The notes under the pieces are model-generated. The model was given only the letters and a program-made list of their open reading frames with translations. It was not told the origin of the DNA and did no database searches. Source: Shigella phage SP21535. Taken from it: DNA of 64,000 nt. The stretch lies in the sequence record PQ615101; one strand, written 5' to 3'. Of this stretch, positions 1 through 64,000 are shown piece after piece. The number at the start of each line of letters is the position of its first letter. Within the stretch, counting starts at the first letter, position 1. The position numbers and the translations under genes were made by a program.

Positions 1-1
1 A

Positions 2-139
2 TCAAAGGAATTTTCTCGTTTAGGAAAAGAGGAAATGATGGCTGAGATGCTTCAAAGAGGATTTGAATATAATGAATCTGACACTAAAACACAATTAATA
101 GCTTCATTTAAGAAGCAGCTTAGAAAGAGTTTAAAATGA
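2..139 (+). CDS. 3' end of an upstream hypothetical gene, truncated by the window edge; its TGA overlaps the nrdD ATG (ATGA)
   Basis: Open frame 2 from the window start to TGA at 137-139; no product recognised. Confidence 0.35.
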   Translation, partial: SKEFSRLGKEEMMAEMLQRGFEYNESDTKTQLIASFKKQLRKSLK

Positions 140-673
140 CGATTGAAAAAGAAATTGAAGGATTAATTCATAAAACTAATAAAGACCTTTTAAACGAGAA
201 TGCTAATAAAGATTCTCGTGTTTTTCCAACTCAACGGGACCTTATGGCTGGTATTGTGTCTAAACATATTGCCAAAAATATGGTCCCGTCTTTTATTATG
301 AAAGCGCATGAAAGCGGAATTATTCACGTGCACGATATTGATTATTCCCCTGCTCTTCCATTTACTAATTGCTGTTTAGTAGATTTAAAAGGAATGCTTG
401 AGAATGGATTTAAGCTCGGTAATGCACAGATTGAAACTCCTAAATCAATCGGTGTTGCTACTGCAATTATGGCACAAATTACTGCGCAGGTTGCTTCTCA
501 TCAATATGGCGGAACGACTTTTGCGAATGTAGATAAAGTACTTTCTCCTTATGTTAAACGCACCTACGCAAAACATATTGAGGATGCGGAAAAATGGCAA
601 ATCGCTGATGCATTGAATTATGCTCAATCTAAAACAGAAAAAGACGTATACGATGCATTCCAGGCGTATGAGT
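136..673 (+). CDS. nrdD: Anaerobic ribonucleoside-triphosphate reductase NrdD, exon 1
   Basis: ORF track 136..681; recognised as T4 NrdD N-terminal region; the frame continues in the downstream ORF after a 1 kb insertion carrying an endonuclease ORF. Confidence 0.85.
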
Positions 674-884
674 TAATTTAATTCAGGCTCATGTAAAACC
701 GGTCTAAACGGGGAACCTCTCTAGTAGACAATCCCGTGCTAAATGTTCTTTTGAACTAAATGCCTAACGACTAACCGTGATGAATGTAGCGGTGTAGAAT
801 AGAAGCTAATGCTATTCGAAACGGCCGGCATCGAAAGATGAAGATATAGTCTAATCTGCATGGCGACATGCAGCAGTCATCTTG

Positions 885-892
885 TATAAATA
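885..892 (+). promoter_or_regulatory. T4-type late promoter TATAAATA about 30 nt upstream of the intron ORF
   Basis: Exact TATAAATA at 885-892; a 7-bp stem hairpin CTGCATG-GCGA-CATGCAG lies just upstream at 856-873. Confidence 0.5.
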
Positions 893-921
893 AGATTATC
901 TTATGAATACGAGGTGAAACA

Positions 922-1692
922 ATGAAATGGATAAAAAGACGTTGTACTAAAATAAAAGATAAAGACGCATTTACATACTTAGTTAAGTTTTCTAATGGCG
1001 ACATTTATATCGGTTATAAAAAATTTAGAACAATTAAAAACAAGCCCACAAACTGGAAAACTTACACAACGTCATCTAAGTATATAAATGAACGCTTAAA
1101 AACTGATACACCTACTAAATGGATAATTTTAAAAACATTTGATAGTTATAAAGATGCATTAAAACATGAAGAAGAGGTCATACGTAAATATTTTTATAGC
1201 AAAAAATGTTTAAATAAATCCATAGGCGGTAAAAAGTTTTATAAGCATCCGGATACTGAAGAACATATTCAAAAATTAAGAGATGCTCATAAGGGTAAAG
1301 TGTTATCCGAATCTCATAAAAACAATATAAAATCTTCTGTAGCTGAATATTATGCTAAAAACGGAAGATCTAAGGAACATGTGCAAAATAATATCAATAG
1401 TCGAAAAAGTAAAAAACAAGTATCGATAAAGCTTAAAAATAAAACTTTTAGAAGTTTTAAAAAAGCAGCGGAATATTTAAATTGCACTGAAAGTGAAGTC
1501 GAAACTCATCCTCTTGTTTTGAGTATTAAGACTACTATTCATAAAGTTCCTGAATATGTGGTTGTTGACGGTATTAAGTATACGTCTTATATAGAAGCAG
1601 CTAAAGCGCTAAATTTTCATCCTAGCACTATAAAAGAACGTTGCATATCTATGGACTATCCAAATTTTGTTGTTTCATATAAACGGGCATGA
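922..1692 (+). CDS. I-TevII: Intron-encoded GIY-YIG homing endonuclease (I-TevII-like)
   Basis: ORF track, 256 aa; N-terminal GIY...YIG-like motif (DIYIGYKKF); location inside the nrdD intron as in T4. Confidence 0.8.
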   Translation: MKWIKRRCTKIKDKDAFTYLVKFSNGDIYIGYKKFRTIKNKPTNWKTYTTSSKYINERLKTDTPTKWIILKTFDSYKDALKHEEEVIRKYFYSKKCLNKSIGGKKFYKHPDTEEHIQKLRDAHKGKVLSESHKNNIKSSVAEYYAKNGRSKEHVQNNINSRKSKKQVSIKLKNKTFRSFKKAAEYLNCTESEVETHPLVLSIKTTIHKVPEYVVVDGIKYTSYIEAAKALNFHPSTIKERCISMDYPNFVVSYKRA

Positions 1693-1706
1693 ATTTGCGA
1701 CTCATG

Positions 1707-2998
1707 CTGAATATAATGATGAAGTAAATACACTTTTCAGCTCTAATGGACAAACGCCTTTTGTAACAATTACATTTGGTACGGGAACTGACTGGACTGA
1801 ACGAATGATTCAGAAAGCAATTCTGAAAAATCGTATTAAAGGTCTTGGTCGTGATGGGATAACTCCTATTTTCCCTAAGCTTGTTATGTTCGTTGAAGAA
1901 GGTGTTAATCTTTATAAAGACGATCCGAACTATGATATTAAGCAGCTTGCTCTAGAGTGCGCAAGCAAAAGAATGTATCCTGATATTATTTCAGCTAAGA
2001 ACAATAAAGCTATCACTGGTTCATCTGTTCCTGTTTCTCCGATGGGATGCCGTAGTTTCTTGAGCGTATGGAAAGATTCGACTGGCAATGAAATTCTTGA
2101 TGGACGTAATAATCTTGGTGTTGTAACATTGAATCTTCCTCGCATCGCGTTAGATTCTTATATTGGAACACAGTTCAATGAACAGAAATTTGTTGAATTG
2201 TTCAATGAGCGAATGGATTTATGTTTTGAAGCTTTGATGTGTAGAATTAGTTCCTTAAAAGGAGTTAAAGCGACTGTTGCTCCTATTCTTTACCAAGAAG
2301 GTGCATTCGGGGTTCGTCTTAAACCTGATGACGATATAATTGAGTTATTTAAAAACGGCAGAAGTTCAGTGTCTTTGGGATACATTGGTATTCACGAATT
2401 AAATATTCTTGTCGGTCGTGATATTGGACAAGAAATTTTAACTAAAATGAATGCTCATCTTAAACAGTGGACTGAAAGAACCGGATTTGCTTTTAGTTTA
2501 TATTCGACTCCTGCTGAAAACCTTTGTTACCGCTTCTGTAAACTTGATACAGAAAAATATGGAAGTGTAAAAGATGTTACCGATAAAGGCTGGTACACTA
2601 ATAGTTTCCATGTTTCAGTAGAAGAAAATATTACTCCGTTTGAAAAGATTTCTCGTGAAGCGCCATATCATTTCATTGCGACAGGTGGTCACATTTCTTA
2701 TGTTGAACTTCCTGATATGAAAAATAACTTAAAAGGCCTTGAGGCCGTGTGGGATTATGCTGCACAACATTTAGATTATTTTGGTGTTAATATGCCAGTA
2801 GATAAATGTTTTACATGCGGAAGCACCCATGAAATGACTCCTACTGAAAACGGATTTGTTTGTTCTATTTGTGGAGAAACTGATCCTAAAAAGATGAATA
2901 CAATAAGAAGAACATGCGGATATCTTGGAACTCCTAGCGTTGTTCCATGGAATTTAGGTAAAATGAAAGAAATGGTAAAACGAGTAAAACATGCATAG
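1707..2998 (+). CDS. nrdD: NrdD exon 2 (C-terminal part with glycyl-radical motif RRTCGYLG)
   Basis: ORF track 1667..2998; frame joins exon 1 via the inferred splice; the alternative 3' splice site after G1718 cannot be excluded. Confidence 0.85.
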
Positions 2999-3821
2999 GT
3001 ATTATATAATTTATAAAATAACAAATATAATTAATTCAAAGGAATATATCGGTGCGCATAGCACCGATAACATAAATGACGGTTATATGGGGTCAGGAAC
3101 ATTGATTCGTGCCGCTTTATTAAAATATGGTAGAAAAAATTTTAATAAAGAAATTTTACATGTTTTTGATAATGAAAAACAAATGTATGATAAAGAAGCT
3201 GAACTTGTAACCGAAGAGTATTGTCTAAAAGAAAATACATATAATATTAAACCTGGTGGAAAAGGTGGAACTGCCTATGAACAGACACTTGAACATCGCC
3301 GCAAAAATAGTTTAGCAAATAAAGGTAAAAAGAGAACAGAAGAAACTAAAATAGCTATTTCACGTGCTTTAAAGAAATATAAACGTACGCCAGAGCATCA
3401 AGCAAATTTAAATAAAGCCGTAAGCATAGCTATGAAGCGAAAAGATGTTAGAAGTAAATTAGCTGGAGAGCGGTCTGAGAAAGATAAATTATCTATATCA
3501 AACGGTGTTAAAAAATATTACAATTCTTTGAGTGAAGAAGAACGCGAACTTCATCGCAAGCGAATTATTGAAGGTAAAAAGAATTCTCCCATGTCATTGG
3601 AATCTAGACAAAAGCTTTCAAAAGCTTTAAAAGGACTTCAAGTTGGTTCAAAAAATCCAATGTATGGAAAAATTTCTCCAACTAGCAAAACCGTTTCAGT
3701 TGACGGTATTAAATATGATTCAATTAAAAAGTGCTCAAATGCCATAAAAGTTTCTAGACATCTTATACTAAAACGCTGTAATTCTACTGATGAAGCTTGG
3801 AAAAATTGGATATTATTATGA
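2991..3821 (+). CDS. Free-standing GIY-YIG homing endonuclease (Seg-like) wedged between nrdD and nrdG
   Basis: ORF track, 276 aa; N-terminal YIIYKITN...EYIGAH (GIY-YIG), basic repeat-rich C-terminus; ATG overlaps the nrdD stop and its TGA overlaps the nrdG ATG. Confidence 0.75.
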   Translation: MHRYYIIYKITNIINSKEYIGAHSTDNINDGYMGSGTLIRAALLKYGRKNFNKEILHVFDNEKQMYDKEAELVTEEYCLKENTYNIKPGGKGGTAYEQTLEHRRKNSLANKGKKRTEETKIAISRALKKYKRTPEHQANLNKAVSIAMKRKDVRSKLAGERSEKDKLSISNGVKKYYNSLSEEERELHRKRIIEGKKNSPMSLESRQKLSKALKGLQVGSKNPMYGKISPTSKTVSVDGIKYDSIKKCSNAIKVSRHLILKRCNSTDEAWKNWILL

Positions 3822-4288
3822 ATTATGACAGAATATATCCGTGCTGCTTTGTTAATGGTCCTGGATGCAGGACAGTTCTTTTCGTTACAGGTTGTTTGCA
3901 TAAATGCGAAGGGTGTTATAATAAATCAACATGGAATGCTAGAAATGGCGTTCCATTTACTGGTGAAACACTAGAACAATTAATTGAATGTTTGAATAAT
4001 GATTATATAGAAGGATTAACTATAACTGGAGGTGACCCTCTTTATCCTGATAACCGAGATGATGTTCATTGCATTGTTCAAACTGTAAAAAATCTTTATC
4101 CAAATAAAAGCATTTGGTTGTGGACAGGGTACAAGTTTGAAGATATTAAACAACTAGAAATGCTTAAATATGTTGATGTTATTATTGATGGGAAGTATGA
4201 GAAAAATCTTCCAACCAAAAAGCTGTGGCGAGGTTCAGATAATCAGCGACTTTGGTCAAATACCGATGGGGTGTGGAAACATGATTAA
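3818..4288 (+). CDS. nrdG: Anaerobic ribonucleotide reductase activating protein NrdG
   Basis: ORF track 3797..4288; ATG at 3818 gives 156 aa, the T4 NrdG length; cysteine motif CxxxCxxC. Confidence 0.85.
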   Translation: MNYDRIYPCCFVNGPGCRTVLFVTGCLHKCEGCYNKSTWNARNGVPFTGETLEQLIECLNNDYIEGLTITGGDPLYPDNRDDVHCIVQTVKNLYPNKSIWLWTGYKFEDIKQLEMLKYVDVIIDGKYEKNLPTKKLWRGSDNQRLWSNTDGVWKHD

Positions 4289-4394
4289 ACTGAATTATAT
4301 TATTGATACTATAAATGATATGATTTTTCATTTTGGTCCAGAATTTTATTCGCAGTATAGTTTAGTACTTATCAATGCTTGGTTAATCAATTAA
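4281..4394 (+). CDS. Small hypothetical ORF (37 aa) overlapping the nrdG stop (ATGATTAA)
   Basis: Hand-translated: MIKLNYIIDTINDMIFHFGPEFYSQYSLVLINAWLIN. Confidence 0.3.
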   Translation: MIKLNYIIDTINDMIFHFGPEFYSQYSLVLINAWLIN

Positions 4395-4402
4395 GGGTAA
4401 AT

Positions 4403-4618
4403 ATGTATAAATTTCGTAAAGGTTTAGCTGATTTTCTTACAACTGTAACGTTCTTTTTGTTTATGGCAGTTGGTGCTATTTTTCTTATTCCTTTTATTGC
4501 TATATTTTTCGTAATTAGCTTAATTTCTCCAGAAAAAGGCTTATCTTCTAGCGAGTTCAATGAGCGTCTGGATAAAATTACTAACAAGCTTAATGCAGTT
4601 CTTGATAAAAAGGCTTAA
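4403..4618 (+). CDS. Small predicted membrane protein (71 aa)
   Basis: ORF track 4379..4618; internal ATG at 4403 preceded by AAGGG; one hydrophobic segment. Confidence 0.4.
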   Translation: MYKFRKGLADFLTTVTFFLFMAVGAIFLIPFIAIFFVISLISPEKGLSSSEFNERLDKITNKLNAVLDKKA

Positions 4619-4620
4619 TT

Positions 4621-4932
4621 ATGATTAGTTTTGAGCAGTATGTGGTAGAGAGTTGGAAGGGGTTTGATATGTTTGGTAATGACTATTATTTCTATGAATG
4701 TAGTCTAAATCCTAGTTTTTGGGCTGGACGTGAACGAGATCTCGAAGAAATTAATGCTCGTGCTGAATTGTTAGGTGAACTGCCTACGGTTTATTTTACC
4801 TTTGATGCATCTGGATTTGTTATCCAGGTTTATTTTCCTGAAGAAAATTCTGGCGATGATTCTGTTAACCCGCCATACTGGGCTTATCAAGGAATTATTT
4901 CTCGTGGAACAAAACTCGAACTTAAAGAATAA
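4621..4932 (+). CDS. Hypothetical protein (103 aa)
   Basis: ORF track; ATG overlaps the upstream stop (TAATTATG). Confidence 0.5.
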   Translation: MISFEQYVVESWKGFDMFGNDYYFYECSLNPSFWAGRERDLEEINARAELLGELPTVYFTFDASGFVIQVYFPEENSGDDSVNPPYWAYQGIISRGTKLELKE

Positions 4933-5227
4933 GATTGAAGTCTATGGAATTCCAGATGAAGTAGGTCGTTGTCCTGGATGTCAATCAGTTACAAAACTTC
5001 TAAAGGAGCTCAATGCTCCTTTTACTTTCTATAAAGTTCTTACAAATAATGGTAAGATTGAGTATGATCGTCCACTGATTGTATCTCTTGCTAAACGAGC
5101 TGGATTCACATCTCTTAACATTCGTTATCCAGTCATTTTCATTAATGATTCTAGACAAAAGAACATTAAACACTTCAAAGAAACTCTCATTTCACTTGGA
5201 TATGATAGAGATATCATAGAAGACTAA
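4904..5227 (+). CDS. nrdH: Glutaredoxin-like protein (NrdH-like, CPGC active site); start codon uncertain
   Basis: ORF track 4775..5227; CxxC motif GRCPGCQ; no in-frame ATG near the domain start; GTG at 4904 with upstream AAGGAA proposed. Confidence 0.55.
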   Translation: MEQNSNLKNKIEVYGIPDEVGRCPGCQSVTKLLKELNAPFTFYKVLTNNGKIEYDRPLIVSLAKRAGFTSLNIRYPVIFINDSRQKNIKHFKETLISLGYDRDIIED

Positions 5228-5229
5228 GA

Positions 5230-5255
5230 CGGGCCCTCTGGGCCTTTCTTTCTCA
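5230..5255 (+). terminator. Intrinsic terminator candidate (GGGCCC-TCT-GGGCC stem followed by a T-rich tract)
   Basis: Inverted repeat immediately after the nrdH-like stop. Confidence 0.45.
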
Positions 5256-5323
5256 CATTCTGTATATTACCATTCTAACTATCATTCACTTCTTATCATT
5301 CCCTAAAATAATTTCACAAAGTT

Positions 5324-5353
5324 GTTTACAACAAGTTCAAACTGTGGTATTAT
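5324..5353 (+). promoter_or_regulatory. T4 early-type promoter (-35 GTTTAC, 18-nt spacer, TGGTATTAT -10)
   Basis: GTTTAC at 5324-5329; TATTAT at 5348-5353 preceded by TGG. Confidence 0.55.
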
Positions 5354-5513
5354 TAACATATGAATTGCCTTTGAGGATTTGATATGGTTGTGGTTGATAA
5401 AGAAATTAAAAAGGGACAATATTATTTTATTAATGGTAATGTTGTTCGTGTTACTTACGTAAACGGTTTTGAAGTTTATTATCTTATACTCAAGTTACAT
5501 AAACAGATGATTT

Positions 5514-5852
5514 GTGATCGTGCTGTATTTAGTTCAGTTGCTAAGGAAATTAAACTCCATGGGTAAAACATATCGTCGTAAAGATTTAAAAGTACGTGAT
5601 TATGACTATTTTGGAAAGCGCAAAGCTCCTGATGGTGTAAGTCATAAAGATATGGTTGAAAACATTTTTCGCTCAGATAAATGGCGTAGAATGAAAGGCA
5701 TTGATTCAGAAGTTAAAGATGAGCTAAATCGTCAATTACGTAGTGAAGTAAGAAAGTTGAAAAAATCAGTTTACATTGACGATGATTTTGATTATAATAC
5801 TTCTCAACGAGTTGCTAAACGTAAATCAAACGAGTGTTATCGTTACAGCTGA
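5514..5852 (+). CDS. Hypothetical protein (start uncertain; GTG at 5514 or ATG at 5559)
   Basis: ORF track. Confidence 0.4.
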   Translation: MIVLYLVQLLRKLNSMGKTYRRKDLKVRDYDYFGKRKAPDGVSHKDMVENIFRSDKWRRMKGIDSEVKDELNRQLRSEVRKLKKSVYIDDDFDYNTSQRVAKRKSNECYRYS

Positions 5853-5859
5853 GGAAAAT

Positions 5860-5994
5860 ATGAATATCAAACGAATGCTTTTTAAACAAGGATTATACAC
5901 TTTAAATGTTACTCCAAAAGGTGATACAACTAAGTGGTCAGTAAATGACTGGATTAAATTCATTGATGAAAACGGTAACTGGTGGAAAATTTAA
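5860..5994 (+). CDS. Hypothetical small protein (44 aa)
   Basis: ATG at 5860 preceded by GAGGAAAA; in frame within ORF-track entry 5776..5994. Confidence 0.4.
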   Translation: MNIKRMLFKQGLYTLNVTPKGDTTKWSVNDWIKFIDENGNWWKI

Positions 5995-6195
5995 ATGAAT
6001 CCTGAATCTAAATTATCACAACGAATTGCTGAAGAACGTGCCAAATTTTTCCAGAACATGAAACACAATGGTATTGAAGATGAAGTTTTTCTAAATTGGT
6101 TCTGGAATAATAAGTATGCAGCATGTGAAGGAGCTCTGTCATTGTCAGTTGCAATGATGTACGAAGGCTGGAAGGGTGCCAAAAAGTTTAGCTAA
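5995..6195 (+). CDS. Hypothetical protein (66 aa)
   Basis: ORF track; followed directly by a terminator hairpin. Confidence 0.5.
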   Translation: MNPESKLSQRIAEERAKFFQNMKHNGIEDEVFLNWFWNNKYAACEGALSLSVAMMYEGWKGAKKFS

Positions 6196-6213
6196 GGGCT
6201 TCGGCCCTTTTTG
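6194..6213 (+). terminator. Intrinsic terminator (AAGGGC-UUCG-GCCCUU stem-loop plus T-run)
   Basis: GGGCTTCGGCCC followed by TTTTT. Confidence 0.6.
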
Positions 6214-6247
6214 GATAATAAAATTTTAACGTAATTGAGGATAATGT

Positions 6248-6574
6248 ATGACTATTCAAATTAAAAACGTCATTAATTCTTACGCATATGATAAAGTAGT
6301 TTCTTTGCTAGAAAAAGGCGATATTGTAACTCCTCAAATTTTGGATAAATGGGAAAAAGAGCTTCATCAAATGATGAAACAGAATGATCAGAAGATTGGA
6401 CGCAATACTGTCCGTGAATTGTTGGTTCAATATATCTTGTCAGAATTTGATGTTAAAGCTTTTGGTGTAGAATCTAAAGCTTATCAAAAGCATGAAATTT
6501 CCGATAAAACTATTCGTCGCATGAAAAATCAACGCAAGAAAAAATTTGCAGACCGGAAAATTGCTAAGGTATAA
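6248..6574 (+). CDS. Hypothetical protein (108 aa)
   Basis: ORF track. Confidence 0.5.
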   Translation: MTIQIKNVINSYAYDKVVSLLEKGDIVTPQILDKWEKELHQMMKQNDQKIGRNTVRELLVQYILSEFDVKAFGVESKAYQKHEISDKTIRRMKNQRKKKFADRKIAKV

Positions 6575-6576
6575 TT

Positions 6577-6792
6577 ATGAACGAAGCTCTTATTAACGAT
6601 TTGCGTCTTGCTGGATATGAAGTAAATACAAACGGTATTGGTTTAACTCAAATTGAAGGAAATGGATTCATCCTTGAGTATGAATTTAGCCAATGGTGGT
6701 TATACGCTAATTACGGCGAATTGATTGAATACGTTGACCAATTTGATTCACTAGATGCAGCTCTTGAAGCGGCTAAGTTGATGAATGCATGA
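6577..6792 (+). CDS. Hypothetical protein (71 aa)
   Basis: ORF track. Confidence 0.5.
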   Translation: MNEALINDLRLAGYEVNTNGIGLTQIEGNGFILEYEFSQWWLYANYGELIEYVDQFDSLDAALEAAKLMNA

Positions 6793-7058
6793 AATTAATT
6801 AATATTTCTATTGCTATTGAAAATTTTGGTATTTTCTATGTTGACCAATATATGAAAATTTCATTTTTCCCAAATAAGACTGGTGTTGGATATTGGGAAA
6901 GCCATGTTTCTGAATTAAATGAAAGTAAATATTCTAACACCCATAAAAAGTTTTTAGACTTTTTATATCGTGCTGATATTAATGATCATTATATAGATAT
7001 TCATGAATTTAAAAAGATGATGGAGAAAGTATTCCAAGCATACTGTTTACTTAGATAA
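6789..7058 (+). CDS. Hypothetical protein (89 aa)
   Basis: ORF track; ATG overlaps the upstream stop. Confidence 0.5.
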   Translation: MKLINISIAIENFGIFYVDQYMKISFFPNKTGVGYWESHVSELNESKYSNTHKKFLDFLYRADINDHYIDIHEFKKMMEKVFQAYCLLR

Positions 7059-7136
7059 CTGATATCCTCTATGCTTTAAGATAGATCTTCAAATATTATG
7101 ATATAATAGATCTATGAATTGAGCTAAGAGGTGAAA

Positions 7137-7694
7137 ATGTCAGAAACTAAGCCTAAATATAATTACGTAAACAATAAAGAGCTTTTACAAGCTATTATTG
7201 ATTGGAAAACAGAATTAGCAAATAATAAAGACCCAAATAAAGTAGTTCGTCAGAATGATACTATCGGATTAGCCATTATGCTTATTGCAGAAGGCTTATC
7301 TAAACGTTTCAACTTTTCAGGATACACCCAGTCTTGGAAACAAGAAATGATTGCAGATGGTATAGAAGCTTCTATTAAGGGGCTTCATAATTTTGATGAA
7401 ACGAAATATAAAAACCCACATGCGTATATAACTCAAGCTTGTTTTAATGCATTCGTCCAGCGTATTAAAAAAGAACGTAAGGAAGTTGCAAAGAAATATA
7501 GTTACTTCGTTCACAATGTCTATGACAGCCGTGACGACGATATGGTTGCGTTAGTAGATGAAACTTTTATTCAAGACATCTACGATAAAATGACGCATTA
7601 CGAAGAATCAACCTATAGAACACCGGGGGCTGAAAAGAAAAGTGTTGTAGACGATTCTCCTAGTTTGGATTTTTTATATGAGGCTAACGATTAA
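7137..7694 (+). CDS. 55: Late-transcription sigma factor gp55
   Basis: ORF track 7131..7694; ATG at 7137 gives 185 aa starting [24 protein letters not shown], recognised as T4 gp55; RBS GAGGTG. Confidence 0.9.
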
Positions 7695-7896
7695 CCTCTC
7701 CGGATTCTTGGAAGAAATACCTGAAGTTGAAGCTATTCCCTATTTACTTAAAATGTATCTCAGGGAAGTTTTAGCTCTTGACATTGATATTGATCCAGAA
7801 AATCCGTATGATACCGCTTTTAAATCTAATGGTGTAGAATTAAACTATCGGTATCATTTAACAGATGATGATTTTTATTTTATATTAGAGAAATAA
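7678..7896 (+). CDS. Hypothetical protein (72 aa)
   Basis: ORF track. Confidence 0.45.
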
Positions 7897-7897
7897 T

Positions 7898-8215
7898 ATG
7901 ACTGATAAACCCGAAATTAATGATGAAGTGGAAAAGCTTATTTCTTCTATTGAAGAAAAGAACCGTCTTGAAGCAGAAAGAAAAGCAAATAAGTTATTGT
8001 CTAAAAACAAACGCGAACTGAATCGTCTTTATAAGCATGCTCAGATTGCGGCTGAAAATAATAATTTTGCTCAATACGAATATGCTATCAAGAAAAGTCG
8101 GGATATTCTAAAACAGCCATATAACGATGAACTCATCAGTATTCTTTGGAAGACTACTAGATCGCAAATTGAGGATATGATTGATGCTTACACACGTAAA
8201 ATTCAAGCGTCTTAA
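7898..8215 (+). CDS. Hypothetical protein (105 aa)
   Basis: ORF track. Confidence 0.5.
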   Translation: MTDKPEINDEVEKLISSIEEKNRLEAERKANKLLSKNKRELNRLYKHAQIAAENNNFAQYEYAIKKSRDILKQPYNDELISILWKTTRSQIEDMIDAYTRKIQAS

Positions 8216-8387
8216 AATTAATGCAGGATTTACTGAATCTTTGAATGGTCATCTTTGTGTGAAAATTTCTGAAAAAGAATACCATGATAGTTCAATTAAA
8301 GAAGTTAATCCTCCTATTGTAAGAGCAGACCCTAATATGAAAGTGTGGGTTGATTCTTATCAAGTCAAAAAATGGTGGCAACTGTGA
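8184..8387 (+). CDS. Hypothetical protein (67 aa from the ATG at 8184)
   Basis: ORF track 8181..8387; overlaps the upstream ORF. Confidence 0.35.
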   Translation: MLTHVKFKRLKINAGFTESLNGHLCVKISEKEYHDSSIKEVNPPIVRADPNMKVWVDSYQVKKWWQL

Positions 8388-8390
8388 AAG

Positions 8391-8561
8391 ATGAACACCC
8401 AGACTTCTGAAAATTTCGATAAAATCCGTAAAGGCAAAGCAGAAAGAATGAGACGTTTTAAAGAGTCTTATGATAAAGCTAAAGCCGAAGGAACTATTAC
8501 GTACAAGCCCATTCGATTTAAAAGTTCAAATGAGCCTCTGTATGACGTATTATGTGGATAG
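8391..8561 (+). CDS. Hypothetical small basic protein (56 aa)
   Basis: Hand-translated MNTQTSENFDKIRKGKAERMRRFKESYDK...; ends at a hairpin. Confidence 0.35.
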   Translation: MNTQTSENFDKIRKGKAERMRRFKESYDKAKAEGTITYKPIRFKSSNEPLYDVLCG

Positions 8562-8627
8562 GAGCTTCGGCTCCTATATTGCTTTATAAATTTTTGGTAA
8601 AATAAACCAAAACAAAGAGGATATTAA

Positions 8628-9830
8628 ATGAAAGTATGTATTTTTATGGCTCGAGGTCTTGAAGGTTGTGGTGTAACAAAATTCTCACTCGAGCAACGTG
8701 ATTGGTTTATTAAAAATGGTCATGAAGTGACTTTGGTTTATGCTAAAGATAAATCATTTACTCGTAATTGCGCGCATGATTATAAATCATTTTCAATTCC
8801 AGTTTTATTGGCAAAAGAATACGATAAAACACTTAAGCTGGTAAATGATTGTGATATTCTAATTATCAATTCAGTTCCTGCTACTTCGGTTGAAGAAGAC
8901 ACTATTAATAACTATAAAAAAATTATTGATAACATTAAACCTTCTGTTCGTGTTGTAGTTTATCAACATGACCATTCTTCTCTTTCTTTACGCCGAAATT
9001 TGGGATTAGAAGAAACTGTTCGTCGAGCTGATGTTATTTTTAGTCATTCTGACAATGGTGATTTTAATAAAGTTTTAATGAAAGAATGGTATCCAGAAAC
9101 AGTTTCTCTGTTTGATGATATTGAAGAAGCACCGACAGTATATAACTTTCAGCCTCCTATGGATATTGCGAAGGTTCGATCAACCTACTGGAAAGATGTT
9201 TCTGAAATTAACATGAATATCAACCGTTGGATTGGTCGTACGACTACATGGAAAGGCTTTTATCAGATGTTTGATTTTCATGAAAAACATCTTAAACCTG
9301 CAGGACTAAGTACTATTATGGAAGGTCTGGAACGTTCTCCAGCGTTCATTCCTATTAAAGAAAAAGGAATTCCATACGAGTATTATCGTCTTCATCAAGT
9401 AGACCAAATTAAAATTGCTCCTAATTTGCCAACGCAAATTCTCGACCGTTATGTAAATAGCGAAATGCTTGAACGCATGAGTAAATCCGGATTTGGTTAT
9501 CAGCTGAGTAAATTAGATAAAAAATATCTACAACGTTCTTTAGAATATACTCATCTCGAGCTTGGTGCATGCGGAACAATTCCAGTATTTTGGAAATCTA
9601 CGGGCGAAAATTTGAAATTCCGTGTTGATAACACTCCGTTAATTTCTCATGATAGCGGTATCGTTTGGTTTGATGAAAATGACATGGAATCAACATTTGA
9701 ACGTATTAAAGAACTGTCATCTGACCGAGCTCTTTATGACCGTGAACGCGAAAAAGCTTATGAATTTTTGTATCAGCATCAAGATTCAAGCTTCTGCTTT
9801 AAAGAACAGTTTGACATTATTACAAAATAA
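8628..9830 (+). CDS. a-gt: DNA alpha-glucosyltransferase
   Basis: ORF track, 400 aa (the T4 alpha-gt length); recognised N-terminus CIFMARGLEGCGVTKFSLEQRDWFIKNGHEV. Confidence 0.85.
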   Translation: MKVCIFMARGLEGCGVTKFSLEQRDWFIKNGHEVTLVYAKDKSFTRNCAHDYKSFSIPVLLAKEYDKTLKLVNDCDILIINSVPATSVEEDTINNYKKIIDNIKPSVRVVVYQHDHSSLSLRRNLGLEETVRRADVIFSHSDNGDFNKVLMKEWYPETVSLFDDIEEAPTVYNFQPPMDIAKVRSTYWKDVSEINMNINRWIGRTTTWKGFYQMFDFHEKHLKPAGLSTIMEGLERSPAFIPIKEKGIPYEYYRLHQVDQIKIAPNLPTQILDRYVNSEMLERMSKSGFGYQLSKLDKKYLQRSLEYTHLELGACGTIPVFWKSTGENLKFRVDNTPLISHDSGIVWFDENDMESTFERIKELSSDRALYDREREKAYEFLYQHQDSSFCFKEQFDIITK

Positions 9831-9848
9831 AGGGCTTCGGCCCTTTAG
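9830..9848 (+). terminator. Intrinsic terminator candidate (AGGGC-UUCG-GCCCU)
   Basis: Stem-loop directly after the alpha-gt stop; short T-tract. Confidence 0.5.
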
Positions 9849-9869
9849 CTTTATACGGAGTTTGATATA

Positions 9870-10010
9870 ATGATATTTCTTGGATATGTGATACTTTTTC
9901 TTGCATTTTATCTATTCACTAGAGCATGCTGGATTGGGTTCTTTAGCACTTCAGATGGATTTATTTCAATAATTTTATTTTGCATTTCAATGACGGTTCT
10001 TGATATATGA
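9870..10010 (+). CDS. Small hydrophobic ORF (46 aa) between alpha-gt and gene 47 (47.1-like position)
   Basis: Hand-translated MIFLGYVILFLAFYLFTRACWIGFF...; stop overlaps the gene 47 ATG. Confidence 0.35.
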   Translation: MIFLGYVILFLAFYLFTRACWIGFFSTSDGFISIILFCISMTVLDI

Positions 10011-11026
10011 AAATTTTAAATTTAGGTGATTGGCATTTAGGCGTTAAAGCTGATGATGAATGGATTCGCGGTATTCAAATTGATGGAATTAAACAAGCAA
10101 TAGAATATTCTAAGAAAAATGGAATTACTACCTGGATTCAATACGGTGATATTTTTGATGTACGAAAAGCGATCACGCATAAAACTATGGAGTTTGCTCG
10201 TGAAATAGTTCAAATGCTTGATGACGTTGGAATCACATTACATACTATTGTAGGAAATCACGATCTCCACTATAAAAATGTAATGCATCCAAATGCCTCT
10301 ACTGAGCTTTTGGCTAAATATCCTAATGTTAAAGTATATGATAAGCCTACTACAGTAGATTTTGACGGATGTTTGATTGATTTAATTCCTTGGATGTGCG
10401 AAGAAAATACTGGTGAAATTCTTGAACACATCAAAACTTCATCTGCTTCTTTTTGTGTTGGTCACTGGGAGTTGAATGGATTTTATTTTTATAAAGGAAT
10501 GAAATCTCACGGTCTTGAACCTGATTTCCTTAAGACTTATAAAGAGGTGTGGTCTGGTCACTTCCATACTATCTCTGAGGCTGCTAACGTCAGATATATT
10601 GGGACACCATGGACACTAACTGCAGGTGACGAGAATGACCCTCGCGGGTTCTGGATGTTTGATACAGAAACAGAACGAATGGAATTTATTCCAAACAACA
10701 CTACCTGGCATCGTCGAATTCAATATCCATTTAAGGGAAAAATTGACTATAAAGATTTTACAAATCTGTCAGTACGTGTTATAGTAACTGAGGTAGACAA
10801 AAATCTGACGAAGTTCGAATCTGAACTAGAAAAAGTTGTGCATTCATTACGAGTTGTGTCAAAGATTGATAACTCTGTCGAGTCAGATGATAGTGAAGAA
10901 GTTGAAGTTCAATCTCTTCAGACGTTGATGGAAGAATACATTAATGCAATTCCAGACATCACTGATTCTGATCGCGAAGCACTTATTCAATATGCAAATC
11001 AGTTATATGTAGAGGCAACACAATGA
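10007..11026 (+). CDS. 47: Recombination endonuclease subunit gp47 (Mre11-like)
   Basis: ORF track, 339 aa (the T4 gp47 length); phosphoesterase motifs (GDWHLG, GNHD). Confidence 0.9.
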   Translation: MKILNLGDWHLGVKADDEWIRGIQIDGIKQAIEYSKKNGITTWIQYGDIFDVRKAITHKTMEFAREIVQMLDDVGITLHTIVGNHDLHYKNVMHPNASTELLAKYPNVKVYDKPTTVDFDGCLIDLIPWMCEENTGEILEHIKTSSASFCVGHWELNGFYFYKGMKSHGLEPDFLKTYKEVWSGHFHTISEAANVRYIGTPWTLTAGDENDPRGFWMFDTETERMEFIPNNTTWHRRIQYPFKGKIDYKDFTNLSVRVIVTEVDKNLTKFESELEKVVHSLRVVSKIDNSVESDDSEEVEVQSLQTLMEEYINAIPDITDSDREALIQYANQLYVEATQ

Positions 11027-11286
11027 CTTTTGATGAATTTAAAAATGTTATGATGAGTCAGCATTTTGAATGTGAAGTAAAAGATGATATTGGGCATAAA
11101 GAAATTATTGAATATTGGTTTGAACCCCTAGAGGTTGAAGATAATTGTATTAAAAAGGTTACGGTATGCACTGACTGGGCTGTATCTTTTAACTTCAACA
11201 TTTTAGATAATGACACGCCTAAATCATTGCGAGATATGGCTGTATCTTGTATTAAGGATGCATACTGTGAAGTTTTCGACATTTGA
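11023..11286 (+). CDS. Hypothetical protein (87 aa; 46.x position)
   Basis: ORF track. Confidence 0.45.
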   Translation: MTFDEFKNVMMSQHFECEVKDDIGHKEIIEYWFEPLEVEDNCIKKVTVCTDWAVSFNFNILDNDTPKSLRDMAVSCIKDAYCEVFDI

Positions 11287-11473
11287 CATTAACGATGAAT
11301 TCATAGCAAATATTGATTACACCGAAGAAGATTCTAGATATGTTGGAATAATTTATATCACATCAAAAGCAGCGCAAGGTGTTGTTTGCATGGCTGAATT
11401 TGATGAATACTTTTTAGATTATGATGATATGATAGAATGGTCTAAAAGATACATTAAAAGGAATCTTTTGTGA
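11210..11473 (+). CDS. Hypothetical protein (87 aa; 46.x position)
   Basis: ORF track. Confidence 0.45.
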   Translation: MTRLNHCEIWLYLVLRMHTVKFSTFDINDEFIANIDYTEEDSRYVGIIYITSKAAQGVVCMAEFDEYFLDYDDMIEWSKRYIKRNLL

Positions 11474-13152
11474 AGAATTTTAAACTTAATAGAGTAAAAT
11501 ATAAAAATATAATGTCAGTTGGTCAAAATGGGATTGACATTCAATTAGATAAGGTTCAAAAAACTCTTATTACTGGACGAAATGGCGGTGGTAAGTCTAC
11601 TATGTTAGAAGCCATCACATTCGGGCTTTTTGGCAAGCCATTCCGTGATGTAAAGAAAGGTCAATTAATAAACAGCACAAATAAGAAAGAACTTTTAGTT
11701 GAACTGTGGATGGAATATGATGAGAAAAAGTACTATATCAAAAGAGGACAAAAACCAAACGTTTTCGAAATCACCGTTAACGGTACACGTCTTAATGAAT
11801 CTGCCAGCAGTAAAGATTTCCAAGCAGAATTTGAACAGCTTATCGGAATGTCATATGCCAGTTTCAAGCAGATTGTTGTCCTTGGTACAGCAGGGTATAC
11901 CCCTTTCATGGGCCTGTCGACCCCTGCGCGAAGAAAGCTTGTGGAAGACCTGCTCGAAGTAGGAACATTAGCTGAAATGGATAAGCTTAATAAAGCACTA
12001 ATACGTGAATTAAATTCGCAGAACCAAGTGCTTGATGTTAAAAAAGATAGTATTATCCAACAAATTAAAATATATAATGATAACGTTGAACGCCAGAAAA
12101 AATTAACTGGTGACAACCTTACTCGTCTACAAAATATGTATGATGATTTGGCAAAAGAAGCTAGAACGCTAAAATCGGAAATAGAAGAAGCTAATGAAAG
12201 ATTAGTTAATATTGTTTTAGACGAAGACCCGACTGATGCATTTAATAAAATCGGTCAAGAAGCAGTTTTAATTAAATCAAAAATTGACTCGTATAATAAA
12301 GTCATTAATATGTATCACGAAGGTGGATTATGTCCAACCTGCTTGTCACAATTAAGTTCCGGTGATAAAGTTGTTTCTAAAATTAAAGATAAAGTTTCTG
12401 AATGTACGCATTCGTTTGAACAGCTTTCAACACATCGTGATAATTTAAAAGTTCTTGTTGATGAATACCGAGATAATATTAAAACCCAACAGTCGTTGGC
12501 AAATGATATTCGCAATAAAAAGCAATCTCTAATCACGACGGTAGATAAAGCCAAAAAAGTTAAAGCAGCTATAGAAAAAGCATCTTCTGAGTTTATTGAC
12601 CATGCTGATGAAATAGCACTGCTTCAAGAAGAACTTGATAAAATTGTTAAGACAAAAACTAATTTAGTAATGGAAAAATACCACCGAGGAATTTTGACTG
12701 ATATGCTCAAAGATTCTGGTATTAAAGGTGCTATTATTAAAAAGTACATTCCATTATTTAATAAGCAGATTAACCATTATCTTAAAATAATGGAAGCGGA
12801 TTATGTGTTTACATTAGATGAAGAATTTAATGAGACAATTAAATCCCGTGGTCGTGAAGATTTTAGTTATGCTTCATTTAGTGAAGGTGAAAAAGCACGA
12901 ATTGATATTGCTCTTTTATTTACTTGGCGTGATATTGCTTCTATCGTATCTGGTGTTAGTATTAGTACATTAATTCTTGATGAAGTGTTTGATGGGTCAT
13001 TTGATGCCGAAGGTATTAAAGGCGTAGCTAATATTATAAATTCAATGAAAAATACTAATGTTTTTATAATTTCGCATAAAGACCATGACCCGCAAGAATA
13101 TGGTCAGCATCTTCAAATGAAGAAAGTTGGTCGGTTTACTGTAATGGTTTAA
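11470..13152 (+). CDS. 46: Recombination ATPase gp46 (Rad50/SbcC-like)
   Basis: ORF track, 560 aa (the T4 length); Walker A GRNGGGKST; CPTC zinc hook; GTG start. Confidence 0.9.
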   Translation: MKNFKLNRVKYKNIMSVGQNGIDIQLDKVQKTLITGRNGGGKSTMLEAITFGLFGKPFRDVKKGQLINSTNKKELLVELWMEYDEKKYYIKRGQKPNVFEITVNGTRLNESASSKDFQAEFEQLIGMSYASFKQIVVLGTAGYTPFMGLSTPARRKLVEDLLEVGTLAEMDKLNKALIRELNSQNQVLDVKKDSIIQQIKIYNDNVERQKKLTGDNLTRLQNMYDDLAKEARTLKSEIEEANERLVNIVLDEDPTDAFNKIGQEAVLIKSKIDSYNKVINMYHEGGLCPTCLSQLSSGDKVVSKIKDKVSECTHSFEQLSTHRDNLKVLVDEYRDNIKTQQSLANDIRNKKQSLITTVDKAKKVKAAIEKASSEFIDHADEIALLQEELDKIVKTKTNLVMEKYHRGILTDMLKDSGIKGAIIKKYIPLFNKQINHYLKIMEADYVFTLDEEFNETIKSRGREDFSYASFSEGEKARIDIALLFTWRDIASIVSGVSISTLILDEVFDGSFDAEGIKGVANIINSMKNTNVFIISHKDHDPQEYGQHLQMKKVGRFTVMV

Positions 13153-13207
13153 TTTATAAGAGATTATGCTTTAATTTATTAGAGTATAATCTCTATGGAG
13201 GAAAAAC

Positions 13208-13396
13208 ATGGAATATTCAACTGGACAGCATCTATTAACTATTCCTGAAATAAAACGATATATTCTGAGAAATAATTTTTCTAATGAAGAGCATATAGTT
13301 ACTGAATCTATGCTTAAGAATGCATTTAAATCAGAATATACGAAAATAATGTCCAACAGAAATGAAGCTTGGACTGTTACTGATTATTATGACTAA
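13208..13396 (+). CDS. Hypothetical protein (62 aa)
   Basis: ORF track. Confidence 0.4.
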   Translation: MEYSTGQHLLTIPEIKRYILRNNFSNEEHIVTESMLKNAFKSEYTKIMSNRNEAWTVTDYYD

Positions 13397-13405
13397 AGGT
13401 GTATT

Positions 13406-13795
13406 ATGACTAAAATTACTGTGAATTATACTGTTGATGTAAAAGATATTCAGCCAAAACACGTGCGTTCTGATTCAAATCCACAAAACCAAAATAAAAT
13501 TCGTCGAGCATGGGTTTTGTCTCTTTCTGATAACGCAATGGAAGTTATTCAGAACAAAATTAAATCTGCACCTGCTCGTCATGTGTATTATGAAGCTATC
13601 GATCGTGAAGTAAGTAATAAATGGATTGAACTAATGCGCAAACATACTACAGAATCCCTAAACGCCGGTGCTAAATTTATTATGACTTCATGTGGTGAAC
13701 GCCTTGAAGATGAATATTGCGGTAATGCAGATGAACGTCTAATTGTTGCTGCTCAACTTGTTGCGGAAACAATTGCGGCTGATTTTAATCGTTAA
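13406..13795 (+). CDS. rpbA: RNA polymerase binding protein RpbA
   Basis: ORF track, 129 aa; position between 46 and 45 as in T4; recognised sequence. Confidence 0.75.
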
Positions 13796-13850
13796 TTGCT
13801 TTATTAAATTAGTTATAAAATTAAATCTCATTTGAATTGAAGGAAATTAC

Positions 13851-14537
13851 ATGAAACTGTCTAAAGATACGCTGAATATTTTGAAAAATTTCGCTACTAT
13901 TAACTCCGGTATTATGCTTAAATCTGGTCAATTTATTATGACTCGCGCGGTTAATGGTACCACTTATGCGGAAGCAAATATTTCTGACGTTATTGATTTT
14001 GATGTAGCGATTTACGATTTGAACGGTTTTCTCGGTATTCTGTCTCTAGTTAATGATGATGCAGAAATTTCCCAGTCAGAAGATGGTAATATTAAAATTG
14101 CTGATGCTCGCTCAACAATTTTTTGGCCAGCAGCCGATCCGAGTACAGTAGTTGCTCCTAATAAACCAATTCCATTCCCGGTAGCATCTGTTGTTACTGA
14201 AATTAAAGCTGAAGACCTTCAACAGCTGTTGCGTGTATCTCGTGGTCTGCAGATTGATACAATTGCTATCACAGTAAAAGAAGGTAAAATCGTAATTAAT
14301 GGTTTTAATAAAGTGGAAGATTCTGCTTTGACTCGTGTTAAATATTCTTTGACTCTTGGTGATTATGATGGTGAAAATACATTTAATTTCATTATCAATA
14401 TGGCAAATATGAAAATGCAACCAGGAAATTATAAACTTCTGCTCTGGGCAAAAGGTAAACAAGGTGCTGCTAAATTTGAAGGTGAACACGCGAATTATGT
14501 AGTAGCTCTTGAAGCTGATTCTACCCACGATTTTTAA
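13851..14537 (+). CDS. 45: Sliding clamp gp45
   Basis: ORF track, 228 aa (the T4 length); recognised sequence. Confidence 0.9.
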   Translation: MKLSKDTLNILKNFATINSGIMLKSGQFIMTRAVNGTTYAEANISDVIDFDVAIYDLNGFLGILSLVNDDAEISQSEDGNIKIADARSTIFWPAADPSTVVAPNKPIPFPVASVVTEIKAEDLQQLLRVSRGLQIDTIAITVKEGKIVINGFNKVEDSALTRVKYSLTLGDYDGENTFNFIINMANMKMQPGNYKLLLWAKGKQGAAKFEGEHANYVVALEADSTHDF

Positions 14538-14540
14538 TAG

Positions 14541-14558
14541 AGGGCTTCGGCCCTTTAT
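14541..14558 (+). terminator. Stem-loop AGGGC-UUCG-GCCCU after gene 45 (terminator or RNA-processing hairpin)
   Basis: GGGCTTCGGCCC plus TTT. Confidence 0.5.
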
Positions 14559-14588
14559 AATTTACACTAAAACTTGAATGAGGAAATT

Positions 14589-15548
14589 ATGATTACTGTA
14601 AATGAAAAAGAACACATTCTTGAACAGAAATATCGTCCATCTACTATCGATGAATGTATTCTTCCCGCCTTTGATAAAGAAACCTTTAAATCTATTACAA
14701 GTAAAGGTAAAATTCCACATATTATTCTTCATTCTCCTTCTCCAGGAACAGGTAAAACAACCGTAGCAAAAGCATTATGTCATGATGTAAATGCTGATAT
14801 GATGTTTGTGAATGGGTCAGATTGTAAAATTGATTTCGTTCGCGGTCCTTTGACTAATTTTGCTAGTGCAGCTTCATTTGATGGTCGTCAAAAAGTAATT
14901 GTTATTGATGAATTTGACCGTTCAGGGTTAGCAGAGTCTCAGCGACATCTTCGTTCCTTTATGGAAGCTTATAGTTCAAACTGTAGTATTATTATTACTG
15001 CTAACAATATTGATGGTATTATTAAACCGCTTCAGTCACGCTGCCGAGTTATTACGTTCGGTCAACCGACCGATGAAGATAAAATTGAAATGATGAAGCA
15101 GATGATTCGTCGATTGACTGAAATCTGTAAGCATGAAGGAATTGCTATAGCTGATATGAAAGTTGTAGCAGCTTTGGTTAAAAAGAATTTTCCTGATTTT
15201 CGTAAAACTATTGGCGAGCTCGATAGTTATTCATCTAAAGGTGTTTTGGATGCTGGTATTTTATCACTGGTTACTAACGATCGTGGTGCTATTGATGATG
15301 TTCTTGAGTCTCTCAAAAATAAAGATGTTAAACAACTCAGAGCTTTAGCACCAAAATATGCGGCTGATTATTCGTGGTTCGTTGGTAAACTTGCCGAAGA
15401 AATTTATACACGCGTAACTCCACAAAGTATTATTCGTATGTATGAAATTGTTGGTGAAAATAACCAGTATCATGGAATTGCGGCTAATACGGAATTACAT
15501 TTAGCATATCTTTTCATTCAATTGGCATGTGAAATGCAGTGGAAGTGA
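14589..15548 (+). CDS. 44: Clamp loader large subunit gp44
   Basis: ORF track 14574..15548; ATG at 14589 gives 319 aa (the T4 length); Walker A GTGKTT. Confidence 0.9.
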
Positions 15549-15549
15549 T

Positions 15550-16113
15550 ATGAGCTTATTTGAAGATGATATTCAATTAAACGAGCATCAAGTTGCTTGG
15601 TATTCTAAAGATTGGACAGCTGTCCAATCCGCTGCTGATTCTTTTAAAGAAAAAGCTGAAAATGAGTTTTTTGAAATAATTGGAGCTATTAATAATAAAA
15701 CTAAATGCTCTATTGCTCAAAAAGATTATTCAAAATACATGGTTGAGAATGCATTATCACAATTTCCTGAATGCATGCCAGCTGTATATGCTATGAATTT
15801 AATTGGATCAGGTTTAAGCGATGAAGCCCATTTTAATTATCTGATGGCTGCTGTTCCTCGGGGTAAAAGATATGGTAAATGGGCAAAACTGGTCGAAGAT
15901 TCTACCGAAGTATTGATTATTAAGTTACTTGCTAAGCGGTATCAAGTTAATACAAATGATGCAATTAACTATAAATCAATTCTTACTAAAAATGGAAAAC
16001 TTCCTTTAGTATTAAAAGAACTAAAAGGTTTAGTCACGGATGATTTTTTGAAAGAAGTGACTAAGAACGTAAAAGAACAGAAACAACTTAAAAAACTAGC
16101 ATTGGAATGGTAA
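15550..16113 (+). CDS. 62: Clamp loader small subunit gp62
   Basis: ORF track 15529..16113; ATG at 15550 gives 187 aa. Confidence 0.85.
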
Positions 16114-16114
16114 A

Positions 16115-16483
16115 ATGATTGAAATTACTCTTAAAAAACCTGAAGATTTTCTGAAAGTAAAAGAAACTTTGACTCGTATGGGAATTGCTAATAATAAAGA
16201 TAAAGTTCTGTATCAGTCCTGCCACATTCTTCAGAAAAAAGGACTATACTATATCGTTCATTTTAAAGAAATGCTTCGTATGGATGGTCGTCAAGTTGAA
16301 ATGACAGAAGAAGATGAAGTTCGTCGTGATTCGATTGCATGGCTGTTAGAAGATTGGGGACTGATTGAAATCGTTCCTGGTCAAAGAACTTTTATGAAAG
16401 ATTTAACTAATAACTTCCGAGTTATTTCTTTTAAACAAAAACACGAATGGAAACTCGTTCCTAAATATACGATTGGTAATTAA
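16115..16483 (+). CDS. regA: Translational repressor RegA
   Basis: ORF track, 122 aa; recognised sequence. Confidence 0.9.
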   Translation: MIEITLKKPEDFLKVKETLTRMGIANNKDKVLYQSCHILQKKGLYYIVHFKEMLRMDGRQVEMTEEDEVRRDSIAWLLEDWGLIEIVPGQRTFMKDLTNNFRVISFKQKHEWKLVPKYTIGN

Positions 16484-16485
16484 GC

Positions 16486-16508
16486 AAGGGGCTTCGGCCC
16501 CTTATTTG
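16486..16508 (+). terminator. Intrinsic terminator (AAGGGGC-UUCG-GCCCCUU plus T-tract)
   Basis: Perfect 7-bp stem with UUCG loop after regA. Confidence 0.6.
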
Positions 16509-16519
16509 GAGTATAATAT

Positions 16520-16561
16520 ATCAAGAGCCTAATAACTCGGGCTATAAACTAAGGAATATCT
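16520..16561 (+). promoter_or_regulatory. Gene 43 5' leader with a small hairpin; candidate autogenous translational operator
   Basis: Short stem-loop (AGCC...GGCU) immediately upstream of the gene 43 RBS AAGGAA; the T4 gp43 operator is established at this position. Confidence 0.4.
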
Positions 16562-19258
16562 ATGAAAGAATTTTATATCTCTATCGAAACAGTCGGAAAT
16601 AATATTGTTGAGCGTTATATTGATGAAAACGGAAAGGAACGTACTCGTGAAGTAGAATATCTTCCGACTATGTTTAGGCACTGTAAGGAAGAGTCAAAGT
16701 ACAAAGACATTTATGGTAAAAATTGCGCTCCTCAAAAATTTCCATCAATGAAAGATGCACGAGACTGGATGAAGCGAATGGAAGACATCGGTCTCGAAGC
16801 TCTTGGTATGAACGATTTTAAACTCGCTTATATCAGTGATACATATGGTTCAGAAATTGTTTATGACCGAAAATTTGTTCGTATAGCTAACTGTGACATT
16901 GAGGTTACTGGTGATAAATTTCCTGACCCAATGAAAGCAGAATATGAAATTGATGCTATCACTCATTACGATTCAATTGACGATCGTTTTTATGTTTTCG
17001 ACCTTTTGAATTCAATGTACGGTTCAGTATCAAAATGGGATGCAAAGTTAGCTGCTAAGCTTGACTGTGAAGGTGGTGATGAAGTTCCTCAAGAAATTCT
17101 TGACCGAGTAATTTATATGCCATTCGATAATGAGCGTGATATGCTCATGGAATATATTAATCTCTGGGAACAGAAACGACCGGCTATTTTTACCGGTTGG
17201 AACATTGAGGGATTTGACGTTCCGTATATCATGAATCGTGTTAAAATGGTTCTCGGCGAACGTAGTATGAAACGTTTCTCTCCAATCGGTCGGGTAAAAT
17301 CTAAACTAATTCAAAATGTGTACGGTAGCAAAGAAATTTATTCTATTGATGGCGTATCTATTCTTGATTATTTAGATTTGTACAAGAAATTCGCATTTAC
17401 TAATTTGCCGTCATTCTCTTTGGAATCAGTTGCTCAACATGAAACCAAAAAAGGTAAATTACCATACGACGGTCCTATTAATAAACTTCGTGAGACTAAT
17501 CATCAACGATACATTAGTTATAACATCATTGACGTAGAATCAGTTCAAGCAATTGATAAAATTCGCGGGTTTATCGATCTAGTTTTAAGTATGTCTTATT
17601 ACGCTAAAATGCCTTTTTCTGGTGTAATGAGTCCTATTAAAACTTGGGATGCTATTATTTTTAACTCATTGAAAGGTGAACATAAGGTTATTCCTCAACA
17701 GGGTTCGCACGTTAAACAGAGTTTTCCGGGTGCATTTGTGTTTGAACCTAAACCAATTGCTCGTCGATATATTATGAGTTTTGACTTGACGTCTCTGTAT
17801 CCTAGCATTATTCGTCAGGTTAACATTAGTCCTGAGACTATTCGTGGGCAGTTTAAAGTTCATCCAATTCATGAATATATTGCAGGAACAGCTCCTAAGC
17901 CAAGTGATGAATATTCTTGCTCTCCGAATGGATGGATGTATGATAAGCATCAAGAAGGTATCATTCCAAAGGAAATCGCTAAAGTATTTTTCCAGCGTAA
18001 AGATTGGAAAAAGAAAATGTTCGCTGAAGAAATGAATGCCGAAGCTATTAAAAAGATTATTATGAAAGGCGCAGGGTCTTGTTCAACTAAACCAGAAGTT
18101 GAACGATATGTTAAGTTCAGTGATGATTTCTTAAATGAACTATCAAATTACACCGAATCTGTTCTTAATAGTCTGATCGAAGAATGTGAAAAAGCAGCTA
18201 CACTTGCTAACACAAATCAGCTGAACCGTAAAATTCTTATCAACAGTCTTTATGGTGCTCTTGGTAATATTCATTTCCGTTACTATGATTTGCGAAATGC
18301 TACTGCTATCACAATTTTCGGTCAAGTTGGTATTCAGTGGATTGCTCGTAAAATTAATGAATACCTGAATAAGGTGTGTGGAACTGATGGTGAAGATTTC
18401 ATCGCGGCGGGTGATACTGATTCGGTATATGTTTGTGTAGATAAAGTAATTGAAAAAGTAGGTCTTGACCGCTTTAAAGAACAAAATGATTTAGTTGAAT
18501 TCATGAATCAGTTCGGTAAGAAAAAGATGGAACCTATGATTGATGTTGCATATCGTGAGTTATGTGATTATATGAATAACCGCGAGCATCTGATGCATAT
18601 GGACCGTGAAGCTATTTCTTGCCCTCCGCTTGGTTCAAAGGGTGTTGGTGGATTTTGGAAAGCGAAAAAACGTTATGCTCTGAACGTTTATGATATGGAA
18701 GATAAGCGATTTGCTGAACCACATCTAAAAATCATGGGTATGGAAACTCAGCAGAGTTCAACACCAAAAGCAGTACAAGAAGCTCTCGAAGAAAGTATTC
18801 GTCGTATTCTTCAGGAAGGCGAAGAGTCTGTCCAAGAATACTATAAGAACTTTGAGAAAGAATATCGTCAACTTGATTATAAAGTTATTGCTGAAGTAAA
18901 AACCGCGAACGATATAGCGAAATATGATGATAAAGGTTGGCCAGGGTTTAAATGCCCGTTCCATATTCGTGGGGTGCTAACTTATCGTCGAGCTGTTAGT
19001 GGTTTAGGTGTAGCTCCAATTTTGGATGGAAATAAGGTAATGGTTCTTCCATTACGTGAGGGAAATCCATTTGGTGACAAGTGCATTGCTTGGCCATCGG
19101 GTACGGAACTTCCAAAAGAAATTCGTTCTGATGTACTGTCTTGGATTGACTACTCAACTTTGTTCCAAAAATCGTTTGTTAAACCACTTGCGGGCATGTG
19201 TGAATCGGCAGGTATGGACTATGAGGAAAAAGCTTCGTTAGACTTCCTGTTTGGCTGA
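16562..19258 (+). CDS. 43: DNA polymerase gp43 (family B)
   Basis: ORF track, 898 aa (the T4 length); exo and polymerase motifs; recognised sequence. Confidence 0.95.
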   Translation: MKEFYISIETVGNNIVERYIDENGKERTREVEYLPTMFRHCKEESKYKDIYGKNCAPQKFPSMKDARDWMKRMEDIGLEALGMNDFKLAYISDTYGSEIVYDRKFVRIANCDIEVTGDKFPDPMKAEYEIDAITHYDSIDDRFYVFDLLNSMYGSVSKWDAKLAAKLDCEGGDEVPQEILDRVIYMPFDNERDMLMEYINLWEQKRPAIFTGWNIEGFDVPYIMNRVKMVLGERSMKRFSPIGRVKSKLIQNVYGSKEIYSIDGVSILDYLDLYKKFAFTNLPSFSLESVAQHETKKGKLPYDGPINKLRETNHQRYISYNIIDVESVQAIDKIRGFIDLVLSMSYYAKMPFSGVMSPIKTWDAIIFNSLKGEHKVIPQQGSHVKQSFPGAFVFEPKPIARRYIMSFDLTSLYPSIIRQVNISPETIRGQFKVHPIHEYIAGTAPKPSDEYSCSPNGWMYDKHQEGIIPKEIAKVFFQRKDWKKKMFAEEMNAEAIKKIIMKGAGSCSTKPEVERYVKFSDDFLNELSNYTESVLNSLIEECEKAATLANTNQLNRKILINSLYGALGNIHFRYYDLRNATAITIFGQVGIQWIARKINEYLNKVCGTDGEDFIAAGDTDSVYVCVDKVIEKVGLDRFKEQNDLVEFMNQFGKKKMEPMIDVAYRELCDYMNNREHLMHMDREAISCPPLGSKGVGGFWKAKKRYALNVYDMEDKRFAEPHLKIMGMETQQSSTPKAVQEALEESIRRILQEGEESVQEYYKNFEKEYRQLDYKVIAEVKTANDIAKYDDKGWPGFKCPFHIRGVLTYRRAVSGLGVAPILDGNKVMVLPLREGNPFGDKCIAWPSGTELPKEIRSDVLSWIDYSTLFQKSFVKPLAGMCESAGMDYEEKASLDFLFG

Positions 19259-19270
19259 TAGAATAAATCT

Positions 19271-19293
19271 AGGGACCTCCGGGTCCCTTTTTC
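19271..19293 (+). terminator. Intrinsic terminator (AGGGACC-UCCG-GGUCCCU plus TTTTT)
   Basis: 7-bp stem and T-run 13 nt after the gene 43 stop. Confidence 0.65.
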
Positions 19294-19375
19294 ATACAAG
19301 TAATATAAATCTATACTTAGGAAAAATAGATGATTCTGGACCTCTGGAATTCATTAAAAATTTTTTCACAAAACT

Positions 19376-19405
19376 GTTTACATCCCCGTTCTTCCATGGT
19401 ACTAT
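19376..19405 (+). promoter_or_regulatory. T4 early-type promoter (GTTTAC, 18-nt spacer, TGGTACTAT) with conserved leader
   Basis: -35 at 19376-19381, -10 TACTAT at 19400-19405; leader shared with four other loci. Confidence 0.55.
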
Positions 19406-19439
19406 ACAACTATCAACTGATACGGATTTGGAGAATAAA

Positions 19440-19820
19440 ATGAAAATCGCTATTTTGGTTATTGCATTGGGTCTTACTGGTTGTGTAGCTCAAGGACCGG
19501 TAGTAAATCAATCTGATGTAGGAAAAATTGTAAACTGTTCAAGCAAATTTTATAATCCTAATGTTAAGTGTTATAAAGAAGCTCCAAAACAGACAGTAGA
19601 ACAAATGCAGGCGAATTTTGACGAAGCTATTCGTCCAGATGAATCTGCCCAAGCATATCGTAATTCAGATGTAATTACACGCGAAGAAAAAATTGAAAGC
19701 TACTGCGCTGAACTTTGGGCAAATTGGGCTAATAATTACCAATGGCGTACTGGTAAAAATGCTCCGATGGAGTATGTAGTGAATTCTTATAATTCATGTG
19801 TAAAAAATTTGACTAAGTGA
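19440..19820 (+). CDS. Predicted lipoprotein (126 aa; signal peptide with lipobox LTGC)
   Basis: In-frame ATG at 19440 within ORF-track entry 19251..19820, preceded by GGAG; MKIAILVIALGLTGC. Confidence 0.6.
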   Translation: MKIAILVIALGLTGCVAQGPVVNQSDVGKIVNCSSKFYNPNVKCYKEAPKQTVEQMQANFDEAIRPDESAQAYRNSDVITREEKIESYCAELWANWANNYQWRTGKNAPMEYVVNSYNSCVKNLTK

Positions 19821-19827
19821 GGAAAAC

Positions 19828-20079
19828 ATGGAAACTTTAGTAGCAGGTTCAATTTTTATGGTTTTAGTTTCAGGCGTGTTGGCTATTATTATATACATGC
19901 TTCCATGGTTCATCGCCTTGATGCGTGGGTCAAAATCGACAGTAGGAATCTTTTTCACATCTTTACTGTTTAACTGGTCAATCATTGGTTGGTTTATTAC
20001 TTTTATTTGGTCAATTGCTGGTGAAACTAAAAAGTCAACACAGCCAAATCAGGTAATTATCATCAGAGAGAAGGAATGA
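19828..20079 (+). CDS. imm: Superinfection immunity membrane protein Imm
   Basis: ORF track, 83 aa; two hydrophobic helices; position between 43 and 42. Confidence 0.8.
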   Translation: METLVAGSIFMVLVSGVLAIIIYMLPWFIALMRGSKSTVGIFFTSLLFNWSIIGWFITFIWSIAGETKKSTQPNQVIIIREKE

Positions 20080-20232
20080 AAAGCAAAATTTTAGCAGTAT
20101 TGCTTTTAATCTTGATGATTATAATAAGTATATACTATAGTGTAACAGTTCCTTGTATGATTCCAACACTTATTATAGGGTGGAGTTTATTACTGTTACA
20201 AGTTAAATATGAATGCATCAATTGAGGTTTAA

Positions 20233-20973
20233 ATGATTAATAACTCTATGACAGTTGAAGAAATCCGTCTTTATTTGGGAATTGCATTAAAGGAAAAAGA
20301 TTTCGTAATTGATAAAACCGGTGTTAAAACTATTGAAATTATTGGTGCATCATTTGTAGCAGATGAACCTTTTATTTTTGGCGCTCTTAATGATGAATAC
20401 ATTCAGCGTGAACTTGAATGGTATAAGTCTCAAAGTTTGTTTGTTAAAGATATTCCAGGTGAAACGCCAAAGATTTGGCAACAGGTAGCATCTTCTAAAG
20501 GCGAAATTAACTCGAATTATGGTTGGGCCATCTGGTCAGAAGATAACTATGCTCAGTATGACATGTGTTTAGCTGAACTTGGTCAAAATCCTGATTCTCG
20601 ACGTGGTATCATGATTTATACTCGTCCATCTATGCAGTTTGACTACAATAAAGATGGTATGTCAGATTTCATGTGTACGAATACAGTACAGTACCTGATT
20701 CGTGATAAGAAAGTCAATGCAGTGGTTAACATGAGAAGTAATGATTGCTGGGCAGGCTATCGTAATGATTATGCATGGCAAAAATATGTACTAGATAAAT
20801 TAGTATCTGATTTGAATGCAGGTGATTCAACTCGTCAGTATAAAGCAGGTTCCATTATATGGAATGTCGGGAGCCTTCATGTGTATTCCCGTCATTTTTA
20901 TTTGGTTGACCATTGGTGGAAAACTGGCGAAACTCATATTGCGAAAAAAGATTATAACGGTGAGTGGAAATGA
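20233..20973 (+). CDS. 42: dCMP hydroxymethylase gp42
   Basis: ORF track, 246 aa (the T4 length); thymidylate-synthase-like fold. Confidence 0.9.
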   Translation: MINNSMTVEEIRLYLGIALKEKDFVIDKTGVKTIEIIGASFVADEPFIFGALNDEYIQRELEWYKSQSLFVKDIPGETPKIWQQVASSKGEINSNYGWAIWSEDNYAQYDMCLAELGQNPDSRRGIMIYTRPSMQFDYNKDGMSDFMCTNTVQYLIRDKKVNAVVNMRSNDCWAGYRNDYAWQKYVLDKLVSDLNAGDSTRQYKAGSIIWNVGSLHVYSRHFYLVDHWWKTGETHIAKKDYNGEWK

Positions 20974-21812
20974 TTCAATTCGTAATTCCAAGCTATCAAC
21001 GCGTAGGGGCAGTTTCTGCCCTTGATATGTTTCCGACTGATTATGAACCTCATATTGTAGTACGTGAACATGAAGAAAAAGCTTATTATGACGCTTACGG
21101 GTCTAGAGCTAAAATTATAACTATTCCTGATGATGTTAATGGAATTGCTGGTACTCGTAAAGCAATTACTGATATGTATGCAGGTCAACGAATTTGGATG
21201 ATTGATGATGATACTACTATTCGTATGAGTTCAATACGAAAGAGAGACGATAAACGGCGTGTAGATAAAGTCAATCAATTGACTCGTGAGCAATTCTATG
21301 AATTAATTCAATACGTTGAGGATGCAATGGATTGCGGGTATTATCATGGTCATGCTCGTTTACCAATTTTTAAAATTACTTCATCTTGGGGTAATTATCG
21401 TGAAAATTCATATGGATTCACGAATACATGGTATGATTTAGGAAAACTTACAACAGAACAAATTGGGTATGGAAAAATTGATTTATGTGAAGATATGTAT
21501 GCATTTCTCAATTTAATTAATCAAGGTTATCCGCATTTGGCCTTGTTCAAATATCTAGTTGTATCTGGAAAAGCACAAGCTCCTGGCGGATGTAGTTCAA
21601 TTCGTAGTAATTCAAAACATAATAGAGCTCTTGAGCAAATCAATAGAGAGTTTCCAGAGCAAGCTCGTTGGAAAACATCGAATATTGAAAAACGAAAATC
21701 GTTGGGTGAAGAAGATGAACCGCTAAAGGTTCTTCGCATGTGTGTTTCGCGTAAAGAAAAATCAGAAGCATTTCATAAGTTTAATGCTATTCATCCAATA
21801 GCAGTTGATTAA
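20970..21812 (+). CDS. Putative glycosyltransferase with a DxD-type motif at the T4 beta-gt locus (candidate HMC-DNA glucosyltransferase)
   Basis: ORF track 20964..21812; ATG at 20970 overlaps the gene 42 stop; IWMIDDDTT motif; 280 aa, unlike the 351-aa T4 beta-gt. Confidence 0.55.
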   Translation: MIQFVIPSYQRVGAVSALDMFPTDYEPHIVVREHEEKAYYDAYGSRAKIITIPDDVNGIAGTRKAITDMYAGQRIWMIDDDTTIRMSSIRKRDDKRRVDKVNQLTREQFYELIQYVEDAMDCGYYHGHARLPIFKITSSWGNYRENSYGFTNTWYDLGKLTTEQIGYGKIDLCEDMYAFLNLINQGYPHLALFKYLVVSGKAQAPGGCSSIRSNSKHNRALEQINREFPEQARWKTSNIEKRKSLGEEDEPLKVLRMCVSRKEKSEAFHKFNAIHPIAVD

Positions 21813-21889
21813 TGCCTAAATTTATTGTGTTATAATTACCCTATCTTTAACCAGTGAGGAAAATATAATGATGCTTATGGAAAAAATGA

Positions 21890-22819
21890 ATGTCTATTGC
21901 AGATTTAAAATCCCGTTTGATTAAAGCTTCCACTTCTAAAATGACTGCTGAACTGACTACATCTAAATTCTTTAATGAAAAGGATGTAATCCGTACAAAA
22001 ATCCCAATGCTTAATATCGCTATTTCTGGCGCGATTGATGGCGGCATGCAGTCTGGTTTAACTATTTTCGCAGGGCCTTCTAAACACTTTAAATCAAATA
22101 TGTCTTTGACTATGGTTGCGGCATATTTAAACAAATATCATGACGCAGTTTGTCTATTCTATGATAGCGAATTTGGTATTACTCCAGCTTATTTGCGATC
22201 CATGGGAGTTGACCCGGAACGAGTAATTCATACGCCAATTCAGTCAGTTGAACAGCTGAAAATTGATATGGTGAACCAGCTTGAAGCTATTGAGCGTGGT
22301 GAAAAGGTTATTGTATTCATCGACTCAATCGGTAATATGGCTTCTAAGAAAGAAACGGAAGATGCCTTGAATGAAAAATCTGTGGCAGATATGACTCGTG
22401 CTAAATCACTGAAGTCATTATTCCGTATTGTTACTCCTTATTTTAGCATTAAAAATATTCCATGTGTTGCGGTTAACCATACAATTGAAACAATTGAACT
22501 GTTTAGTAAAACCGTGATGACAGGTGGTTGTGTTATTGCTGGTACTAAAATCCAGATGTCCGATGGTTCTACTAAAGCAGTTGAAGATATTCGTCCAGGT
22601 GAGCGTGTTAAAACCATGGTCGGTGATAATGAAGTAACTTATGTTTGGGACCCCGAAACTCTGGCTGAAGGTACTCCTGAATGTTTCGAAATTGAATTCG
22701 AAGACGGTTATAAAGTAACTACTTCAGATACTCACAAGTTCCTGGTAATGGTTAAAGACATTCCAACTTGGGTTGAAGCTAAAGATTTAGTAGCTGGAAT
22801 GGATTGTGTTGTAAGGTAA
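21890..22819 (+). CDS. uvsX: UvsX recombinase N-terminal fragment (213 aa) fused in frame to an N-terminal split-intein half (96 aa); ends in tandem TAA TAA
   Basis: ORF track; residues 1-213 match the T4 UvsX N-terminus through ...SKTVMTGG, then Cys plus intein blocks A and B. Confidence 0.85.
   Translation: MSIADLKSRLIKASTSKMTAELTTSKFFNEKDVIRTKIPMLNIAISGAIDGGMQSGLTIFAGPSKHFKSNMSLTMVAAYLNKYHDAVCLFYDSEFGITPAYLRSMGVDPERVIHTPIQSVEQLKIDMVNQLEAIERGEKVIVFIDSIGNMASKKETEDALNEKSVADMTRAKSLKSLFRIVTPYFSIKNIPCVAVNHTIETIELFSKTVMTGGCVIAGTKIQMSDGSTKAVEDIRPGERVKTMVGDNEVTYVWDPETLAEGTPECFEIEFEDGYKVTTSDTHKFLVMVKDIPTWVEAKDLVAGMDCVVR
22529..22816 (+). mobile_element. Split intein, N-terminal half (Hint blocks A and B)
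   Basis: CVIAGTKIQMSDGSTKAVEDIRPGERV (block A) and TTSDTHKFLV...TWVEAKDLVAGMDCV (block B). Confidence 0.8.
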
Positions 22820-22824
22820 TAAAT

Positions 22825-22862
22825 ATGGGTACCGGACTAATGTATATTTTTGAGGTACCCAT
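22825..22862 (+). promoter_or_regulatory. Hairpin (9-bp stem ATGGGTACC/GGTACCCAT, 20-nt loop) occluding the endonuclease RBS and abutting its ATG
   Basis: Perfect inverted repeat at 22825-22833 and 22854-22862; SD-like GAGGT at 22852-22856 lies in the 3' arm. Confidence 0.6.
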
Positions 22863-23585
22863 ATGAATTTTGTCTATAAAATTGTGTTCAACGATAGAAT
22901 TAAAAACGGCACTCCGCCATATTACTACATAGGGAGCAAGACAAATGCTTCTTATGTAGATGGTAAGATTATTGACGCCCACGGTCGTGAGTACTATGGC
23001 TCATCGAGATATCCCGGATATCATGATTTTATCAATAATGTTACTGTTGAAATATTGGAGCAATATGATGATATTAAACACACTAAACTGCTAGAGCGCG
23101 AAAATTTCTATCAGAAACAAGTAAATGTTAAAACAAATCCAGATTATTTTAATTTAGATTATGCTTGTGGGCATAATTCATATGCTAATGCTGATTTTGC
23201 ATCATACAAGCATTATATAACAGGTAAATGTATTCGTCTTGAAAGAAACCATCCGCTTGTTAAATCTGGTGTGTATGTTGGCGTCACAAAAGGCGTGAAA
23301 TCTTCTGATGAACACCGCAAGCACATATCAGAAGGTATTACCGGAGAAAACAATGGGTTCTATGGTAAGAAACACACTAAAGAAACAATTAATAAAATAT
23401 CAGAAAAAGCAAAGAAAAGATTAAAGCATTCCCATCCTAGACAAAAAGGTGTTATCATAAACGGTATTGAATACCGGGGCGTCAGACCTGCTGCAAGAGC
23501 GTTGGGAATTAATCCTAACACAATTATCAACAAAATTAAAGCTAATATAAAAGGATGGGCTTATGCAGTAGATGCACGCGGTTAA
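22863..23585 (+). CDS. Free-standing GIY-YIG homing endonuclease between the two uvsX intein halves
   Basis: ORF track, 240 aa; YKIVFN...YYYIGSKTN (GIY-YIG); basic repeat-rich C-terminal region. Confidence 0.8.
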   Translation: MNFVYKIVFNDRIKNGTPPYYYIGSKTNASYVDGKIIDAHGREYYGSSRYPGYHDFINNVTVEILEQYDDIKHTKLLERENFYQKQVNVKTNPDYFNLDYACGHNSYANADFASYKHYITGKCIRLERNHPLVKSGVYVGVTKGVKSSDEHRKHISEGITGENNGFYGKKHTKETINKISEKAKKRLKHSHPRQKGVIINGIEYRGVRPAARALGINPNTIINKIKANIKGWAYAVDARG

Positions 23586-23693
23586 GGCATTCGAAGATAT
23601 GGTAAAAGAATTTGGAATGAACATGACAATCAAGATTATGCTTTCATGAAATATGTATATTGAAACTAGCTACTACGAAACACAAGGTAAAGT

Positions 23694-23798
23694 ATGAAAA
23701 TTAAATCTGTTAAATCTGTTGGTAAAAAAGAAGTCTATGATTTGTCTGTTGCTGACGTCGAGCATTATGTTTTAGAAAATGGTATCGTTACACACAAC
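23694..23798 (+). mobile_element. Split intein, C-terminal half (blocks F and G, ending HN, with +1 Thr)
   Basis: VYDLSV...HYVLENGIVTHN followed by T. Confidence 0.8.
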
Positions 23799-24341
23799 AC
23801 AGGCGTAATGTATTCGGCTGATACTGTATTCATTATCGGTAAGCGCCAGATTAAAGATGGTTCTGATCTTCAGGGGTATCAATTTGTTCTAAATGTAGAA
23901 AAATCTCGTACCGTTAAAGAAAAAAGTAAATTCTTTATTGATGTTAAATTTGACGGTGGCATCGATCCTTATTCTGGATTGTTAGATATGGCTCTTGAAT
24001 TAGGATTTGTGGTAAAACCTAAAAATGGCTGGTATGCTCGTGAATTTCTTGACGAAGAAACAGGCGAGATGATTCGCGAAGAAAAATCTTGGCGTGCAAA
24101 AGATACCAACTGCACTACATTCTGGGGTCCTTTATTTAAGCATCAGCCATTCCGAGATGCTATTAAACGTGCTTATCAGTTAGGTGCTATTGATAGTAAT
24201 GAAATTGTTGAAGCTGAAGTTGATGAATTAATTAACTCAAAGGTTGAAAAATTTAAATCTCCAGAAAGTAAAAGTAAATCAGCAGCTGATTTAGAAACTG
24301 ACCTAGATCAGTTAAGTGATATGGAAGAATTTAATGAATAA
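23694..24341 (+). CDS. uvsX: C-terminal split-intein half (35 aa) fused to the UvsX C-terminal fragment (180 aa)
   Basis: ORF track; MKIKSVKSVGKKEVYDLSVADVEHYVLENGIVTHN then TGVMYSADTVFIIGKRQ..., which matches the T4 UvsX C-terminus. Confidence 0.85.
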   Translation: MKIKSVKSVGKKEVYDLSVADVEHYVLENGIVTHNTGVMYSADTVFIIGKRQIKDGSDLQGYQFVLNVEKSRTVKEKSKFFIDVKFDGGIDPYSGLLDMALELGFVVKPKNGWYAREFLDEETGEMIREEKSWRAKDTNCTTFWGPLFKHQPFRDAIKRAYQLGAIDSNEIVEAEVDELINSKVEKFKSPESKSKSAADLETDLDQLSDMEEFNE

Positions 24342-24678
24342 AGATGATTTAGATTTAGATCTAGAAATTATCGATGAATCCCCCTCTTCGGAGGGGGAAG
24401 AAGAAAGAAAAGAGCGTCTTTTTAATGAATCTCTTAAGATAATTAAATCTGCTATGGAAAATGTTATCCAGGAGATTGTCATTAAACTAGAAGATGGTTC
24501 TACACATATAGTGTATGTAACTAAACTGGATTGGGTTGATGGAAAGGTTGTAATGGACTTTGCTGTTCTTGACCAAGAAAGAAAAGCTGAGTTAGCTCCT
24601 CATGTAGAAAAATGTATTACAATGCAACTACAAGATGCATTTAATAAAAGGTCAAAGAAAAAATTTAAATTCTTTTAA
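24334..24678 (+). CDS. 40: Head assembly protein gp40
   Basis: ORF track 24316..24678; ATG at 24334 overlaps the uvsX stop; position between uvsX and 41. Confidence 0.65.
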   Translation: MNKDDLDLDLEIIDESPSSEGEEERKERLFNESLKIIKSAMENVIQEIVIKLEDGSTHIVYVTKLDWVDGKVVMDFAVLDQERKAELAPHVEKCITMQLQDAFNKRSKKKFKFF

Positions 24679-24687
24679 GGAGTAAGT

Positions 24688-26115
24688 GTGGTAGAAATTA
24701 TTCTTTCTCATCTCATATTTGATCAAGCTTATTTTTCAAAAGTTTGGCCATATATGGATTCAGAATATTTTGAAAGTGGTCCAGCTAAAAATACATTCAA
24801 ATTAATTAAATCTCATGTCAATGAGTATCATAGCGTTCCATCTATTAATGCGTTAAATGTTGCATTAGAAAATAGTTCATTTACTGAAACAGAATATTCT
24901 GGTGTAAAAACACTTATTTCAAAACTGGCTGATTCTCCGGAAGACCACAGCTGGTTAGTAAAAGAAACAGAAAAATATGTTCAGCAAAGGGCGATGTTTA
25001 ATGCTACGTCTAAAATAATCGAAATTCAAACTAATGCTGAGCTTTCTCCGGAAAAACGAAATAAGAAAATGCCGGATGTTGGTGCTATTCCTGACATCAT
25101 GCGCCAAGCATTATCAATTTCATTTGATAGCTACGTTGGTCATGATTGGATGGATGACTACGAAGCACGTTGGCTATCTTATATGAATAAAGCTCGTAAG
25201 GTTCCATTTAAACTCAAAATTCTAAATAAAATTACTAAAGGCGGAGCTGAGACTGGAACACTGAACGTTTTAATGGCTGGTGTTAACGTTGGTAAGTCAT
25301 TAGGTCTATGTTCATTGGCAGCAGATTATTTGCAGCTCGGACATAATGTTCTTTACATTTCCATGGAAATGGCTGAAGAAGTTTGTGCTAAACGTATTGA
25401 CGCTAATATGCTTGATGTTTCTCTTGATGACATTGATGATGGGCATATTTCTTACGCTGAATATAAAGGAAAAATGGAAAAATGGCGTGAGAAATCTACT
25501 CTTGGTCGTTTAATCGTTAAACAGTATCCTACTGGTGGAGCAGATGCTAACACATTCAGGTCTCTCTTGAATGAATTGAAGCTCAAGAAGAATTTTGTTC
25601 CAACAATCATTATTGTCGACTATCTAGGTATTTGTAAATCTTGCCGCATTAGAATTTATTCAGAAAATAGTTACACAACTGTTAAAGCTATTGCAGAAGA
25701 ATTGCGTGCTCTGGCTGTTGAAACCGAAACTGTTCTTTGGACTGCAGCACAGGTTGGTAAACAAGCTTGGGATTCTTCTGATGTTAACATGAGTGATATT
25801 GCAGAATCCGCCGGTCTTCCAGCAACAGCCGATTTTATGCTTGCGGTCATTGAAACTGAGGAGTTAGCAGCTGCTGAACAACAACTCATTAAGCAAATCA
25901 AATCACGATATGGTGATAAGAATAAATGGAATAAGTTTTTGATGGGTGTTCAAAAAGGAAATCAAAAATGGGTAGAAATTGAGCAAGATTCTACTCCAAC
26001 TGAAGTGAACGAAGTAACAGGTTCACAACAGATACAAGCTGAGCAGAATCGCTATCAAAGAAATGAATCTACTCGAGCCCAGTTAGATGCTTTAGCAAAT
26101 GAATTAAAATTTTAG
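24688..26115 (+). CDS. 41: Replicative DNA helicase gp41 (DnaB-like)
   Basis: ORF track, 475 aa (the T4 length); GTG start; Walker A GVNVGKS. Confidence 0.9.
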   Translation: MVEIILSHLIFDQAYFSKVWPYMDSEYFESGPAKNTFKLIKSHVNEYHSVPSINALNVALENSSFTETEYSGVKTLISKLADSPEDHSWLVKETEKYVQQRAMFNATSKIIEIQTNAELSPEKRNKKMPDVGAIPDIMRQALSISFDSYVGHDWMDDYEARWLSYMNKARKVPFKLKILNKITKGGAETGTLNVLMAGVNVGKSLGLCSLAADYLQLGHNVLYISMEMAEEVCAKRIDANMLDVSLDDIDDGHISYAEYKGKMEKWREKSTLGRLIVKQYPTGGADANTFRSLLNELKLKKNFVPTIIIVDYLGICKSCRIRIYSENSYTTVKAIAEELRALAVETETVLWTAAQVGKQAWDSSDVNMSDIAESAGLPATADFMLAVIETEELAAAEQQLIKQIKSRYGDKNKWNKFLMGVQKGNQKWVEIEQDSTPTEVNEVTGSQQIQAEQNRYQRNESTRAQLDALANELKF

Positions 26116-26144
26116 TTTACAAGCTGACAAGACTATGGTATAGT
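26115..26144 (+). promoter_or_regulatory. T4 early-type promoter (GTTTAC, 18-nt spacer, TGGTATAGT)
   Basis: -35 at 26115-26120; -10 TATAGT at 26139-26144. Confidence 0.5.
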
Positions 26145-26172
26145 AGTCTTGTTGGTTAAATGAGGAGATGTT

Positions 26173-26355
26173 ATGGAATTGGTAAAGGTAGTTTTTATGG
26201 GGTGGTTTAAGAATAAAAGCATGTTTACTAAAGAAATCACAATGATGAAAGATGACGTTCAATGGGCTACTACTCAATATGCTGAAGTTAATAAAGCATT
26301 AGTTAAAGCTTTCATTGATGGCAAGAAAGTATGTGAAGTTGATTGTCGAGGGTAA
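26173..26355 (+). CDS. dmd: Dmd-like 60-aa protein (antitoxin against host RnlA/LsoA in T4)
   Basis: ORF track, 60 aa; position adjacent to gene 41; recognised sequence. Confidence 0.65.
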   Translation: MELVKVVFMGWFKNKSMFTKEITMMKDDVQWATTQYAEVNKALVKAFIDGKKVCEVDCRG

Positions 26356-26356
26356 T

Positions 26357-26614
26357 ATGCATATTGTTTTATTTAAACCTACTCCGTATAATGTCAGGAA
26401 AAATACTCAATTCAAAGCACTTGTTGCAGATACGTGGGAATTGGTGTTAGATATTCCACCAGAAGAAAGTCCTCCATTTGGTCGAGTGGAATTTATTAAG
26501 TTTGCTGTTCGCCCTACGAAGCGGCAGATTCGTCAGTGTAAAAGGTATTTTCGTAAGATCGTTAAGCTAGAGAAACAGTTTGTAACATGTGATTACGCAA
26601 AAGTTTTAAAATAA
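26357..26614 (+). CDS. Hypothetical protein (85 aa)
   Basis: ORF track 26315..26614; ATG at 26357 follows the dmd stop. Confidence 0.45.
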   Translation: MHIVLFKPTPYNVRKNTQFKALVADTWELVLDIPPEESPPFGRVEFIKFAVRPTKRQIRQCKRYFRKIVKLEKQFVTCDYAKVLK

Positions 26615-26616
26615 CT

Positions 26617-26646
26617 GTTTACTTTTATTGGAAATTGAGATACTAT
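26617..26646 (+). promoter_or_regulatory. T4 early-type promoter (GTTTAC, 18-nt spacer, TACTAT)
   Basis: -35 at 26617-26622; -10 at 26641-26646. Confidence 0.5.
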
Positions 26647-26675
26647 ATAAACATAAACTACTGAGGAGATTAATC

Positions 26676-26969
26676 ATGAAAAAATTTATCTTTGCTACAA
26701 TTTTTGCTTTAGCTTCTTGTGCTGCTCAGCCTGCTATGGCAGGTTATGATAAAGATTTGTGCGAATGGTCTATGACTGCGGATCAGACTGAGGTTGAAAC
26801 TCAAATTGAAGCGGATATTATGAATATCGTTGAACGTGATCGTCCTGAAATGAAAGCTGAAGTGCAAAAACAGCTTAAGTCTGGTGGTGTAATGCAGTAT
26901 AATTATGTTCTATATTGCGATAAAAACTTTAATAATAAAAATATCATCGCTGAAGTGGTAGGTGAGTAA
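26676..26969 (+). CDS. sp: Spackle-like periplasmic protein (signal peptide)
   Basis: ORF track 26628..26969; ATG at 26676 after GAGGAG gives 97 aa, MKKFIFATIFALASCAAQPAMA... Confidence 0.65.
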   Translation: MKKFIFATIFALASCAAQPAMAGYDKDLCEWSMTADQTEVETQIEADIMNIVERDRPEMKAEVQKQLKSGGVMQYNYVLYCDKNFNNKNIIAEVVGE

Positions 26970-26981
26970 TTAGAGGTTAAT

Positions 26982-27338
26982 ATGTATAGTTCTGAATTTT
27001 CATATTTAAAAATGGAAAAAATTTCATACGATTTTATAGATGAAAAGGTTTATTACAGTTTCCATGAACCGCGTTTTAATAGTGAGGTTGGGTTTATTGT
27101 AGTAAAAGACAATTTCATTTTAAAAATATATTCAGCATTAAAGGATTTTCATTACGAAAATATTAACCTAAAATTTAATAAAGAAAACGTTCGTAATTGC
27201 GCAGTAACAATTACAGGAAATAAAGGTACATGTGTTATGCTATCTGATGAAATTAATGATTTGCTAAATGATGCAGAAAATATTACTGCACCATCTATTG
27301 ATGACCAAATTTTTAATGCTTTTATGAATAGAGGTTAA
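26982..27338 (+). CDS. Hypothetical protein (118 aa)
   Basis: ORF track. Confidence 0.5.
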   Translation: MYSSEFSYLKMEKISYDFIDEKVYYSFHEPRFNSEVGFIVVKDNFILKIYSALKDFHYENINLKFNKENVRNCAVTITGNKGTCVMLSDEINDLLNDAENITAPSIDDQIFNAFMNRG

Positions 27339-27507
27339 TATGAAAACATATAAAGAATTTATTAAAGAAGATATGGTAGCTGGAGATTCAGGTGGTAATC
27401 CTGAAAATATCTCTACTGGAACAACGTCAGGCGCTGTAGTAAATAAAGGTCCTGAACAGATTCCTAAAAAGAAAAAAGAGGAATCTAAAGAAAAAGAAGA
27501 GTAAAAA

Positions 27508-28536
27508 ATGTCATCAATACCTTGGATTGATAATGAGTTTGCATATCGTGCGCTAGCTCATTTACCTAAATTCACACAAGTAAATAATAGTTCAACTTTT
27601 AAATTACGGTTTAGATGCCCTGTTTGTGGAGATTCAAAAACCGATCAAAATAAAGCCCGTGGATGGTATTATGGTGATAACAATGAAGGAAATATTCATT
27701 GTTATAACTGTAACTATCATGCACCAATCGGAATATATCTAAAGGAGTTTGAACCTGATTTATATCGTGAGTATATCTTTGAAATAAGAAAAGAAAAAGG
27801 TAAAAGTCGTCCAGTAGAAAAACCTAAAGAACTTCCTAAACAACCTGAGAAGAAAATAATTAAATCTCTTCCGTCATGTGTTAGATTAGATAAACTGGCG
27901 GAAGACCATCCAATTATAAAATATGTAAAAGCTCGTTGTATTCCAAAGGATAAATGGAAATATCTTTGGTTTACAACCGAATGGCCTAAATTGGTTAATA
28001 GCATAGTACCGGGAACATATAAAAAGGAAATTTCTGAGCCTCGTCTTGTTATTCCAATTTATAATGCTAATGGAAAGGCTGAGTCTTTTCAAGGACGCGC
28101 ATTAAAGAAAGATGCTCCACAAAAGTATATCACCATCAAAGCTTATCCTGAGGCAACAAAAATCTATGGAGTCGAACGAGTTAAAGATGGTGATGTATAT
28201 GTTCTAGAAGGACCTATAGATTCACTTTTTATTGAAAATGGTATAGCCATTACGGGTGGTCAATTAGACCTAGAAGTTGTTCCATTTAAAGATAGACGAG
28301 TGTGGGTCTTAGATAATGAACCTCGTCACCCTGACACTATTAAACGAATGACTAAATTAGTTGATGCAGGAGAAAGGGTTATGTTTTGGGATAAATCTCC
28401 CTGGAAATCAAAAGATGTTAATGATATGATTAGAAAGGAAGGTGCAACCCCTGAACAAATTATGGAATATATGAAAAATAATATTGCCCAGGGGTTAATG
28501 GCTAAAATGCGGTTATCTAAATATGCTAAGATTTAA
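27508..28536 (+). CDS. 61: DNA primase gp61
   Basis: ORF track, 342 aa (the T4 length); zinc-binding CPVCG...CYNC. Confidence 0.9.
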   Translation: MSSIPWIDNEFAYRALAHLPKFTQVNNSSTFKLRFRCPVCGDSKTDQNKARGWYYGDNNEGNIHCYNCNYHAPIGIYLKEFEPDLYREYIFEIRKEKGKSRPVEKPKELPKQPEKKIIKSLPSCVRLDKLAEDHPIIKYVKARCIPKDKWKYLWFTTEWPKLVNSIVPGTYKKEISEPRLVIPIYNANGKAESFQGRALKKDAPQKYITIKAYPEATKIYGVERVKDGDVYVLEGPIDSLFIENGIAITGGQLDLEVVPFKDRRVWVLDNEPRHPDTIKRMTKLVDAGERVMFWDKSPWKSKDVNDMIRKEGATPEQIMEYMKNNIAQGLMAKMRLSKYAKI

Positions 28537-28733
28537 ATTAACCCAACTAAAGCAAATGCTAAATCTACGAATGTATCAAGAGTAACTACTGGAATACTAA
28601 CGCCATGAGCAATAGCAACTGGCGATAAAACAAAATTCCAAAGTAAAATTCCTATCATAGCAGAAATAGTAAAAGCTATACGTTTCTTATTACCTTTGAT
28701 GGCATTAACAAGTGCCATTAATTTTTGTACCAT
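28533..28733 (-). CDS. Small hydrophobic protein (66 aa, two predicted TM segments) encoded antisense to, and convergent with, gene 61
   Basis: ORF track; strong RBS AGGAGG 4-5 nt upstream of the ATG on the - strand. Confidence 0.45.
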   Translation of the reverse strand: MVQKLMALVNAIKGNKKRIAFTISAMIGILLWNFVLSPVAIAHGVSIPVVTLDTFVDLAFALVGLI

Positions 28734-28768
28734 ATGTCCTCCTTTAAATTAATATTTATCATAAATTT

Positions 28769-28798
28769 GTTTACTTTCTCAGCTTGTTATGGTATTAT
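28769..28798 (+). promoter_or_regulatory. T4 early-type promoter (GTTTAC, 18-nt spacer, TGGTATTAT)
   Basis: -35 at 28769-28774; -10 TATTAT at 28793-28798; 25 nt upstream of the 186-aa ORF. Confidence 0.55.
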
Positions 28799-28823
28799 AA
28801 AATAAATTGCTGAGGATGATATA

Positions 28824-30162
<1,339 letters not shown>

Positions 30163-30163
<1 letters not shown>

Positions 30164-30189
30164 TTGCTTACATACTCAAATGATATAAT
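30163..30189 (+). promoter_or_regulatory. Candidate middle promoter (imperfect MotA box ATTGCTTAC plus TATAAT -10)
   Basis: TGCTT at 30165-30169; TATAAT at 30184-30189. Confidence 0.3.
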
Positions 30190-30223
30190 TATTTAACTTA
30201 TTAATGAATTGAAAGGAAAACTA

Positions 30224-30742
30224 ATGGCTCACTTTAATGAATGCGCTCATTTGATCGAAGGTGTTGATAAAGCAAATCGTGCATATGCTGAGTATATTAT
30301 GCACAGTATTGACCCATTGCAGGTTATGCTTGACATGCAGCGGCATTTACAGATTCGTTTGGCTAATGATAAACCAGAAACAAATCGTCATCCCGATTCA
30401 CTTGAAACTGCAGGAGAAGTTCTTGCTTGGCTGCGAAACCAAGACGATTATATCGCAGACGAAACTCGCGAGTTATATACTTCTCTTGGTGGTATGAGTA
30501 ATGGTGAAAAAGAAGCTTCTGCTGTATGGAAACCTTGGAAGAAACGTTATTCTGAAATGCAATCCAAGAAAATTCAAGATTTATCTCCTGAAGATCAACT
30601 TGAAATTAAATTTGAACTGATTGATCAATTTCACTTTTTCATGAATAAATTCATTGCTCTTGGAATGTCAGCTGAAGAAATCTTTAAACTTTATTATCTG
30701 AAAAATGCTGAAAATTTCGCTCGTCAAGACCGAGGTTATTAA
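30224..30742 (+). CDS. 56: dCTPase/dUTPase gp56 (MazG-like)
   Basis: ORF track 30209..30742; ATG at 30224 with AAGGAAAA; recognised sequence. Confidence 0.85.
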   Translation: MAHFNECAHLIEGVDKANRAYAEYIMHSIDPLQVMLDMQRHLQIRLANDKPETNRHPDSLETAGEVLAWLRNQDDYIADETRELYTSLGGMSNGEKEASAVWKPWKKRYSEMQSKKIQDLSPEDQLEIKFELIDQFHFFMNKFIALGMSAEEIFKLYYLKNAENFARQDRGY

Positions 30743-30942
30743 TGGCTCGTTTAAATAAACGTCAACTTAAGAAAGCCCACAAGAAACGTATTGACCAGCT
30801 ATTTAAAGATTATGACAAGGAGCTCACATATGAGCTCTTATCTAATCAGCTTCGTATGGTTGATTGGGTTGCAGAAGAAAGCCCTGACGAAATTTTTGTA
30901 AGTGAAGAAGCCTTAAAATTAATTATAGAGCATTCAAAATGA
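30742..30942 (+). CDS. Hypothetical protein (66 aa; soc.2-like position)
   Basis: ORF track; lies between 56 and soc, where T4 carries segF. Confidence 0.45.
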   Translation: MARLNKRQLKKAHKKRIDQLFKDYDKELTYELLSNQLRMVDWVAEESPDEIFVSEEALKLIIEHSK

Positions 30943-31112
30943 AAATATCCAAAGAAGAATTTATTAGACGTCAAAAAGCTTTAATTAATTTACATGAGTG
31001 GTATGCTTATCAACTTAAAGTAGATAGCTCTAACATAAATGCTGTAATGGCTTTATATAAACAAATTCAAGATGAGCATGAATTCCTGGCACAAGTTTTC
31101 ATTGAAGATTGA
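30939..31112 (+). CDS. Hypothetical protein (57 aa; soc.1-like position)
   Basis: Hand-translated MKISKEEFIRRQKALINLHEWYAYQLK...; ATG overlaps the upstream stop. Confidence 0.4.
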   Translation: MKISKEEFIRRQKALINLHEWYAYQLKVDSSNINAVMALYKQIQDEHEFLAQVFIED

Positions 31113-31120
31113 TATAAATA
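31113..31120 (+). promoter_or_regulatory. T4-type late promoter TATAAATA upstream of soc
   Basis: Exact TATAAATA 31 nt upstream of the soc ATG; soc is a late capsid gene. Confidence 0.6.
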
Positions 31121-31151
31121 CATCTGTAATTAAACAATAAAGGAGTTTATT

Positions 31152-31388
31152 ATGGGTGGTTTCGTTAACATCAAGACCTTTACTCATCCAGCGGGTGAAG
31201 GCAAAGAAGTTAAAGGTATGGAAGTTTCTGTTCCGTTTGAAATTTATTCTAACGAGCATCGTATTGCAGATTCTCATTATCAGACCTTTCCTTCTGAAAA
31301 GGCGGCATATTCTACTGTAGTTTCTGATGCAGCTGACTGGAAAACTAAGAATGCTGCAATGTTTACGCCTACAACAATAGGTGGTTAA
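31152..31388 (+). CDS. soc: Small outer capsid protein Soc
   Basis: ORF track, 78 aa; HYQTFPSEKAAYSTV motif recognised from T4 Soc; RBS AAGGAG. Confidence 0.75.
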   Translation: MGGFVNIKTFTHPAGEGKEVKGMEVSVPFEIYSNEHRIADSHYQTFPSEKAAYSTVVSDAADWKTKNAAMFTPTTIGG

Positions 31389-31394
31389 TAATTC

Positions 31395-31421
31395 AAGGAC
31401 TCCTTCGGGAGTCCTTTTTTC
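31395..31421 (+). terminator. Intrinsic terminator (AAGGACUCC-UUCG-GGAGUCCUU plus T6)
   Basis: 9-bp stem with UUCG loop and TTTTTT. Confidence 0.7.
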
Positions 31422-31429
31422 ATTTTATG

Positions 31430-31459
31430 GTTTACTTTCCAAAATGAGTATGGTATAAT
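31430..31459 (+). promoter_or_regulatory. T4 early-type promoter (GTTTAC, 18-nt spacer, TGGTATAAT)
   Basis: -35 at 31430-31435; -10 TATAAT at 31454-31459. Confidence 0.55.
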
Positions 31460-31485
31460 AGAATTATCTTATAGAGGAGAGCACT

Positions 31486-31698
31486 ATGTTAAATCGTTGG
31501 ATTAAACCAAATGAAGACCTTCAGAAGGTTCTTGATAAAGCTATCTCTGATAAATGGGGTATGAAAAGCTGGGATTGTGATGTCGTCACGCATTCATTCA
31601 TGATGCATGCAGATGGTTCAGTCGAGTTCAATGCTGAAATGCGATATACTGACTGGGGTGGATTTCAAAGAGTCGAATTTCAAAGAGGCTTTTTGTAA
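31486..31698 (+). CDS. Hypothetical protein (70 aa)
   Basis: ORF track. Confidence 0.5.
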   Translation: MLNRWIKPNEDLQKVLDKAISDKWGMKSWDCDVVTHSFMMHADGSVEFNAEMRYTDWGGFQRVEFQRGFL

Positions 31699-32030
31699 TG
31701 TTTATCTTTAATTGGTTTAAAAGTTTCTTTACGGATTTTTTCTCTACGACTCCTGGAGAAGGTGTAGTTCCTATTTCAAATGACTACCTTCCTTTAACTG
31801 TAGTTGAGTATGTTTATATGGGAGATGGAACAGTAGAAGCAGTTACTATGACTTATGAAGAAGCCCAAGAATATTATAAAAATCCTTGGCGCTGGTCAAC
31901 ACCTACTACATCATCTAACACACAGTCTAGTTCTGATTCATATGATACAAATGTCCCTGTTCATGTATGGGCAGGTGATTCATGCGGAAGTTCTTGTGAT
32001 TCTAGCTGTTCATCTACATCTTGTGATTGA
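31698..32030 (+). CDS. Hypothetical protein (110 aa) with a Ser/Cys-rich C-terminal tail
   Basis: ORF track; C-terminus ...[18 protein letters not shown]. Confidence 0.45.
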
Positions 32031-32038
32031 GGAAAATT

Positions 32039-32524
32039 ATGGAAGCGATTTTGTTTGAAATGTATATTAGCAGTAATAGCATGGCGTTTGCTAAAGATAT
32101 TCCAATTACAGTAGCAGTAATGATTGATAAGGGTTATTGTGACCCAATGTATCTCGTAGAAAATTTCGTTTCAATGCCAGTTCCAGAAGATGCTGAAATA
32201 AAACTTAAAAAGATTGGTATTATTGAAACTGTACCAAATATTCCGTTTAGAGCAATTGAAGCATTTACTAAATCCGAATACATTAATGTTAGCGCAGAAC
32301 AATATAATGATAAACCTTTATCTTTCTATTCGTATGATTCATTATATAGTTGGAAAATAGATAAAGGAAATAAATTTATAATTGCAAGTGAAGATGCTTT
32401 ATCATACTTTATTTATTATGTATGGAATAATTTAAATCCAAAATTGCTAAAAATTCATGAATTTGACGATGCTCCTACTATTGTTTTAGGTAAAACAAAT
32501 GAAAGTTCTGAAGAAAATGCTTGA
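32039..32524 (+). CDS. Hypothetical protein (161 aa; mrh-region position)
   Basis: ORF track 32027..32524; ATG at 32039 after GAGGAAAA. Confidence 0.5.
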
Positions 32525-32702
32525 ATGGTTCAATAGACCAAACTCAATGTATATTGACGATGGTTGGGTTGAACAGGCAAATAAAGAAATGCAGAACGAA
32601 TCGGAAGAATGGATGAAATCAATGATTAGTGCTGAGAAAGAAAAGAAATTAGAACGCTCAGCGCTTAAATTGATGAGAGACATCTATGGGGATAAATCGT
32701 GA
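32499..32702 (+). CDS. Hypothetical protein (67 aa)
   Basis: ORF track. Confidence 0.4.
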
Positions 32703-32710
32703 ACAGAGAT

Positions 32711-32863
32711 ATGACGTTAGAAGAGGCCAAGGCTAAAGCAAATGAAGCACTGGATTTGCTTCTTAAAATCGGTAGTAAAATGATGGAAGAAAATGAGAAA
32801 TATATCCAGGAAAACAAAATTCCTGATGGTCCATTAGTAGGCAAAAGGAAATCCCATGATTGA
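32711..32863 (+). CDS. Hypothetical small protein (50 aa)
   Basis: Hand-translated [31 protein letters not shown]... Confidence 0.3.
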
Positions 32864-33326
32864 AGTAGCAAAACATTATTCAATAGAATTTATGTCTAAA
32901 GAAGGTAAATCGGTAAATACACTTGATAAAGAGTGCTCATTAATTATTCCTTTAGCAGAAAATCCGGATATTTTAATTAAAGATATAAAAGAAAGAAAAT
33001 ATCCAGAAAATGTTATTCTAATTATAAAGCATACTGAAGATATTTTGCAGAATACTGATTCACCGTTTTCTTCTTCTGAAGCTTTAACTATTAAAGGCTA
33101 TAAAAGAGCTCATGAATATGGTCTTTTTGACCTGTTTGAAGACGATAAAGTTAAATTAGCGAGTCAACCTTCTAAAAGTAAAACATTCATTATTGAAGAT
33201 ATTAAAGATATAAATGCATTTGTTAAGATGGTCTGGGCTCATTTTGATGTTGGACTACGCTGGAGAATGTCCGAAGAAGAAAGAAAGATTATTGAAGCTA
33301 ATCGTCAATTTGGTTTTTATCGCTAG
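32856..33326 (+). CDS. Hypothetical protein (156 aa)
   Basis: ORF track. Confidence 0.5.
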
Positions 33327-33334
33327 GAATTAAT

Positions 33335-33517
33335 ATGGATTTATTTGAGATGTTAGAAGATAATCATTCTACGAATATCCAGAATGATTCTAGTGATTAT
33401 AAGAAAGAGTACCGTATAGTATTACAGAATTATGGAATTGAAGCCCCAGATGCTCTTCTAGAAGAACTAGCTTCATACCATCTTGACCCTCCGCCTTGGG
33501 CTCCCTGGGCAAAATAA
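33335..33517 (+). CDS. Hypothetical protein (60 aa)
   Basis: ORF track. Confidence 0.4.
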   Translation: MDLFEMLEDNHSTNIQNDSSDYKKEYRIVLQNYGIEAPDALLEELASYHLDPPPWAPWAK

Positions 33518-33528
33518 TTCAAAAAGTT

Positions 33529-33558
33529 GTTTACTTTCCTTCCTAACAATGATATGAT
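33529..33558 (+). promoter_or_regulatory. T4 early-type promoter (GTTTAC, 18-nt spacer, TATGAT)
   Basis: -35 at 33529-33534; -10 at 33553-33558. Confidence 0.5.
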
Positions 33559-33584
33559 AGCTTCTGAAGTATATGGAGGCTATC

Positions 33585-34208
33585 ATGATTATTAATCTTG
33601 CAGATGTTGAACAGTTATCTATAAAAGCTGAAAGCGTTGATTTTCAATATGATATGTATAAAAAGGTTTGTGAAAAATTTACTGACTTTGAACAGTCAGT
33701 TCTTTGGCAATGTATGGAAGCCAAAAAGAATGAAGCTCTTCATCGGCAGTTGAATAAAATCGTTAAAAAGCATTTAACTAAATCACCTTATCAGCTATAT
33801 CGTGGTATATCAAAATCGACAAAAGAACTCATTAAAGATTTACAAGTTGGAGAAGTGTTTTCAACGAACAGAGTAGATTCATTTACTACTAGTTTGCATA
33901 CAGCGTGTTCTTTTTCTTATGCTGAATATTTCACTGAAATAGTACTTCGCTTAAAAACTGACAAAGCTTTTAATTACTCTGACCATATCAGCGATATTAT
34001 ACTTTCTTCTCCTAATACTGAGTTTAAGTATACATATGAAGATACTGATGGATTAGATTCAGAACGTACTGATAACTTAATGATGATTGTGCGTGAACAA
34101 GAATGGATGATTCCAATTGGAAAGTATAAAATAACTTCTATTTCAAAAGAAAAATTACACGATTCATTTGGAACATTTAAAGTGTATGATATTGAGGTAG
34201 TTGAATGA
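33585..34208 (+). CDS. modB: ADP-ribosyltransferase ModB-like
   Basis: ORF track 33573..34208; ATG at 33585 after GGAGG gives 207 aa; R / S-T-S / E-x-E-like motifs (YRG, TTS, EQEWMIP). Confidence 0.7.
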   Translation: MIINLADVEQLSIKAESVDFQYDMYKKVCEKFTDFEQSVLWQCMEAKKNEALHRQLNKIVKKHLTKSPYQLYRGISKSTKELIKDLQVGEVFSTNRVDSFTTSLHTACSFSYAEYFTEIVLRLKTDKAFNYSDHISDIILSSPNTEFKYTYEDTDGLDSERTDNLMMIVREQEWMIPIGKYKITSISKEKLHDSFGTFKVYDIEVVE

Positions 34209-34807
34209 AATATTCAGCAATGCAATTAAAAGATTTTAAAATCAAATCAATGGATGCATCGGTGCGTGCTTCTATTCGTGAAGAATTACTTTCTGAAGGA
34301 TTTAATTTATCTGAAATTGAACTTTTAATTCATTGTATTACTAATAAGCCAGACGATCATTCTTGGTTAAATGAAATAATCAAATCTCGTTTGGTTCCAA
34401 ACGATAAACCTCTTTGGAGAGGTGTTCCAGTTGAGACTAAGCAGGCGTTAAATCAAGGAATTGATATTATTACATTCGATAAAGTAGTATCAGCTTCATA
34501 TGATAAAAATATAGCTCTGCATTTTGCTTCTGGATTAGAATACAACACGCAAGTTATTTTTGAATTCAAAGCTCCTATGGTATTTAATTTTCAGGAGTAT
34601 GCTATAAAAGCTCTACGTTGTAAAGAATATAGTCCGAGTTTTAAATTTCCAGATAGCCATCGCTATCGTAATATGGAATTAGTTTCAGATGAACAAGAAG
34701 TAATGATACCAGCTGGAAGTGTATTTAGAATTGCAGATAGATATGAGTATAAAAAGTATTCAACATACACTATCTATACTCTTGATTTTGAAGGATTTAA
34801 TCTATAA
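34205..34807 (+). CDS. modA: ADP-ribosyltransferase ModA-like
   Basis: ORF track, 200 aa; motifs WRG, SAS, EQEVMIP; tandem paralog of the upstream gene. Confidence 0.7.
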   Translation: MKYSAMQLKDFKIKSMDASVRASIREELLSEGFNLSEIELLIHCITNKPDDHSWLNEIIKSRLVPNDKPLWRGVPVETKQALNQGIDIITFDKVVSASYDKNIALHFASGLEYNTQVIFEFKAPMVFNFQEYAIKALRCKEYSPSFKFPDSHRYRNMELVSDEQEVMIPAGSVFRIADRYEYKKYSTYTIYTLDFEGFNL

Positions 34808-34863
34808 TGGAAGGACTTAGATTCATTATACCATGAAAGTTTTAAAGCATTTTTCATAAAGTT

Positions 34864-34893
34864 GTTTACAAGCTGAAGTAAAAATGATATAGT
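34864..34893 (+). promoter_or_regulatory. T4 early-type promoter (GTTTAC, 18-nt spacer, TATAGT)
   Basis: -35 at 34864-34869; -10 at 34888-34893. Confidence 0.5.
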
Positions 34894-34922
34894 ATAAGTA
34901 GTTAACTGTCCGTGAGAAAAAT

Positions 34923-35669
34923 ATGAAACTGTCTAATAATCAAATTCGTAAAATTACACGTCGTCTAGAGCATACTCAGGCATCGGCTAAAAGACGTTCT
35001 AAAGATTTTAACTTAGACTTCAATTACATTAAGAACATTTTAGATCAGAAAGTTTGCGCTTACTCGGGAGAACCTTTTGATAATCGTATTGAAGGAGAGA
35101 AATTATCATTAGAACGTTTTGATAATAACGTTGGATACATTAAAGGGAATGTTATTGCAGTAAAGAAAAAGTATAATACATTTCGTTCTGATTATACTTT
35201 AGAAGAGTTGATTGAAAAGCGTGATTTATTTGCTTTGCGAATTGGTCGTTCATCTGCGAAAAAAGTTCATAAACTAAATTTAGATGAAAAGAAATGGGCT
35301 AAAATCAAAAAGACTTATAATCAAATTAAAGCTATACAGAAAAAACGTGAAAACCGAATTGAGCACATTTCTCAGCTTTCTAAATCAAAACAAACTTCTG
35401 ACGTTAAGCTAACGATTATAGCACTCAAAGCTCGTATTGATGGTTCTCGTATAGCAGAAGGCGCTGAAGTTGTTAAATTGAACGTTCTTCTTAAAGGCTC
35501 GGATTGGAAAACTGTGAAAAAGTTGTCAGAAGCAGAAATGCAATATGATATGTGTGATAAAATTATTCAAGGTGTAGAGCGGTATCAAAACTTGTCTTTT
35601 ATTGATAAACTTAAACTGAAAAGAGGATACCCGCTAAATTGTTCAATTTTTAAACTTATCCGAGGATAA
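34923..35669 (+). CDS. srd: Srd-like protein (T4 srd position between modA and dda)
   Basis: ORF track, 248 aa; assignment by position and size only. Confidence 0.55.
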   Translation: MKLSNNQIRKITRRLEHTQASAKRRSKDFNLDFNYIKNILDQKVCAYSGEPFDNRIEGEKLSLERFDNNVGYIKGNVIAVKKKYNTFRSDYTLEELIEKRDLFALRIGRSSAKKVHKLNLDEKKWAKIKKTYNQIKAIQKKRENRIEHISQLSKSKQTSDVKLTIIALKARIDGSRIAEGAEVVKLNVLLKGSDWKTVKKLSEAEMQYDMCDKIIQGVERYQNLSFIDKLKLKRGYPLNCSIFKLIRG

Positions 35670-35670
35670 T

Positions 35671-35982
35671 ATGTTTTATGTATATGCGATAGTGTATAGA
35701 GATAAAGATGGATTTGCGGTGCCTGTTCCTCTTGATGAACATCGTCCTGCTGTATTTTTTGAAAGGGAGATTGCTGATAAAGTATTTACAACTCTTAAAG
35801 AGCAGTATCAACTAGCTTTAGGTATGGGAATTCCTAGATTAGTTGAGACTCCACGCAAGTTTTGGTTTAATAAAATAGAAGTTAAACACGTTAAGCCTGA
35901 TGTAGACACACAAAGATTATATCGGCGAATTTTAGATACTGGGCGTATTGTTAGTATACCAATTGCAGGGAATTTACGATGA
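35671..35982 (+). CDS. Hypothetical protein (103 aa; dda.1 position)
   Basis: ORF track. Confidence 0.5.
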   Translation: MFYVYAIVYRDKDGFAVPVPLDEHRPAVFFEREIADKVFTTLKEQYQLALGMGIPRLVETPRKFWFNKIEVKHVKPDVDTQRLYRRILDTGRIVSIPIAGNLR

Positions 35983-37298
35983 CATTTGATGATTTGACCG
36001 AAGGCCAGAAAAATGCCTTTAACATCGTTATGAGGGCTATTAAAGAAAAGAAACATCATGTAACTATTAATGGACCTGCTGGTACTGGTAAGACTACTCT
36101 TACTAAGTTCATCATTGAAGCCTTAATATCTACGGGCGAAACTGGCATTATTTTAGCAGCTCCTACTCATGCGGCTAAAAAGATTCTTTCAAAACTGTCA
36201 GGGAAAGAAGCGAGTACTATTCACAGTATTCTCAAAATTAACCCAGTAACATACGAAGAAAACGTTCTTTTTGAGCAAAAAGAAGTACCGGATTTGGCTA
36301 AATGCAGAGTATTAATCTGCGACGAAGTATCAATGTATGATAGAAAGCTATTTAAAATTTTGCTTTCAACCATCCCGCCATGGTGTACTATAATTGGAAT
36401 AGGTGATAATAAGCAAATTAGACCTGTTGACCCAGGAGAAAATACTGCTTATATCAGTCCATTCTTTACGCACAAAGATTTTTATCAGTGTGAACTCACC
36501 GAAGTTAAACGCAGTAATGCTCCTATTATTGATGTAGCTACTGATGTTCGTAACGGTAAGTGGATTTATGATAAAATTGTTGACGGACATGGAGTACGTG
36601 GATTTACGGGTGATACCGCTTTACGCGATTTTATGGTAAATTATTTTTCAATCGTAAAATCATTAGATGATTTGTTTGAAAATCGCGTAATGGCATTTAC
36701 GAATAAATCTGTTGATAAGTTAAATAGCATTATTCGCAAAAAGATTTTTGAAACTGATAAAGATTTTATCGTTGGTGAAATTATTGTAATGCAGGAACCA
36801 TTAATTAAAACATATAAAATTGATGGAAAGCCTGTGTCAGAAATTATTTTTAATAACGGACAATTAGTTCGTATTATAGAAGCAGAGTATACATCGACGT
36901 TTGTTAAAGCTCGTGGTGTTCCTGGAGAATATCTAATTCGTCATTGGGATTTAACAGTAGAAACTTACGGCGATGATGAATATTATCGTGAAAAGATTAA
37001 AATAATTTCATCTGATGAAGAGCTATATAAGTTTAACTTATTTTTAGGTAAAACGGCAGAAACTTATAAGAACTGGAATAAAGGCGGAAAAGCTCCGTGG
37101 AGTGATTTTTGGGATGCTAAATCACAGTTTAGTAAAGTGAAAGCACTTCCTGCATCAACATTCCATAAAGCTCAGGGTATGTCTGTAGACCGTGCTTTCA
37201 TTTATACGCCTTGTATTCATTATGCAGATGCTGAATTGGCCCAACAACTTCTTTATGTTGGTGTAACACGTGGTCGTTATGATGTATTTTATGTATGA
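35979..37298 (+). CDS. dda: DNA helicase Dda (SF1B)
   Basis: ORF track, 439 aa (the T4 length); Walker A GPAGTGKT. Confidence 0.9.
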   Translation: MTFDDLTEGQKNAFNIVMRAIKEKKHHVTINGPAGTGKTTLTKFIIEALISTGETGIILAAPTHAAKKILSKLSGKEASTIHSILKINPVTYEENVLFEQKEVPDLAKCRVLICDEVSMYDRKLFKILLSTIPPWCTIIGIGDNKQIRPVDPGENTAYISPFFTHKDFYQCELTEVKRSNAPIIDVATDVRNGKWIYDKIVDGHGVRGFTGDTALRDFMVNYFSIVKSLDDLFENRVMAFTNKSVDKLNSIIRKKIFETDKDFIVGEIIVMQEPLIKTYKIDGKPVSEIIFNNGQLVRIIEAEYTSTFVKARGVPGEYLIRHWDLTVETYGDDEYYREKIKIISSDEELYKFNLFLGKTAETYKNWNKGGKAPWSDFWDAKSQFSKVKALPASTFHKAQGMSVDRAFIYTPCIHYADAELAQQLLYVGVTRGRYDVFYV

Positions 37299-37319
37299 TT
37301 AAATTTGAGGAAGCTATTC

Positions 37320-37565
37320 GTGGAAATAACTAAAGATCAGTTTTATCTTCTTCAAGATAAAGTAAGCGAAATTTATGAAATTGCTCATGGTAAAAATCGT
37401 AAAACTGTAAAAATTGAATCTAGTAAGTTGATGCTTCAATTAGAAGAAATTGAACGAGATTTAATTGCGTTAGAATTCTTTTGCGGTGAAGTGAAAACTG
37501 TTACAATCAATGATTACGTTTTAGGCGAAATTAGCTATCTTTATGAGGCGATTATTAATGATTGA
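37320..37565 (+). CDS. Hypothetical protein (start uncertain; GTG at 37320 after GAGGAA)
   Basis: ORF track 37305..37565 (TTG start); paralogous to the next ORF (both carry a ...YSLEEIQKDI / ...LQLEEIERDL segment). Confidence 0.4.
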   Translation: MEITKDQFYLLQDKVSEIYEIAHGKNRKTVKIESSKLMLQLEEIERDLIALEFFCGEVKTVTINDYVLGEISYLYEAIIND

Positions 37566-37800
37566 ATTAAGTTGGTGGCAGTTTAAATCTCTTATGACAA
37601 GTGTTAAAGATGTCATTGAAGAAAATCCAGGTCCTGAAAATATTACTATTCGCGAAAAAGCTTCAAAGATAGTATACAGTCTTGAAGAGATACAAAAAGA
37701 CATTGAATCTGTGGCAAAATTTATTGATGAGCCCATTAATAAAGTTTATATTCAAGACTATACTGTAGGTCAAATTCGCGATTTAGCAAGGAAAATTTAA
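37558..37800 (+). CDS. Hypothetical protein (80 aa)
   Basis: ORF track 37543..37800; in-frame ATG at 37558 after GAGG. Confidence 0.4.
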   Translation: MIELSWWQFKSLMTSVKDVIEENPGPENITIREKASKIVYSLEEIQKDIESVAKFIDEPINKVYIQDYTVGQIRDLARKI

Positions 37801-38483
37801 TGTTTGATTTTATTATAGATTTTGAAACAATGGGAAGCGGTGAAAAGGCAGCTGTTATTGATTTGGCTGTTATTGCCTTTGACCCTAATCCAGAAGTAGT
37901 TGAAACGTTTGATGAATTAGTTTCACGCGGCATTAAAATCAAGTTTGATTTAAAAAGCCAAAAAGGACATCGTCTTTTTACTAAAAGCACTATCGAATGG
38001 TGGAAGAATCAATCTCCTGAAGCTAGAAAAAATATTGCACCATCAGATGAAGATGTAAGCACTATCGATGGTATTGCAAAATTTAATGATTACATCAATG
38101 CACATAATATTGATCCTTGGAAATCTCAAGGCTGGTGCCGTGGAATGTCGTTTGATTTTCCAATTTTAGTCGATCTCATTCGCGATATTCAACGTCTTAA
38201 TGGCGTTTCTGAGAATGAGCTTGATACGTTTAAGTTAGAACCATGTAAATTTTGGAATCAGCGTGATATTCGTACCAGAATTGAAGCACTTCTGCTTGTT
38301 CGTGATATGACAACGTGTCCCCTTCCAAAGGGAACTTTAGATGGATTTGTTGCGCATAATTCTATTCATGACTGTGCGAAAGACATCCTGATGATGAAGT
38401 ATGCTTTGCGATATGCTATGGGTCTTGAAGATGCTCCGTCAGAAGAAGAGTGCGATCCTCTATCTCTTCCAACAAAACGATAA
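37800..38483 (+). CDS. dexA: Exonuclease A (DexA, DnaQ-like 3'-5' exonuclease)
   Basis: ORF track, 227 aa (the T4 length); DFET exonuclease motif. Confidence 0.85.
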   Translation: MFDFIIDFETMGSGEKAAVIDLAVIAFDPNPEVVETFDELVSRGIKIKFDLKSQKGHRLFTKSTIEWWKNQSPEARKNIAPSDEDVSTIDGIAKFNDYINAHNIDPWKSQGWCRGMSFDFPILVDLIRDIQRLNGVSENELDTFKLEPCKFWNQRDIRTRIEALLLVRDMTTCPLPKGTLDGFVAHNSIHDCAKDILMMKYALRYAMGLEDAPSEEECDPLSLPTKR

Positions 38484-38489
38484 AAAGTT

Positions 38490-38519
38490 GTTTACTTCCT
38501 CGGTTAGTTGTGGTATTAT
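38490..38519 (+). promoter_or_regulatory. T4 early-type promoter (GTTTAC, 18-nt spacer, TGGTATTAT)
   Basis: -35 at 38490-38495; -10 at 38514-38519. Confidence 0.55.
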
Positions 38520-38546
38520 AACACCATAGCTACTGAGGATAATAAA

Positions 38547-39047
38547 ATGAAAATTTATCGTGTTGAATCATCGTTTAGTATTCTTGATTATGAAGATGCT
38601 ATAACAATACGTCGAAATCTTTGTGTTCAAATAACGCCGTACAGGAGTATAATAGATTCATGGAGCGAAGAGTGGCTATTACACGTAGGTTATGACAGAC
38701 CTAATTTTATGCATCATAGTAATGATAATAAAAGAATTCCTCTTCCACATGAAGACAAATTATTAGTTAAAAATGCTAATATCGTAATTAATACTAAGTT
38801 CAAGAAAGATTATGTTGGAGTAGAATATCATATTCCAGGATGGTTTATAGGTCTTTATCATTTTGCTTTCGCTAGCGAATATGATATGATGAGATGGTTC
38901 ACACGAGAAGAGCGTGAAGAATTATCTTCTAAGGGATTTTATCTTGCTGTATACGAAGTGCCAGATGACCAAGTTATCATTGGCGGACGCCAAGTAATGT
39001 TCCGCAAATCGCATGCTGAACTCGTAGATTTTATTGAAATGAGATAA
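38547..39047 (+). CDS. Hypothetical protein (166 aa; T4 motB-region position)
   Basis: ORF track 38508..39047; ATG at 38547 after GAGGA. Confidence 0.5.
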   Translation: MKIYRVESSFSILDYEDAITIRRNLCVQITPYRSIIDSWSEEWLLHVGYDRPNFMHHSNDNKRIPLPHEDKLLVKNANIVINTKFKKDYVGVEYHIPGWFIGLYHFAFASEYDMMRWFTREEREELSSKGFYLAVYEVPDDQVIIGGRQVMFRKSHAELVDFIEMR

Positions 39048-39049
39048 TT

Positions 39050-39592
39050 ATGAAATTTAATTATAATCCTGAATACACTCCAAATCCGGTAGCTAAACTG
39101 ATTGATTTTGATGTTGTAAGCACTTATGTATGCCCTGTTAAACCGCTGGAAATTAAGGAACCTACTATGACTACCGCTATTGAAATCGGCAAAACTTACA
39201 AACTGGTTGAACCTAAAATTAAAACTAATGCCTTGATTTCCGGCCATAAAACTCTGACTGTTGTTTTTGGCGAAGGCGAATTTATTGTTGAAGACTTTGA
39301 AAAAAGTAAATGGTTTACTAAATCTTATATTGTCCACGGTCGTCGTTTAGACAATAACAAAATAGAGAAAATCCTGGTTTATGAAGAAGAGTTCATCCTG
39401 TTCCAAGAAGTTGAAGAACAAGACCCTACTGACCTTCTAACTCGTGCTGTAGCTATTAAGACCCCATTTGTTTCGGTCTGTGGTTGGGTAACAGACCAGT
39501 GGATTGAAGATGGCGTTGAACTTCTGAATGTTGTTCATGCAGGTGATTTTAGTGTAGTACCTCGTAGTGCAGTGGTAGCTATTTTGAATTAA
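39050..39592 (+). CDS. Hypothetical protein (180 aa); C-terminal domain paralogous to the next ORF
   Basis: ORF track; C-terminal ...WVTDQWIEDGVELLNVV... resembles ...YITDQWVEDGVKLYNAV... in 39669..40166. Confidence 0.5.
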   Translation: MKFNYNPEYTPNPVAKLIDFDVVSTYVCPVKPLEIKEPTMTTAIEIGKTYKLVEPKIKTNALISGHKTLTVVFGEGEFIVEDFEKSKWFTKSYIVHGRRLDNNKIEKILVYEEEFILFQEVEEQDPTDLLTRAVAIKTPFVSVCGWVTDQWIEDGVELLNVVHAGDFSVVPRSAVVAILN

Positions 39593-39594
39593 TA

Positions 39595-39624
39595 GTTTAC
39601 AAACTCTTGGGACCAGAGTATAAT
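39595..39624 (+). promoter_or_regulatory. T4 early-type promoter (GTTTAC, 18-nt spacer, TATAAT)
   Basis: -35 at 39595-39600; -10 at 39619-39624. Confidence 0.5.
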
Positions 39625-39668
39625 GGTCCTGTGGAGTATAAAATCTTTTTAACAAGTGAGAGATAACT

Positions 39669-40166
39669 ATGATTATTAATATTGGTGAAATTGCTCGTGT
39701 ATCTGATAAATCCCGTTCTAAAGCAGCAGGAAAATTGGTCGAAATTGTAAGCATTCAGCTTAAACATGGTGTTAAAGATGAAGATTCTGAAGTAAAAGTG
39801 CGTATCATTCCTAAAGATGGAAAGTCTAAACCTCAGTTTGGCTATGTTCGTGCGAAATTTCTTGAATCTGCGTTTTTGAAAGCTGTTCCCGCTAAAGGAA
39901 TTGAAACGATTGATACTTCGCATGTAGGTGTAGACTTTAAGTGGAAACTCGGTCAAGCTATTAAGTTCATTGCTCCTTATGAATTCGAATTTACCGAAGA
40001 TGAGGAAGGGATTGTTCAAAAACATCGTACTCGTGCTATGTGTGCATACATTACCGATCAATGGGTAGAAGATGGCGTTAAGTTGTACAACGCGGTATTT
40101 TTAGGAACATACAAAGTCATTCCTGAAAGCTGGATTAAACACTATAGCAAAGCTCGCTGTGCATAA
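39669..40166 (+). CDS. Hypothetical protein (165 aa); paralog of the upstream ORF C-terminal domain
   Basis: ORF track. Confidence 0.5.
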   Translation: MIINIGEIARVSDKSRSKAAGKLVEIVSIQLKHGVKDEDSEVKVRIIPKDGKSKPQFGYVRAKFLESAFLKAVPAKGIETIDTSHVGVDFKWKLGQAIKFIAPYEFEFTEDEEGIVQKHRTRAMCAYITDQWVEDGVKLYNAVFLGTYKVIPESWIKHYSKARCA

Positions 40167-40214
40167 AGTTTAAAATTTTTTCATAAAACTATATACATCA
40201 GTAGTTGATTATGG

Positions 40215-40299
40215 TACTATATCAATATCAACTACTGATACAGAAAACAACTTGGAGAATAAAATGGATAATTCGTTAAAGGTGCTGATACTCTTCTGA
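40215..40299 (+). promoter_or_regulatory. Early promoter -10 plus conserved leader cassette with an 11-codon mini-ORF (40264-40299)
   Basis: TGGTACTAT...CAACTACTGATACAG...TTGGAGAATAAAATG, nearly identical to the 19397-19442 leader; mini-ORF MDNSLKVLILF. Confidence 0.4.
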
Positions 40300-40338
40300 A
40301 ACGCATCGCTCCAATGTTCAATTAATGAGGAAATTGTA

Positions 40339-40554
40339 ATGAAACGTAAAATTGTTCAGAATTGCACTAATGATGAATTTGAAGATGTATTATTTGATCC
40401 AAATTTGGTAGTAGTTCAAAAGGAACATACTAGCAAGTTTACTCACTTGACTTCTGTTTATGTGTATGAGAAAGTCGGTGATAAACAACCAATTTATGGC
40501 GTATTTCGTGAAATCACTGAAGACGGTACAACTTACTGGAAGGAAATTTATTAA
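40339..40554 (+). CDS. Hypothetical protein (71 aa; cef-like position)
   Basis: ORF track; RBS GAGGAAA. Confidence 0.45.
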
Positions 40555-40979
40555 TGGCTATTAAATTTGAAGTTAATAAATGGTATCAATTTAAAAATAA
40601 ACAAGCTCAAGAAAAATTTATTAAATATCATACTGAAAACGGAATTTATGCACGACGTTTAGGTATGGAACCTTTTAGAGTTACAGATATTGACTATCTT
40701 GGTCGTCCTACTAAACTTGTGACATCTAGTGGAAAATTGGCGTTATCTTCTGGTAAAGATATTTTGGATGAAGATTTTATCTGGCTTTCAGCGAGCGAAG
40801 CTGAATTCTTTGATGAAGTTGAAAATCCATACCAGGCAGCTGAAGAGCAAGAGCAGGAAGAGAAAGAGCAAGAACAAATAGAAGATTTCACAGAATTCCC
40901 GGTAATGAAAGTTACTATTGAAAATAATGAACAAGCATGGTCCTTGTATCAGATGTTGAAAGCTCACTTTAAGGAATAA
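40554..40979 (+). CDS. Hypothetical protein (141 aa; goF-like position and size)
   Basis: ORF track; acidic C-terminal tract. Confidence 0.45.
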
Positions 40980-40981
40980 TT

Positions 40982-41158
40982 ATGCCGCTTTATGATTATA
41001 AATGTCAATCCAAAGACTGTGCAAAAGAATACGAAAAAATCAAGAAAATTTCTGAAAGGGATACTGATGTATGTCCTGATTGTCATCGGATTGCTATTCG
41101 GTTAGTTTCCGCTCCTAAGCATGTGAATGGTGGATTTTACGACTTGCTTAAAGGGTAA
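40982..41158 (+). CDS. Small zinc-ribbon protein (58 aa; CxxxxC...CxxC)
   Basis: Hand-translated MPLYDYKCQSKDCAKEYEKIKKISERDTDVCPDCHRIAIR... Confidence 0.45.
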   Translation: MPLYDYKCQSKDCAKEYEKIKKISERDTDVCPDCHRIAIRLVSAPKHVNGGFYDLLKG

Positions 41159-41160
41159 TT

Positions 41161-41421
41161 ATGAAATATATTAATCGTTCTATTGCAGCATTAGTATTAG
41201 CAGTGTCTTTAGTAGGATGTACTGATGCTGATAATGCAACTAAAGTTTTGTCTTCAAGTGGTTTTACTAATATTGAAATCACTGGATATAATTGGTTCGG
41301 TTGCTCTGAAAATGATTTCCAGCATACTGGATTTCGTGCTATTGGACCTACTGGGCAGAAAGTAGAAGGAACAGTATGTTCTGGACTATTCTTCAAGGAT
41401 TCGACTATTCGTTTTAAATAA
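41161..41421 (+). CDS. Predicted lipoprotein (86 aa; lipobox LVGC)
   Basis: ORF track; signal peptide MKYINRSIAALVLAVSLVGC. Confidence 0.55.
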   Translation: MKYINRSIAALVLAVSLVGCTDADNATKVLSSSGFTNIEITGYNWFGCSENDFQHTGFRAIGPTGQKVEGTVCSGLFFKDSTIRFK

Positions 41422-41440
41422 AAGGCCTTCGGGCCTTTAG
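41422..41440 (+). terminator. Intrinsic terminator candidate (AAGGCC-UUCG-GGCCUU)
   Basis: Stem-loop after the lipoprotein gene; short T-tract. Confidence 0.5.
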
Positions 41441-41490
41441 CTTTATGATTATTGGAGTATAATATTCCCGAAACCAAACGAGGATAAGTG

Positions 41491-43308
41491 ATGATTAAGA
41501 ATGAAATTAAAATTCTGAGCGATATTGAACATATCAAAAAGCGTAGCGGCATGTACATTGGCTCTTCAGCTAATGAAATGCATGAGCGCTTTCTGTTTGG
41601 TAAATGGGAAAGTGTTCAGTATGTACCTGGTCTTGTTAAGCTTATTGATGAAATTATCGATAACTCAGTAGATGAAGGTATTCGTACTAAGTTTAAATTC
41701 GCAAATAAAATTAATGTTACTATTAAAAACAATCAAGTAACAGTTGAAGATAACGGTCGCGGTATTCCACAGGCGATGGTTAAAACACCTACCGGTGAAG
41801 AAATTCCTGGTCCTGTTGCTGCATGGACTATTCCAAAAGCAGGTGGTAACTTCGGTGATGATAAAGAACGCGTCACTGGCGGTATGAATGGTGTTGGTTC
41901 TAGTTTGACAAACATTTTTTCTGTGATGTTTGTCGGTGAAACTGGTGATGGTCAAAATAATATTGTAGTTCGTTGTTCAAATGGCATGGAAAATAAATCA
42001 TGGGAAGATATTCCTGGAAAATGGAAAGGAACCCGTGTTACTTTCATTCCTGATTTTATGTCATTTGAAACTAATGAGTTGTCCCAAGTTTATCTTGACA
42101 TTACACTAGATCGTCTCCAGACACTTGCTGTTGTTTATCCTGATATTCAATTTACCTTTAATGGTAAAAAGGTTCAGGGCAATTTTAAGAAATATGCACG
42201 ACAGTATGATGAACATGCTATCGTTCAAGAACAAGAAAATTGTTCTATTGCGGTTGGTCGTTCACCGGATGGATTTCGTCAATTAACATACGTCAATAAC
42301 ATTCATACTAAGAATGGTGGTCATCACATTGACTGTGTTATGGATGATATTTGTGAAGACCTTATTCCGCAAATCAAACGTAAATTCAAAATTGATGTAA
42401 CTAAAGCACGTGTTAAAGAATGTTTGACTATCGTTATGTTTGTTCGTGATATGAAAAACATGCGGTTTGATTCTCAGACTAAAGAGCGTTTAACTTCTCC
42501 TTTTGGTGAAATTCGTAGTCATATTCAGCTTGATGCTAAAAAGATTTCACGCGCTATTCTAAATAATGAAGCAATTCTAATGCCGATTATCGAAGCTGCT
42601 TTGGCTCGTAAATTGGCGGCAGAAAAAGCAGCAGAAACTAAAGCAGCTAAAAAGGCTTCTAAAGCTAAGGTTCATAAACATATCAAAGCGAATCTTTGTG
42701 GTAAAGATGCTGACACTACTCTTTTCTTGACTGAGGGCGATTCTGCTATCGGATATCTTATTGATGTTCGTGATAAAGAACTTCATGGTGGTTATCCATT
42801 GCGTGGTAAAGTTCTCAACAGTTGGGGTATGTCATATGCCGATATGCTTAAAAACAAAGAACTGTTTGATATTTGCGCAATCACTGGATTAGTTCTTGGC
42901 GAAAAGGCAGAGAATACGAACTATCGTAATATTGCAATTATGACTGACGCAGATCACGACGGTCTTGGAAGTATCTATCCGGCTTTGCTTGCTTTCTTTA
43001 GTAATTGGCCTGAATTGTTTGAACAAGGACGTATTCGCTTTGTCAAAACTCCTGTAATCATCGCTCAGGTCGGTAAAAAACAAGAATGGTTTTATACAGT
43101 CGCTGAATATGAGAGTGCCAAAGATACACTGCCTAAGCATAGTATTCGATACATCAAGGGATTGGGCTCACTTCAGCGGGATGAATATAAAGAAATGATT
43201 CAAAACCCTGTGTACGACGTAGTTAAACTTCCTGAGAACTGGAAAGAGCTTTTTGAAATGCTCATGGGAGATAATGCTGACCTTCGCAAAGAATGGATGA
43301 GCCAATAG
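41491..43308 (+). CDS. 39: DNA topoisomerase II large subunit gp39, uninterrupted (605 aa)
   Basis: ORF track 41488..43308; ATG at 41491; GHKL ATPase N-terminus; covers what T4 splits into genes 39 and 60. Confidence 0.9.
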   Translation: MIKNEIKILSDIEHIKKRSGMYIGSSANEMHERFLFGKWESVQYVPGLVKLIDEIIDNSVDEGIRTKFKFANKINVTIKNNQVTVEDNGRGIPQAMVKTPTGEEIPGPVAAWTIPKAGGNFGDDKERVTGGMNGVGSSLTNIFSVMFVGETGDGQNNIVVRCSNGMENKSWEDIPGKWKGTRVTFIPDFMSFETNELSQVYLDITLDRLQTLAVVYPDIQFTFNGKKVQGNFKKYARQYDEHAIVQEQENCSIAVGRSPDGFRQLTYVNNIHTKNGGHHIDCVMDDICEDLIPQIKRKFKIDVTKARVKECLTIVMFVRDMKNMRFDSQTKERLTSPFGEIRSHIQLDAKKISRAILNNEAILMPIIEAALARKLAAEKAAETKAAKKASKAKVHKHIKANLCGKDADTTLFLTEGDSAIGYLIDVRDKELHGGYPLRGKVLNSWGMSYADMLKNKELFDICAITGLVLGEKAENTNYRNIAIMTDADHDGLGSIYPALLAFFSNWPELFEQGRIRFVKTPVIIAQVGKKQEWFYTVAEYESAKDTLPKHSIRYIKGLGSLQRDEYKEMIQNPVYDVVKLPENWKELFEMLMGDNADLRKEWMSQ

Positions 43309-43337
43309 TTTACTTTACCACAAGGATGTGGTATAAT
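43308..43337 (+). promoter_or_regulatory. T4 early-type promoter (GTTTAC, 18-nt spacer, TGTGGTATAAT)
   Basis: -35 at 43308-43313; -10 TATAAT at 43332-43337. Confidence 0.55.
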
Positions 43338-43362
43338 TAATTGGGCAAATGAGGATATTGAA

Positions 43363-43566
43363 ATGAAATCATATAAAGTAAATTTAGAACTTTTTGATAA
43401 AGCAGTTCATCGAGAATATAGAATCATTCAACGCTTTTTCGATATGGGAGAAGCCGAAGAATTTAAAAACCGCTTTAAAGATATTAGAGATAAAATTCAA
43501 TCCGACACCGCAACTAAAGACGAACTACTAGAAGTTGCTGAAGTTATTAAGCGTAATATGAATTAA
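43363..43566 (+). CDS. Hypothetical protein (67 aa)
   Basis: ORF track. Confidence 0.5.
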
Positions 43567-43576
43567 TGAGGAAATT

Positions 43577-45754
43577 ATGATTATCACCACTGAAAAAGAA
43601 ACAATTCTTGGTAATGGTTCTAAATCAAAAGCATTTAGCATCACAGCATCTCCTAAAGTATTTAAAATTCTGTCATCTGATTTGTATACAAACAAGATTC
43701 GCGCAGTAGTCCGTGAATTGATTACTAACATGATTGATGCCCATGCTCTTAATGGAAATCCTGAAAAATTTATCATTCAAGTTCCTGGACGTTTAGATCC
43801 ACGATTTGTTTGCCGAGATTTTGGTCCGGGTATGAGTGATTTTGATATTCAGGGTGATGATAATTCTCCTGGTTTGTATAATTCATACTTCAGTTCATCT
43901 AAGGCTGAATCTAACGATTTCATTGGTGGATTTGGTTTAGGTTCTAAATCTCCGTTTAGTTATACTGATACATTTAGTATTACTTCATATCATAAAGGCG
44001 AAATTCGTGGTTATGTAGCTTACATGGATGGTGATGGCCCACAGATTAAACCTACATTCGTAAAAGAAATGGGTCCAGATGATAAAACTGGTATTGAAAT
44101 CGTAGTTCCAGTTGAAGAAAAAGACTTTAGAAACTTTGCTTATGAAGTTTCTTATATCATGCGACCATTTAAAGATTTGGCTATCATTAATGGTCTTGAC
44201 CGCGAAATTGATTATTTTCCGGATTTTGATGACTATTACGGTGTAAATCCAGAAAGATACTGGCCTGATCGCGGTGGATTATATGCTATCTACGGTGGTA
44301 TTGTTTATCCTATTGATGGTGTTATTAGAGACCGTAACTGGTTAAGCGTCCGTAATGAAGTGAATTACATTAAGTTTCCAATGGGTTCACTTGATATTGC
44401 TCCATCGCGTGAGGCTCTTTCACTGGATGATCGTACTCGTAAAAATATTATTGAGCGCGTTAAAGAGCTTAGTGAGAAGGCATTTAATGAAGATGTAAAA
44501 CGATTTAAAGAATCTACATCTCCTCGTCATACATACCGTGAATTGATGAAGATGGGATATTCTGCTCGAGATTATATGATTAGTAATTCGGTCAAATTCA
44601 CGACTAAAAATCTGTCATATAAGAAGATGCAAAGCATGTTTGAACCTGACAGTAAGTTATGCAATGCAGGGGTTGTGTATGAAGTAAATCTTGACCCTCG
44701 ACTGAAACGCATTAAGCAAAGCCATGAAACTTCAGCCATTGCATCAAGTTATCGTCTGTTTGGCATTAATACAACAAAAATTAATATCGTTATTGATAAT
44801 ATTAAAAATCGTGTTAATATTGTCCGTGGATTAGCACATGCGTTAGATGATAGTGAATTTAATAACACTTTGAATATTCATCATAATGAGCGTCTTCTGT
44901 TTATTAATCCGGAAGTAGAATCGCAGATTGATTTACTCCCTGATATTATGGCAATGTTTGAAAGTGATGAAGTTAACATTCATTATTTGTCAGAAATTGA
45001 AGCTTTAGTTAAAAGTTATATTCCGAAGGCAGTTAAAAGTAAAGCTTCTCGTCCTAAAGCTGCTACTGCGTTTAAGTTTGAAATTAAAGACGGGCGCTGG
45101 GAAAAAGAGGAATTATTTACGCTCACATCAGAAGCAGATGAAATTACTGGTTATGTAGCGTATATGCATCGTTCTGATATTTTCTCTATGGATGGTACTA
45201 CATCTCTCTGTCATCCATCTATGAATATTTTGATTCGTATGGCTAATCTTATTGGCATTAATGAATTTTATGTTATTCGTCCGCTTTTACAGAAAAAGGT
45301 AAAAGAACTCGGTCAGTGCCAATGTATTTTTGAAGCTTTGCGTGATTTATATGTAGATGCTTTTGATGATGTAGATTATGATAAGTATGTAGGTTATTCA
45401 AGTTCAGCTAAACGATATATTGATAAAATTATCAAGTATCCTGAGTTAGATTTTATGATGAAGTACTTCAGTGTAGATGAAGTTTCTGAAGAATATACAC
45501 GACTTGCTAATATGGTTAGTTCATTACAGGGTGTATATTTTAATGGTGGAAGAGATACCATCGGTCATGACATCTGGACAGTAACTAATCTTTTTGATGT
45601 ATTATCAAATAATGCTTCAAAAAACAGTGATAAAATGGTTGCTGAGTTTACCAAGAAATTCCGTATTGTTTCCGACTTCATCGGATATCGCAACTCTTTA
45701 AGTGATGATGAAGTTTCTCAAATCGCTAAAACTATGAAGGCCCTTGCGGCCTAA
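43577..45754 (+). CDS. rIIA: rIIA membrane-associated protein
   Basis: ORF track, 725 aa (the T4 length); recognised sequence. Confidence 0.9.
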
Positions 45755-45765
45755 TAAGGAAAATT

Positions 45766-46704
45766 ATGTACAATATTAAATGCCTGACCAAAAACGAACA
45801 AGCTGAAATTGTTAAACTGTATTCAAGTGGTAATTACACTCAGCAGGAATTAGCTTATTGGAAGGATGTATCGGTTGACACAATCCGTCGTGTTTTGAAA
45901 AATGCTGAAGAAGCTAAACGCCCTAAAGTTACTATTAGCGGTGATATTACAGTTAAAGTTAGTAGCGATGCAGTTATTGCTCCGGTTGCTAAATCTGACA
46001 TTATTTGGAATGCATCTAAAAAATTCATTTCAATTACTGTTGACGGTGTAACTTATAACGCAACTCCTAATACTCATTCAAACTTCCAGGAAATTCTTAA
46101 TCTGCTTGTTGCAGATAAATTGGAAGAAGCGGCACAAAAAATTAATGTTCGTCGCGCCGTTGAAAAATATATTTCTGGTGATGTTCGAATTGAAGGTGGA
46201 AGCCTGTTCTATCAAAATATTGAATTGCGGTCTGGTTTAGTTGATCGTATTCTCGATTCGATGGAAAAAGGTGAAAACTTTGAATTTTATTTTCCGTTCC
46301 TGGAAAATCTGTTGGAAAACCCAAGCCAAAAAGCAGTATCTCGACTCTTTGATTTCTTGGTAGCAAACGATATTGAAATCACCGAAGATGGTTACTTCTA
46401 TGCTTGGAAAGTAGTTCGTGACAACTACTTTGACTGTCACTCAAACACCTTTGATAACAGTCCGGGTAAAGTAGTTAAAATGCCACGTACTCGTGTGAAT
46501 GACGATGATACACAAACTTGTTCTCATGGTCTGCACGTGTGTTCTAAATCTTATATTCGTCACTTTGGCAGTTCAACCAGCCGAGTTGTAAAAGTTAAAG
46601 TACATCCGCGTGATGTAGTATCAATTCCGATTGATTACAACGATGCTAAAATGCGTACCTGCCAATACGAAGTAGTTGAAGACGTTACTGAACAATTCAA
46701 ATAA
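45766..46704 (+). CDS. rIIB: rIIB protein
   Basis: ORF track, 312 aa (the T4 length). Confidence 0.9.
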   Translation: MYNIKCLTKNEQAEIVKLYSSGNYTQQELAYWKDVSVDTIRRVLKNAEEAKRPKVTISGDITVKVSSDAVIAPVAKSDIIWNASKKFISITVDGVTYNATPNTHSNFQEILNLLVADKLEEAAQKINVRRAVEKYISGDVRIEGGSLFYQNIELRSGLVDRILDSMEKGENFEFYFPFLENLLENPSQKAVSRLFDFLVANDIEITEDGYFYAWKVVRDNYFDCHSNTFDNSPGKVVKMPRTRVNDDDTQTCSHGLHVCSKSYIRHFGSSTSRVVKVKVHPRDVVSIPIDYNDAKMRTCQYEVVEDVTEQFK

Positions 46705-46720
46705 GGGCTTCGGCCCTTAT
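46703..46720 (+). terminator. Stem-loop GGGC-UUCG-GCCC after rIIB (weak T-tract)
   Basis: GGGCTTCGGCCC. Confidence 0.45.
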
Positions 46721-46736
46721 CACATTAAGGAAAATT

Positions 46737-46931
46737 ATGTTAGGTTATCAAGCACGAGTAAAAGAAGAATACGATCAATTAATGCTCAAAATTAATGCAC
46801 TGAGCAAATTTTTAGAAAGTGAAAAGTTTTCAACGGTTAATGCAGTTGAGCAAGAACTGTTGCTTTCGCAGTTTATCTCAATGAAATCTTATGCAGATTG
46901 TTTAGAGAAAAGAATTGCACAATTCAAATAA
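46737..46931 (+). CDS. Hypothetical protein (64 aa)
   Basis: ORF track. Confidence 0.5.
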   Translation: MLGYQARVKEEYDQLMLKINALSKFLESEKFSTVNAVEQELLLSQFISMKSYADCLEKRIAQFK

Positions 46932-46934
46932 AAT

Positions 46935-46958
46935 AAAGGGCTTCGGCCCTTTTGTTTT
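46935..46958 (+). terminator. Intrinsic terminator (AAAGGGC-UUCG-GCCCUUU plus T-tract)
   Basis: 7-bp stem and TTTTGTTTT. Confidence 0.65.
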
Positions 46959-47017
46959 AAGAGAAACTATGATTTATTATATGAATATCAGTGATTCCGA
47001 CGTGAAAGGAAAGTTTA

Positions 47018-47575
47018 ATGCAGAAAACGAATCCGGGTTTACAGAGACTATTTCAGATTCCGACATTTACCCTATCGAACAGTGACTTGACTAGTGAAAT
47101 GAAGGTCAAAATTGCTGATACAGCAAGATACTCTTTAAAACAAAATCCTAATCAGGATAAAGCAGAAGTCATCGAAAGATGCCGTATCGCTGTGTATGCA
47201 GAGTTTTTTGTAGCAGATTGGCTGAGCGGGTATGTTAACAAAGGCCAAGAGGATGTTAATGATCCGTATACATACGCATGGGATGTATTGGCGCATCCAA
47301 GATATTGCGGGCTTCGTGTAGAAGTTAAGACACATCAAACTGACTCACGTTGGATTTCGGTAACAACCGGATGCAGCGGAGAGTATCCATATGGTTCTGG
47401 AATAAATCTAGGGCCCATTCTAAATCATCAAGTCGCTGACTGTATAATTATATTCAACACTAAAGAAATTCATCCAGGTGTCATCCAGTACACTTCGAAG
47501 TTCATCGGTGACAGAGAAGACCTTCGTAAGGTTGTAAGAAAAAGCAACTACAACGGATGGTATCTTTCCATTTAA
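47018..47575 (+). CDS. denB: Endonuclease IV-like protein DenB
   Basis: ORF track, 185 aa; position next to rIIB; size as T4 DenB. Confidence 0.65.
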   Translation: MQKTNPGLQRLFQIPTFTLSNSDLTSEMKVKIADTARYSLKQNPNQDKAEVIERCRIAVYAEFFVADWLSGYVNKGQEDVNDPYTYAWDVLAHPRYCGLRVEVKTHQTDSRWISVTTGCSGEYPYGSGINLGPILNHQVADCIIIFNTKEIHPGVIQYTSKFIGDREDLRKVVRKSNYNGWYLSI

Positions 47576-47591
47576 AAAAAATCACAAAACA

Positions 47592-47621
47592 GTTTACATA
47601 CCACAAGGACTGTGGTACTAT
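47592..47621 (+). promoter_or_regulatory. T4 early-type promoter (GTTTAC, 18-nt spacer, TGGTACTAT) with conserved leader
   Basis: -35 at 47592-47597; -10 at 47616-47621. Confidence 0.55.
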
Positions 47622-47648
47622 ACAACTATCAGCTACGGAGGAGTAAAA

Positions 47649-47912
47649 ATGAAATTTAAATTTTATTACGCTAAACATAAAATTACCGGTGAATTTATTG
47701 CATTTACGACTTCAACTACAGGTGAAGGAGATATTTTTACTGCAGTATTTTTATCAAAATGGGAATCAGATCAACCTTACTTATCATCACGTGAAGATCT
47801 CCAACGATTAGTTAATGGAGAATATAATGATTCATGGTCATATTTAGTCCATGATTGTGTTAAAAAGGCAATAAAACAAAAACACCTGGAAATCGTTGAG
47901 ATTGAACTATGA
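47649..47912 (+). CDS. Hypothetical protein (87 aa)
   Basis: ORF track. Confidence 0.5.
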   Translation: MKFKFYYAKHKITGEFIAFTTSTTGEGDIFTAVFLSKWESDQPYLSSREDLQRLVNGEYNDSWSYLVHDCVKKAIKQKHLEIVEIEL

Positions 47913-48097
47913 GTTCACTGTGGTGGTGTTTTGTTTGGTTAATTAGTATTCCAGTAATTTGTTTAACATTTACTTTTGTGATGAGGTTATTATGAAAATT
48001 TTGAATTCTGTACTTATTGCTTGTGCGTGGTGGGTTGTGCAAGTTTCAGCGGTAGTAGTTGGTATTCACATTTATTACGAATATTTTTAAAAAAGTT

Positions 48098-48127
48098 GTT
48101 TACAAGACTGTTCTTCCGTGGTACTAT
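48098..48127 (+). promoter_or_regulatory. T4 early-type promoter (GTTTAC, 18-nt spacer, TGGTACTAT) with conserved leader
   Basis: -35 at 48098-48103; -10 at 48122-48127. Confidence 0.55.
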
Positions 48128-48155
48128 TACCCTATCAACTACGGAGGAACAGAAA

Positions 48156-48269
48156 ATGAAAAAGATTGTTAAAGCTATATGGAATGTAGTTATAATACTA
48201 ATAGTTTTGAGTATATTCCCAATCGTTTTAATGATTGATGTATTAAACGTTTACTTTGGATTTATGTGA
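48156..48269 (+). CDS. Small hydrophobic protein (37 aa)
   Basis: ATG at 48156 after GGAGGAA; MKKIVKAIWNVVIILIVLSIFPIVLMIDVLNVYFGFM. Confidence 0.35.
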   Translation: MKKIVKAIWNVVIILIVLSIFPIVLMIDVLNVYFGFM

Positions 48270-48276
48270 GGAAAAT

Positions 48277-48474
48277 ATGAAGCGTAAACGCAGTGCTTTT
48301 ACATTTATTGAATGGTTTTTCGATAATATTTTTCCGGCTTTATTCATTTTCATGCTGATTTTTGCCTTAGGTTCAGTTGTAGTTGGAATCTATTTGATGA
48401 CAGTAGTCGGAATTGATATTCATCAAAATGGTTTAAAATCTGTGGTTGAAACAATTTGGAATGGTGTAAAATAA
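48277..48474 (+). CDS. Small membrane protein (65 aa)
   Basis: ORF track 48256..48474; ATG at 48277 after GAGGAAAA. Confidence 0.45.
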   Translation: MKRKRSAFTFIEWFFDNIFPALFIFMLIFALGSVVVGIYLMTVVGIDIHQNGLKSVVETIWNGVK

Positions 48475-48577
48475 GCATTTGGTTTTATATTCTTATGTTT
48501 TACATTGGTGCAAATTTTCCATATTGGATGGGATGGTCAACAACTGCATTTGGATTTTATACTCCTTGAGGTGAATT

Positions 48578-48793
48578 ATGAAAAGTTTTAAAGATGTAAA
48601 AGTTGGTGAAATTTTTTGTTTAGATAACGGTGATCAGTTAATTCGTATTTCACCTCTTAAGAGCACTAGCGAGAAACCGACAGTTAACGCTACTTTAGCA
48701 AATAACAGTAATGAACGTTTCTGTATTGAAAATGATACTGAAACTTATACCGTAGAAGAGTTCTGGGAATTGAGCGTCGACTGCGACGATTAA
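48578..48793 (+). CDS. Hypothetical protein (71 aa)
   Basis: ORF track. Confidence 0.45.
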   Translation: MKSFKDVKVGEIFCLDNGDQLIRISPLKSTSEKPTVNATLANNSNERFCIENDTETYTVEEFWELSVDCDD

Positions 48794-48853
48794 TTTAATG
48801 GCCGTGTGTATTCATGCGGTCTTGGAGTAGAAAATAATTTAGAGGAAATTAAT

Positions 48854-49312
48854 ATGAAATATATGACTGTTACTGATCTGAACAATGCAGGCGCTACTGT
48901 TATTGGTACAATCAAGGGTGGTGAATGGTTTTTAGGAACTCCGCATAAAGATATTTTATCTAAACCTGGATTTTACTTTTTAGTAAGTAAATTAGATGGT
49001 CGTCCATTTAGTAATCCATGTGTGTCTGCACGATTTTATGTAGGTAATCAGCGTTCTAAGCAAGGATTCAGTGCAGTTCTAAGTCATATTCGTCAACGTC
49101 GGTCTCAGCTTGCACGTACTATTGCAAATAACAATGTTCCATACACAGTATTTTATCTGCCTGCTTCTAAGATGAAACCTCTGACGACGGGATTTGGAAA
49201 AGGACAGTTAGCTTTAGCGTTTACTCGTAATCATCATTCTGAGTATCAAACACTTGAAGAAATGAACCGTATGTTGGCTGATAACTTTAAATTCGTTTTG
49301 CAGGCATATTAA
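48854..49312 (+). CDS. ndd: Nucleoid disruption protein Ndd-like
   Basis: ORF track 48806..49312; ATG at 48854 after GAGGAAA gives 152 aa; position next to stp. Confidence 0.65.
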
Positions 49313-49392
49313 TGAGTAATTTCCACAACGAACACGTGATGCAGTTCTATCGTAACAATCTTAAAACCAAAGGCGTCTTCGGACGCCAGTGA
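49312..49392 (+). CDS. stp: Stp peptide (26 aa; in T4, activator of the host PrrC anticodon nuclease)
   Basis: Hand-translated [26 protein letters not shown]; ATG overlaps the ndd stop (TAATG). Confidence 0.7.
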
Positions 49393-49538
49393 GGAAACAA
49401 AATTATTAGGAGTTATTTCATTTATTTGTTGGATAGTAGCATGTGTTTTAATTATCTGTATCGATTCTAGCAGTGTGTTTTCGCAAGCTTTAGCTCAGGG
49501 TATGTGTGCATATTTAACATTTGTGTTGTTATCTACTA

Positions 49539-49679
49539 ATGATTAAGAAAATCTTGGGCTATTCATTAGCCCTTGCTATTTTATTGATAGCATTATATTA
49601 CGGAATAATGTTCGGATTAATTCAAGTCGTGCTTTTCATTTCTGATGTTATTATGGCACTACATTCACTAGTATGGTAA
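49539..49679 (+). CDS. Small hydrophobic ORF (46 aa)
   Basis: Hand-translated MIKKILGYSLALAILLIALYYGIMFGLIQVVLF... Confidence 0.3.
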   Translation: MIKKILGYSLALAILLIALYYGIMFGLIQVVLFISDVIMALHSLVW

Positions 49680-49683
49680 ATTT

Positions 49684-51012
49684 ATGCAACTGAATAATCG
49701 CGATTTAAAAAGTATCATTGATAATGAAGCATTGGCTTATGCTATGTACACGGTTGAAAATCGTGCCATTCCAAATATGATTGATGGATTTAAGCCAGTT
49801 CAACGATTTGTTATTGCTCGAGCCCTTGATTTAGCACGAGGAAATAAAGATAAGTTTCACAAACTTGCTTCTATTGCAGGTGGTGTAGCTGATCTTGGAT
49901 ATCATCATGGCGAAAACTCTGCACAAGATGCAGGTGCTTTGATGGCTAACACTTGGAATAATAACTTTCCTCTGTTAGATGGTCAAGGAAACTTCGGTTC
50001 TCGTACCGTTCAAAAAGCAGCAGCAAGTCGTTATATTTTTGCTCGTGTAAGTAAAAATTTCTATAACGTATATAAAGATACTGAATATGCTCCGGTACAT
50101 CAAGATAAAGAACACATTCCGCCTGCTTTCTATTTGCCTGTTATTCCTACTGTTCTTCTTAATGGTGTTTCCGGTATTGCAACTGGTTATGCAACTTACA
50201 TTCTTCCTCATAGTGTTTCTTCTGTCAAGAAAGCTGTACTGCAAGCTCTTCAAGGAAAGAAAGTAACTAAACCGAAAGTAGAATTCCCAGAATTTCGTGG
50301 TGAAGTCGTTGAAATTGACGGTCAATATGAAATTCGTGGAACATACAAGTTTACTTCACGAACTCAAATGAATATCACTGAGATTCCGTATAAGTATGAT
50401 CGTGAAACTTACGTGAGCAAAATTTTAGACCCGCTTGAAGATAAAGGCTTCATTACGTGGGATGATGCTTGCGGTGAGCATGGTTTTGGCTTCAAAGTTA
50501 AATTCCGTAAAGAATACTCTTTGAGTGATAACGAAGAAGAACGCCATGCAAAAATTATGAAAGACTTCGGGTTGATTGAGCGTCGTTCACAGAATATTAC
50601 AGTTATTAATGAGAAAGGAAAACTACAAGTTTACGATAACGTAGTTGATTTAATCAAAGACTTCGTTGAAGTTCGTAAAACTTATGTCCAAAAACGAATT
50701 GATAACAAAATCAAAGAAACTGAATCAGCATTTCGTTTAGCCTTTGCCAAGGCACATTTCATTAAGAAAGTAATTTCAGGTGAAATTGTTGTACAGGGTA
50801 AAACTCGTAAAGAACTGACCGAAGAACTTTCGAAAATCGACATGTATTCTTCTTATGTTGATAAACTAGTTGGAATGAACATTTTTCATATGACTTCCGA
50901 CGAAGCAAAGAAACTTGCTGAAGAAGCTAAAGCCAAAAAAGAAGAAAACGAATATTGGAAAACTACTGATGTAGTTACAGAATACACCAAAGATTTAGAG
51001 GAAATCAAATGA
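49684..51012 (+). CDS. 52: DNA topoisomerase II medium subunit gp52 (GyrA-like)
   Basis: ORF track, 442 aa (the T4 length). Confidence 0.9.
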   Translation: MQLNNRDLKSIIDNEALAYAMYTVENRAIPNMIDGFKPVQRFVIARALDLARGNKDKFHKLASIAGGVADLGYHHGENSAQDAGALMANTWNNNFPLLDGQGNFGSRTVQKAAASRYIFARVSKNFYNVYKDTEYAPVHQDKEHIPPAFYLPVIPTVLLNGVSGIATGYATYILPHSVSSVKKAVLQALQGKKVTKPKVEFPEFRGEVVEIDGQYEIRGTYKFTSRTQMNITEIPYKYDRETYVSKILDPLEDKGFITWDDACGEHGFGFKVKFRKEYSLSDNEEERHAKIMKDFGLIERRSQNITVINEKGKLQVYDNVVDLIKDFVEVRKTYVQKRIDNKIKETESAFRLAFAKAHFIKKVISGEIVVQGKTRKELTEELSKIDMYSSYVDKLVGMNIFHMTSDEAKKLAEEAKAKKEENEYWKTTDVVTEYTKDLEEIK

Positions 51013-51158
51013 GTCCATTCATTGGTATTACAAGCGCTGCATTAGTATCCGGTAGCATTTTACTGGCGGGTTTAGGTGTTGTTCCTGCCGTAGCAGGAGG
51101 TCTTCTTGCGTTCGGAATTCAACGTGTTATCATGACAGTTATCACAGTCATGCAGTAA
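51009..51158 (+). CDS. Small membrane protein (49 aa; T4 ac-like position)
   Basis: Hand-translated MSPFIGITSAALVSGSILLAGLGVVPAVAGGLLAFGIQRV...; ATG overlaps the gene 52 stop. Confidence 0.4.
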   Translation: MSPFIGITSAALVSGSILLAGLGVVPAVAGGLLAFGIQRVIMTVITVMQ

Positions 51159-51164
51159 TTTTAG

Positions 51165-51201
51165 GGAGAGCCTCGGCTCTCCAAAGCATACTGTGGTACT
51201 A
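51165..51201 (+). promoter_or_regulatory. Stem-loop (GGAGAGC-CUCG-GCUCUCC) followed by an early promoter -10 (TGGTACTAT) and conserved leader, upstream of motA
   Basis: Hairpin at 51165-51182; TACTAT at 51196-51201; no GTTTAC -35. Confidence 0.5.
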
Positions 51202-51243
51202 TACAACTATCAACTACTGATACAGAATTACGGAGATTAGAAA

Positions 51244-51879
51244 ATGTCTAAAGTAACTTACATCATCAAAGCTTCTAACGATGTTCTGAATGAAAAAACT
51301 GCTGCGATTTTAATTACCATTGCTAAGAAAGATTTCATTACAGCTGCAGAAGTTCGTGAGGTGCATCCAGATTTAGGTAACGCAGTAGTTAATAGTAATA
51401 TTGGGGTATTGATTAAAAAAGGCCTGGTGGAGAAATCTGGTGATGGATTAATCATTACTGGTGAAGCTCAGGATATTATTTCAAATGCAGCAACTTTATA
51501 TGCGCAGGAAAATGCTCCTGAACTACTGAAAAAACGAGCAACTCGTAAAGCTCGCGAGATTACTTCTGATATGGAAGAAGATAAAGATTTCATGTTAAAA
51601 CTTTTAGATGAAAATGGATTTGTTCTTAAAAAAGTTGAAACTTATCGTAGTAACTATCTCGCTATTTTAGAAAAACGCACTCACGGAATTCGCAATTTTG
51701 AAATTAACAACAATGGAAATATGCGAATTTTTGGATACAAAATGATGGAACATCATATTCAGAAATTTACTGATATTGGAATGTCATGTAAAATCGCTAA
51801 AAACGGTAATGTGTATCTTGACATTAAACGCTCAGCAGAAAACATTGAAGCAGTAATCACCGTAGCATCTGAACTGTGA
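51244..51879 (+). CDS. motA: Middle-transcription activator MotA
   Basis: ORF track, 211 aa (the T4 length); recognised N-terminus MSKVTYIIKASNDVLNEK. Confidence 0.9.
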   Translation: MSKVTYIIKASNDVLNEKTAAILITIAKKDFITAAEVREVHPDLGNAVVNSNIGVLIKKGLVEKSGDGLIITGEAQDIISNAATLYAQENAPELLKKRATRKAREITSDMEEDKDFMLKLLDENGFVLKKVETYRSNYLAILEKRTHGIRNFEINNNGNMRIFGYKMMEHHIQKFTDIGMSCKIAKNGNVYLDIKRSAENIEAVITVASEL

Positions 51880-51889
51880 GGAATAAATA

Positions 51890-52219
51890 ATGAACAAGTT
51901 AGAAATTGTTAATGAACTTCGTCGTTGTGCAGAACCCACTCAAGAGGGGTGGGACATCTGGTACCATGGAGCTTATCTTGGAACTATCGTAAAGATTAAG
52001 ACTGGTAAATATTTAATTATCCGTGGTGGTTCTGAAGCCTCTATGGGAATTCGCAAGAACTTCATGGCAGCGATTAGTACCTTTGTTCAATCGGCTTACG
52101 AAATTTACCTTGCTGATTATAAAGAATTCCAGGAATCTCAACCAGTTATTCGCTCAATTGGTGTTAATAAAGCTCAACAGAAAACTTTGTGGCAACGTAT
52201 TAAAGGATGGTTTAAATGA
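51890..52219 (+). CDS. Hypothetical protein (109 aa)
   Basis: ORF track; RBS GAGGAA. Confidence 0.5.
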
Positions 52220-52677
52220 ACCCATTTATTAATCGTTTAAAAATGCTGAATGTTCCTTTATCTCGTGAAACTCCAGAAAGTCTTGTTGAAAAATTTAAAG
52301 CACATGGTTATAAATGCACAGAAGAAGATATTCTTACAGAAGTTCCTGAAATCTGTTGGCAGACCGCGTACTGGGATGAAAACCAAAAGTATCAACGACG
52401 AATTGTTTGCGCAGCCAACCGTTTTAAATTAAAAGATGGACGAACTCTTGTTATTCCAGGTGCTCGTCATTATTCTAAAGATATGGCAGAAGTTTTAGAT
52501 GTAGTTAAACCTCAATTAGTTACTCAGCAAGTTTGTGATGATGACCAAGGGTTTATTGACCAATATAGTAATTATTGGACACGTGAAGAAGCAATGATTA
52601 TTGCAACTTACGCTGGACAAGTACGTATTGAACGTGGTGGTAGTGAAAAAGAACTTTACTCTGAGGACCTTTACTAA
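52216..52677 (+). CDS. Hypothetical protein (153 aa)
   Basis: ORF track. Confidence 0.5.
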
Positions 52678-52973
52678 TGAATATTAAAAAGTTTCAAATT
52701 GATGGAATTAAGAATCAAATCCAGGCGTTGGAATATGCTAATAAAATGATGTCAACTAATTGGGGAATTTATGCCAATGAACCGGGATTTAAGTTCTGCG
52801 ATATGGAATTCACTAAAAAGCTTGTAGGAAAAGATTATGTATGTCCATTTAGTTCTATAATAAATGACATGTTAAAACCCGCTTTACGCGATCTTTATAT
52901 TGCGATGAACGAAGAAATGATAAAAGAACTAAAACGTCAACTGAAGGTGATTCAATTTGGCCAGGGAAATTAA
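52677..52973 (+). CDS. Hypothetical protein (98 aa)
   Basis: ORF track. Confidence 0.5.
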   Translation: MNIKKFQIDGIKNQIQALEYANKMMSTNWGIYANEPGFKFCDMEFTKKLVGKDYVCPFSSIINDMLKPALRDLYIAMNEEMIKELKRQLKVIQFGQGN

Positions 52974-53175
52974 TTCAAAATCCGATTATTTTAATTCTCT
53001 CAATGATAAAGATAAAAATCTAATACGGCATTTTATCGTTGAGATGGGATATACTGACACACGTGATTTAAGAGAACATATATTTGAATGTGGTGTAGCT
53101 AAAAAGTTTTCATTCACATGCAAATGTTTAAGAGAGGTAATTCAGCACTATGAACAATTTAGTCGCAAAACATAA
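52957..53175 (+). CDS. Hypothetical ORF (TTG start only; weak)
   Basis: ORF track; no ATG near the 5' end. Confidence 0.25.
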   Translation: MAREINSKSDYFNSLNDKDKNLIRHFIVEMGYTDTRDLREHIFECGVAKKFSFTCKCLREVIQHYEQFSRKT

Positions 53176-53258
53176 TTTTAATAAAGCTTCTGTTCATAAA
53201 GATAAGAAGAAAGCGTTTAAAGAATCTAATCGCAAACAGAAACATAAGGGGAAGGTCT

Positions 53259-53537
53259 ATGATTATTGATTCTCAATCTGTGGTTCAATACACAATCAAA
53301 ATTGATATTCTAGAAAAGCTATATAAGTTTCTACCAAATTTATACCACTCAATTGTCAATGAATTAGTTGAAGAACTACATCTTGAAAATAATGATTTCT
53401 TGATTGGAACTTATAAAGATAACTCAAAGGCGGGATATTTTTACGTAATTCCAGCTCCAGGAAAAAGTATTGATGATGTATTAAAAACTATAATGATTTA
53501 TGTCCATGATTACGAAATTGAAGATTATTTCGAATGA
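53259..53537 (+). CDS. Hypothetical acidic protein (92 aa); possible Arn-like anti-restriction protein by position and size
   Basis: ORF track; RBS AAGGGGAAGG; net acidic; identity not verified. Confidence 0.45.
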   Translation: MIIDSQSVVQYTIKIDILEKLYKFLPNLYHSIVNELVEELHLENNDFLIGTYKDNSKAGYFYVIPAPGKSIDDVLKTIMIYVHDYEIEDYFE

Positions 53538-53698
53538 GTCATAATCTTGAAAAGGTAATCGAGCATAATGTAGCTCAGGAACGCGAGTCGTTCAAGGAAT
53601 TCGTAGAAAAAATTTTTGAAGAAAATACCACAGACCAGTTTACAAATCAAGCGTCTGATGATATTATAATAAAGTCAACTAATTGAGTGGTATAGTTA

Positions 53699-53971
53699 AT
53701 GAATAAAAACATTGATACAGTTCGTGAAATTATTACTGTTGCGTCTATTTTGATTAAATTTTCCAGAGAAGATATTGTTGAGAATCGTGCTAATTTTATT
53801 GCATTTCTGAATGAGATTGGAGTAACACATGAAGGTAGAAAGTTGAATCAGAATTCATTCCGTAAAATTGTTTCTGAATTAACTCAAGAAGATAAGAAAA
53901 CCCTCATCGACGAATTCAACGAGGGTTTTGAGGGTGTATATCGATATCTAGAGATGTATACGAACAAATAA
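53699..53971 (+). CDS. asiA: Anti-sigma70 factor AsiA
   Basis: ORF track, 90 aa (the T4 length); recognised sequence. Confidence 0.9.
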   Translation: MNKNIDTVREIITVASILIKFSREDIVENRANFIAFLNEIGVTHEGRKLNQNSFRKIVSELTQEDKKTLIDEFNEGFEGVYRYLEMYTNK

Positions 53972-54628
53972 TTATTTAGCCCTTCCTAATATTCTGGCCG
54001 CCTGAGCACATATTGATTCAAGGCGGTCATTACTTATATGATCATTTCTATACCAGTACATTGTTATTGTTCCAGCATAGATATTATCCAAATTGAAATA
54101 TGGACAACTGTACATGTAATTTATTTCGGGAGTAGGCTTTTTGGTTGGTAAAAAAGCAAATTTTGAGTTGGAATAATAATGACGTCCATTTAAATGAACT
54201 GCATATTCATCCATAGTTTTATCAACAGGATATCCTCCAAGTGATTTTTCACTTATTGTTGAAGGTAATTTTCCTTCATATGCTATAATATCAACAAAAT
54301 AGTTTAAGTTTTTAGGGCGGAAAGAATACACCGCACTAAAGTCTGCCTCAGATGATATATGAACTATCTGGAGTTGTTCCAGGGCGACAGATTCAAAGCG
54401 TGCATTTCTTTCCTTTTCAATAATTTCACTGTATGTTTCATACTTTGATTGCTTATAGTACTCAAAGAAACTATCTCCCCTATACCAAACAATCGCCATT
54501 ATAAACAAAAGAATTACGACAGCTACCCGGGAAGCAAGAACTTTCCCGGTAGCGTTATCTTTGAACAAGCGATCTAGAACACCAAACAGAATATCAGAGG
54601 GCGAAAATGATATTCTAGGTGCTGCCAT
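53972..54628 (-). CDS. t: Holin T
   Basis: ORF track, 218 aa (the T4 length); N-terminal TM segment; convergent with asiA. Confidence 0.9.
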   Translation of the reverse strand: MAAPRISFSPSDILFGVLDRLFKDNATGKVLASRVAVVILLFIMAIVWYRGDSFFEYYKQSKYETYSEIIEKERNARFESVALEQLQIVHISSEADFSAVYSFRPKNLNYFVDIIAYEGKLPSTISEKSLGGYPVDKTMDEYAVHLNGRHYYSNSKFAFLPTKKPTPEINYMYSCPYFNLDNIYAGTITMYWYRNDHISNDRLESICAQAARILGRAK

Positions 54629-54659
54629 AGACCCTCCTTTTAAGGATATTTATTCAAAA

Positions 54660-55454
54660 TTATACTCTTGAACCATATATTGTACCAACTTTAGTCCAAG
54701 TTGGAGCATTACCAGTAACAGCTTTACCTGCTGCGCCAGGTGAGTTCGAATAGCCGCTCAATCTAACCGCATCCTTACCTCGTTCACCAACGTTACCGCC
54801 ATCGCCGCCGTAGTATCCAACGCCGGAATACATTTTTCCGCCTGCACCTGGAGATGTTAAAGATGCCGATGCGCCCGGGGCTGCTGCGCCATTATTGCCA
54901 CCAGCTCCGAAAGGACGTCCACCGCCACCGCCAGAAACATATTTACCTCCCCATCCATTATCAGTTGATTGGGCGCCACCACCGCCACCACCGCCAGCAA
55001 TCGCTCCATTGTTAGTGATTCGTAGACGAGTACCTATACCATTGTTAATTGCAGTACCGCCAGCTTGGCCTGCCTGGTTTCCCGCTTGCGCGCCACGACC
55101 ACCACGACCATATACTGTTACGCCACCATTTATAATAAGCGTTACATAAGCATTAGTTAATGAACTAGGAAAATCTAAGCAAGGTTGCCCAGCTGATGAA
55201 GAAACAATATTTCCTGTAATAGTAACAACAACAGGAGTACTACCTTGAGATTTGAGATAATTTATTAGCGTGTCTTTATTATATGAATTACTAGCGCCAA
55301 TACTGTAATATACTTCTTTAGATTGCCCAGCCATTGAGCTCATCCAACCAGGAACTGAAACACGAACTGCTTTCATTGCAGCATCCATCCAGCGTTGTCC
55401 AGTTTCATTCACGGCAGATTCGCCAATCCAGCCAGGAACACCTACAATTGCCAT
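54660..55454 (-). CDS. 38: Long-tail-fiber tip adhesin gp38 (T2-type, glycine-rich motifs)
   Basis: ORF track, 264 aa; multiple poly-Gly motifs (GGGGGGG, GGGGGRPFGAGG) between variable segments. Confidence 0.85.
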   Translation of the reverse strand: MAIVGVPGWIGESAVNETGQRWMDAAMKAVRVSVPGWMSSMAGQSKEVYYSIGASNSYNKDTLINYLKSQGSTPVVVTITGNIVSSSAGQPCLDFPSSLTNAYVTLIINGGVTVYGRGGRGAQAGNQAGQAGGTAINNGIGTRLRITNNGAIAGGGGGGGAQSTDNGWGGKYVSGGGGGRPFGAGGNNGAAAPGASASLTSPGAGGKMYSGVGYYGGDGGNVGERGKDAVRLSGYSNSPGAAGKAVTGNAPTWTKVGTIYGSRV

Positions 55455-55465
55455 TAAAAATCCTT

Positions 55466-55483
55466 AGAGGGCCGAAGCCCTCT
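55466..55483 (-). promoter_or_regulatory. Hairpin (AGAGGGC-UUCG-GCCCUCU) between the gene 37 stop and the gene 38 RBS
   Basis: Perfect 7-bp stem on the - strand directly after the gene 37 stop; AAGGA RBS follows. Confidence 0.45.
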
Positions 55484-55484
55484 T

Positions 55485-58400
55485 TTACATAAGTTTAGAT
55501 TCAAGTTCTTTTACACGAGAAGAAAGTGTTTTCACAGCTTCAACCAGAAGAGCAATCTGGGCTTGAGAAGAAACAGTGAGTATTTTATTACCCTTGCTAT
55601 CTTCTGTTTCACGGACGGCTTCTGGTAAAACGTCTTGCAACGTTTGAGCCACAATACCTGCTTCAGTTTCAATTGCCTCTCCACCGATGTATTCAGCTTT
55701 ATCGTAAATGACACCGTTAAGTTTTTCAACTTTATCAAGTGCATTTTCGATAGGTTTAAAGTTGGATTTTAAACGAATATCAGAACGAATATAAACGTTT
55801 GGAGCATTTATATTTTTATATGAGTACAAATCACCGTTTTGGAAACGGAATACTTGTACACTGTTCGCATATATGTCTAATAATCCATCGCCATTTTGCT
55901 TAATACCAGTATCGCTATCGCCAAATGCTATACTATTTCCACCAAGTGCGTTATTGATATTAATACCAAATGAATTCATTTGGTTAACACCAGCTACAGT
56001 AGCATTATTTACTACAAAACGGTTAGCTCCACCTGGAGCTTTTTCAAAGTAAGCAATATAGTTAGTTTCATCGGCAATTTCAATACGGTTACCACGAGAA
56101 GCATCGCCAGCATGAAATATTCTCATATTTCTTGGGTTAGCACCAGACTTATCAAAGTTAATAGAACCATTATCTTTGACATTTATGCTATTATAGAATA
56201 AAGCAGCACTGCGAACAGCTATGCCGTTATTCATTAATACTTCGCCTGTTGTTAAGTTAATTGCGAAAGGACGCTTACTATTCCAATCACCGTTAACAGT
56301 TGCTTCGCCATCGGTGGCATTTTTATCTGTAAACAGAATATAAAAACTACTGCCATCATTTCGTAGCATTGTAGCAACAGAACCAGTTTTATCGCTGTTG
56401 CTTCTAATACGAATACCAGTTTGGTTATTAATAGCTATTTCAGAATCGGCTTCATAACGCTTAACTTTGCCGCGATCAACCAAGTTATTAAGAACATTAG
56501 CAACTTGCCCATCAACTGCTGTATCTGGAAGAGCATCCACAGGTGATTGGGTAGATGAGTTAATACCAATAACGCTAACAGTAGCATTTTCGGTACATGA
56601 CCATTCACAAGTTAATTGATTGCAATATGTTCCGGCATAAACATAAATGTCATATGTATCTCCAGAGACGTTATTAACTGCAATATTTTTAAATGCAGCT
56701 GCAATTGTTCTTGTGTATAATACAGCATTTAAGTCAGCAGGTCTTTCATTACTAGTACGTAAAACAATTTCAGCAATATTGCATTGTGTGAATAATCCAC
56801 TATTAAATCCAGAACCACCGGCTATTTTAAAGAAGACCGTAGAAGTGGATTGTGGCATTGTTACTGTTGCAAACTTATACCATCCAGCAGTTGCTCCATA
56901 AGTAATAAATCCAGAATTAACTTTACGATTTAGCGTGGTGTTTAAGTTAGCAAAGTTTCCTGAACCGCTAGTAATATTACCGTCAGTTCCTAGTTGGGCA
57001 TTTCCGACTTTAAAGGGTTTAGTGATTGACACGAAATTATCACTTATAACAAGACCATGTCCATAAGATTGGCTATAAAGTGATAAATCATTTCCAGCAC
57101 CACCAAGACCAACATACCACGATCTAGTTCCAGCTTTAGAACCCTGCAAATAATTAGCAGAAGAAGATGAAGGAGAATCTAGAGTAAGCGCTGCATTACG
57201 TTCATTAATAGTTACTGGACATATCATTTTAATAGTTTTAAGACTATTACTTACTTGTAATAATCCTGTACCAGATCCAGAATCTCCTAAATGAACATCA
57301 TGCGACATTTTAACTGTGCCGGTGTTCAGTTCTATTATCAATGGTCTAAGATTACTTATACCGCCAGATTCTCCAGCATCTTTAAGAGTCGGGATAATAT
57401 AAAGATTACTTTCTGAGCGACGGAAAATAGCACCATATTCGGCATTCCAAATTCTTAATGCATCAGCAGTTCCGCCGATTTTAACTTGTCCAGTAATAGA
57501 AGAACCACCTTGGACAAACAAACCATTAGACATGGTAACATTACCGACTAAAGTGCTTAATCCATTAACTTTAAAACTTCCGTCAGTAATAATACTTCCT
57601 CTAGCATTAACAGCTCCAGCAAACTGGGTTACAACAGGACCAGTAGTTTCTGAGCCGCTTGGGGCTACACGCTGGGAATAAAAATAATAACCTTGTCCGT
57701 CAGCTACTTCAAAAACTGTTTCACGATTACGATCGCCAGATGCGTTAAATGAATTACCCCACGCTTTAACGGTTACATAGCTTTTATTTTGACCAGCACG
57801 CTTACCGCCTTCCCACATGATTTGCTTAGTACCATCAATTGTAGTAGTTGGAGCGAATGTCAGCCCAGCAGTAGAATTATTAGCTGCTAAATATATGCCG
57901 TTATATATTGAAAGCTGCTTAACAGATGTAATACCGCCATCAGCATAAAACATTACATTATTTGCACCGGTTACTAGTTTAAGAATACCCGGGTTAACTT
58001 CCATGCCTTCTTGAGTATTAATATTAGTTTTTCCTTTACCACGGAAATAGTGGTTCATTTTACCGCCAGAGTTATATCCAATGTGGGTTTGACCATCTCC
58101 AGCAGAGTTTTCATCAGCCTGTGTTTGAACTGATAAAAATGCAGCATTCGTACCTGGCATAATCCAAGTTGCACCTTGGTCTTCTGAACGTCCAAATAAT
58201 GCTTTACGAGTACTACGGAAACTGTCAGGAGTAATAGACGCGATAGAAAGACCATTAGCAACTAAATCATATACACCAGATCTTTTATATGATATACCAG
58301 TTGCGGCATCTCCAATGACTATATAGCATTCACCCATTGCTCCAGTGGAGCCGTAATTATTAATGTTTTCATCTGTTGTAATTGTACCAATTGCGAGTGA

Positions 58401-59267
58401 GCGTCGCAATACTAAAGACCCATCATTGCGAAGGCCCATTTGTTTATTAACGGCTGTATTACCGGTCCACCAAGACAGTTCATCACTTTTTCCGGTTTGT
58501 GCAGAAGCTAATTCATGATAAATCGTACCACCAGATTTTGCACGGAATTTACGAAGGTAATTAATTCCGTTTGTTTCACCAGTTCCAGGATAAACATATT
58601 GAACTAATGACTGCGAATCGTATTGTCCAAACGCTTTCGTATCAAATGAAATATTTTTAGTTACAACAGATGGACCAATCAAAGAACCTGTTCTTGTTTC
58701 AATATTACTCTGAGCGACTAAATATCCACCAGATACTAATAAATTACCAGAATCAACTTGAAAATTACCTGAGCGCGCAAATGTCCAATATTTAGATTGA
58801 CCAGTTTCATCAATATAATGAATCTTTAACGAACCTTCAGAAACTAAAGTACCTAATGAAAAAGTTCCATCTTTAAAGCGCTGTTTAATTATAGGATTAT
58901 ATTCAGATGTGGAAGTAGCTGAGCTTAAATCTACAAAAATTGGAGCTTTTGCAGTGTGTTGACCGGACCAAGCCCCACTTCCAGTAGTACGATAATTAAA
59001 CTCAATATATCCACCACTTGCTATAATCTGCGGGCCAATTAAATTAAATTTTCCAGTCTGTGTATAATCACCAGTTTGAGTGATATTTCCATTGATATTA
59101 CCGCCAGCGGAAATGCTTAAGTCAATGATATTTCCTGAATCATCTTTAGTAAAAATTGTTCTATCTTTTAAGTTTATAGCCAATTCACCTTCGGCTAATA
59201 CTGAAGCAGCAGGACGTGCACCTGCGGTTTTGCTTCTTTTAAATTGTATTTGTTTTAAAGTAGCCAT
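55485..59267 (-). CDS. 37: Long tail fiber distal subunit gp37
   Basis: ORF track, 1260 aa; recognised N-terminus MATLKQIQFKRSKTAGARPAASVLAEGELAINLKDRTIF; C-terminal chaperone-like segment. Confidence 0.9.
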   Translation of the reverse strand: MATLKQIQFKRSKTAGARPAASVLAEGELAINLKDRTIFTKDDSGNIIDLSISAGGNINGNITQTGDYTQTGKFNLIGPQIIASGGYIEFNYRTTGSGAWSGQHTAKAPIFVDLSSATSTSEYNPIIKQRFKDGTFSLGTLVSEGSLKIHYIDETGQSKYWTFARSGNFQVDSGNLLVSGGYLVAQSNIETRTGSLIGPSVVTKNISFDTKAFGQYDSQSLVQYVYPGTGETNGINYLRKFRAKSGGTIYHELASAQTGKSDELSWWTGNTAVNKQMGLRNDGSLVLRRSLAIGTITTDENINNYGSTGAMGECYIVIGDAATGISYKRSGVYDLVANGLSIASITPDSFRSTRKALFGRSEDQGATWIMPGTNAAFLSVQTQADENSAGDGQTHIGYNSGGKMNHYFRGKGKTNINTQEGMEVNPGILKLVTGANNVMFYADGGITSVKQLSIYNGIYLAANNSTAGLTFAPTTTIDGTKQIMWEGGKRAGQNKSYVTVKAWGNSFNASGDRNRETVFEVADGQGYYFYSQRVAPSGSETTGPVVTQFAGAVNARGSIITDGSFKVNGLSTLVGNVTMSNGLFVQGGSSITGQVKIGGTADALRIWNAEYGAIFRRSESNLYIIPTLKDAGESGGISNLRPLIIELNTGTVKMSHDVHLGDSGSGTGLLQVSNSLKTIKMICPVTINERNAALTLDSPSSSSANYLQGSKAGTRSWYVGLGGAGNDLSLYSQSYGHGLVISDNFVSITKPFKVGNAQLGTDGNITSGSGNFANLNTTLNRKVNSGFITYGATAGWYKFATVTMPQSTSTVFFKIAGGSGFNSGLFTQCNIAEIVLRTSNERPADLNAVLYTRTIAAAFKNIAVNNVSGDTYDIYVYAGTYCNQLTCEWSCTENATVSVIGINSSTQSPVDALPDTAVDGQVANVLNNLVDRGKVKRYEADSEIAINNQTGIRIRSNSDKTGSVATMLRNDGSSFYILFTDKNATDGEATVNGDWNSKRPFAINLTTGEVLMNNGIAVRSAALFYNSINVKDNGSINFDKSGANPRNMRIFHAGDASRGNRIEIADETNYIAYFEKAPGGANRFVVNNATVAGVNQMNSFGININNALGGNSIAFGDSDTGIKQNGDGLLDIYANSVQVFRFQNGDLYSYKNINAPNVYIRSDIRLKSNFKPIENALDKVEKLNGVIYDKAEYIGGEAIETEAGIVAQTLQDVLPEAVRETEDSKGNKILTVSSQAQIALLVEAVKTLSSRVKELESKLM

Positions 59268-59275
59268 AAGTCCTC

Positions 59276-59941
59276 TTAATAATAGCCGAAATCTTGAACA
59301 GAATCCTTAATTACGATTTGGTCAAATCGTGGAACATGTGAAGGTTGAGATGCAGGATTCTGTGAGAAAAAGTTTGGTGCGGTTAAGTTTCCAATCATAG
59401 TATCACCAGATCGTAACACTCTAGAGTTCGCATTTGCCGTAACAGTATTTATTGCTCCGTCAACATAGTCCTTTCTAGTAAGGTCATTCGCTGCTATAGG
59501 AGCAGCTGCATCACTTCTTACTTGACCCGCAGCTGATACAACACCTTTTGTGCTAATATCACCATTACGTGCATTAATTACAACAGTTCGGGCTGCTGAA
59601 CCCTGTGATGATTTAAAACCAATACCATTCCACGAAACAATATCGATATTTGCTACAGCAAAAGTAGCATTATCACCGTTACCTGGATAAATACCGCACG
59701 GGTTTGTATTGTTTACAGCATATGGTACTTGAACACCAGCATTAAATGTTACCTTTGATGCATAAGTACCACCATTAGCTTTAGAAACGAAATCGTTATC
59801 AGCAGCTTGTGGTTTATTATATTCTGAATATATTTTAAATGATTTATAGAGTACATCGTCACCGGCTGGATTCAATGGAAAATTTCCTTGATGCCAAATG
59901 ACAGAGCCTCCAGTTGTTGAACCTACTTTTAAATCAGCCAT
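59276..59941 (-). CDS. 36: Long tail fiber hinge protein gp36
   Basis: ORF track, 221 aa (the T4 length). Confidence 0.85.
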   Translation of the reverse strand: MADLKVGSTTGGSVIWHQGNFPLNPAGDDVLYKSFKIYSEYNKPQAADNDFVSKANGGTYASKVTFNAGVQVPYAVNNTNPCGIYPGNGDNATFAVANIDIVSWNGIGFKSSQGSAARTVVINARNGDISTKGVVSAAGQVRSDAAAPIAANDLTRKDYVDGAINTVTANANSRVLRSGDTMIGNLTAPNFFSQNPASQPSHVPRFDQIVIKDSVQDFGYY

Positions 59942-59964
59942 TGTATGCCCCTTTATTTTAATAG

Positions 59965-59972
59965 TATTTATA
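59965..59972 (-). promoter_or_regulatory. T4-type late promoter TATAAATA (- strand) upstream of gene 36
   Basis: Reverse complement of + strand TATTTATA at 59965-59972; 23 nt before the gene 36 ATG. Confidence 0.6.
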
Positions 59973-59975
59973 AAG

Positions 59976-59998
59976 AAAAAGGGAACCCGAAGGCTCCC
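59976..59998 (-). terminator. Intrinsic terminator after gene 35 (- strand: GGGAGCC-UUCG-GGUUCCC plus U-run)
   Basis: Stem at 59981-59998 with one G.U pair; T-run corresponds to + strand AAAAA at 59976-59980. Confidence 0.55.
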
Positions 59999-60003
59999 TC
60001 AAT

Positions 60004-61119
60004 TTATACTTCTCTAAATTCTTGCCCAAACACTTTACCAGTTTTAGACGATGCTTGCGTAGGAAGTACCATTATATCCGGAGGTGAAGCAGATTCACAG
60101 ATATAATTAACACGAATACCATTGACGCCAAATTCAGCAGGTTTCGAAATACCTCCATTTCTTGACACCTCAGAAAAGCTTAAATTTCTCATGCCACCTT
60201 GACCGGCTTGTGCAGTTCTTTGTGCGTATATCGTAAATCCCACAGCGTTTTCTGGAACAACTACATAATCTTCCTTTAATTCCCAAGACCCAGCTTGTCC
60301 GGTAAACTCAGCTTGTGTTGAAGAAATATATCCATTTGATGCATTATAAAAACGGATAGATATATTTGTAGTTCCAAGCGCAAGTAAATCTGCATCGGCA
60401 TATAACTGAGCTTTAAGATAAAGAACATCGCCAGGAATTAAATTATAGTCAGATAATTTACTTATAGCAGCTGAAGTTGGCAATCGCGCAATTTCGTTAT
60501 TAGTTCCACCAACCGCTGACATAAATTGCTCAACGCTTTCATATGTTCTTCTTGGAAAGCCGGTAGCTCCAACGTCTTCTAAACTGTCAAATACAACATC
60601 TAAAATAGTTTGATAATCATCTGTGCTTTTTCTATTACTTAATTTAACATGCTCTAATGCAATAGCTCTTTTAGAAGAAGTGTAAAAAGCAGCATATGAT
60701 ACGTCGAATCTTGACAATATAGAATCAGATGGAAAAGCAGACGTTCCTGCGGTTCTTAACCAAGACACCACTTCAGGAGGAAAATTAACCTTTCCACTAG
60801 TTAATATAGCAACAATTCGATTATTCGTCAAAGAATTCATGAAACTAACAAAAGCAGCTGATGTAGTATCATTTGAAGTCGAAAAAGCATATGACTTACT
60901 ATCAACTAATGCTCCTGTAGAAGGGTCAAAAACTCTTAAATGAAGACCTGCATTAAATGTTTGATTTCCGACAGGATTATCCTGAAATTTAACGTATGGT
61001 CCTGATGTAGAAAGCGGGCAAGAACCCGCTATACTTATTTTGTATCTTACTGAATTACTTTCCGATAAAAATGGCGTTTGGACGTATCCTTGTCCAAACT
61101 CTGCCATAAATTTTTCCAT
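60004..61119 (-). CDS. 35: Long tail fiber hinge connector gp35
   Basis: ORF track, 371 aa (T4 gp35 is 372 aa). Confidence 0.85.
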   Translation of the reverse strand: MEKFMAEFGQGYVQTPFLSESNSVRYKISIAGSCPLSTSGPYVKFQDNPVGNQTFNAGLHLRVFDPSTGALVDSKSYAFSTSNDTTSAAFVSFMNSLTNNRIVAILTSGKVNFPPEVVSWLRTAGTSAFPSDSILSRFDVSYAAFYTSSKRAIALEHVKLSNRKSTDDYQTILDVVFDSLEDVGATGFPRRTYESVEQFMSAVGGTNNEIARLPTSAAISKLSDYNLIPGDVLYLKAQLYADADLLALGTTNISIRFYNASNGYISSTQAEFTGQAGSWELKEDYVVVPENAVGFTIYAQRTAQAGQGGMRNLSFSEVSRNGGISKPAEFGVNGIRVNYICESASPPDIMVLPTQASSKTGKVFGQEFREV

Positions 61120-61127
61120 AATACCTC

Positions 61128-64000
61128 TTATTCAACCCATTCAAATTTAACCGTTTTATTCACTGGGTCAGGAATAATGCGAACATTACCAATTCGTAAG
61201 AAATCACGAATAGTAAGATTCCCCATTGTAGCATTATCAGATGGTAAAGCACCAATATCAGATGGTTGAGGAGGGTTACCTCCGTCAAATACCTGAACAA
61301 AACTTGACCAGGAGTTTTTGGTTTTCTGCCATGTACGCGTCCAGCGAGTGGTACGCGCTTCTGGAGTCGTTGGATAAGTAATCCAATCTTGGTAAAGCGA
61401 ATCAAGTGTGTTACCAAACTGAGTCAATGTACCAGGAGATTTAACCTCTTCTCCGCGTTCTAAGTATGGAAGTCCAGTCACTTCATTAGTTTTTTCAACC
61501 ATTTTAAAATAACCTGGGAACTGGTTATAAGTAGCTGAATCATTAATGTCAATTGACCAGAATCCTACAGTATCAGATGTTGGCGCACGGGTGTATAGGT
61601 CAGATGTTTTAGTACCTTGAGAACGAATTCTCGAGTTAACTGTTAAACCACCTGAATTTATAGTAGCACCTTTGGCAATGATTAATCTTTCACCAATCGT
61701 TACTTGACCAGATGCATTATTAATAGCTAAAGGACGTAATCCATTAAATCCGCCAGTCTGATCACCCGATGCAGTGAGCATAAAATATGTGCTTCCGCCA
61801 TCATTCCTGATAAAGAATCCATAATTACCATTTATTGCTCTAAAGGCATTTGCTGATTTACTGGTGAATTCGCCATTAGCAGTAACTGAACGACCGAATG
61901 TTGCAGTGCCATTCACATTCATCAAACCGGAAGCATTAACATTTATTGGCATTACAGTACCGTTAATGCTAAACGTTATATTCCCAGCTTTATTGCGTTG
62001 AGAATAAAAGTGATTAGACGTTTCATCACCAACTTCAAATACAGTAGAACGTGTTGTATCTGAACCGCCACCAAACTGATTTCCCCAAACTCTGATATTC
62101 ATCGTCTGTGCTGGGTTAGTTCCAGTCTGAGGTCCTTTTTCAAAAATCAGACGAGTTGCTGTTCCAGCGTTAGAAATAGTTAATGTACTATTTGCCGAAA
62201 CTGATCCACCAAACGTAGCAGTACTAGATGATACAAGAGGGGCACTCAGATTCGTTTGTTGGGTTAAGGTTAGTGAACCATTAACCGTCTGTGCAATATC
62301 CCTACGAATGAACTGAGATGAATCTAGACCATCCAATAAATTTGTATCAGCAGCTTTTGCTTTTAACGGCAAATAATTTGCTAATACACGGTTTAATTCA
62401 TATGGTGATACCGCATAGCTATTTTTCTCATATGATTCTAACGGTTGTGTTGAACCTACCGTATCATTACCAACGAATGTAATTGAACCAGATGAAGTTT
62501 TAACAAAACCTCTTATCGCAGTAGTAGCCGCCCAGGTAGGTTCACTCTGCACAATCCATTTTAAATTTTTTGGAGATACAGCAGTATTTGCTGACGTTCC
62601 AGCCACAGTTTCAGACCGAGTCGCAACTTTAATAACACCTTCCTGTGCTTCAGTAGATTTAGTACCTAAAAGCTTTTTAGGAGTTATTAAAACATTATCT
62701 AATTTTCCTGCAGCAGCTTCAACCTGTGTAGCTACACGAAGTGTACCACGCTGTGTCTCATTTGCTTCAAGAATATTAAGGGTATAATGGTCCCAGAGAG
62801 TTCCTGATTCAACTAATCCAGATAGAGCAACAACAGAAGTACGATCAGTACTATTAAATCTAGTTTTAATTTTTAATGGTGTAGAGATACGAGTATCGTC
62901 GACGCCTGCGTCGAATTCAACTTGTGTAGCAATTTCAGCTATACCACTTAAACTTTCAGTTGCTTTACGATCATTTAAAGTTTTAGGAGTGACTGCACGA
63001 GTATAATCAGTTCCTGTATTAACTTCACTTTGCGTAGCAATTTCAATTAAACCAATTCTTCCATCAGTTGATGTCTTTTTATGTAACGTTTCTGGCGTTA
63101 CAACCGCATTTGCCCATCCTTCTTGACTTTTTCCAGCAATTACTTCACTTTCAACTGCTAAAATTACTGCACCTTGTTGTGTTGGAGTAGCTTTATACTG
63201 ATCCAAAGCTTTAGGCGAAACAACTAAATTATTAGTGTTTTTATTGTAAACATTTGTACCGTTTAATTCACGACTAGAAGCTGGAGTAGCTCCTGTAGTA
63301 GATACAAAAGTTACAATACCAGATAATGACTCAGAACCTTGTCGAGCTTGAAGCTTTTTAGGAGTGATGATTGTAGTATCATCAGTACCTGCATTAGTTT
63401 CCTGTTGCGTAGCAATTTCAGCAACACCTCTGCGAGTTTCTGTAGCAGTTCTTTCATTCAGCTTTTTAGGAGTAATGATAATATCATCAGCAAAAGAGAA
63501 TGTAGTGTTCTGGTTCACTTGAGCAGTAGTTGCTATTCTTGCGATACCTCTGCGAGTTTCTGTAGCAGTACGGTTAGCTAATGTTTCTGGTGTAATTGCT
63601 AATTCTTTTTGCGGAGAATTTTCTAAATCGACGTTAGCTTGAGCTTGTGTAGCTAAAGCAATTACGCCTAATCTTGCTCTAGTAGAATCATTTAAAGAAT
63701 CTACTCTTTCTACAGTTGGAACGTTTTGCTGTACAACCCAGTATTTTCCATCAGAATCTTCTATATAAGCAAGTTGTAAAACTGGAACATAATTAGTTTC
63801 ACCGTTAAAAACTAATTCTTGAACAGTTACCCATTTAGTTTCAGGTGGATATTCTGAACGTTTTGGGAATTGCAGCAATTGAACTGAAGAAGCAATTTTA
63901 TCTTCACCGGCAGCTTTGATTTTAACTGTTTGTCCTTTTCTCATGTAATTCATGGAAATTTTAACAGTATCACCAACAGAGATATCAGTAGGAAGCTGAA
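61128..64000 (-). CDS. 34: Long tail fiber proximal subunit gp34, C-terminal portion (5' end lies beyond the window edge)
   Basis: ORF track 61128..63953 begins at an internal Met; the frame stays open to position 64000 (...LPTDISVGDTVKIS-MNYMRKG). Confidence 0.9.
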   Translation of the reverse strand, partial: QLPTDISVGDTVKISMNYMRKGQTVKIKAAGEDKIASSVQLLQFPKRSEYPPETKWVTVQELVFNGETNYVPVLQLAYIEDSDGKYWVVQQNVPTVERVDSLNDSTRARLGVIALATQAQANVDLENSPQKELAITPETLANRTATETRRGIARIATTAQVNQNTTFSFADDIIITPKKLNERTATETRRGVAEIATQQETNAGTDDTTIITPKKLQARQGSESLSGIVTFVSTTGATPASSRELNGTNVYNKNTNNLVVSPKALDQYKATPTQQGAVILAVESEVIAGKSQEGWANAVVTPETLHKKTSTDGRIGLIEIATQSEVNTGTDYTRAVTPKTLNDRKATESLSGIAEIATQVEFDAGVDDTRISTPLKIKTRFNSTDRTSVVALSGLVESGTLWDHYTLNILEANETQRGTLRVATQVEAAAGKLDNVLITPKKLLGTKSTEAQEGVIKVATRSETVAGTSANTAVSPKNLKWIVQSEPTWAATTAIRGFVKTSSGSITFVGNDTVGSTQPLESYEKNSYAVSPYELNRVLANYLPLKAKAADTNLLDGLDSSQFIRRDIAQTVNGSLTLTQQTNLSAPLVSSSTATFGGSVSANSTLTISNAGTATRLIFEKGPQTGTNPAQTMNIRVWGNQFGGGSDTTRSTVFEVGDETSNHFYSQRNKAGNITFSINGTVMPINVNASGLMNVNGTATFGRSVTANGEFTSKSANAFRAINGNYGFFIRNDGGSTYFMLTASGDQTGGFNGLRPLAINNASGQVTIGERLIIAKGATINSGGLTVNSRIRSQGTKTSDLYTRAPTSDTVGFWSIDINDSATYNQFPGYFKMVEKTNEVTGLPYLERGEEVKSPGTLTQFGNTLDSLYQDWITYPTTPEARTTRWTRTWQKTKNSWSSFVQVFDGGNPPQPSDIGALPSDNATMGNLTIRDFLRIGNVRIIPDPVNKTVKFEWVE

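Follow-up and report, generated by a model that had tools for sequence, protein, structure and literature searches.

The open reading frame wedged between nrdD and nrdG in the 64,000-nt stretch of Shigella phage SP21535 DNA analyzed here (PQ615101; hereafter the window) is almost certainly segH, the free-standing GIY-YIG homing-endonuclease gene that T-even phages carry at the nrdD/nrdG junction and that probably spreads by intronless homing. Its product was identical to the SegH protein of phage RB3 (ABI48949.1) at 276 of 276 residues, and at the DNA level the gene shared 99.9% identity with the RB3 copy and 99.8% with that of LZ2. The gene is annotated as segH in T6 (AY262137.2), RB3 (AY262138.2), LZ2 (AY262139.2), and PP01, and the LZ2 record places it between nrdD and nrdG. 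An initial annotation of the window had implied that the endonuclease was new, and had stated that this would be contradicted if the protein proved identical to an endonuclease known from the same locus. Such an identity is what we found, residue for residue with RB3 SegH and at the same locus in T6, RB3, LZ2, and PP01. The gene and its site are already known, and the observation is correct but ordinary.

The name segH reportedly goes back to work by Sandegren, Nord and Sjöberg in Nucleic Acids Res 2005, in which the gene was assigned to the nrdD/nrdG position of T6, RB3, and LZ2. In that study SegH is said to have shown endonuclease activity, with a cleavage specificity close to its own locus, and both segH-containing and segH-less DNA were reportedly cut by the enzyme. 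Homing of SegH in mixed infections is likewise said to have been observed there. Because the gene, the site, and the activity were published in 2005 and the gene is annotated in dozens of genomes, the locus carries little weight as a discovery.

The two ends of the gene interlock with its neighbors. At the 5′ end the sequence reads AAA C ATG CAT AGG TAT, which in the nrdD frame becomes AAA CAT GCA TAG, with the segH ATG at 2991-2993 and the nrdD stop codon TAG at 2996-2998, an overlap of 8 nt. At the 3′ end (TTA TTA TGA ATT ATG AC) the segH TGA occupies 3819-3821 and the nrdG ATG lies at 3818-3820, inside an ATGA that has three bases in common with the segH TGA, for an overlap of 4 nt. The ATG at 3818 opens MNYDRIYPCCFVNGPGCR, the N terminus of NrdG. 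Identical 8-nt and 4-nt overlaps are annotated in the GenBank records of RB3, T6, and PP01. Thus the sequence and these annotations agree with what had been proposed for both ends, an ATG overlapping the last nrdD codons and a TGA overlapping the nrdG ATG, and the ORF list, the sequence, and the family evidence described below bear out a 276-aa GIY-YIG gene at this junction. The ORF is not a product of chance, given its match to PHROG 314 ("homing endonuclease," 2e-60), its 100% identity to RB3 SegH, and its presence at full length and at least 90% nucleotide identity in 70 phage records. Coordinates of the gene, its domains, and the surrounding features are collected in Table 1.

Table 1. Position of segH, its parts, and associated features in the window
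Feature	Position	Strand	Details
segH coding sequence	2991..3821	+	ATG start, 276 aa and TGA stop; ORF list, sequence
N-terminal GIY-YIG catalytic domain, aa 1-95	2991..3275	+	motif Tyr8 (IIY), Tyr19-Ile-Gly21 (YIG), Glu69, Asn85
Perfect 9-bp inverted repeat	3047..3069	+	TATCGGTGC-GCATA-GCACCGATA, segH codons 19-27
Helical linker with NUMOD3-type repeats	3276..3665	+	run of helices aa 100-213 in model
NUMOD3 match, aa 200-228	3588..3674	+	Pfam 33.8 bits, cut-off 20.4
C-terminal I-TevI-like DNA-binding domain, aa 226-273	3666..3809	+	Pfam, Foldseek, BLASTP
nrdD with ORF-containing intron	136..2998	+	ORFs, T4 map, identity profile
I-TevII-like ORF in nrdD intron	922..1692	+	56% aa identity to T4 I-TevII
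segH-linked variant nrdD 3′ end	2917..2998	+	encodes ...GTPSVVPWNLGKMKEMVKRVKHA and stop
nrdG (anaerobic RNR activase)	3818..4288	+	156 aa; Pfam Fer4_12 4e-48; annotations in RB3, T6, PP01
uvsX-locus GIY-YIG-type ORF	22863..23585		between two uvsX halves

To place the protein in its family, we carried out the alignment against the T4 Seg and Mob proteins that the initial annotation had suggested. A BLASTP comparison with the proteins of the T4 record returned SegD (3e-34; 32% identity over 263 aa), SegC (2e-33), SegB (1e-30), SegE (1e-28), and SegA (5e-24), and the N-terminal domain was 45 to 54% identical to the N termini of T4 SegA to SegE. The same comparison revealed no similarity to the T4 Mob proteins, the best of which, MobC, gave an E value of 9.5. 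Membership in the Seg family was thereby upheld and membership among the Mob proteins was not. SegH and T4 SegA to SegE resemble each other in the catalytic domain, where they have in common the block Y-x-I-T-N...K-x-Y-I-G-x-H-x-T...DGYMGSG...KYG...YN, and SegD can be aligned over nearly its full length. They differ in their loci, their targets, their linker and C-terminal regions, and their size, which is 140 to 223 aa for the T4 proteins compared to 276 aa for SegH.

The closest structural counterpart of SegH is I-TevI, the endonuclease of the td intron (PDB 1MK0, 1LN0, and 1I3J). When SegH was searched as a single sequence against PDB chains, only noise was returned; a profile built from 40 homologues and searched against all PDB sequences yielded the I-TevI catalytic domain as its sole match (E = 0.012). 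An AF2 model of the protein had a mean pLDDT of 88, rising to 94 to 98 across the N-terminal domain (the first 90 residues), with strands at aa 4 to 12 and 18 to 25, the two that hold the tyrosines of the GIY and YIG motifs. In a Foldseek search of the PDB, the top match to this model was 1MK0 (probability 1.00, target-normalized TM score of 0.67, root mean square deviation of 3.3 over 100 columns), and 1I3J, the DNA-binding domain of I-TevI on its substrate, was matched with a probability of 1.00 and an E value of 0.022. No other fold in that search reached an E value below 0.9, which left the two I-TevI domains, catalytic and DNA-binding, as the only meaningful matches. The C-terminal assignment was further reflected in a BLASTP match to the C terminus of T4 I-TevI (E = 0.005) and in a match to the Pfam I-TevI_DNA-bd model (E = 3e-4) that, at 21.1 bits, falls under the 27-bit cutoff. 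SegH has the layout of I-TevI: an N-terminal GIY-YIG nuclease domain, a helical linker of the NUMOD3 type, and a C-terminal DNA-binding domain of the helix-turn-helix type. Both of the solved end domains of I-TevI are matched by the corresponding part of the SegH model. I-TevI is encoded within an intron, whereas SegH is free-standing, and sequence identity between the two amounts to only about 22 to 25%.

The Tyr, Glu, and Asn residues expected of an active GIY-YIG nuclease were retained. Tyr8, Tyr19, Gly21, Glu69, and Asn85 were invariant in 40 of 40 homologues, and Ile20 was nearly so. In the alignment with I-TevI, Tyr8 and Tyr19-Ile20-Gly21 fall on Tyr6 and Tyr17-Val18-Gly19, and Asn85 falls on Asn90; Glu69 lies one column off Glu75 in ungapped alignments and is kept in all T4 Seg proteins. 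Arg27 of I-TevI lies within a 9-residue segment that the Seg proteins are without, and for this reason its counterpart cannot be placed by sequence. Arg40 of SegH sits in the first helix, at a position that is not conserved in T4 SegA to SegE. Loss of catalytic residues, which had been put forward as the mark of a pseudogene, was not observed at the Tyr, Tyr, Glu, and Asn positions, all of which are present. To judge from its sequence, segH is intact and without signs of a pseudogene. The general GIY-YIG model PF01541 had no match to SegH at E values up to 0.01, and PF19835 (SegE_GIY-YIG) scored 18.6 bits, under its 25-bit cutoff; homologues at 33 to 65% identity carry both PF01541 and PF19835 among their precomputed matches. 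Given the evidence from fold and residues, we attribute these misses to the sensitivity of the models, and the assignment of SegH to the GIY-YIG nuclease superfamily is supported.

We then surveyed the nrdD-nrdG junction across a phage collection. The junction was empty in 563 records, as counted with a 241-nt probe spanning the vB_EcoM_F1 junction and a required probe coverage of 80% or more. It held segH in 72 records (megablast of the 831 bases of the gene, with 54 records at 99% identity or more) and mobC in 32, none of which fell below 99% identity to mobC of T4. In vB_EcoM_F1, whose slot is empty, the end of nrdD runs straight into the start of nrdG, the two genes overlapping at CAATGAATTATG. 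Among close relatives the gene is thus either present or absent at one particular junction of conserved genes, outside any intron or intein, as is expected of a free-standing homing endonuclease gene. Across the 54 records segH was 99 to 100% identical, and it could match at 100% although the 4.3 kb around it reached no more than 98.4% identity; near-identical genes in differing backgrounds suggest recent spread rather than decay. In 21 records segH was combined with the nrdD intron and its I-TevII-like ORF. The population pattern, as far as sequence comparison can tell, fits intronless homing, as do the flank variants linked to segH that are described below.

These counts put population figures on a polymorphism with three states (empty, segH, or mobC) at a single site, where unrelated selfish nucleases appear to be rivals for one place in ribonucleotide-reductase operons. 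The T4 annotation places mobC in the nrdD/nrdG slot, as does Table 1 of the review by Edgell (mobC at nrdG/nrdD), and a preprint describes segH as standing in place of T4 mobC between nrdD and nrdG. MobC resembles SegH in its intergenic slot, its orientation, and its overlap with both neighbors, but it carries an HNH domain and as a protein is unrelated to the GIY-YIG SegH. In T4, the first ~300 nt of nrdG show strong divergence, which is not seen in the segH and empty alleles. We considered whether T4 mobC had duplicated the first seven nrdG codons (MNYDRIY) upon insertion; this idea is weakened by the fact that all T4 Mob proteins start with MNY..(I/V)Y. The initial annotation is silent on mobC, T4's own endonuclease gene in this slot.

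Neither a sigma-70-like promoter, a late promoter of the form TATAAATA, nor a MotA box was found in or just upstream of segH, and the first 4.6 kb contain a single TATAAATA, located at 885, before the intron ORF. With no promoter found, segH seems to be a cassette that relies on the nrdD-nrdG message for its transcription. Its start is preceded by a weak Shine-Dalgarno-like GAG, which together with the nrdD overlap suggests low-level re-initiation. For T4 segC, segF, mobA, and mobC, the Edgell review describes overlapping starts with scanning or re-initiation. RNA folding of positions 2960 to 3100, a region that includes the inverted repeat, gave −21.3 kcal/mol, more stable than shuffled sequences (z = −2.4). 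The hairpin at the repeat was ruled out as an internal terminator of the mobE kind, as no T-run follows it on the plus strand.

By its identity to RB3 SegH and by its family, the most likely function of SegH is intronless homing. The gene would be transcribed together with nrdD and nrdG, as its family and the literature lead us to expect. Its translation is probably weak and due to re-initiation where nrdD ends, and translation of nrdG may in turn be coupled to termination at the end of segH. During a mixed infection, SegH would cut both strands of co-infecting phage DNA at a specific site close to the nrdD-nrdG junction, and recombination-dependent repair with the segH genome as template would transfer segH, together with the markers beside it, to the broken genome. 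The outcome would be intronless homing and marker exclusion. The mechanism of Seg enzymes and marker exclusion by homing endonucleases of T-even phages are both documented in the literature.

Two other roles for the gene can be weighed against homing. It could be a decaying or domesticated remnant that has lost its cleavage activity and persists only because translation of nrdG, through the ATGA coupling, and the integrity of the operon depend on it. The lack of a promoter of its own and the tight interlocking with nrdD and nrdG are what such a remnant would look like, retention of endonuclease genes is, according to the Edgell review, favored by embedded regulatory signals, and an equivalent of I-TevI Arg27 is not identifiable in SegH. 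Yet the ORF is not truncated, none of the residues invariant in the family is missing, its product is identical to an RB3 protein annotated as the SegH homing endonuclease, and its 99 to 100% identity across 54 records of differing backgrounds suggests spread, not decay. Moreover, HEG-less phages couple nrdG directly to nrdD by the same kind of overlap, so that nrdG does not need segH. We consider a remnant very unlikely.

The main role of SegH could also lie in competition or defense between phages, with the enzyme cutting co-infecting relatives so that their markers or genomes are excluded, and the spread of its own gene being secondary. According to Sandegren et al. in 2005, SegH reportedly cuts segH-containing DNA as well, which an element devoted to homing alone would not usually do. 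Homing endonucleases of T-even phages are documented to cause marker exclusion, and a 2026 paper describes SegB as helping T6 to evade a bacterial defense. Such competition, however, extends the homing mechanism and does not replace homing, and most relatives (563 records) thrive with nothing in the nrdD/nrdG slot. A primarily competitive role is likewise very unlikely in our estimation, and intronless homing is the more probable function of SegH.

The sequence linked to segH reaches into both neighboring genes. We aligned three segH alleles against empty and mobC alleles and compared their C-terminal translations: the segH-linked nrdD ends in GTPSVVPWNLGKMKEMVKRVKHA, whereas HEG-less and mobC alleles encode a tail ending in GNPNERGFNLGKNKEIMHRVKHQ instead. 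On the other side, alignment of the first ~30 nt of nrdG revealed segH-linked substitutions, including a change of Asp10 to Cys. Both variant flanks were common to all of the segH alleles examined (window, RB3, PP01, and T6). Further out, the window was 94 to 100% identical to the empty-allele phage vB_EcoM_F1, which delimits the traveling unit to segH with the last ~80 nt of nrdD and the first ~30 nt of nrdG. A 76-nt variant nrdD tract was present in 80 phage records, compared to 72 with segH; the 8 or so that have the tract but no megablast match to segH may reflect decay or replacement of the gene. The variant stretches of nrdD (~80 nt) and nrdG (~30 nt) are most simply explained as flanks co-inherited with the cassette. 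Because free-standing endonucleases are able to cut hundreds of base pairs from their own genes, we only infer that these variants could be a co-conversion tract or a resistant target.

More distant relatives of SegH indicate that its link with the 3′ end of nrdD predates the cassette of the coliphages. Two such proteins at 47 to 48% identity (P0003 and P0004) are encoded 50 nt downstream of nrdD on distant T4-like contigs, where nrdG follows ~2 kb further on. It is conceivable, if rather doubtful, that SegH and the 3′ end of nrdD have been partners for a long time and that the mobile unit consists of the endonuclease plus a recoded, cleavage-resistant target. Were this true, a recoded-target cassette would bear on the reported self-cleavage by SegH. 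The details that are new here, namely the linked flank variants and the nrdD-adjacent relatives at 47 to 48% identity, are modest. We also considered whether ATGCATAGG, with which segH begins, had been copied from the Met-His-Arg codons of empty-allele nrdD, with a 16- to 17-nt recoding patch that restores the end of nrdD, and dropped this idea after ungapped alignment. Since the two NrdD tails are of the same length and can be aligned residue by residue, plain divergence of a homologous tail suffices, and the 9-nt match of ATGCATAGG to empty-allele nrdD may be due to chance.

For annotation, the window is of use as a T6/RB3-like Tequatrovirus region with a set of mobile endonucleases unlike that of T4. 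A map of the window against T4 and a tblastn search with all T4 endonucleases confirmed the earlier count of three GIY-YIG genes (Table 1) and the claim that the endonuclease complement differs from T4. The map also agreed with the reported absence of mobB (gap at 8612-8637) and segF (30742-31207) at their T4 positions, and segA (20955-21902) and mobA/60.1 (42908-42972) were missing from it as well. The tblastn search found no homologues of the T4 Mob (HNH) proteins in the window, and T4 mobC was absent by both map and search. Two of the names given earlier needed adjustment. The gene called I-TevII in nrdD is a GIY-YIG intron ORF as described, but its identity to T4 I-TevII is only 56% (Table 1). 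The endonuclease described as embedded in uvsX is likewise present, and more precisely it sits between two uvsX half-genes with split-intein halves.

Compared with its counterparts in RB3, T6, and LZ2, the segH of the window is alike in protein, locus, overlaps, and linked variant nrdD 3′ end, and differs only in genomic background, as nrdD here also contains an intron with the I-TevII-like ORF. In the partial RB3 record and in PP01, nrdD is annotated as uninterrupted, unlike in the window. An Rfam scan of the whole window at the gathering score matched no family, the nrdD group I intron included. The DNA of this intron was 58 to 72% identical to the T4 intron and 99 to 100% identical to the intron of vB_EcoM_F1.

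Over the first ~300 nt of nrdG, the stretch adjoining the endonuclease gene, the window (3818-4118) is just 52-82% identical to T4, in which the HNH gene mobC occupies the nrdD-nrdG slot, but 90-97% identical to vB_EcoM_F1, an empty-allele phage whose junction carries no endonuclease gene. Because the window resembles vB_EcoM_F1 and not T4 over this stretch, we conclude that it is the mobC allele that has the strongly diverged flank, rather than the allele of segH, the GIY-YIG gene found here between nrdD and nrdG. In T4, mobC opens with ATGAATTATGACAGAATCTAT (MNYDRIY), and the same seven codons open nrdG, which restarts 620 nt after the mobC start. This shared start may reflect a duplication of the target; alternatively, it may be a feature of the Mob family that resembles NrdG, as an MNY..(I/V)Y start is common to all T4 Mob proteins. 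Within segH itself, a hairpin lies in the region encoding the YIG motif, and the fold around it has a z of -2.4 relative to shuffled sequences.

In the window, nrdD holds a divergent variant of the intron and of the intron endonuclease. At the DNA level, the intron shares 58-72% identity with that of T4 but 99-100% with that of vB_EcoM_F1, where the annotation splits the intron ORF into two pieces. The Rfam scan did not detect the intron at the gathering score. A late-promoter consensus, TATAAATA, is present in the intron region at 885.

Coordinates of features in the window
Feature	Position	Strand	Remarks
Region of nrdD intron with endonuclease	650-1750	+	
nrdD-intron endonuclease ORF	922..1692	+	56% aa identity to T4 I-TevII
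Hairpin in segH	3047-3069	+	perfect 9-bp stem, 5-nt loop; codons 19-27
uvsX locus, two genes	21890-24341	+	
First uvsX ORF	21890..22819	+	UvsX N-part, then intein-like N-half (CVIAGTKIQ...); weak Hint matches
240-aa ORF separating the uvsX genes	22863..23585	+	NUMOD3
Second uvsX ORF	23694..24341	+	intein C-half (...VLENGIVTHN|T) at start, then UvsX C-domain (PF21134, 2e-39)
186-aa ORF between gene 61 and dam	28824-29384	+	in ~540-bp stretch

We also observed that uvsX is present as two genes, with an insertion of 1.28 kb relative to T4 uvsX. The product of the ORF separating them is 46% identical to T4 SegG at its N terminus. This organization looks like the "fractured gene" arrangement, which it resembles in combining a split intein with a free-standing GIY-YIG gene (Dassa et al. 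2009), and UvsX is absent from the hosts listed for that arrangement in the same study. Among 309 matching phage records, the split uvsX occurs in just 8, with no inteins annotated.

The background of the window looks like that of T6 and RB3, phages with annotated segH, rather than that of T4. Relative to T4, genes 39 and 60 are joined (42908-42972), without the mobA/60.1/bypass insertion; an 849-bp ORF (20964..21812, within 20955-21902) replaces beta-gt and segA; and the distal tail-fibre region (genes 37/38; 54653-59122) is unaligned or just 74% identical. In PP01, which also has an annotated segH, a beta-glucosyl-HMC-alpha-glucosyltransferase is annotated between genes 42 and uvsX. T4 lacks the stretch holding the 186-aa ORF, whose product gives a weak, subthreshold match (E 0.0045) to the Pfam DpnII (GATC) restriction endonuclease family and contains a PD-(D/E)XK-like motif (DIVIS...IIEIKH). 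The phage GATC methylase gene lies directly downstream.

Follow-up and report, generated by a model that had tools for sequence, protein, structure and literature searches.

Predicted split intein and putative homing endonuclease gene within uvsX of T-even coliphages: a probable fractured gene

RESULTS

Organization of the uvsX locus

The recombinase gene uvsX of Shigella phage SP21535 is distributed over two open reading frames (ORFs), with a third one lying between them. All coordinates refer to the DNA of this phage (record PQ615101), of which a stretch of 64,000 nt, hereafter the window, was analysed; the locus covers positions 21890-24341 (Table 1). ORF1 (21890-22819, 309 aa) reads up to ...SKTVMTGG and then continues with Cys and 95 residues, which make up an N-intein (IntN) of 96 aa. 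ORF2 (22863-23585, 240 aa) has its own ATG and separates the uvsX halves. ORF3 (23694-24341, 215 aa) opens with 35 aa running to ...ENGIVTHN, followed by Thr. A first-pass annotation, made from the sequence alone, had described a recombinase in two ORFs, tandem TAA TAA stops, a 35-aa start carrying blocks F and G and a separate ORF of 240 aa, and all of these were found where it had placed them.

Table 1. Features of the uvsX locus in the SP21535 window
Feature	Position	Strand	Basis
uvsX N-extein, 213 codons, ending ...SKTVMTGG	21890..22528	+	Pfam RecA; phrog_97 UvsX-like; gapless against Kha5h and T4 UvsX
IntN (N-intein), 96 codons; Cys1 (block A), Ser-x-x-His block B; net charge -9	22529..22816	+	NCBIfam intein_Nterm
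Tandem stops TAA TAA closing ORF1, hairpin immediately 3'	22817..22822	+	Direct sequence reading
RNA hairpin	22823..22864	+	Predicted fold; covariation
Free-standing putative homing endonuclease gene, 240 aa	22863..23585	+	GIY-YIG-like N-domain, NUMOD3, helix-turn-helix
Spacer with decayed small-ORF remnant and Shine-Dalgarno AAGG (23684-23687) for the C-half	23586..23693	+	Homology
IntC (C-intein), 35 codons, MKIKSVKSVGKK...VYDLSV...EHYVLENGIVTHN, blocks F and G	23694..23798	+	NCBIfam intein_Cterm
uvsX C-extein, Thr+1 plus 179 codons plus stop	23799..24341	+	Pfam T4_UVSX_C, E 1.9e-39

Stops of the form T(A/G)A TAA are shared with UFV01, Lion_ER11 and SEA1. Downstream of ORF2, the frame-2 translation of the spacer (...FEDMVKEFGMN..*NMYIETSYYETQGKV) is homologous to small ORFs of PM2 and PspYZU05; judging by this homology, the spacer is a decayed remnant of a small ORF of about 60 aa, which PM2, PspYZU05 and Thanatos-1 carry in intact form. 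The sequence caaggt upstream of the ORF3 ATG is kept in most of 12 lineages, the most divergent ones having aagg only or lacking it. The gene upstream of uvsX is a glucosyltransferase of the T2/T6 type, and segA is absent from the window.

In-silico splicing yields a full-length UvsX

The insertion is in frame, between Gly213 and Thr214 of the conserved motif ...VMTGG|TGVMYS, and its removal restores the host protein exactly. Together the two exteins (213 + 180 aa) give 393 aa; the UvsX of Kha5h, which is uninterrupted, has the same length, and that of T4 has 391 aa. The comparison with T4 had already been drawn in the first-pass annotation, and the alignment proves to be gapless. Kha5h UvsX aligns with the in-silico spliced product without gaps and with 3 substitutions, and at the DNA level the spliced extein sequence matches the intein-less allele at every position between -28 and +44 of the junction. 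Pfam RecA and T4_UVSX_C both match the host protein. The spliced product corresponds to a full-length UvsX and aligns with the T4 protein of known structure (PDB 3IO5) over residues 31-360, with an E-value of 1e-201. The predicted peptide across the splice junction is ...TVMTGG-TGVMYSADTVFIIGK.

Intein identity, conservation and splicing

The joined intein halves score 43.1 against Pfam Intein_splicing (cut-off 35.8), 25.6 against NCBIfam intein_Nterm (cut-off 24.5) and about 30 against NCBIfam intein_Cterm (29.9 for ORF3; cut-off 15.6), and each half alone stays under the cut-offs in Pfam profile searches. The Hint blocks first noticed in both halves thus exceed curated Pfam and NCBIfam thresholds. 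These scores and the DNA identity around the junction go well past what chance would give. Five elements are invariant in 12 lineages: C1, S-D-T-H of block B, VYD of block F, the terminal HN and T+1. Intein identity among these lineages is as low as 56%, and the split point is constant (96-97 / 35 aa). The unsplit relatives P0065, P0070 and P0076 keep the catalytic residues, except for a penultimate His replaced by Asn in P0076. Aligned to them, the split point falls in a variable linker after WVEAKDL, between block N4 and block F, which is the site of the endonuclease domain in full-length inteins. By these predicted motifs, the element is a class-1 mini-intein split into 96 + 35 aa.

The first-pass annotation held that a functional UvsX requires either protein trans-splicing or fragment complementation. 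This pair of options stands, and the choice between them stays inferential; splicing is favoured because the catalytic residues are invariant and dN/dS is about 0.1 (0.07-0.15 for the intein halves, at dS of 0.7-1.7). With non-covalent complementation, the intein halves would act as affinity tags holding the UvsX fragments together and no peptide bond would form, as for Aeh1 NrdA split by mobE. According to the passages on it in PMC2677866 and PMC3045599, Aeh1 nrdA is a documented phage gene split by a homing endonuclease and working without splicing. Such an outcome is improbable at uvsX: besides the low dN/dS, Cys1, the block-B His, the block-F Asp and the His-Asn pair, which serve splicing only, are invariant in the 12 lineages and, apart from the His of P0076, in metagenomic relatives, and the RecA core is interrupted within its conserved GG|TG motif, where a Hint domain of 131 aa, if retained, would be likely to perturb the DNA-binding region.

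Some traits of the intein may count against splicing. Block B reads Ser-x-x-His, where Thr-x-x-His is usual, and Thr serves as the +1 nucleophile; known inteins tolerate either feature, but splicing may then be slower. Charge is the third: IntN has a net charge of -9 and the first 12 residues of IntC of +5, while that of the whole IntC is 0.

A putative GIY-YIG endonuclease between the halves

At its N-terminus (about aa 1-110), the ORF2 product has a divergent GIY-YIG domain of Seg-like type; NUMOD3 follows at aa 146-180, and a C-terminal helix-turn-helix at about aa 203-226. NUMOD3 is recognised by Pfam with a score of 40.2 (cut-off 20.4), and the I-TevI DNA-binding domain (1I3J) is matched over aa 159-234 with an E-value of 2e-4. 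Profile and sequence comparisons aimed at the GIY-YIG domain failed or were weak. Neither Pfam GIY-YIG (PF01541) nor SegE (PF19835) matches the window endonuclease, and SegE_GIY-YIG matches one of nine endonuclease family members (Pfam, E 0.078). A HMMER search of PDB sequences with the family profile returned nothing, hhalign against the GIY-YIG seed alignment gave a weak match (E 0.0027, probability 11%), and T4 SegA is only remotely related (BLASTP E 0.023). The assignment was settled by fold comparison only: a structure model of the N-domain based on a multiple sequence alignment has the GIY-YIG catalytic fold. It replaced an AlphaFold2 model predicted from the endonuclease sequence alone, which was unusable (pLDDT 39). 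Within the family, Y5, Y22-I23-G24, E80 and N97 are invariant and occur in the expected order. A Seg-like Y-x-G-S-(G/S) motif is present as well. No Arg is invariant at the canonical position of the catalytic Arg in the family; R12 is invariant but lies elsewhere, and no residue could be matched to the catalytic Arg with confidence. The GIY-YIG identity originally proposed for the 240-aa ORF is borne out by the fold comparison, NUMOD3 and the I-TevI-type DNA-binding domain, and ORF2 can be described as a putative homing endonuclease of Seg/I-TevI-like GIY-YIG type, with presumed activity and target.

Hairpin and expression signals

The hairpin predicted by RNA folding pairs 22823-22833 with 22854-22864 (11 bp) around a loop of 20 nt. 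Its 3' arm covers half of a Shine-Dalgarno sequence, GAGG (22852-22855), as well as the first two bases (AU) of the endonuclease start codon at 22863. Hairpins occur at the equivalent place in other lineages and, among 4 sequences, compensatory changes are seen at 4 pairs, with 97.6% of cells paired. As the energy z-score (-1.9) is weak alone, support for the hairpin comes from position and covariation, not from energy. The hairpins of PM2, PspYZU05 and TG1 carry the T4 late promoter TATAAATA; no such promoter was found at 21700-24500, in or near the window hairpin. This absence counts against the scheme proposed below, since the window endonuclease would have to escape repression by the hairpin without that promoter. 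A sigma-70 scan of the locus was uninformative, promoter-like sites being below the shuffled expectation. The terminator scan predicted no + strand terminator among the three ORFs, from which we infer that they are co-transcribed.

Distribution and mobility

The three-ORF layout is present in 18 independently sequenced cultured T4-like phages from several genera (6 deposited Tequatrovirus genomes and 12 other cultured Straboviridae). None is annotated as containing an intein: the database records name the halves 'DNA repair protein' and 'recombinase', or simply 'hypothetical'. The first-pass annotation had regarded the arrangement as not known at uvsX in a cultured T-even phage; its recognition is new, but the sequence was already present in these 18 phages. 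Twelve lineages keep this layout, and metagenome contigs show the same junctions, stops and starts.

Because of this recurrence in 18 independently sequenced phages, the stops at 22817-22822 are taken as real, in agreement with their initial reading, and not as a sequencing or assembly error. A chimeric origin of the stops or of the insertion would have to recur with the same junctions, stops and starts in genomes that differ in laboratory, host and country of origin, as well as in metagenome contigs, and its likelihood is close to nil. It is also most unlikely that uvsX is inactivated, a dispensable recombinase gene decaying in two pieces. In T4, plaque formation does not strictly require uvsX, and the endonuclease is decayed in some lineages, both of which would fit inactivation; however, all 18 cultured phages, which belong to several genera, have intact exteins and intein halves with conserved starts, stops and Shine-Dalgarno sequence, exteins and intein halves are under strong purifying selection, the exteins of carriers show no frameshifts, premature stops or dN/dS near 1, and only 3 aa separate the window exteins from an uninterrupted allele. 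Assembly error and pseudogene were both rejected on recurrence, intact ORFs and purifying selection. Translational bypass or read-through was rejected as well, the halves being separated by a gap of 874 nt that contains a full ORF in another frame.

An unsplit intein of the same lineage occupies the same uvsX site in the metagenomic alleles P0065, P0070 and P0076, which were found by exhaustive protein search and missed by a word-indexed search. Metagenomes also contain other nuclease families in the intein gap, decayed endonucleases, and uvsX genes fractured twice. The same gap harbours a SegE-type GIY-YIG nuclease in Thanatos-1 and an HNH nuclease in L017, and the endonuclease is decayed in TG1 and VmeM-32. 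The cassette (22289-23789) differs from that of BYEP01 by about 2 nt, and the flanks differ by 3-6%. HY03 shares the cassette and has a very different distal N-extein. The window backbone is closest to that of IME537 (96.1%), which is without intein. This mosaic distribution of a near-identical cassette in divergent backgrounds is evidence of mobility, presumably through homing.

DISCUSSION

Proposed mechanism

Scores above curated thresholds and a perfect in-silico UvsX support the initial interpretation of the locus, namely a split mini-intein and a free-standing endonuclease in an arrangement of the 'fractured gene' type. We conclude that uvsX is quite probably a fractured gene as defined in Dassa 2009, that is, a host gene with a trans-splicing class-1 mini-intein split by a free-standing homing endonuclease gene. 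The three ORFs would be co-transcribed, and ORF1 and ORF3 translated independently, the latter from its own conserved Shine-Dalgarno sequence. The acidic IntN and the basic N-terminus of IntC would then associate and rebuild the Hint fold. Trans-splicing by Cys1, the block-B His, the block-F Asp, the terminal His-Asn and Thr+1 would produce a UvsX of 393 aa with a native junction. The hairpin, by burying the ribosome-binding site and the AUG, would hold the endonuclease at a low level. The endonuclease would cut intein-less uvsX alleles of co-infecting phages, and double-strand-break repair, itself dependent on UvsX, would copy the entire cassette into the cut allele.

Comparison with known systems

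No prior description of a uvsX split intein was found in the literature searched, most subscription-journal papers lying outside the search, and a 2024 paper states that inteins have not been reported in coliphages (PMC11162368). A split intein with an endonuclease is a known kind of element, apparently not described before for uvsX or for coliphages. The fractured genes of Dassa 2009, a study by Dassa, London, Stoddard, Schueler-Furman and Pietrokovski, comprise the split inteins gp41-1/-8, NrdJ-1, NrdA-2 and IMPDH-1, whose endonuclease genes are free-standing (PMC2677866). The uvsX locus has in common with them a three-ORF layout on one strand, a split at the canonical endonuclease-insertion point and a host gene of phage DNA metabolism; its GIY-YIG-type endonuclease belongs to one of the two endonuclease types of that set. 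A hairpin sequestering the endonuclease start is likewise found in both; the late promoter TATAAATA, carried by sister lineages and absent from the window hairpin, occurs in 10 of 15 hairpins of Dassa 2009 and is thus frequent, not defining (PMC2677866). In contrast, uvsX is outside the eight host genes of that study, where it appears only as an intact neighbour (PMC2677866), and it is found here in cultured, tractable T-even coliphages rather than in marine metagenome fragments. An unsplit form of the identical-site intein is available for uvsX, unlike in the Dassa set.

In sequence searches, the closest solved relatives of the intein are the Npu/Ssp DnaE and gp41-1 split inteins (4KL5, 2KEQ, 6QAZ; E 1e-5 to 3e-4). 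They share with it a split of about 100 + 35 aa, the class-1 catalytic residues, an acidic N-half and a basic start of the C-half, but similarity is low, and the uvsX intein differs in its +1 Thr (not Cys or Ser) and its SxxH block B. The genes for the DnaE halves are widely separated and do not enclose an endonuclease, whereas the uvsX halves flank one. Inteins are known in other recombinases of the RecA superfamily, such as Mycobacterium RecA and Pyrococcus RadA (PMC4760082), and sequence searches with the uvsX intein also hit the Pho RadA intein; these inteins are contiguous and reside in cellular genomes, whereas that of uvsX is split and phage-borne.

The window endonuclease shares the GIY-YIG fold, NUMOD3 and helix-turn-helix with T4 Seg proteins and I-TevI. 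T4 SegA adjoins uvsX and cuts it (PMC2988022). The window gene is likewise Seg-like and free-standing, with uvsX as its presumed target, but it sits in the intein gap inside uvsX and not beside it. As at uvsX, an essential gene of DNA metabolism in a cultured phage is interrupted by a free-standing endonuclease in Aeh1 (nrdA, by mobE) and in T4 (gene 39/60, by mobA); Aeh1 nrdA and T4 gene 39/60 are without intein and assemble non-covalently, whereas complete Hint motifs flank the uvsX break. A putative PolB split intein with an HNH nuclease has been reported in a cultured phage, MIJ3 (PMC6892783), which differs in host gene (PolB), in nuclease (HNH) and in being a jumbo Pseudomonas phage.

Implications

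Homing in T4-type phages depends on UvsX (PMC2988022), and the intein sits in the very gene needed for it. A more speculative scenario, which we hold to be rather doubtful, is that a single UvsX GG|T intein lineage is seen at every stage of a fractured gene: unsplit, split, with its endonuclease swapped among three nuclease types, decayed, and with a second and third intein added. The split form would be fixed under purifying selection, the gap would serve as a permanent, reusable landing pad for endonucleases, and trans-splicing may have been co-opted to time the active recombinase, a gating role proposed because the element's own homing needs UvsX.

Fractured genes, which were defined on marine metagenome fragments, have been proposed as a missing link among mini-inteins, endonuclease-bearing inteins and split inteins, a role that has so far not been genetically testable. 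T-even coliphages can be grown, crossed and mutated, which opens this role to experiment: in vivo trans-splicing, the fitness cost of splitting, whole-cassette homing and endonuclease turnover can now be addressed, and an unsplit, ancestor-like form can serve for comparison, as can swapped and decayed endonucleases. The intein is also a new candidate for protein engineering, as a predicted natural split intein that is compact (96 + 35 aa) and has Thr at +1. Finally, the survey exposes a systematic mis-annotation of the uvsX halves.

A uvsX gene encoded in two halves

The first-pass annotation had uvsX encoded in two ORFs with an endonuclease ORF between them, and the ORF list and raw sequence match this arrangement exactly, including the tandem TAA TAA after the first half. 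In the raw sequence, the extein of ORF1 ends in ...SKTVMTGG and is followed by Cys and 95 further residues, while ORF3 opens with 35 residues up to ...ENGIVTHN and continues with Thr. The 213-aa N-extein and 180-aa C-extein sum to 393 aa against 391 aa for T4 UvsX, a claim borne out by a gap-free alignment with the latter; the uninterrupted UvsX of phage Kha5h (393 aa) likewise aligns with 0 gaps and 3 substitutions, and the junction DNA of the joined exteins (-28 to +44) does not differ from the Kha5h allele. The protein spliced in silico matches the T4 UvsX crystal-structure sequence 3IO5 (E 1e-201).

Features of the uvsX locus in the window and of related loci
Sequence	Feature	Coordinates	Strand	Length	Source or remark
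Window	Gene upstream of uvsX	20964-21812			
Window	ORF1: N-extein and N-intein (IntN)	21890-22819	+	309 aa	ORF list, raw sequence
Window	Tandem stop TAA TAA closing ORF1	22817-22822	+		raw sequence
Window	Perfect hairpin, arms	22823-22833 / 22854-22864	+	11 bp, loop 20 nt	directly 3' of tandem stops
Window	ORF2: endonuclease	22863-23585	+	240 aa	ORF list, raw sequence
Window	Spacer	23586-23693	+	108 nt	decayed remnant of ~60-aa small ORF
Window	Shine-Dalgarno AAGG of C-half	23684-23687	+		kept in most lineages
Window	ORF3: C-intein (IntC) and C-extein	23694-24341	+	215 aa	ORF list, raw sequence
PM2 (L008)	Small ORF	4614-4796		~55-69 aa	
L011	Small ORF	4679-4864		~55-69 aa	
L009	Small ORF	4433-4600		~55-69 aa	
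PM2 (L008)	ORF 3' of uvsX-C	5413-6792		459 aa	labelled 'homing endonuclease'
Pm5461 (L010)	ORF 3' of uvsX-C	5192-6571		459 aa	labelled 'homing endonuclease'
L017	Twice-fractured uvsX	4346-7747			metagenome contig
L015	Split uvsX	1257-6486			ENA contig, 35.8 kb
vB_VmeM-32 (L013)	gp43 DNA polymerase	248-2790			
GR11A	Unannotated ORF	6592-6858			distant IntN relative

The Hint homology proposed for the two halves emerges once they are joined. Singly, both stay under Pfam thresholds; joined, they pass Pfam Intein_splicing (43.1 vs 35.8 bits) and the NCBIfam models intein_Nterm (25.6 vs 24.5) and intein_Cterm (30 vs 15.6). Of the sequences with solved structures, those of the Npu DnaE intein, which is naturally split, and of the gp41-1 and Pho RadA inteins come closest. 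The top two PDB matches ('Tako8') were rejected as repeat-protein noise, no single stretch being significant. We infer that the UvsX halves are joined by trans-splicing.

As first suggested, the locus is a textbook 'fractured gene' (PMC2677866). GIY-YIG endonucleases, hairpins and phage hosts were already present in that class, as in the window, but uvsX is not among the eight host genes given in Dassa 2009. A 2024 paper noted that inteins had not been reported in coliphages (PMC11162368), and a literature search for a uvsX split intein, with most subscription journals outside its coverage, returned no paper describing one. What is new is uvsX as the host gene, the presence of such a gene in T-even coliphages, and the availability of a whole evolutionary series at one insertion site. 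In databases, each half already has its own PHROGs family (phrog_8337, phrog_18112); GenBank labels them 'DNA repair protein', 'recombinase', 'protein RecA' or 'hypothetical protein', and one record, VmeM-32, carries the remark 'conserved domain HintC'.

Recurrence and selection

Six Tequatrovirus genomes on deposit (BYEP01, SYGD1, pSe_SNUABM_01, ELT1, HY03 and RPN226) contain the entire locus at 94-99% identity; in Karamvirus-like phages a match at ~77% identity takes in 64% of the query, namely the N-half and most of the endonuclease gene. A tblastn search with IntN found this intein in uvsX of 18 distinct cultured phages, whose hosts span Escherichia, Salmonella, Klebsiella, Enterobacter, Proteus, Yersinia, Shewanella, Pseudomonas and Vibrio. 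In all 12 lineages fetched the three-gene layout is the same; IntC has 35 aa throughout and IntN 96 aa, or 97 in a single lineage. None departs from Cys1, the block-B Ser-x-x-His, the block-F Asp, the terminal His-Asn or Thr+1. For the concatenated intein halves, dN/dS against the window is 0.07-0.15 at dS 0.7-1.7, with a median of 0.097 over 36 pairs. Intein identity goes with extein identity, and is higher than that of the neighbouring gp41 helicase.

Together, these observations rule out an assembly artefact and a decaying pseudogene. They also argue that selection acts on the splicing chemistry and not only on the pairing of the halves.

The endonuclease

In Pfam, NUMOD3 passes for the ORF2 protein, NUMOD1/HTH is weak and nothing else matches; the NCBIfam group-I-intron-endonuclease model is narrowly missed (53.9 vs 56.05). 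The last 75 residues of the protein align with the DNA-binding domain of I-TevI (1I3J, E 2e-4). The family invariants Y5, Y22-I23-G24, E80 and N97 agree with the motifs GIY, YIG, Glu and Asn, but no residue is assignable as the catalytic Arg, so we accept the product, a putative endonuclease, as a divergent Seg-like GIY-YIG subfamily, classed at the level of the fold. Other lineages vary: in Thanatos-1 the intein gap is occupied by a canonical SegE-type GIY-YIG, at metagenomic loci by HNH enzymes, and the endonuclease is frameshifted in TG1 and truncated in VmeM-32.

Hairpin and spacer

The 3' arm of the hairpin covers the first two bases (AU) of the endonuclease start codon and half of its Shine-Dalgarno sequence, GAGG. 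A hairpin occupies the equivalent position in nearly all lineages; in the alignable clade, compensatory double changes are seen at 4 of its 11 pairs, with 97.6% of cells paired. The 5' arm begins directly at the stop codons, so ribosomes finishing ORF1 could unfold the hairpin over the endonuclease start. For mobE, a late promoter in the hairpin at the endonuclease start has been shown, and fractured genes are reported to have the same arrangement (PMC2677866); the late-promoter core TATAAATA lies within the hairpins of PM2, PspYZU05 and TG1; the window differs, a motif search around its hairpin finding no TATAAATA. Across the whole 64-kb window the motif is depleted (3 occurrences vs 10.8 +/- 2.7 expected from shuffles).

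The small ORF between endonuclease and IntC is intact in PM2, PspYZU05 and Thanatos-1, its end overlapping the IntC start in the first two, and has no Pfam match. In the window and HY03 its remnant is broken by a stop (...FEDMVKEFGMN...*NMYIETSYYETQGKV).

Mobility

Only 8 of 725 records matching the window's uvsX carry the insert. Relative to BYEP01, the window has ~2 mismatches over 22289-23789, with flanks differing by 3-6 per 100 nt; HY03 shares the cassette and ~200 nt of proximal extein, its distal N-extein being strongly divergent. The window's backbone (24400-49000) is nearest to IME537 (96.1%), a phage absent from the intein carriers found by tblastn with IntN. Such a mosaic is the pattern expected if the cassette had recently homed with co-conversion. 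Since T4 homing requires UvsX (PMC2988022), the element inhabits the gene on which its own spread depends.

T4 segA, which sits between uvsX and beta-gt, cuts uvsX (PMC2988022); the window has no segA, and the two arrangements, segA and the intein-gap endonuclease, appear to be alternative ways of targeting uvsX. The upstream gene in the window is a T2/T6-type beta-glucosyl-HMC-alpha-glucosyltransferase. In Proteus phages PM2 and Pm5461, a second mobile-element-like gene lies directly 3' of uvsX-C and 5' of gp40.

Unsplit relatives and further insertion sites

An exhaustive search with IntN gave 423 matches. Among them, three metagenomic proteins (P0065, P0070, P0076) are full-length UvsX with an unsplit mini-intein of 134-157 aa, which belongs to this family and occupies the same GG|T site. 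On two contigs P0065 is encoded by one uninterrupted ORF, in which RecA_N, Hint and T4_UVSX_C domains are recognised. Identity between these inteins and the joined halves of the window is 43-58%, and the window's split point maps to the variable linker of the unsplit forms.

Metagenome contigs L017, L018 and L019 have uvsX fractured twice, into five ORFs: UvsX-N with a first IntN; an HNH endonuclease; a 142-aa ORF; an HNH/NUMOD3 endonuclease; and a second IntC with UvsX-C. The 142-aa ORF comprises the first IntC, a 13-aa UvsX extein (TQEMYSKTVVSGG) and the second IntN; the second intein is of the window's family and at its site. In contig L015, also split at this site, the halves are separated by two large ORFs, of 554 and 500 aa, each with an N-terminal HNH-like motif by eye and neither with a Pfam HNH domain. 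Right after its uvsX-C, a 161-aa ORF (P0021) is a contiguous mini-intein of the window's family flanked by only 27 and 4 aa (...NIKGG | intein | SETI).

The metagenomic proteins P0077 and P0054 carry a further UvsX intein at the P-loop (GPS(K/R)HFK|C), and the set P0077, P0054 and P0061 reveals another site ~13 residues upstream of GG|T (...NH(T/V)Y...|C); with three sites or more, UvsX thus appears to be a hot spot for inteins. In Vibrio phage vB_VmeM-32, the DNA polymerase gene gp43 lies just upstream of the fractured uvsX; its annotation consists of three or more pieces separated by other ORFs, one piece bearing an HN-[TSC]-G motif, and this phage may thus have a second fractured gene. Distant IntN relatives (34-36% identity) occur in terminase large subunit genes of Brevundimonas jumbo phages Kikimora and Gurke and in Vibrio phage GR11A.

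Follow-up and report, generated by a model that had tools for sequence, protein, structure and literature searches.

The consensus of the early promoters of bacteriophage T4 (Pe) is reportedly that set out by Liebig and Rueger in 1989 and by Miller and colleagues in 2003. A conserved motif comprising a promoter, ribosome-binding site, and leader, and bounding the internal-protein loci of the T-even phages, is said to have been described by Repoila and co-workers in 1994. When aligned, T4 early promoters display "additional regions of consensus" besides the UP, -35, TGn, and -10 elements (Hinton 2010, PMC2988021), and the promoter logos of Nolan et al. 2006 stop at the start site. The PeSLs of RB49 and phi1, and T-even analogues built on T4 early promoters, have been reported as modules of this kind, with the T-even early-promoter elements being called analogues, not homologues, of PeSLs (Arbiol et al. 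2010, PMC2839356). For the endonuclease RegB, the consensus of a strong site is GG*AGRAYARAA, with GGAGAAUAAAA as the T4 optimum, and the RNA must be single-stranded (two RegB reviews; Durand et al. 2006, PMC1702504); motA is named as a good substrate (RegB reviews).

The window, that is, the whole 64-kb stretch of DNA that was analysed, is, judged by its sequence, a Tequatrovirus segment with about 95% identity to T4. Comparison of the whole window revealed that it is colinear with T4, with the + strand corresponding to the T4 early strand and the matched T4 span running from about 46.5 kb down to 1 and then from 168.9 kb down to 151.8 kb, and that ~14 insertions, deletions, or replacements separate the two. 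Many Tequatrovirus genomes match the 3-kb region around the segment that was followed up, in which gene 52, motA, and arn are located, at 96-97% identity. The phages compared were T4, RB32, IME339, IME537, ZN18, and CrRp10, together with IMG/VR contigs. Five repeats in this DNA are very probably T4-type early promoters of a "TACTAT" subclass, each fused to a short translation-initiation leader.

The five copies of TGGTACTAT(N6)ATCA[A/G]CT[AG] are found on the same (+) strand, starting at 19397, 40212, 47613, 48119, and 51194 (Table 1). The 32-mer TGGTACTATACAACTATCAACTACTGATACAG is exact at 51194-51225 and recurs with three mismatches at 40212-40243, and no match to it was observed in 100 dinucleotide-preserving shuffles; the set of five was established by reading the other three sites and by a relaxed scan of the window. 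The five near-identical segments claimed in the preliminary description are consequently all present, each within 1 nt of where it had been placed. When the -35 hexamer is included in the pattern (GTTTAC-N(12-20)-TGGTACTAT), three matches are found in the window against 0.01 expected, with their -35 elements at 19376, 47592, and 48098. A generic sigma-70 scan of the window gave 58 matches against 65 expected and is uninformative in an A/T-rich genome, and a full-text literature search for the motif strings returned no relevant paper.

Table 1. Predicted parts of the five promoter-leader cassettes and of the motA deletion joint (window coordinates).
Feature	Position	Strand	Sequence or remark
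Copy 1, imm.1 early promoter cassette	19351-19442	+	T4 counterpart 27056 (before imm.1)
Copy 1, UP region	about 19351-19375	+	A/T-rich sequence
Copy 1, -35	19376-19381	+	GTTTAC
Copy 1, TGn	19397-19399	+	
Copy 1, -10	19400-19405	+	TACTAT
Copy 1, predicted +1	19412	+	ATCAACTGATACGG
Copy 1, RegB/SD site	19430-19440	+	GGAGAATAAAA
Copy 1, ATG	19440-19442	+	
Copy 2, motB-cef intergenic cassette	40165-40299	+	T4 counterpart 6606
Copy 2, -35 position	40191-40196	+	ATATAC; T4 likewise
Copy 2, inverted repeat, 13 bp	40197-40209 / 40227-40239	+	ATCAGTAGTTGAT / ATCAACTACTGAT; brackets TGn and -10
Copy 2, TGn	40212-40214	+	
Copy 2, -10	40215-40220	+	
Copy 2, predicted +1	40227	+	
Copy 2, RegB/SD site	40254-40264	+	GGAGAATAAAA
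Copy 2, 11-codon mini-ORF	40264-40299	+	
Copy 2, cef start	40339	+	
Copy 3, cassette downstream of denB	47565-47651	+	T4 counterpart 167062
Copy 3, -35	47592-47597	+	GTTTAC
Copy 3, TGn	47613-47615	+	
Copy 3, -10	47616-47621	+	
Copy 3, predicted +1	47628	+	ATCAGCTACGGAGGAG
Copy 3, ATG	47649-47651	+	start of 87-aa ORF
Copy 4, ndd.5 early promoter cassette	48072-48158	+	T4 counterpart 166783
Copy 4, -35	48098-48103	+	GTTTAC
Copy 4, TGn	48119-48121	+	
Copy 4, -10	48122-48127	+	discriminator TACCCT
Copy 4, predicted +1	48134	+	ATCAACTACGGAGGAAC
Copy 4, ATG	48156-48158	+	
Hairpin after motA.1, 7-bp stem	51165-51182	+	GGAGAGC-CTCG-GCTCTCC; stem of T4 motA.1 terminator
42-nt deletion joint versus T4	51182/51183	+	exact position ambiguous within repeated CC
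Copy 5, truncated motA promoter-leader	51194-51246	+	T4 counterpart 163649
Copy 5, TGn	51194-51196	+	
Copy 5, -10	51197-51202	+	
Copy 5, discriminator	51203-51208	+	ACAACT
Copy 5, predicted +1	51209	+	ATCAACTACTGATACAG
Copy 5, RegB/SD site	51232-51242	+	GGAGATTAGAA; 10/11 match to consensus
Copy 5, motA ATG	51244-51246	+	

The identification of these segments as early promoters is upheld by their position-for-position counterparts in T4 and by the A/T-rich UP region, GTTTAC, TGn, and TACTAT elements. An extended -10 (TGn followed by TAnnnT) is found in all five copies, a GTTTAC hexamer about 17-18 nt before the -10 in three (copy 2 having ATATAC and copy 5 a deletion), and an A/T-rich UP region (-40 to -60) in four, the exception again being the deletion in copy 5. 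The promoter strength of copies 2 and 5, which are without the GTTTAC hexamer, is uncertain. The A of ATCAAC is the predicted start of transcription, a placement modeled on the T4 record, where the note "Pe133295" belongs to a -10 hexamer starting at 133307, placing +1 at 12 nt past the first base of the hexamer.

A scan of T4 for GTTTAC-N18-TAnnnT with an A/T-rich upstream region returned 35 sites. Fourteen of these have a TACTAT -10, with the extended consensus ..AAAAATTTTTTCACAAAAC.GTTTACA...TGGTACTATAcAACTATCAAcTac, and this subclass is conserved through the discriminator to about +9, whereas the remaining 21 (TATAAT, TATAGT, TATTAT) show no conservation downstream of the -10. Within the window, the five copies are 100% identical over TGn and the -10 (TGGTACTAT) and 87% identical over +1 to +9 (ATCAACTAC), compared with 73 and 29%, respectively, for the 12 other GTTTAC early promoters. 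Conservation beyond the needs of a -10 element, as originally proposed, is therefore a genuine trait, but one of a discrete T4 TACTAT subclass that is wider than the five copies. The proposed extent of about 25 nt into the leader holds for subsets only: copies 2 and 5 agree to +17, and copy 1 does likewise with a 3-nt gap, whereas all five together agree to about +9 only. A useful detail to emerge is the clean division of T4-type early promoters into two classes, of which only the TACTAT class has a conserved start region.

About a third of T4-type early promoters (the 14 TACTAT sites of T4) carry an almost unchanging ACAACT/ATCAACTAC block from -6 to +9, which in some copies reaches +13 as ATCAACTACTGAT; the rest (the other 21) lack it. 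In RB69, a phage of a different genus in which the imm/imm.1 pair has a genome position different from that in T4, TACTAT-N6-ATCAACTAC is kept before imm.1, and several other promoters, of several types, begin with ATCA. The retention of ATCAACTAC suggests some direct selection on the start region, as descent and recombination alone would be insufficient to account for it. One reading, compatible with the main explanation and given a rather low probability, is that the block is a control element at the level of DNA, which might tune open-complex lifetime or promoter escape, or bind an early-promoter shut-off factor, making the TACTAT promoters a separately regulated class. Its near invariance, its partial retention in RB69, and the partial palindrome ATCA..TGAT speak for such a role, as does the description of the shut-off mechanism as incompletely understood (RegB review), but the spacing of the palindrome halves varies (ATCAACTGAT versus ATCAACTACTGAT), no motif associated with DksA sensitivity emerged when discriminator regions were compared in a published study, and no factor is known. 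It is likewise rather unlikely, from the sequences compared, that the block acts as a functional DNA or initial-transcript element by which TACTAT promoters acquire kinetics of their own or become the target of the early-promoter shut-off. If it did, the recurrent natural deletions of the motA UP and -35 elements would represent adaptive retuning of the middle-gene activator.

Toward its 3' end, the leader carries a putative processing signal. The segment TTGGAGAATAAAATG is common to copies 1 and 2, as had been claimed, and contains the exact published strong RegB/S1 site GGAGAATAAAA, which is the T4 optimum and doubles as the Shine-Dalgarno sequence. These two copies hold the only exact matches to GGAGRAYARAA in the 64-kb window (19430 and 40254). 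With one mismatch allowed, 15 matches are found against 11.3 expected, which is not above chance, so that only the exact matches are informative. The RegB-type site of the motA copy matches at 10 of 11 positions and has the sequence of the known T4 motA substrate, whereas copies 3 and 4 carry GGAGGAG and GGAGGAAC, in which only the GGAG(G) part fits and the 3' A-rich part is poorer. The regB gene itself is outside the window, T4 regB being located at about 62.3-62.7 kb, beyond the T4 stretch covered.

The view of the cassettes as 5' UTR regulatory elements thus stands for this tail and falls for positions +1 to +17, where neither RNA structure nor an Rfam match was found. Folding of the five leaders from the predicted +1 gave stabilities that did not exceed those of shuffled sequences (z from -0.6 to +1.15), and no family reached threshold in an Rfam scan of the whole window. 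A riboswitch or attenuator was rejected, as the leader folds no better than chance. More generally, a structured cis-regulatory RNA, whether riboswitch, attenuator, or sRNA target, is hardly credible as the reason for leader conservation: the conservation does run past +1, and the leader can be drawn with a weak 4-bp AUCA/UGAU hairpin, but apart from the folding and Rfam results the leader tolerates a 3-nt deletion and wholesale swaps of type with the downstream ORF unchanged, and RegB requires single-stranded RNA according to published work. From its match to published sites, the Shine-Dalgarno/RegB site is the segment of the leader whose regulatory role is known, and no sign of a structured RNA element was seen.

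Copy 2, between motB and cef, has an unusual arrangement in which the spacer ATCAGTAGTTGAT is exactly complementary, in inverted orientation, to the leader start ATCAACTACTGAT, giving a hairpin of -20.2 kcal/mol (z = -4.6); the whole arrangement, including the inverted repeat and ATATAC, is identical in T4. Other early promoters with a spacer complementary to the sequence just past the -10 are found in the window at 26115-26160 and 39595-39640, and inverted repeats of the same type occur in T4 at 57966, 20588, 133307, 65775, and 73915; in one example, GACAAGACTA..TATAGT..TAGTCTTGT, the stem-loop spans the -10, as in one PeSL subclass. The preliminary description had one cassette driving only an 11-codon mini-ORF. 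This ORF is real, but cef begins 40 nt beyond it, and the claim cannot be maintained. The mini-ORF encodes MDNSLKVLILF in the window and MENSLKVLILF in T4, with two synonymous changes and one conservative Glu/Asp change between them. Homology between the cef cassette and that of T4 e.8 starts at about -55 and continues through ATGGATAATT, into the first codons, where the similarity ends, and for this reason the ORF looks like the stump of an e.8-type gene start. It could be a translated leader peptide instead of a mere relic.

The stem-loop that had been noted ahead of one copy is also real and is a terminator hairpin that remains after the loss, by deletion, of the -35 and UP elements of the motA promoter. 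In T4, the order is the motA.1 stop, the hairpin GGGAGAGCCGAGGCTCTCCC, a T-tract, AAAAATTTTTTCACAAAACG, GTTTAC, the spacer, and TGGTACTAT. The 42-nt deletion in the window takes out the terminator T-tract, the UP element, and the -35 GTTTAC, and the hairpin stem now abuts the spacer. Five other phage genomes (GEP001, ZN18, vB_Eco-B1.1, Sfk20, and CrRp10) share this joint, about 500 others have the full-length motA promoter, and IME537 has an independent 38-nt deletion of the same elements. Five states of the locus were observed across phages, in T4, in the window with CrRp10, in IME537, and in ZN18. In ZN18, a truncated cassette with a 42-nt UP/-35 deletion identical to that of the window precedes an extra ORF and is followed by a second, complete cassette before motA, both sharing the leader ATCAAATAAATGAACTGAAAC. 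The extra ORF of this Yersinia phage (record L011 760-1230, minus strand) lies between motA.1 and motA and encodes 75 aa of unknown function. From these alignments, the motA locus of the window resembles a recombination product, ZN18-like in its left half and T4-like in its leader. As the terminator is without its U-tract, motA is inferred here to depend on read-through from upstream transcripts and/or on a weaker extended -10 promoter; TGn/-10 promoters are independent of -35 contact (Hinton 2010, PMC2988021). A second useful detail is the range of natural states of the motA promoter (full, two different UP/-35 deletions, and duplicated around an extra ORF), which provide material for testing how much motA early transcription matters.

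Downstream of denB, four configurations were found in an alignment of four phages. The denB cassette is followed by ORF-X and then ORF-Y in IME339, by ORF-X only in RB32, by ORF-Y only, with a different leader, in the window, and by neither ORF in T4, where the final eight codons of ORF-Y directly follow the leader ATG. All of the joints are in the leader or at the AAAATGAAA start region (SD-ATG). The IMG/VR contigs add a fifth arrangement, in which the common leader is joined directly to ORF-Y, and also contain the ndd.5 promoter with either discriminator type. The T4 mini-ORF after denB (MKIAEIEL) had been considered a transplanted imm.1 start, a candidate discarded when the four-phage alignment revealed the leader ATG followed by the last eight ORF-Y codons. 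The 87-aa ORF at 47649-47912 (MKFKFYYAKHK...) has no Pfam match, is absent from T4 and RB18, and is replaced by a different ORF in RB32, T2, and RB6; it is found in most of ~500 Tequatrovirus records, as two types of about 97% and about 86% identity.

Placed side by side, the cassettes are mosaics: small numbers of spacer types and of UP/terminator types are combined in varied ways with about six types of leader. The imm.1 cassette of the window differs from that of T4 by a clustered spacer change matching the T4 e.8 cassette and by a 3-nt leader deletion matching the leader type of the T4 nrdC.10 cassette. It is improbable, given such patterns, that the similarity is purely convergent, with each copy separately selected as a strong promoter and translation start and no exchange between them. 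The UP region, -35, TGn, -10, Shine-Dalgarno, and RegB motifs are functional and would be conserved anyway, and ATCA at +1 recurs in several RB69 promoter types; however, subsets of copies share identical spacers without known base-specific polymerase contacts (for example, aagcataaagctttatgg, aagactgttcttcc, and atcc..gttcttccatgg), the homology extends into upstream terminator T-tracts and first codons, the changes that distinguish the cassettes of one locus in different phages are clustered and match cassettes of other loci, and indel joints are found inside cassettes.

The suggestion that the cassettes are recombination hotspots resembling promoter-stem-loop modules is borne out by this mosaicism and by the cross-phage comparison of flanking genes that the preliminary description had called for, as breakpoints of indels and replacements coincide with the cassettes, with joints inside them, at the denB-downstream and motA loci. 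About 3 of the ~14 rearrangement joints between the window and T4 fall inside early-promoter cassettes, with the remainder mostly at stop/SD/ATG junctions of other genes, so that "hotspot" is a relative term. As far as these alignments indicate, the cassettes are frequent joints and not the sole ones.

Several other loci of the window also differ from T4. A 536-nt insertion occupies window positions 28760-29297, and its site corresponds to T4 17709/17711, in the interval separating dam from gene 61. It opens exactly at an early promoter (GTTTAC at 28769 and TGGTATTAT at 28790), a small ORF follows, and the whole looks like a promoter-plus-ORF module. The uvsX region (21890-24341) looks as though it is split by a split intein with a free-standing endonuclease gene between the halves. 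Here, the UvsX N-part ends at ...TGG/CVIAGTKIQ... with weak matches to Hint modules, a 240-aa ORF with a NUMOD3 motif follows at 22863-23585, and a third ORF comprises an intein C-terminal block ending ...VTHN/TGV and then the UvsX C-part (the slash marks the boundary in each case). T4 uvsX is contiguous at this split point, and at least 80% coverage of 21890-24341 was found in only 8 of 508 matching phage records, with RefSeq/GenBank duplicates counted. The gene for the large topoisomerase subunit is continuous at 42908-42972, a point at which gene 39 ends in T4 and is followed by mobA, 60.1, and the beginning of gene 60; as the window maps T4 3911 straight to 2794, the gene-60 bypass region appears to be absent.

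Collectively, these data are consistent with the following model for the T4-type early promoters described here. On infection, unmodified host sigma-70 RNA polymerase would bind the UP region, the -35 GTTTAC, TGn, and the TACTAT -10, and initiate at the predicted A of ATCAAC. The resulting leader, of 20-40 nt and presumably unstructured, would end in a GGAG Shine-Dalgarno sequence, the GGAGAATAAAA form of which would be an optimal RegB/S1 endonuclease target, allowing early mRNAs to be inactivated a few minutes later. Likeness beyond the polymerase contacts, in the spacer, the discriminator ACAACT, the +1 segment ATCAACTAC, and the TGATAC.. leader, would reflect common descent of the dispersed copies. 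Homologous and microhomology recombination between copies probably keeps remixing the cassettes, and genes of T4 relatives are thereby often inserted, deleted, or replaced with joints in them, with the motA copy as a natural variant produced by the 42-nt deletion.

In these terms, the cassettes represent biology that is already known, namely T4 early promoters, RegB sites, and PeSL-like modular shuffling. They share with the T4 Pe consensus the UP region, GTTTAC at -36 to -31, TGn, a TAnnnT -10, placement on the early strand before early genes, and matching T4 sites, but two of the five are without GTTTAC (ATATAC before cef and the deletion at motA), and the copies form a tighter TACTAT subclass with conservation to about +9. 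As in the motif attributed to Repoila and co-workers, an early promoter and translation start are reused as a T-even recombination linker, although at imm.1, cef, denB/ndd, and motA rather than at the internal-protein loci. The resemblance to PeSLs lies in dispersed near-identical early-promoter modules before small accessory ORFs, in some stem-loops upstream of or across the -10, and in joints for insertion, deletion, and replacement, including the ZN18 ORF flanked by two cassettes. A PeSL, however, combines a sigma-70 consensus promoter with an adjacent stable stem-loop (usually GGGG...CCCC), whereas the promoter here is of T4 type (GTTTAC) and stem-loops are found in only two of the five copies, neither of the poly-G/poly-C type: that of copy 2 is A/T-rich and lies across the -10, a layout matching the PeSL subclass "stem-loop overlapping the -10," and that of copy 5 is the upstream terminator stem. 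Because the promoter type and the regular G/C stem-loop of PeSLs are lacking, while the cassettes do behave as linkers through which ORFs are gained, lost, and replaced by recombination, the fitting classification is that of T4 early promoters behaving like PeSLs, rather than of PeSLs.
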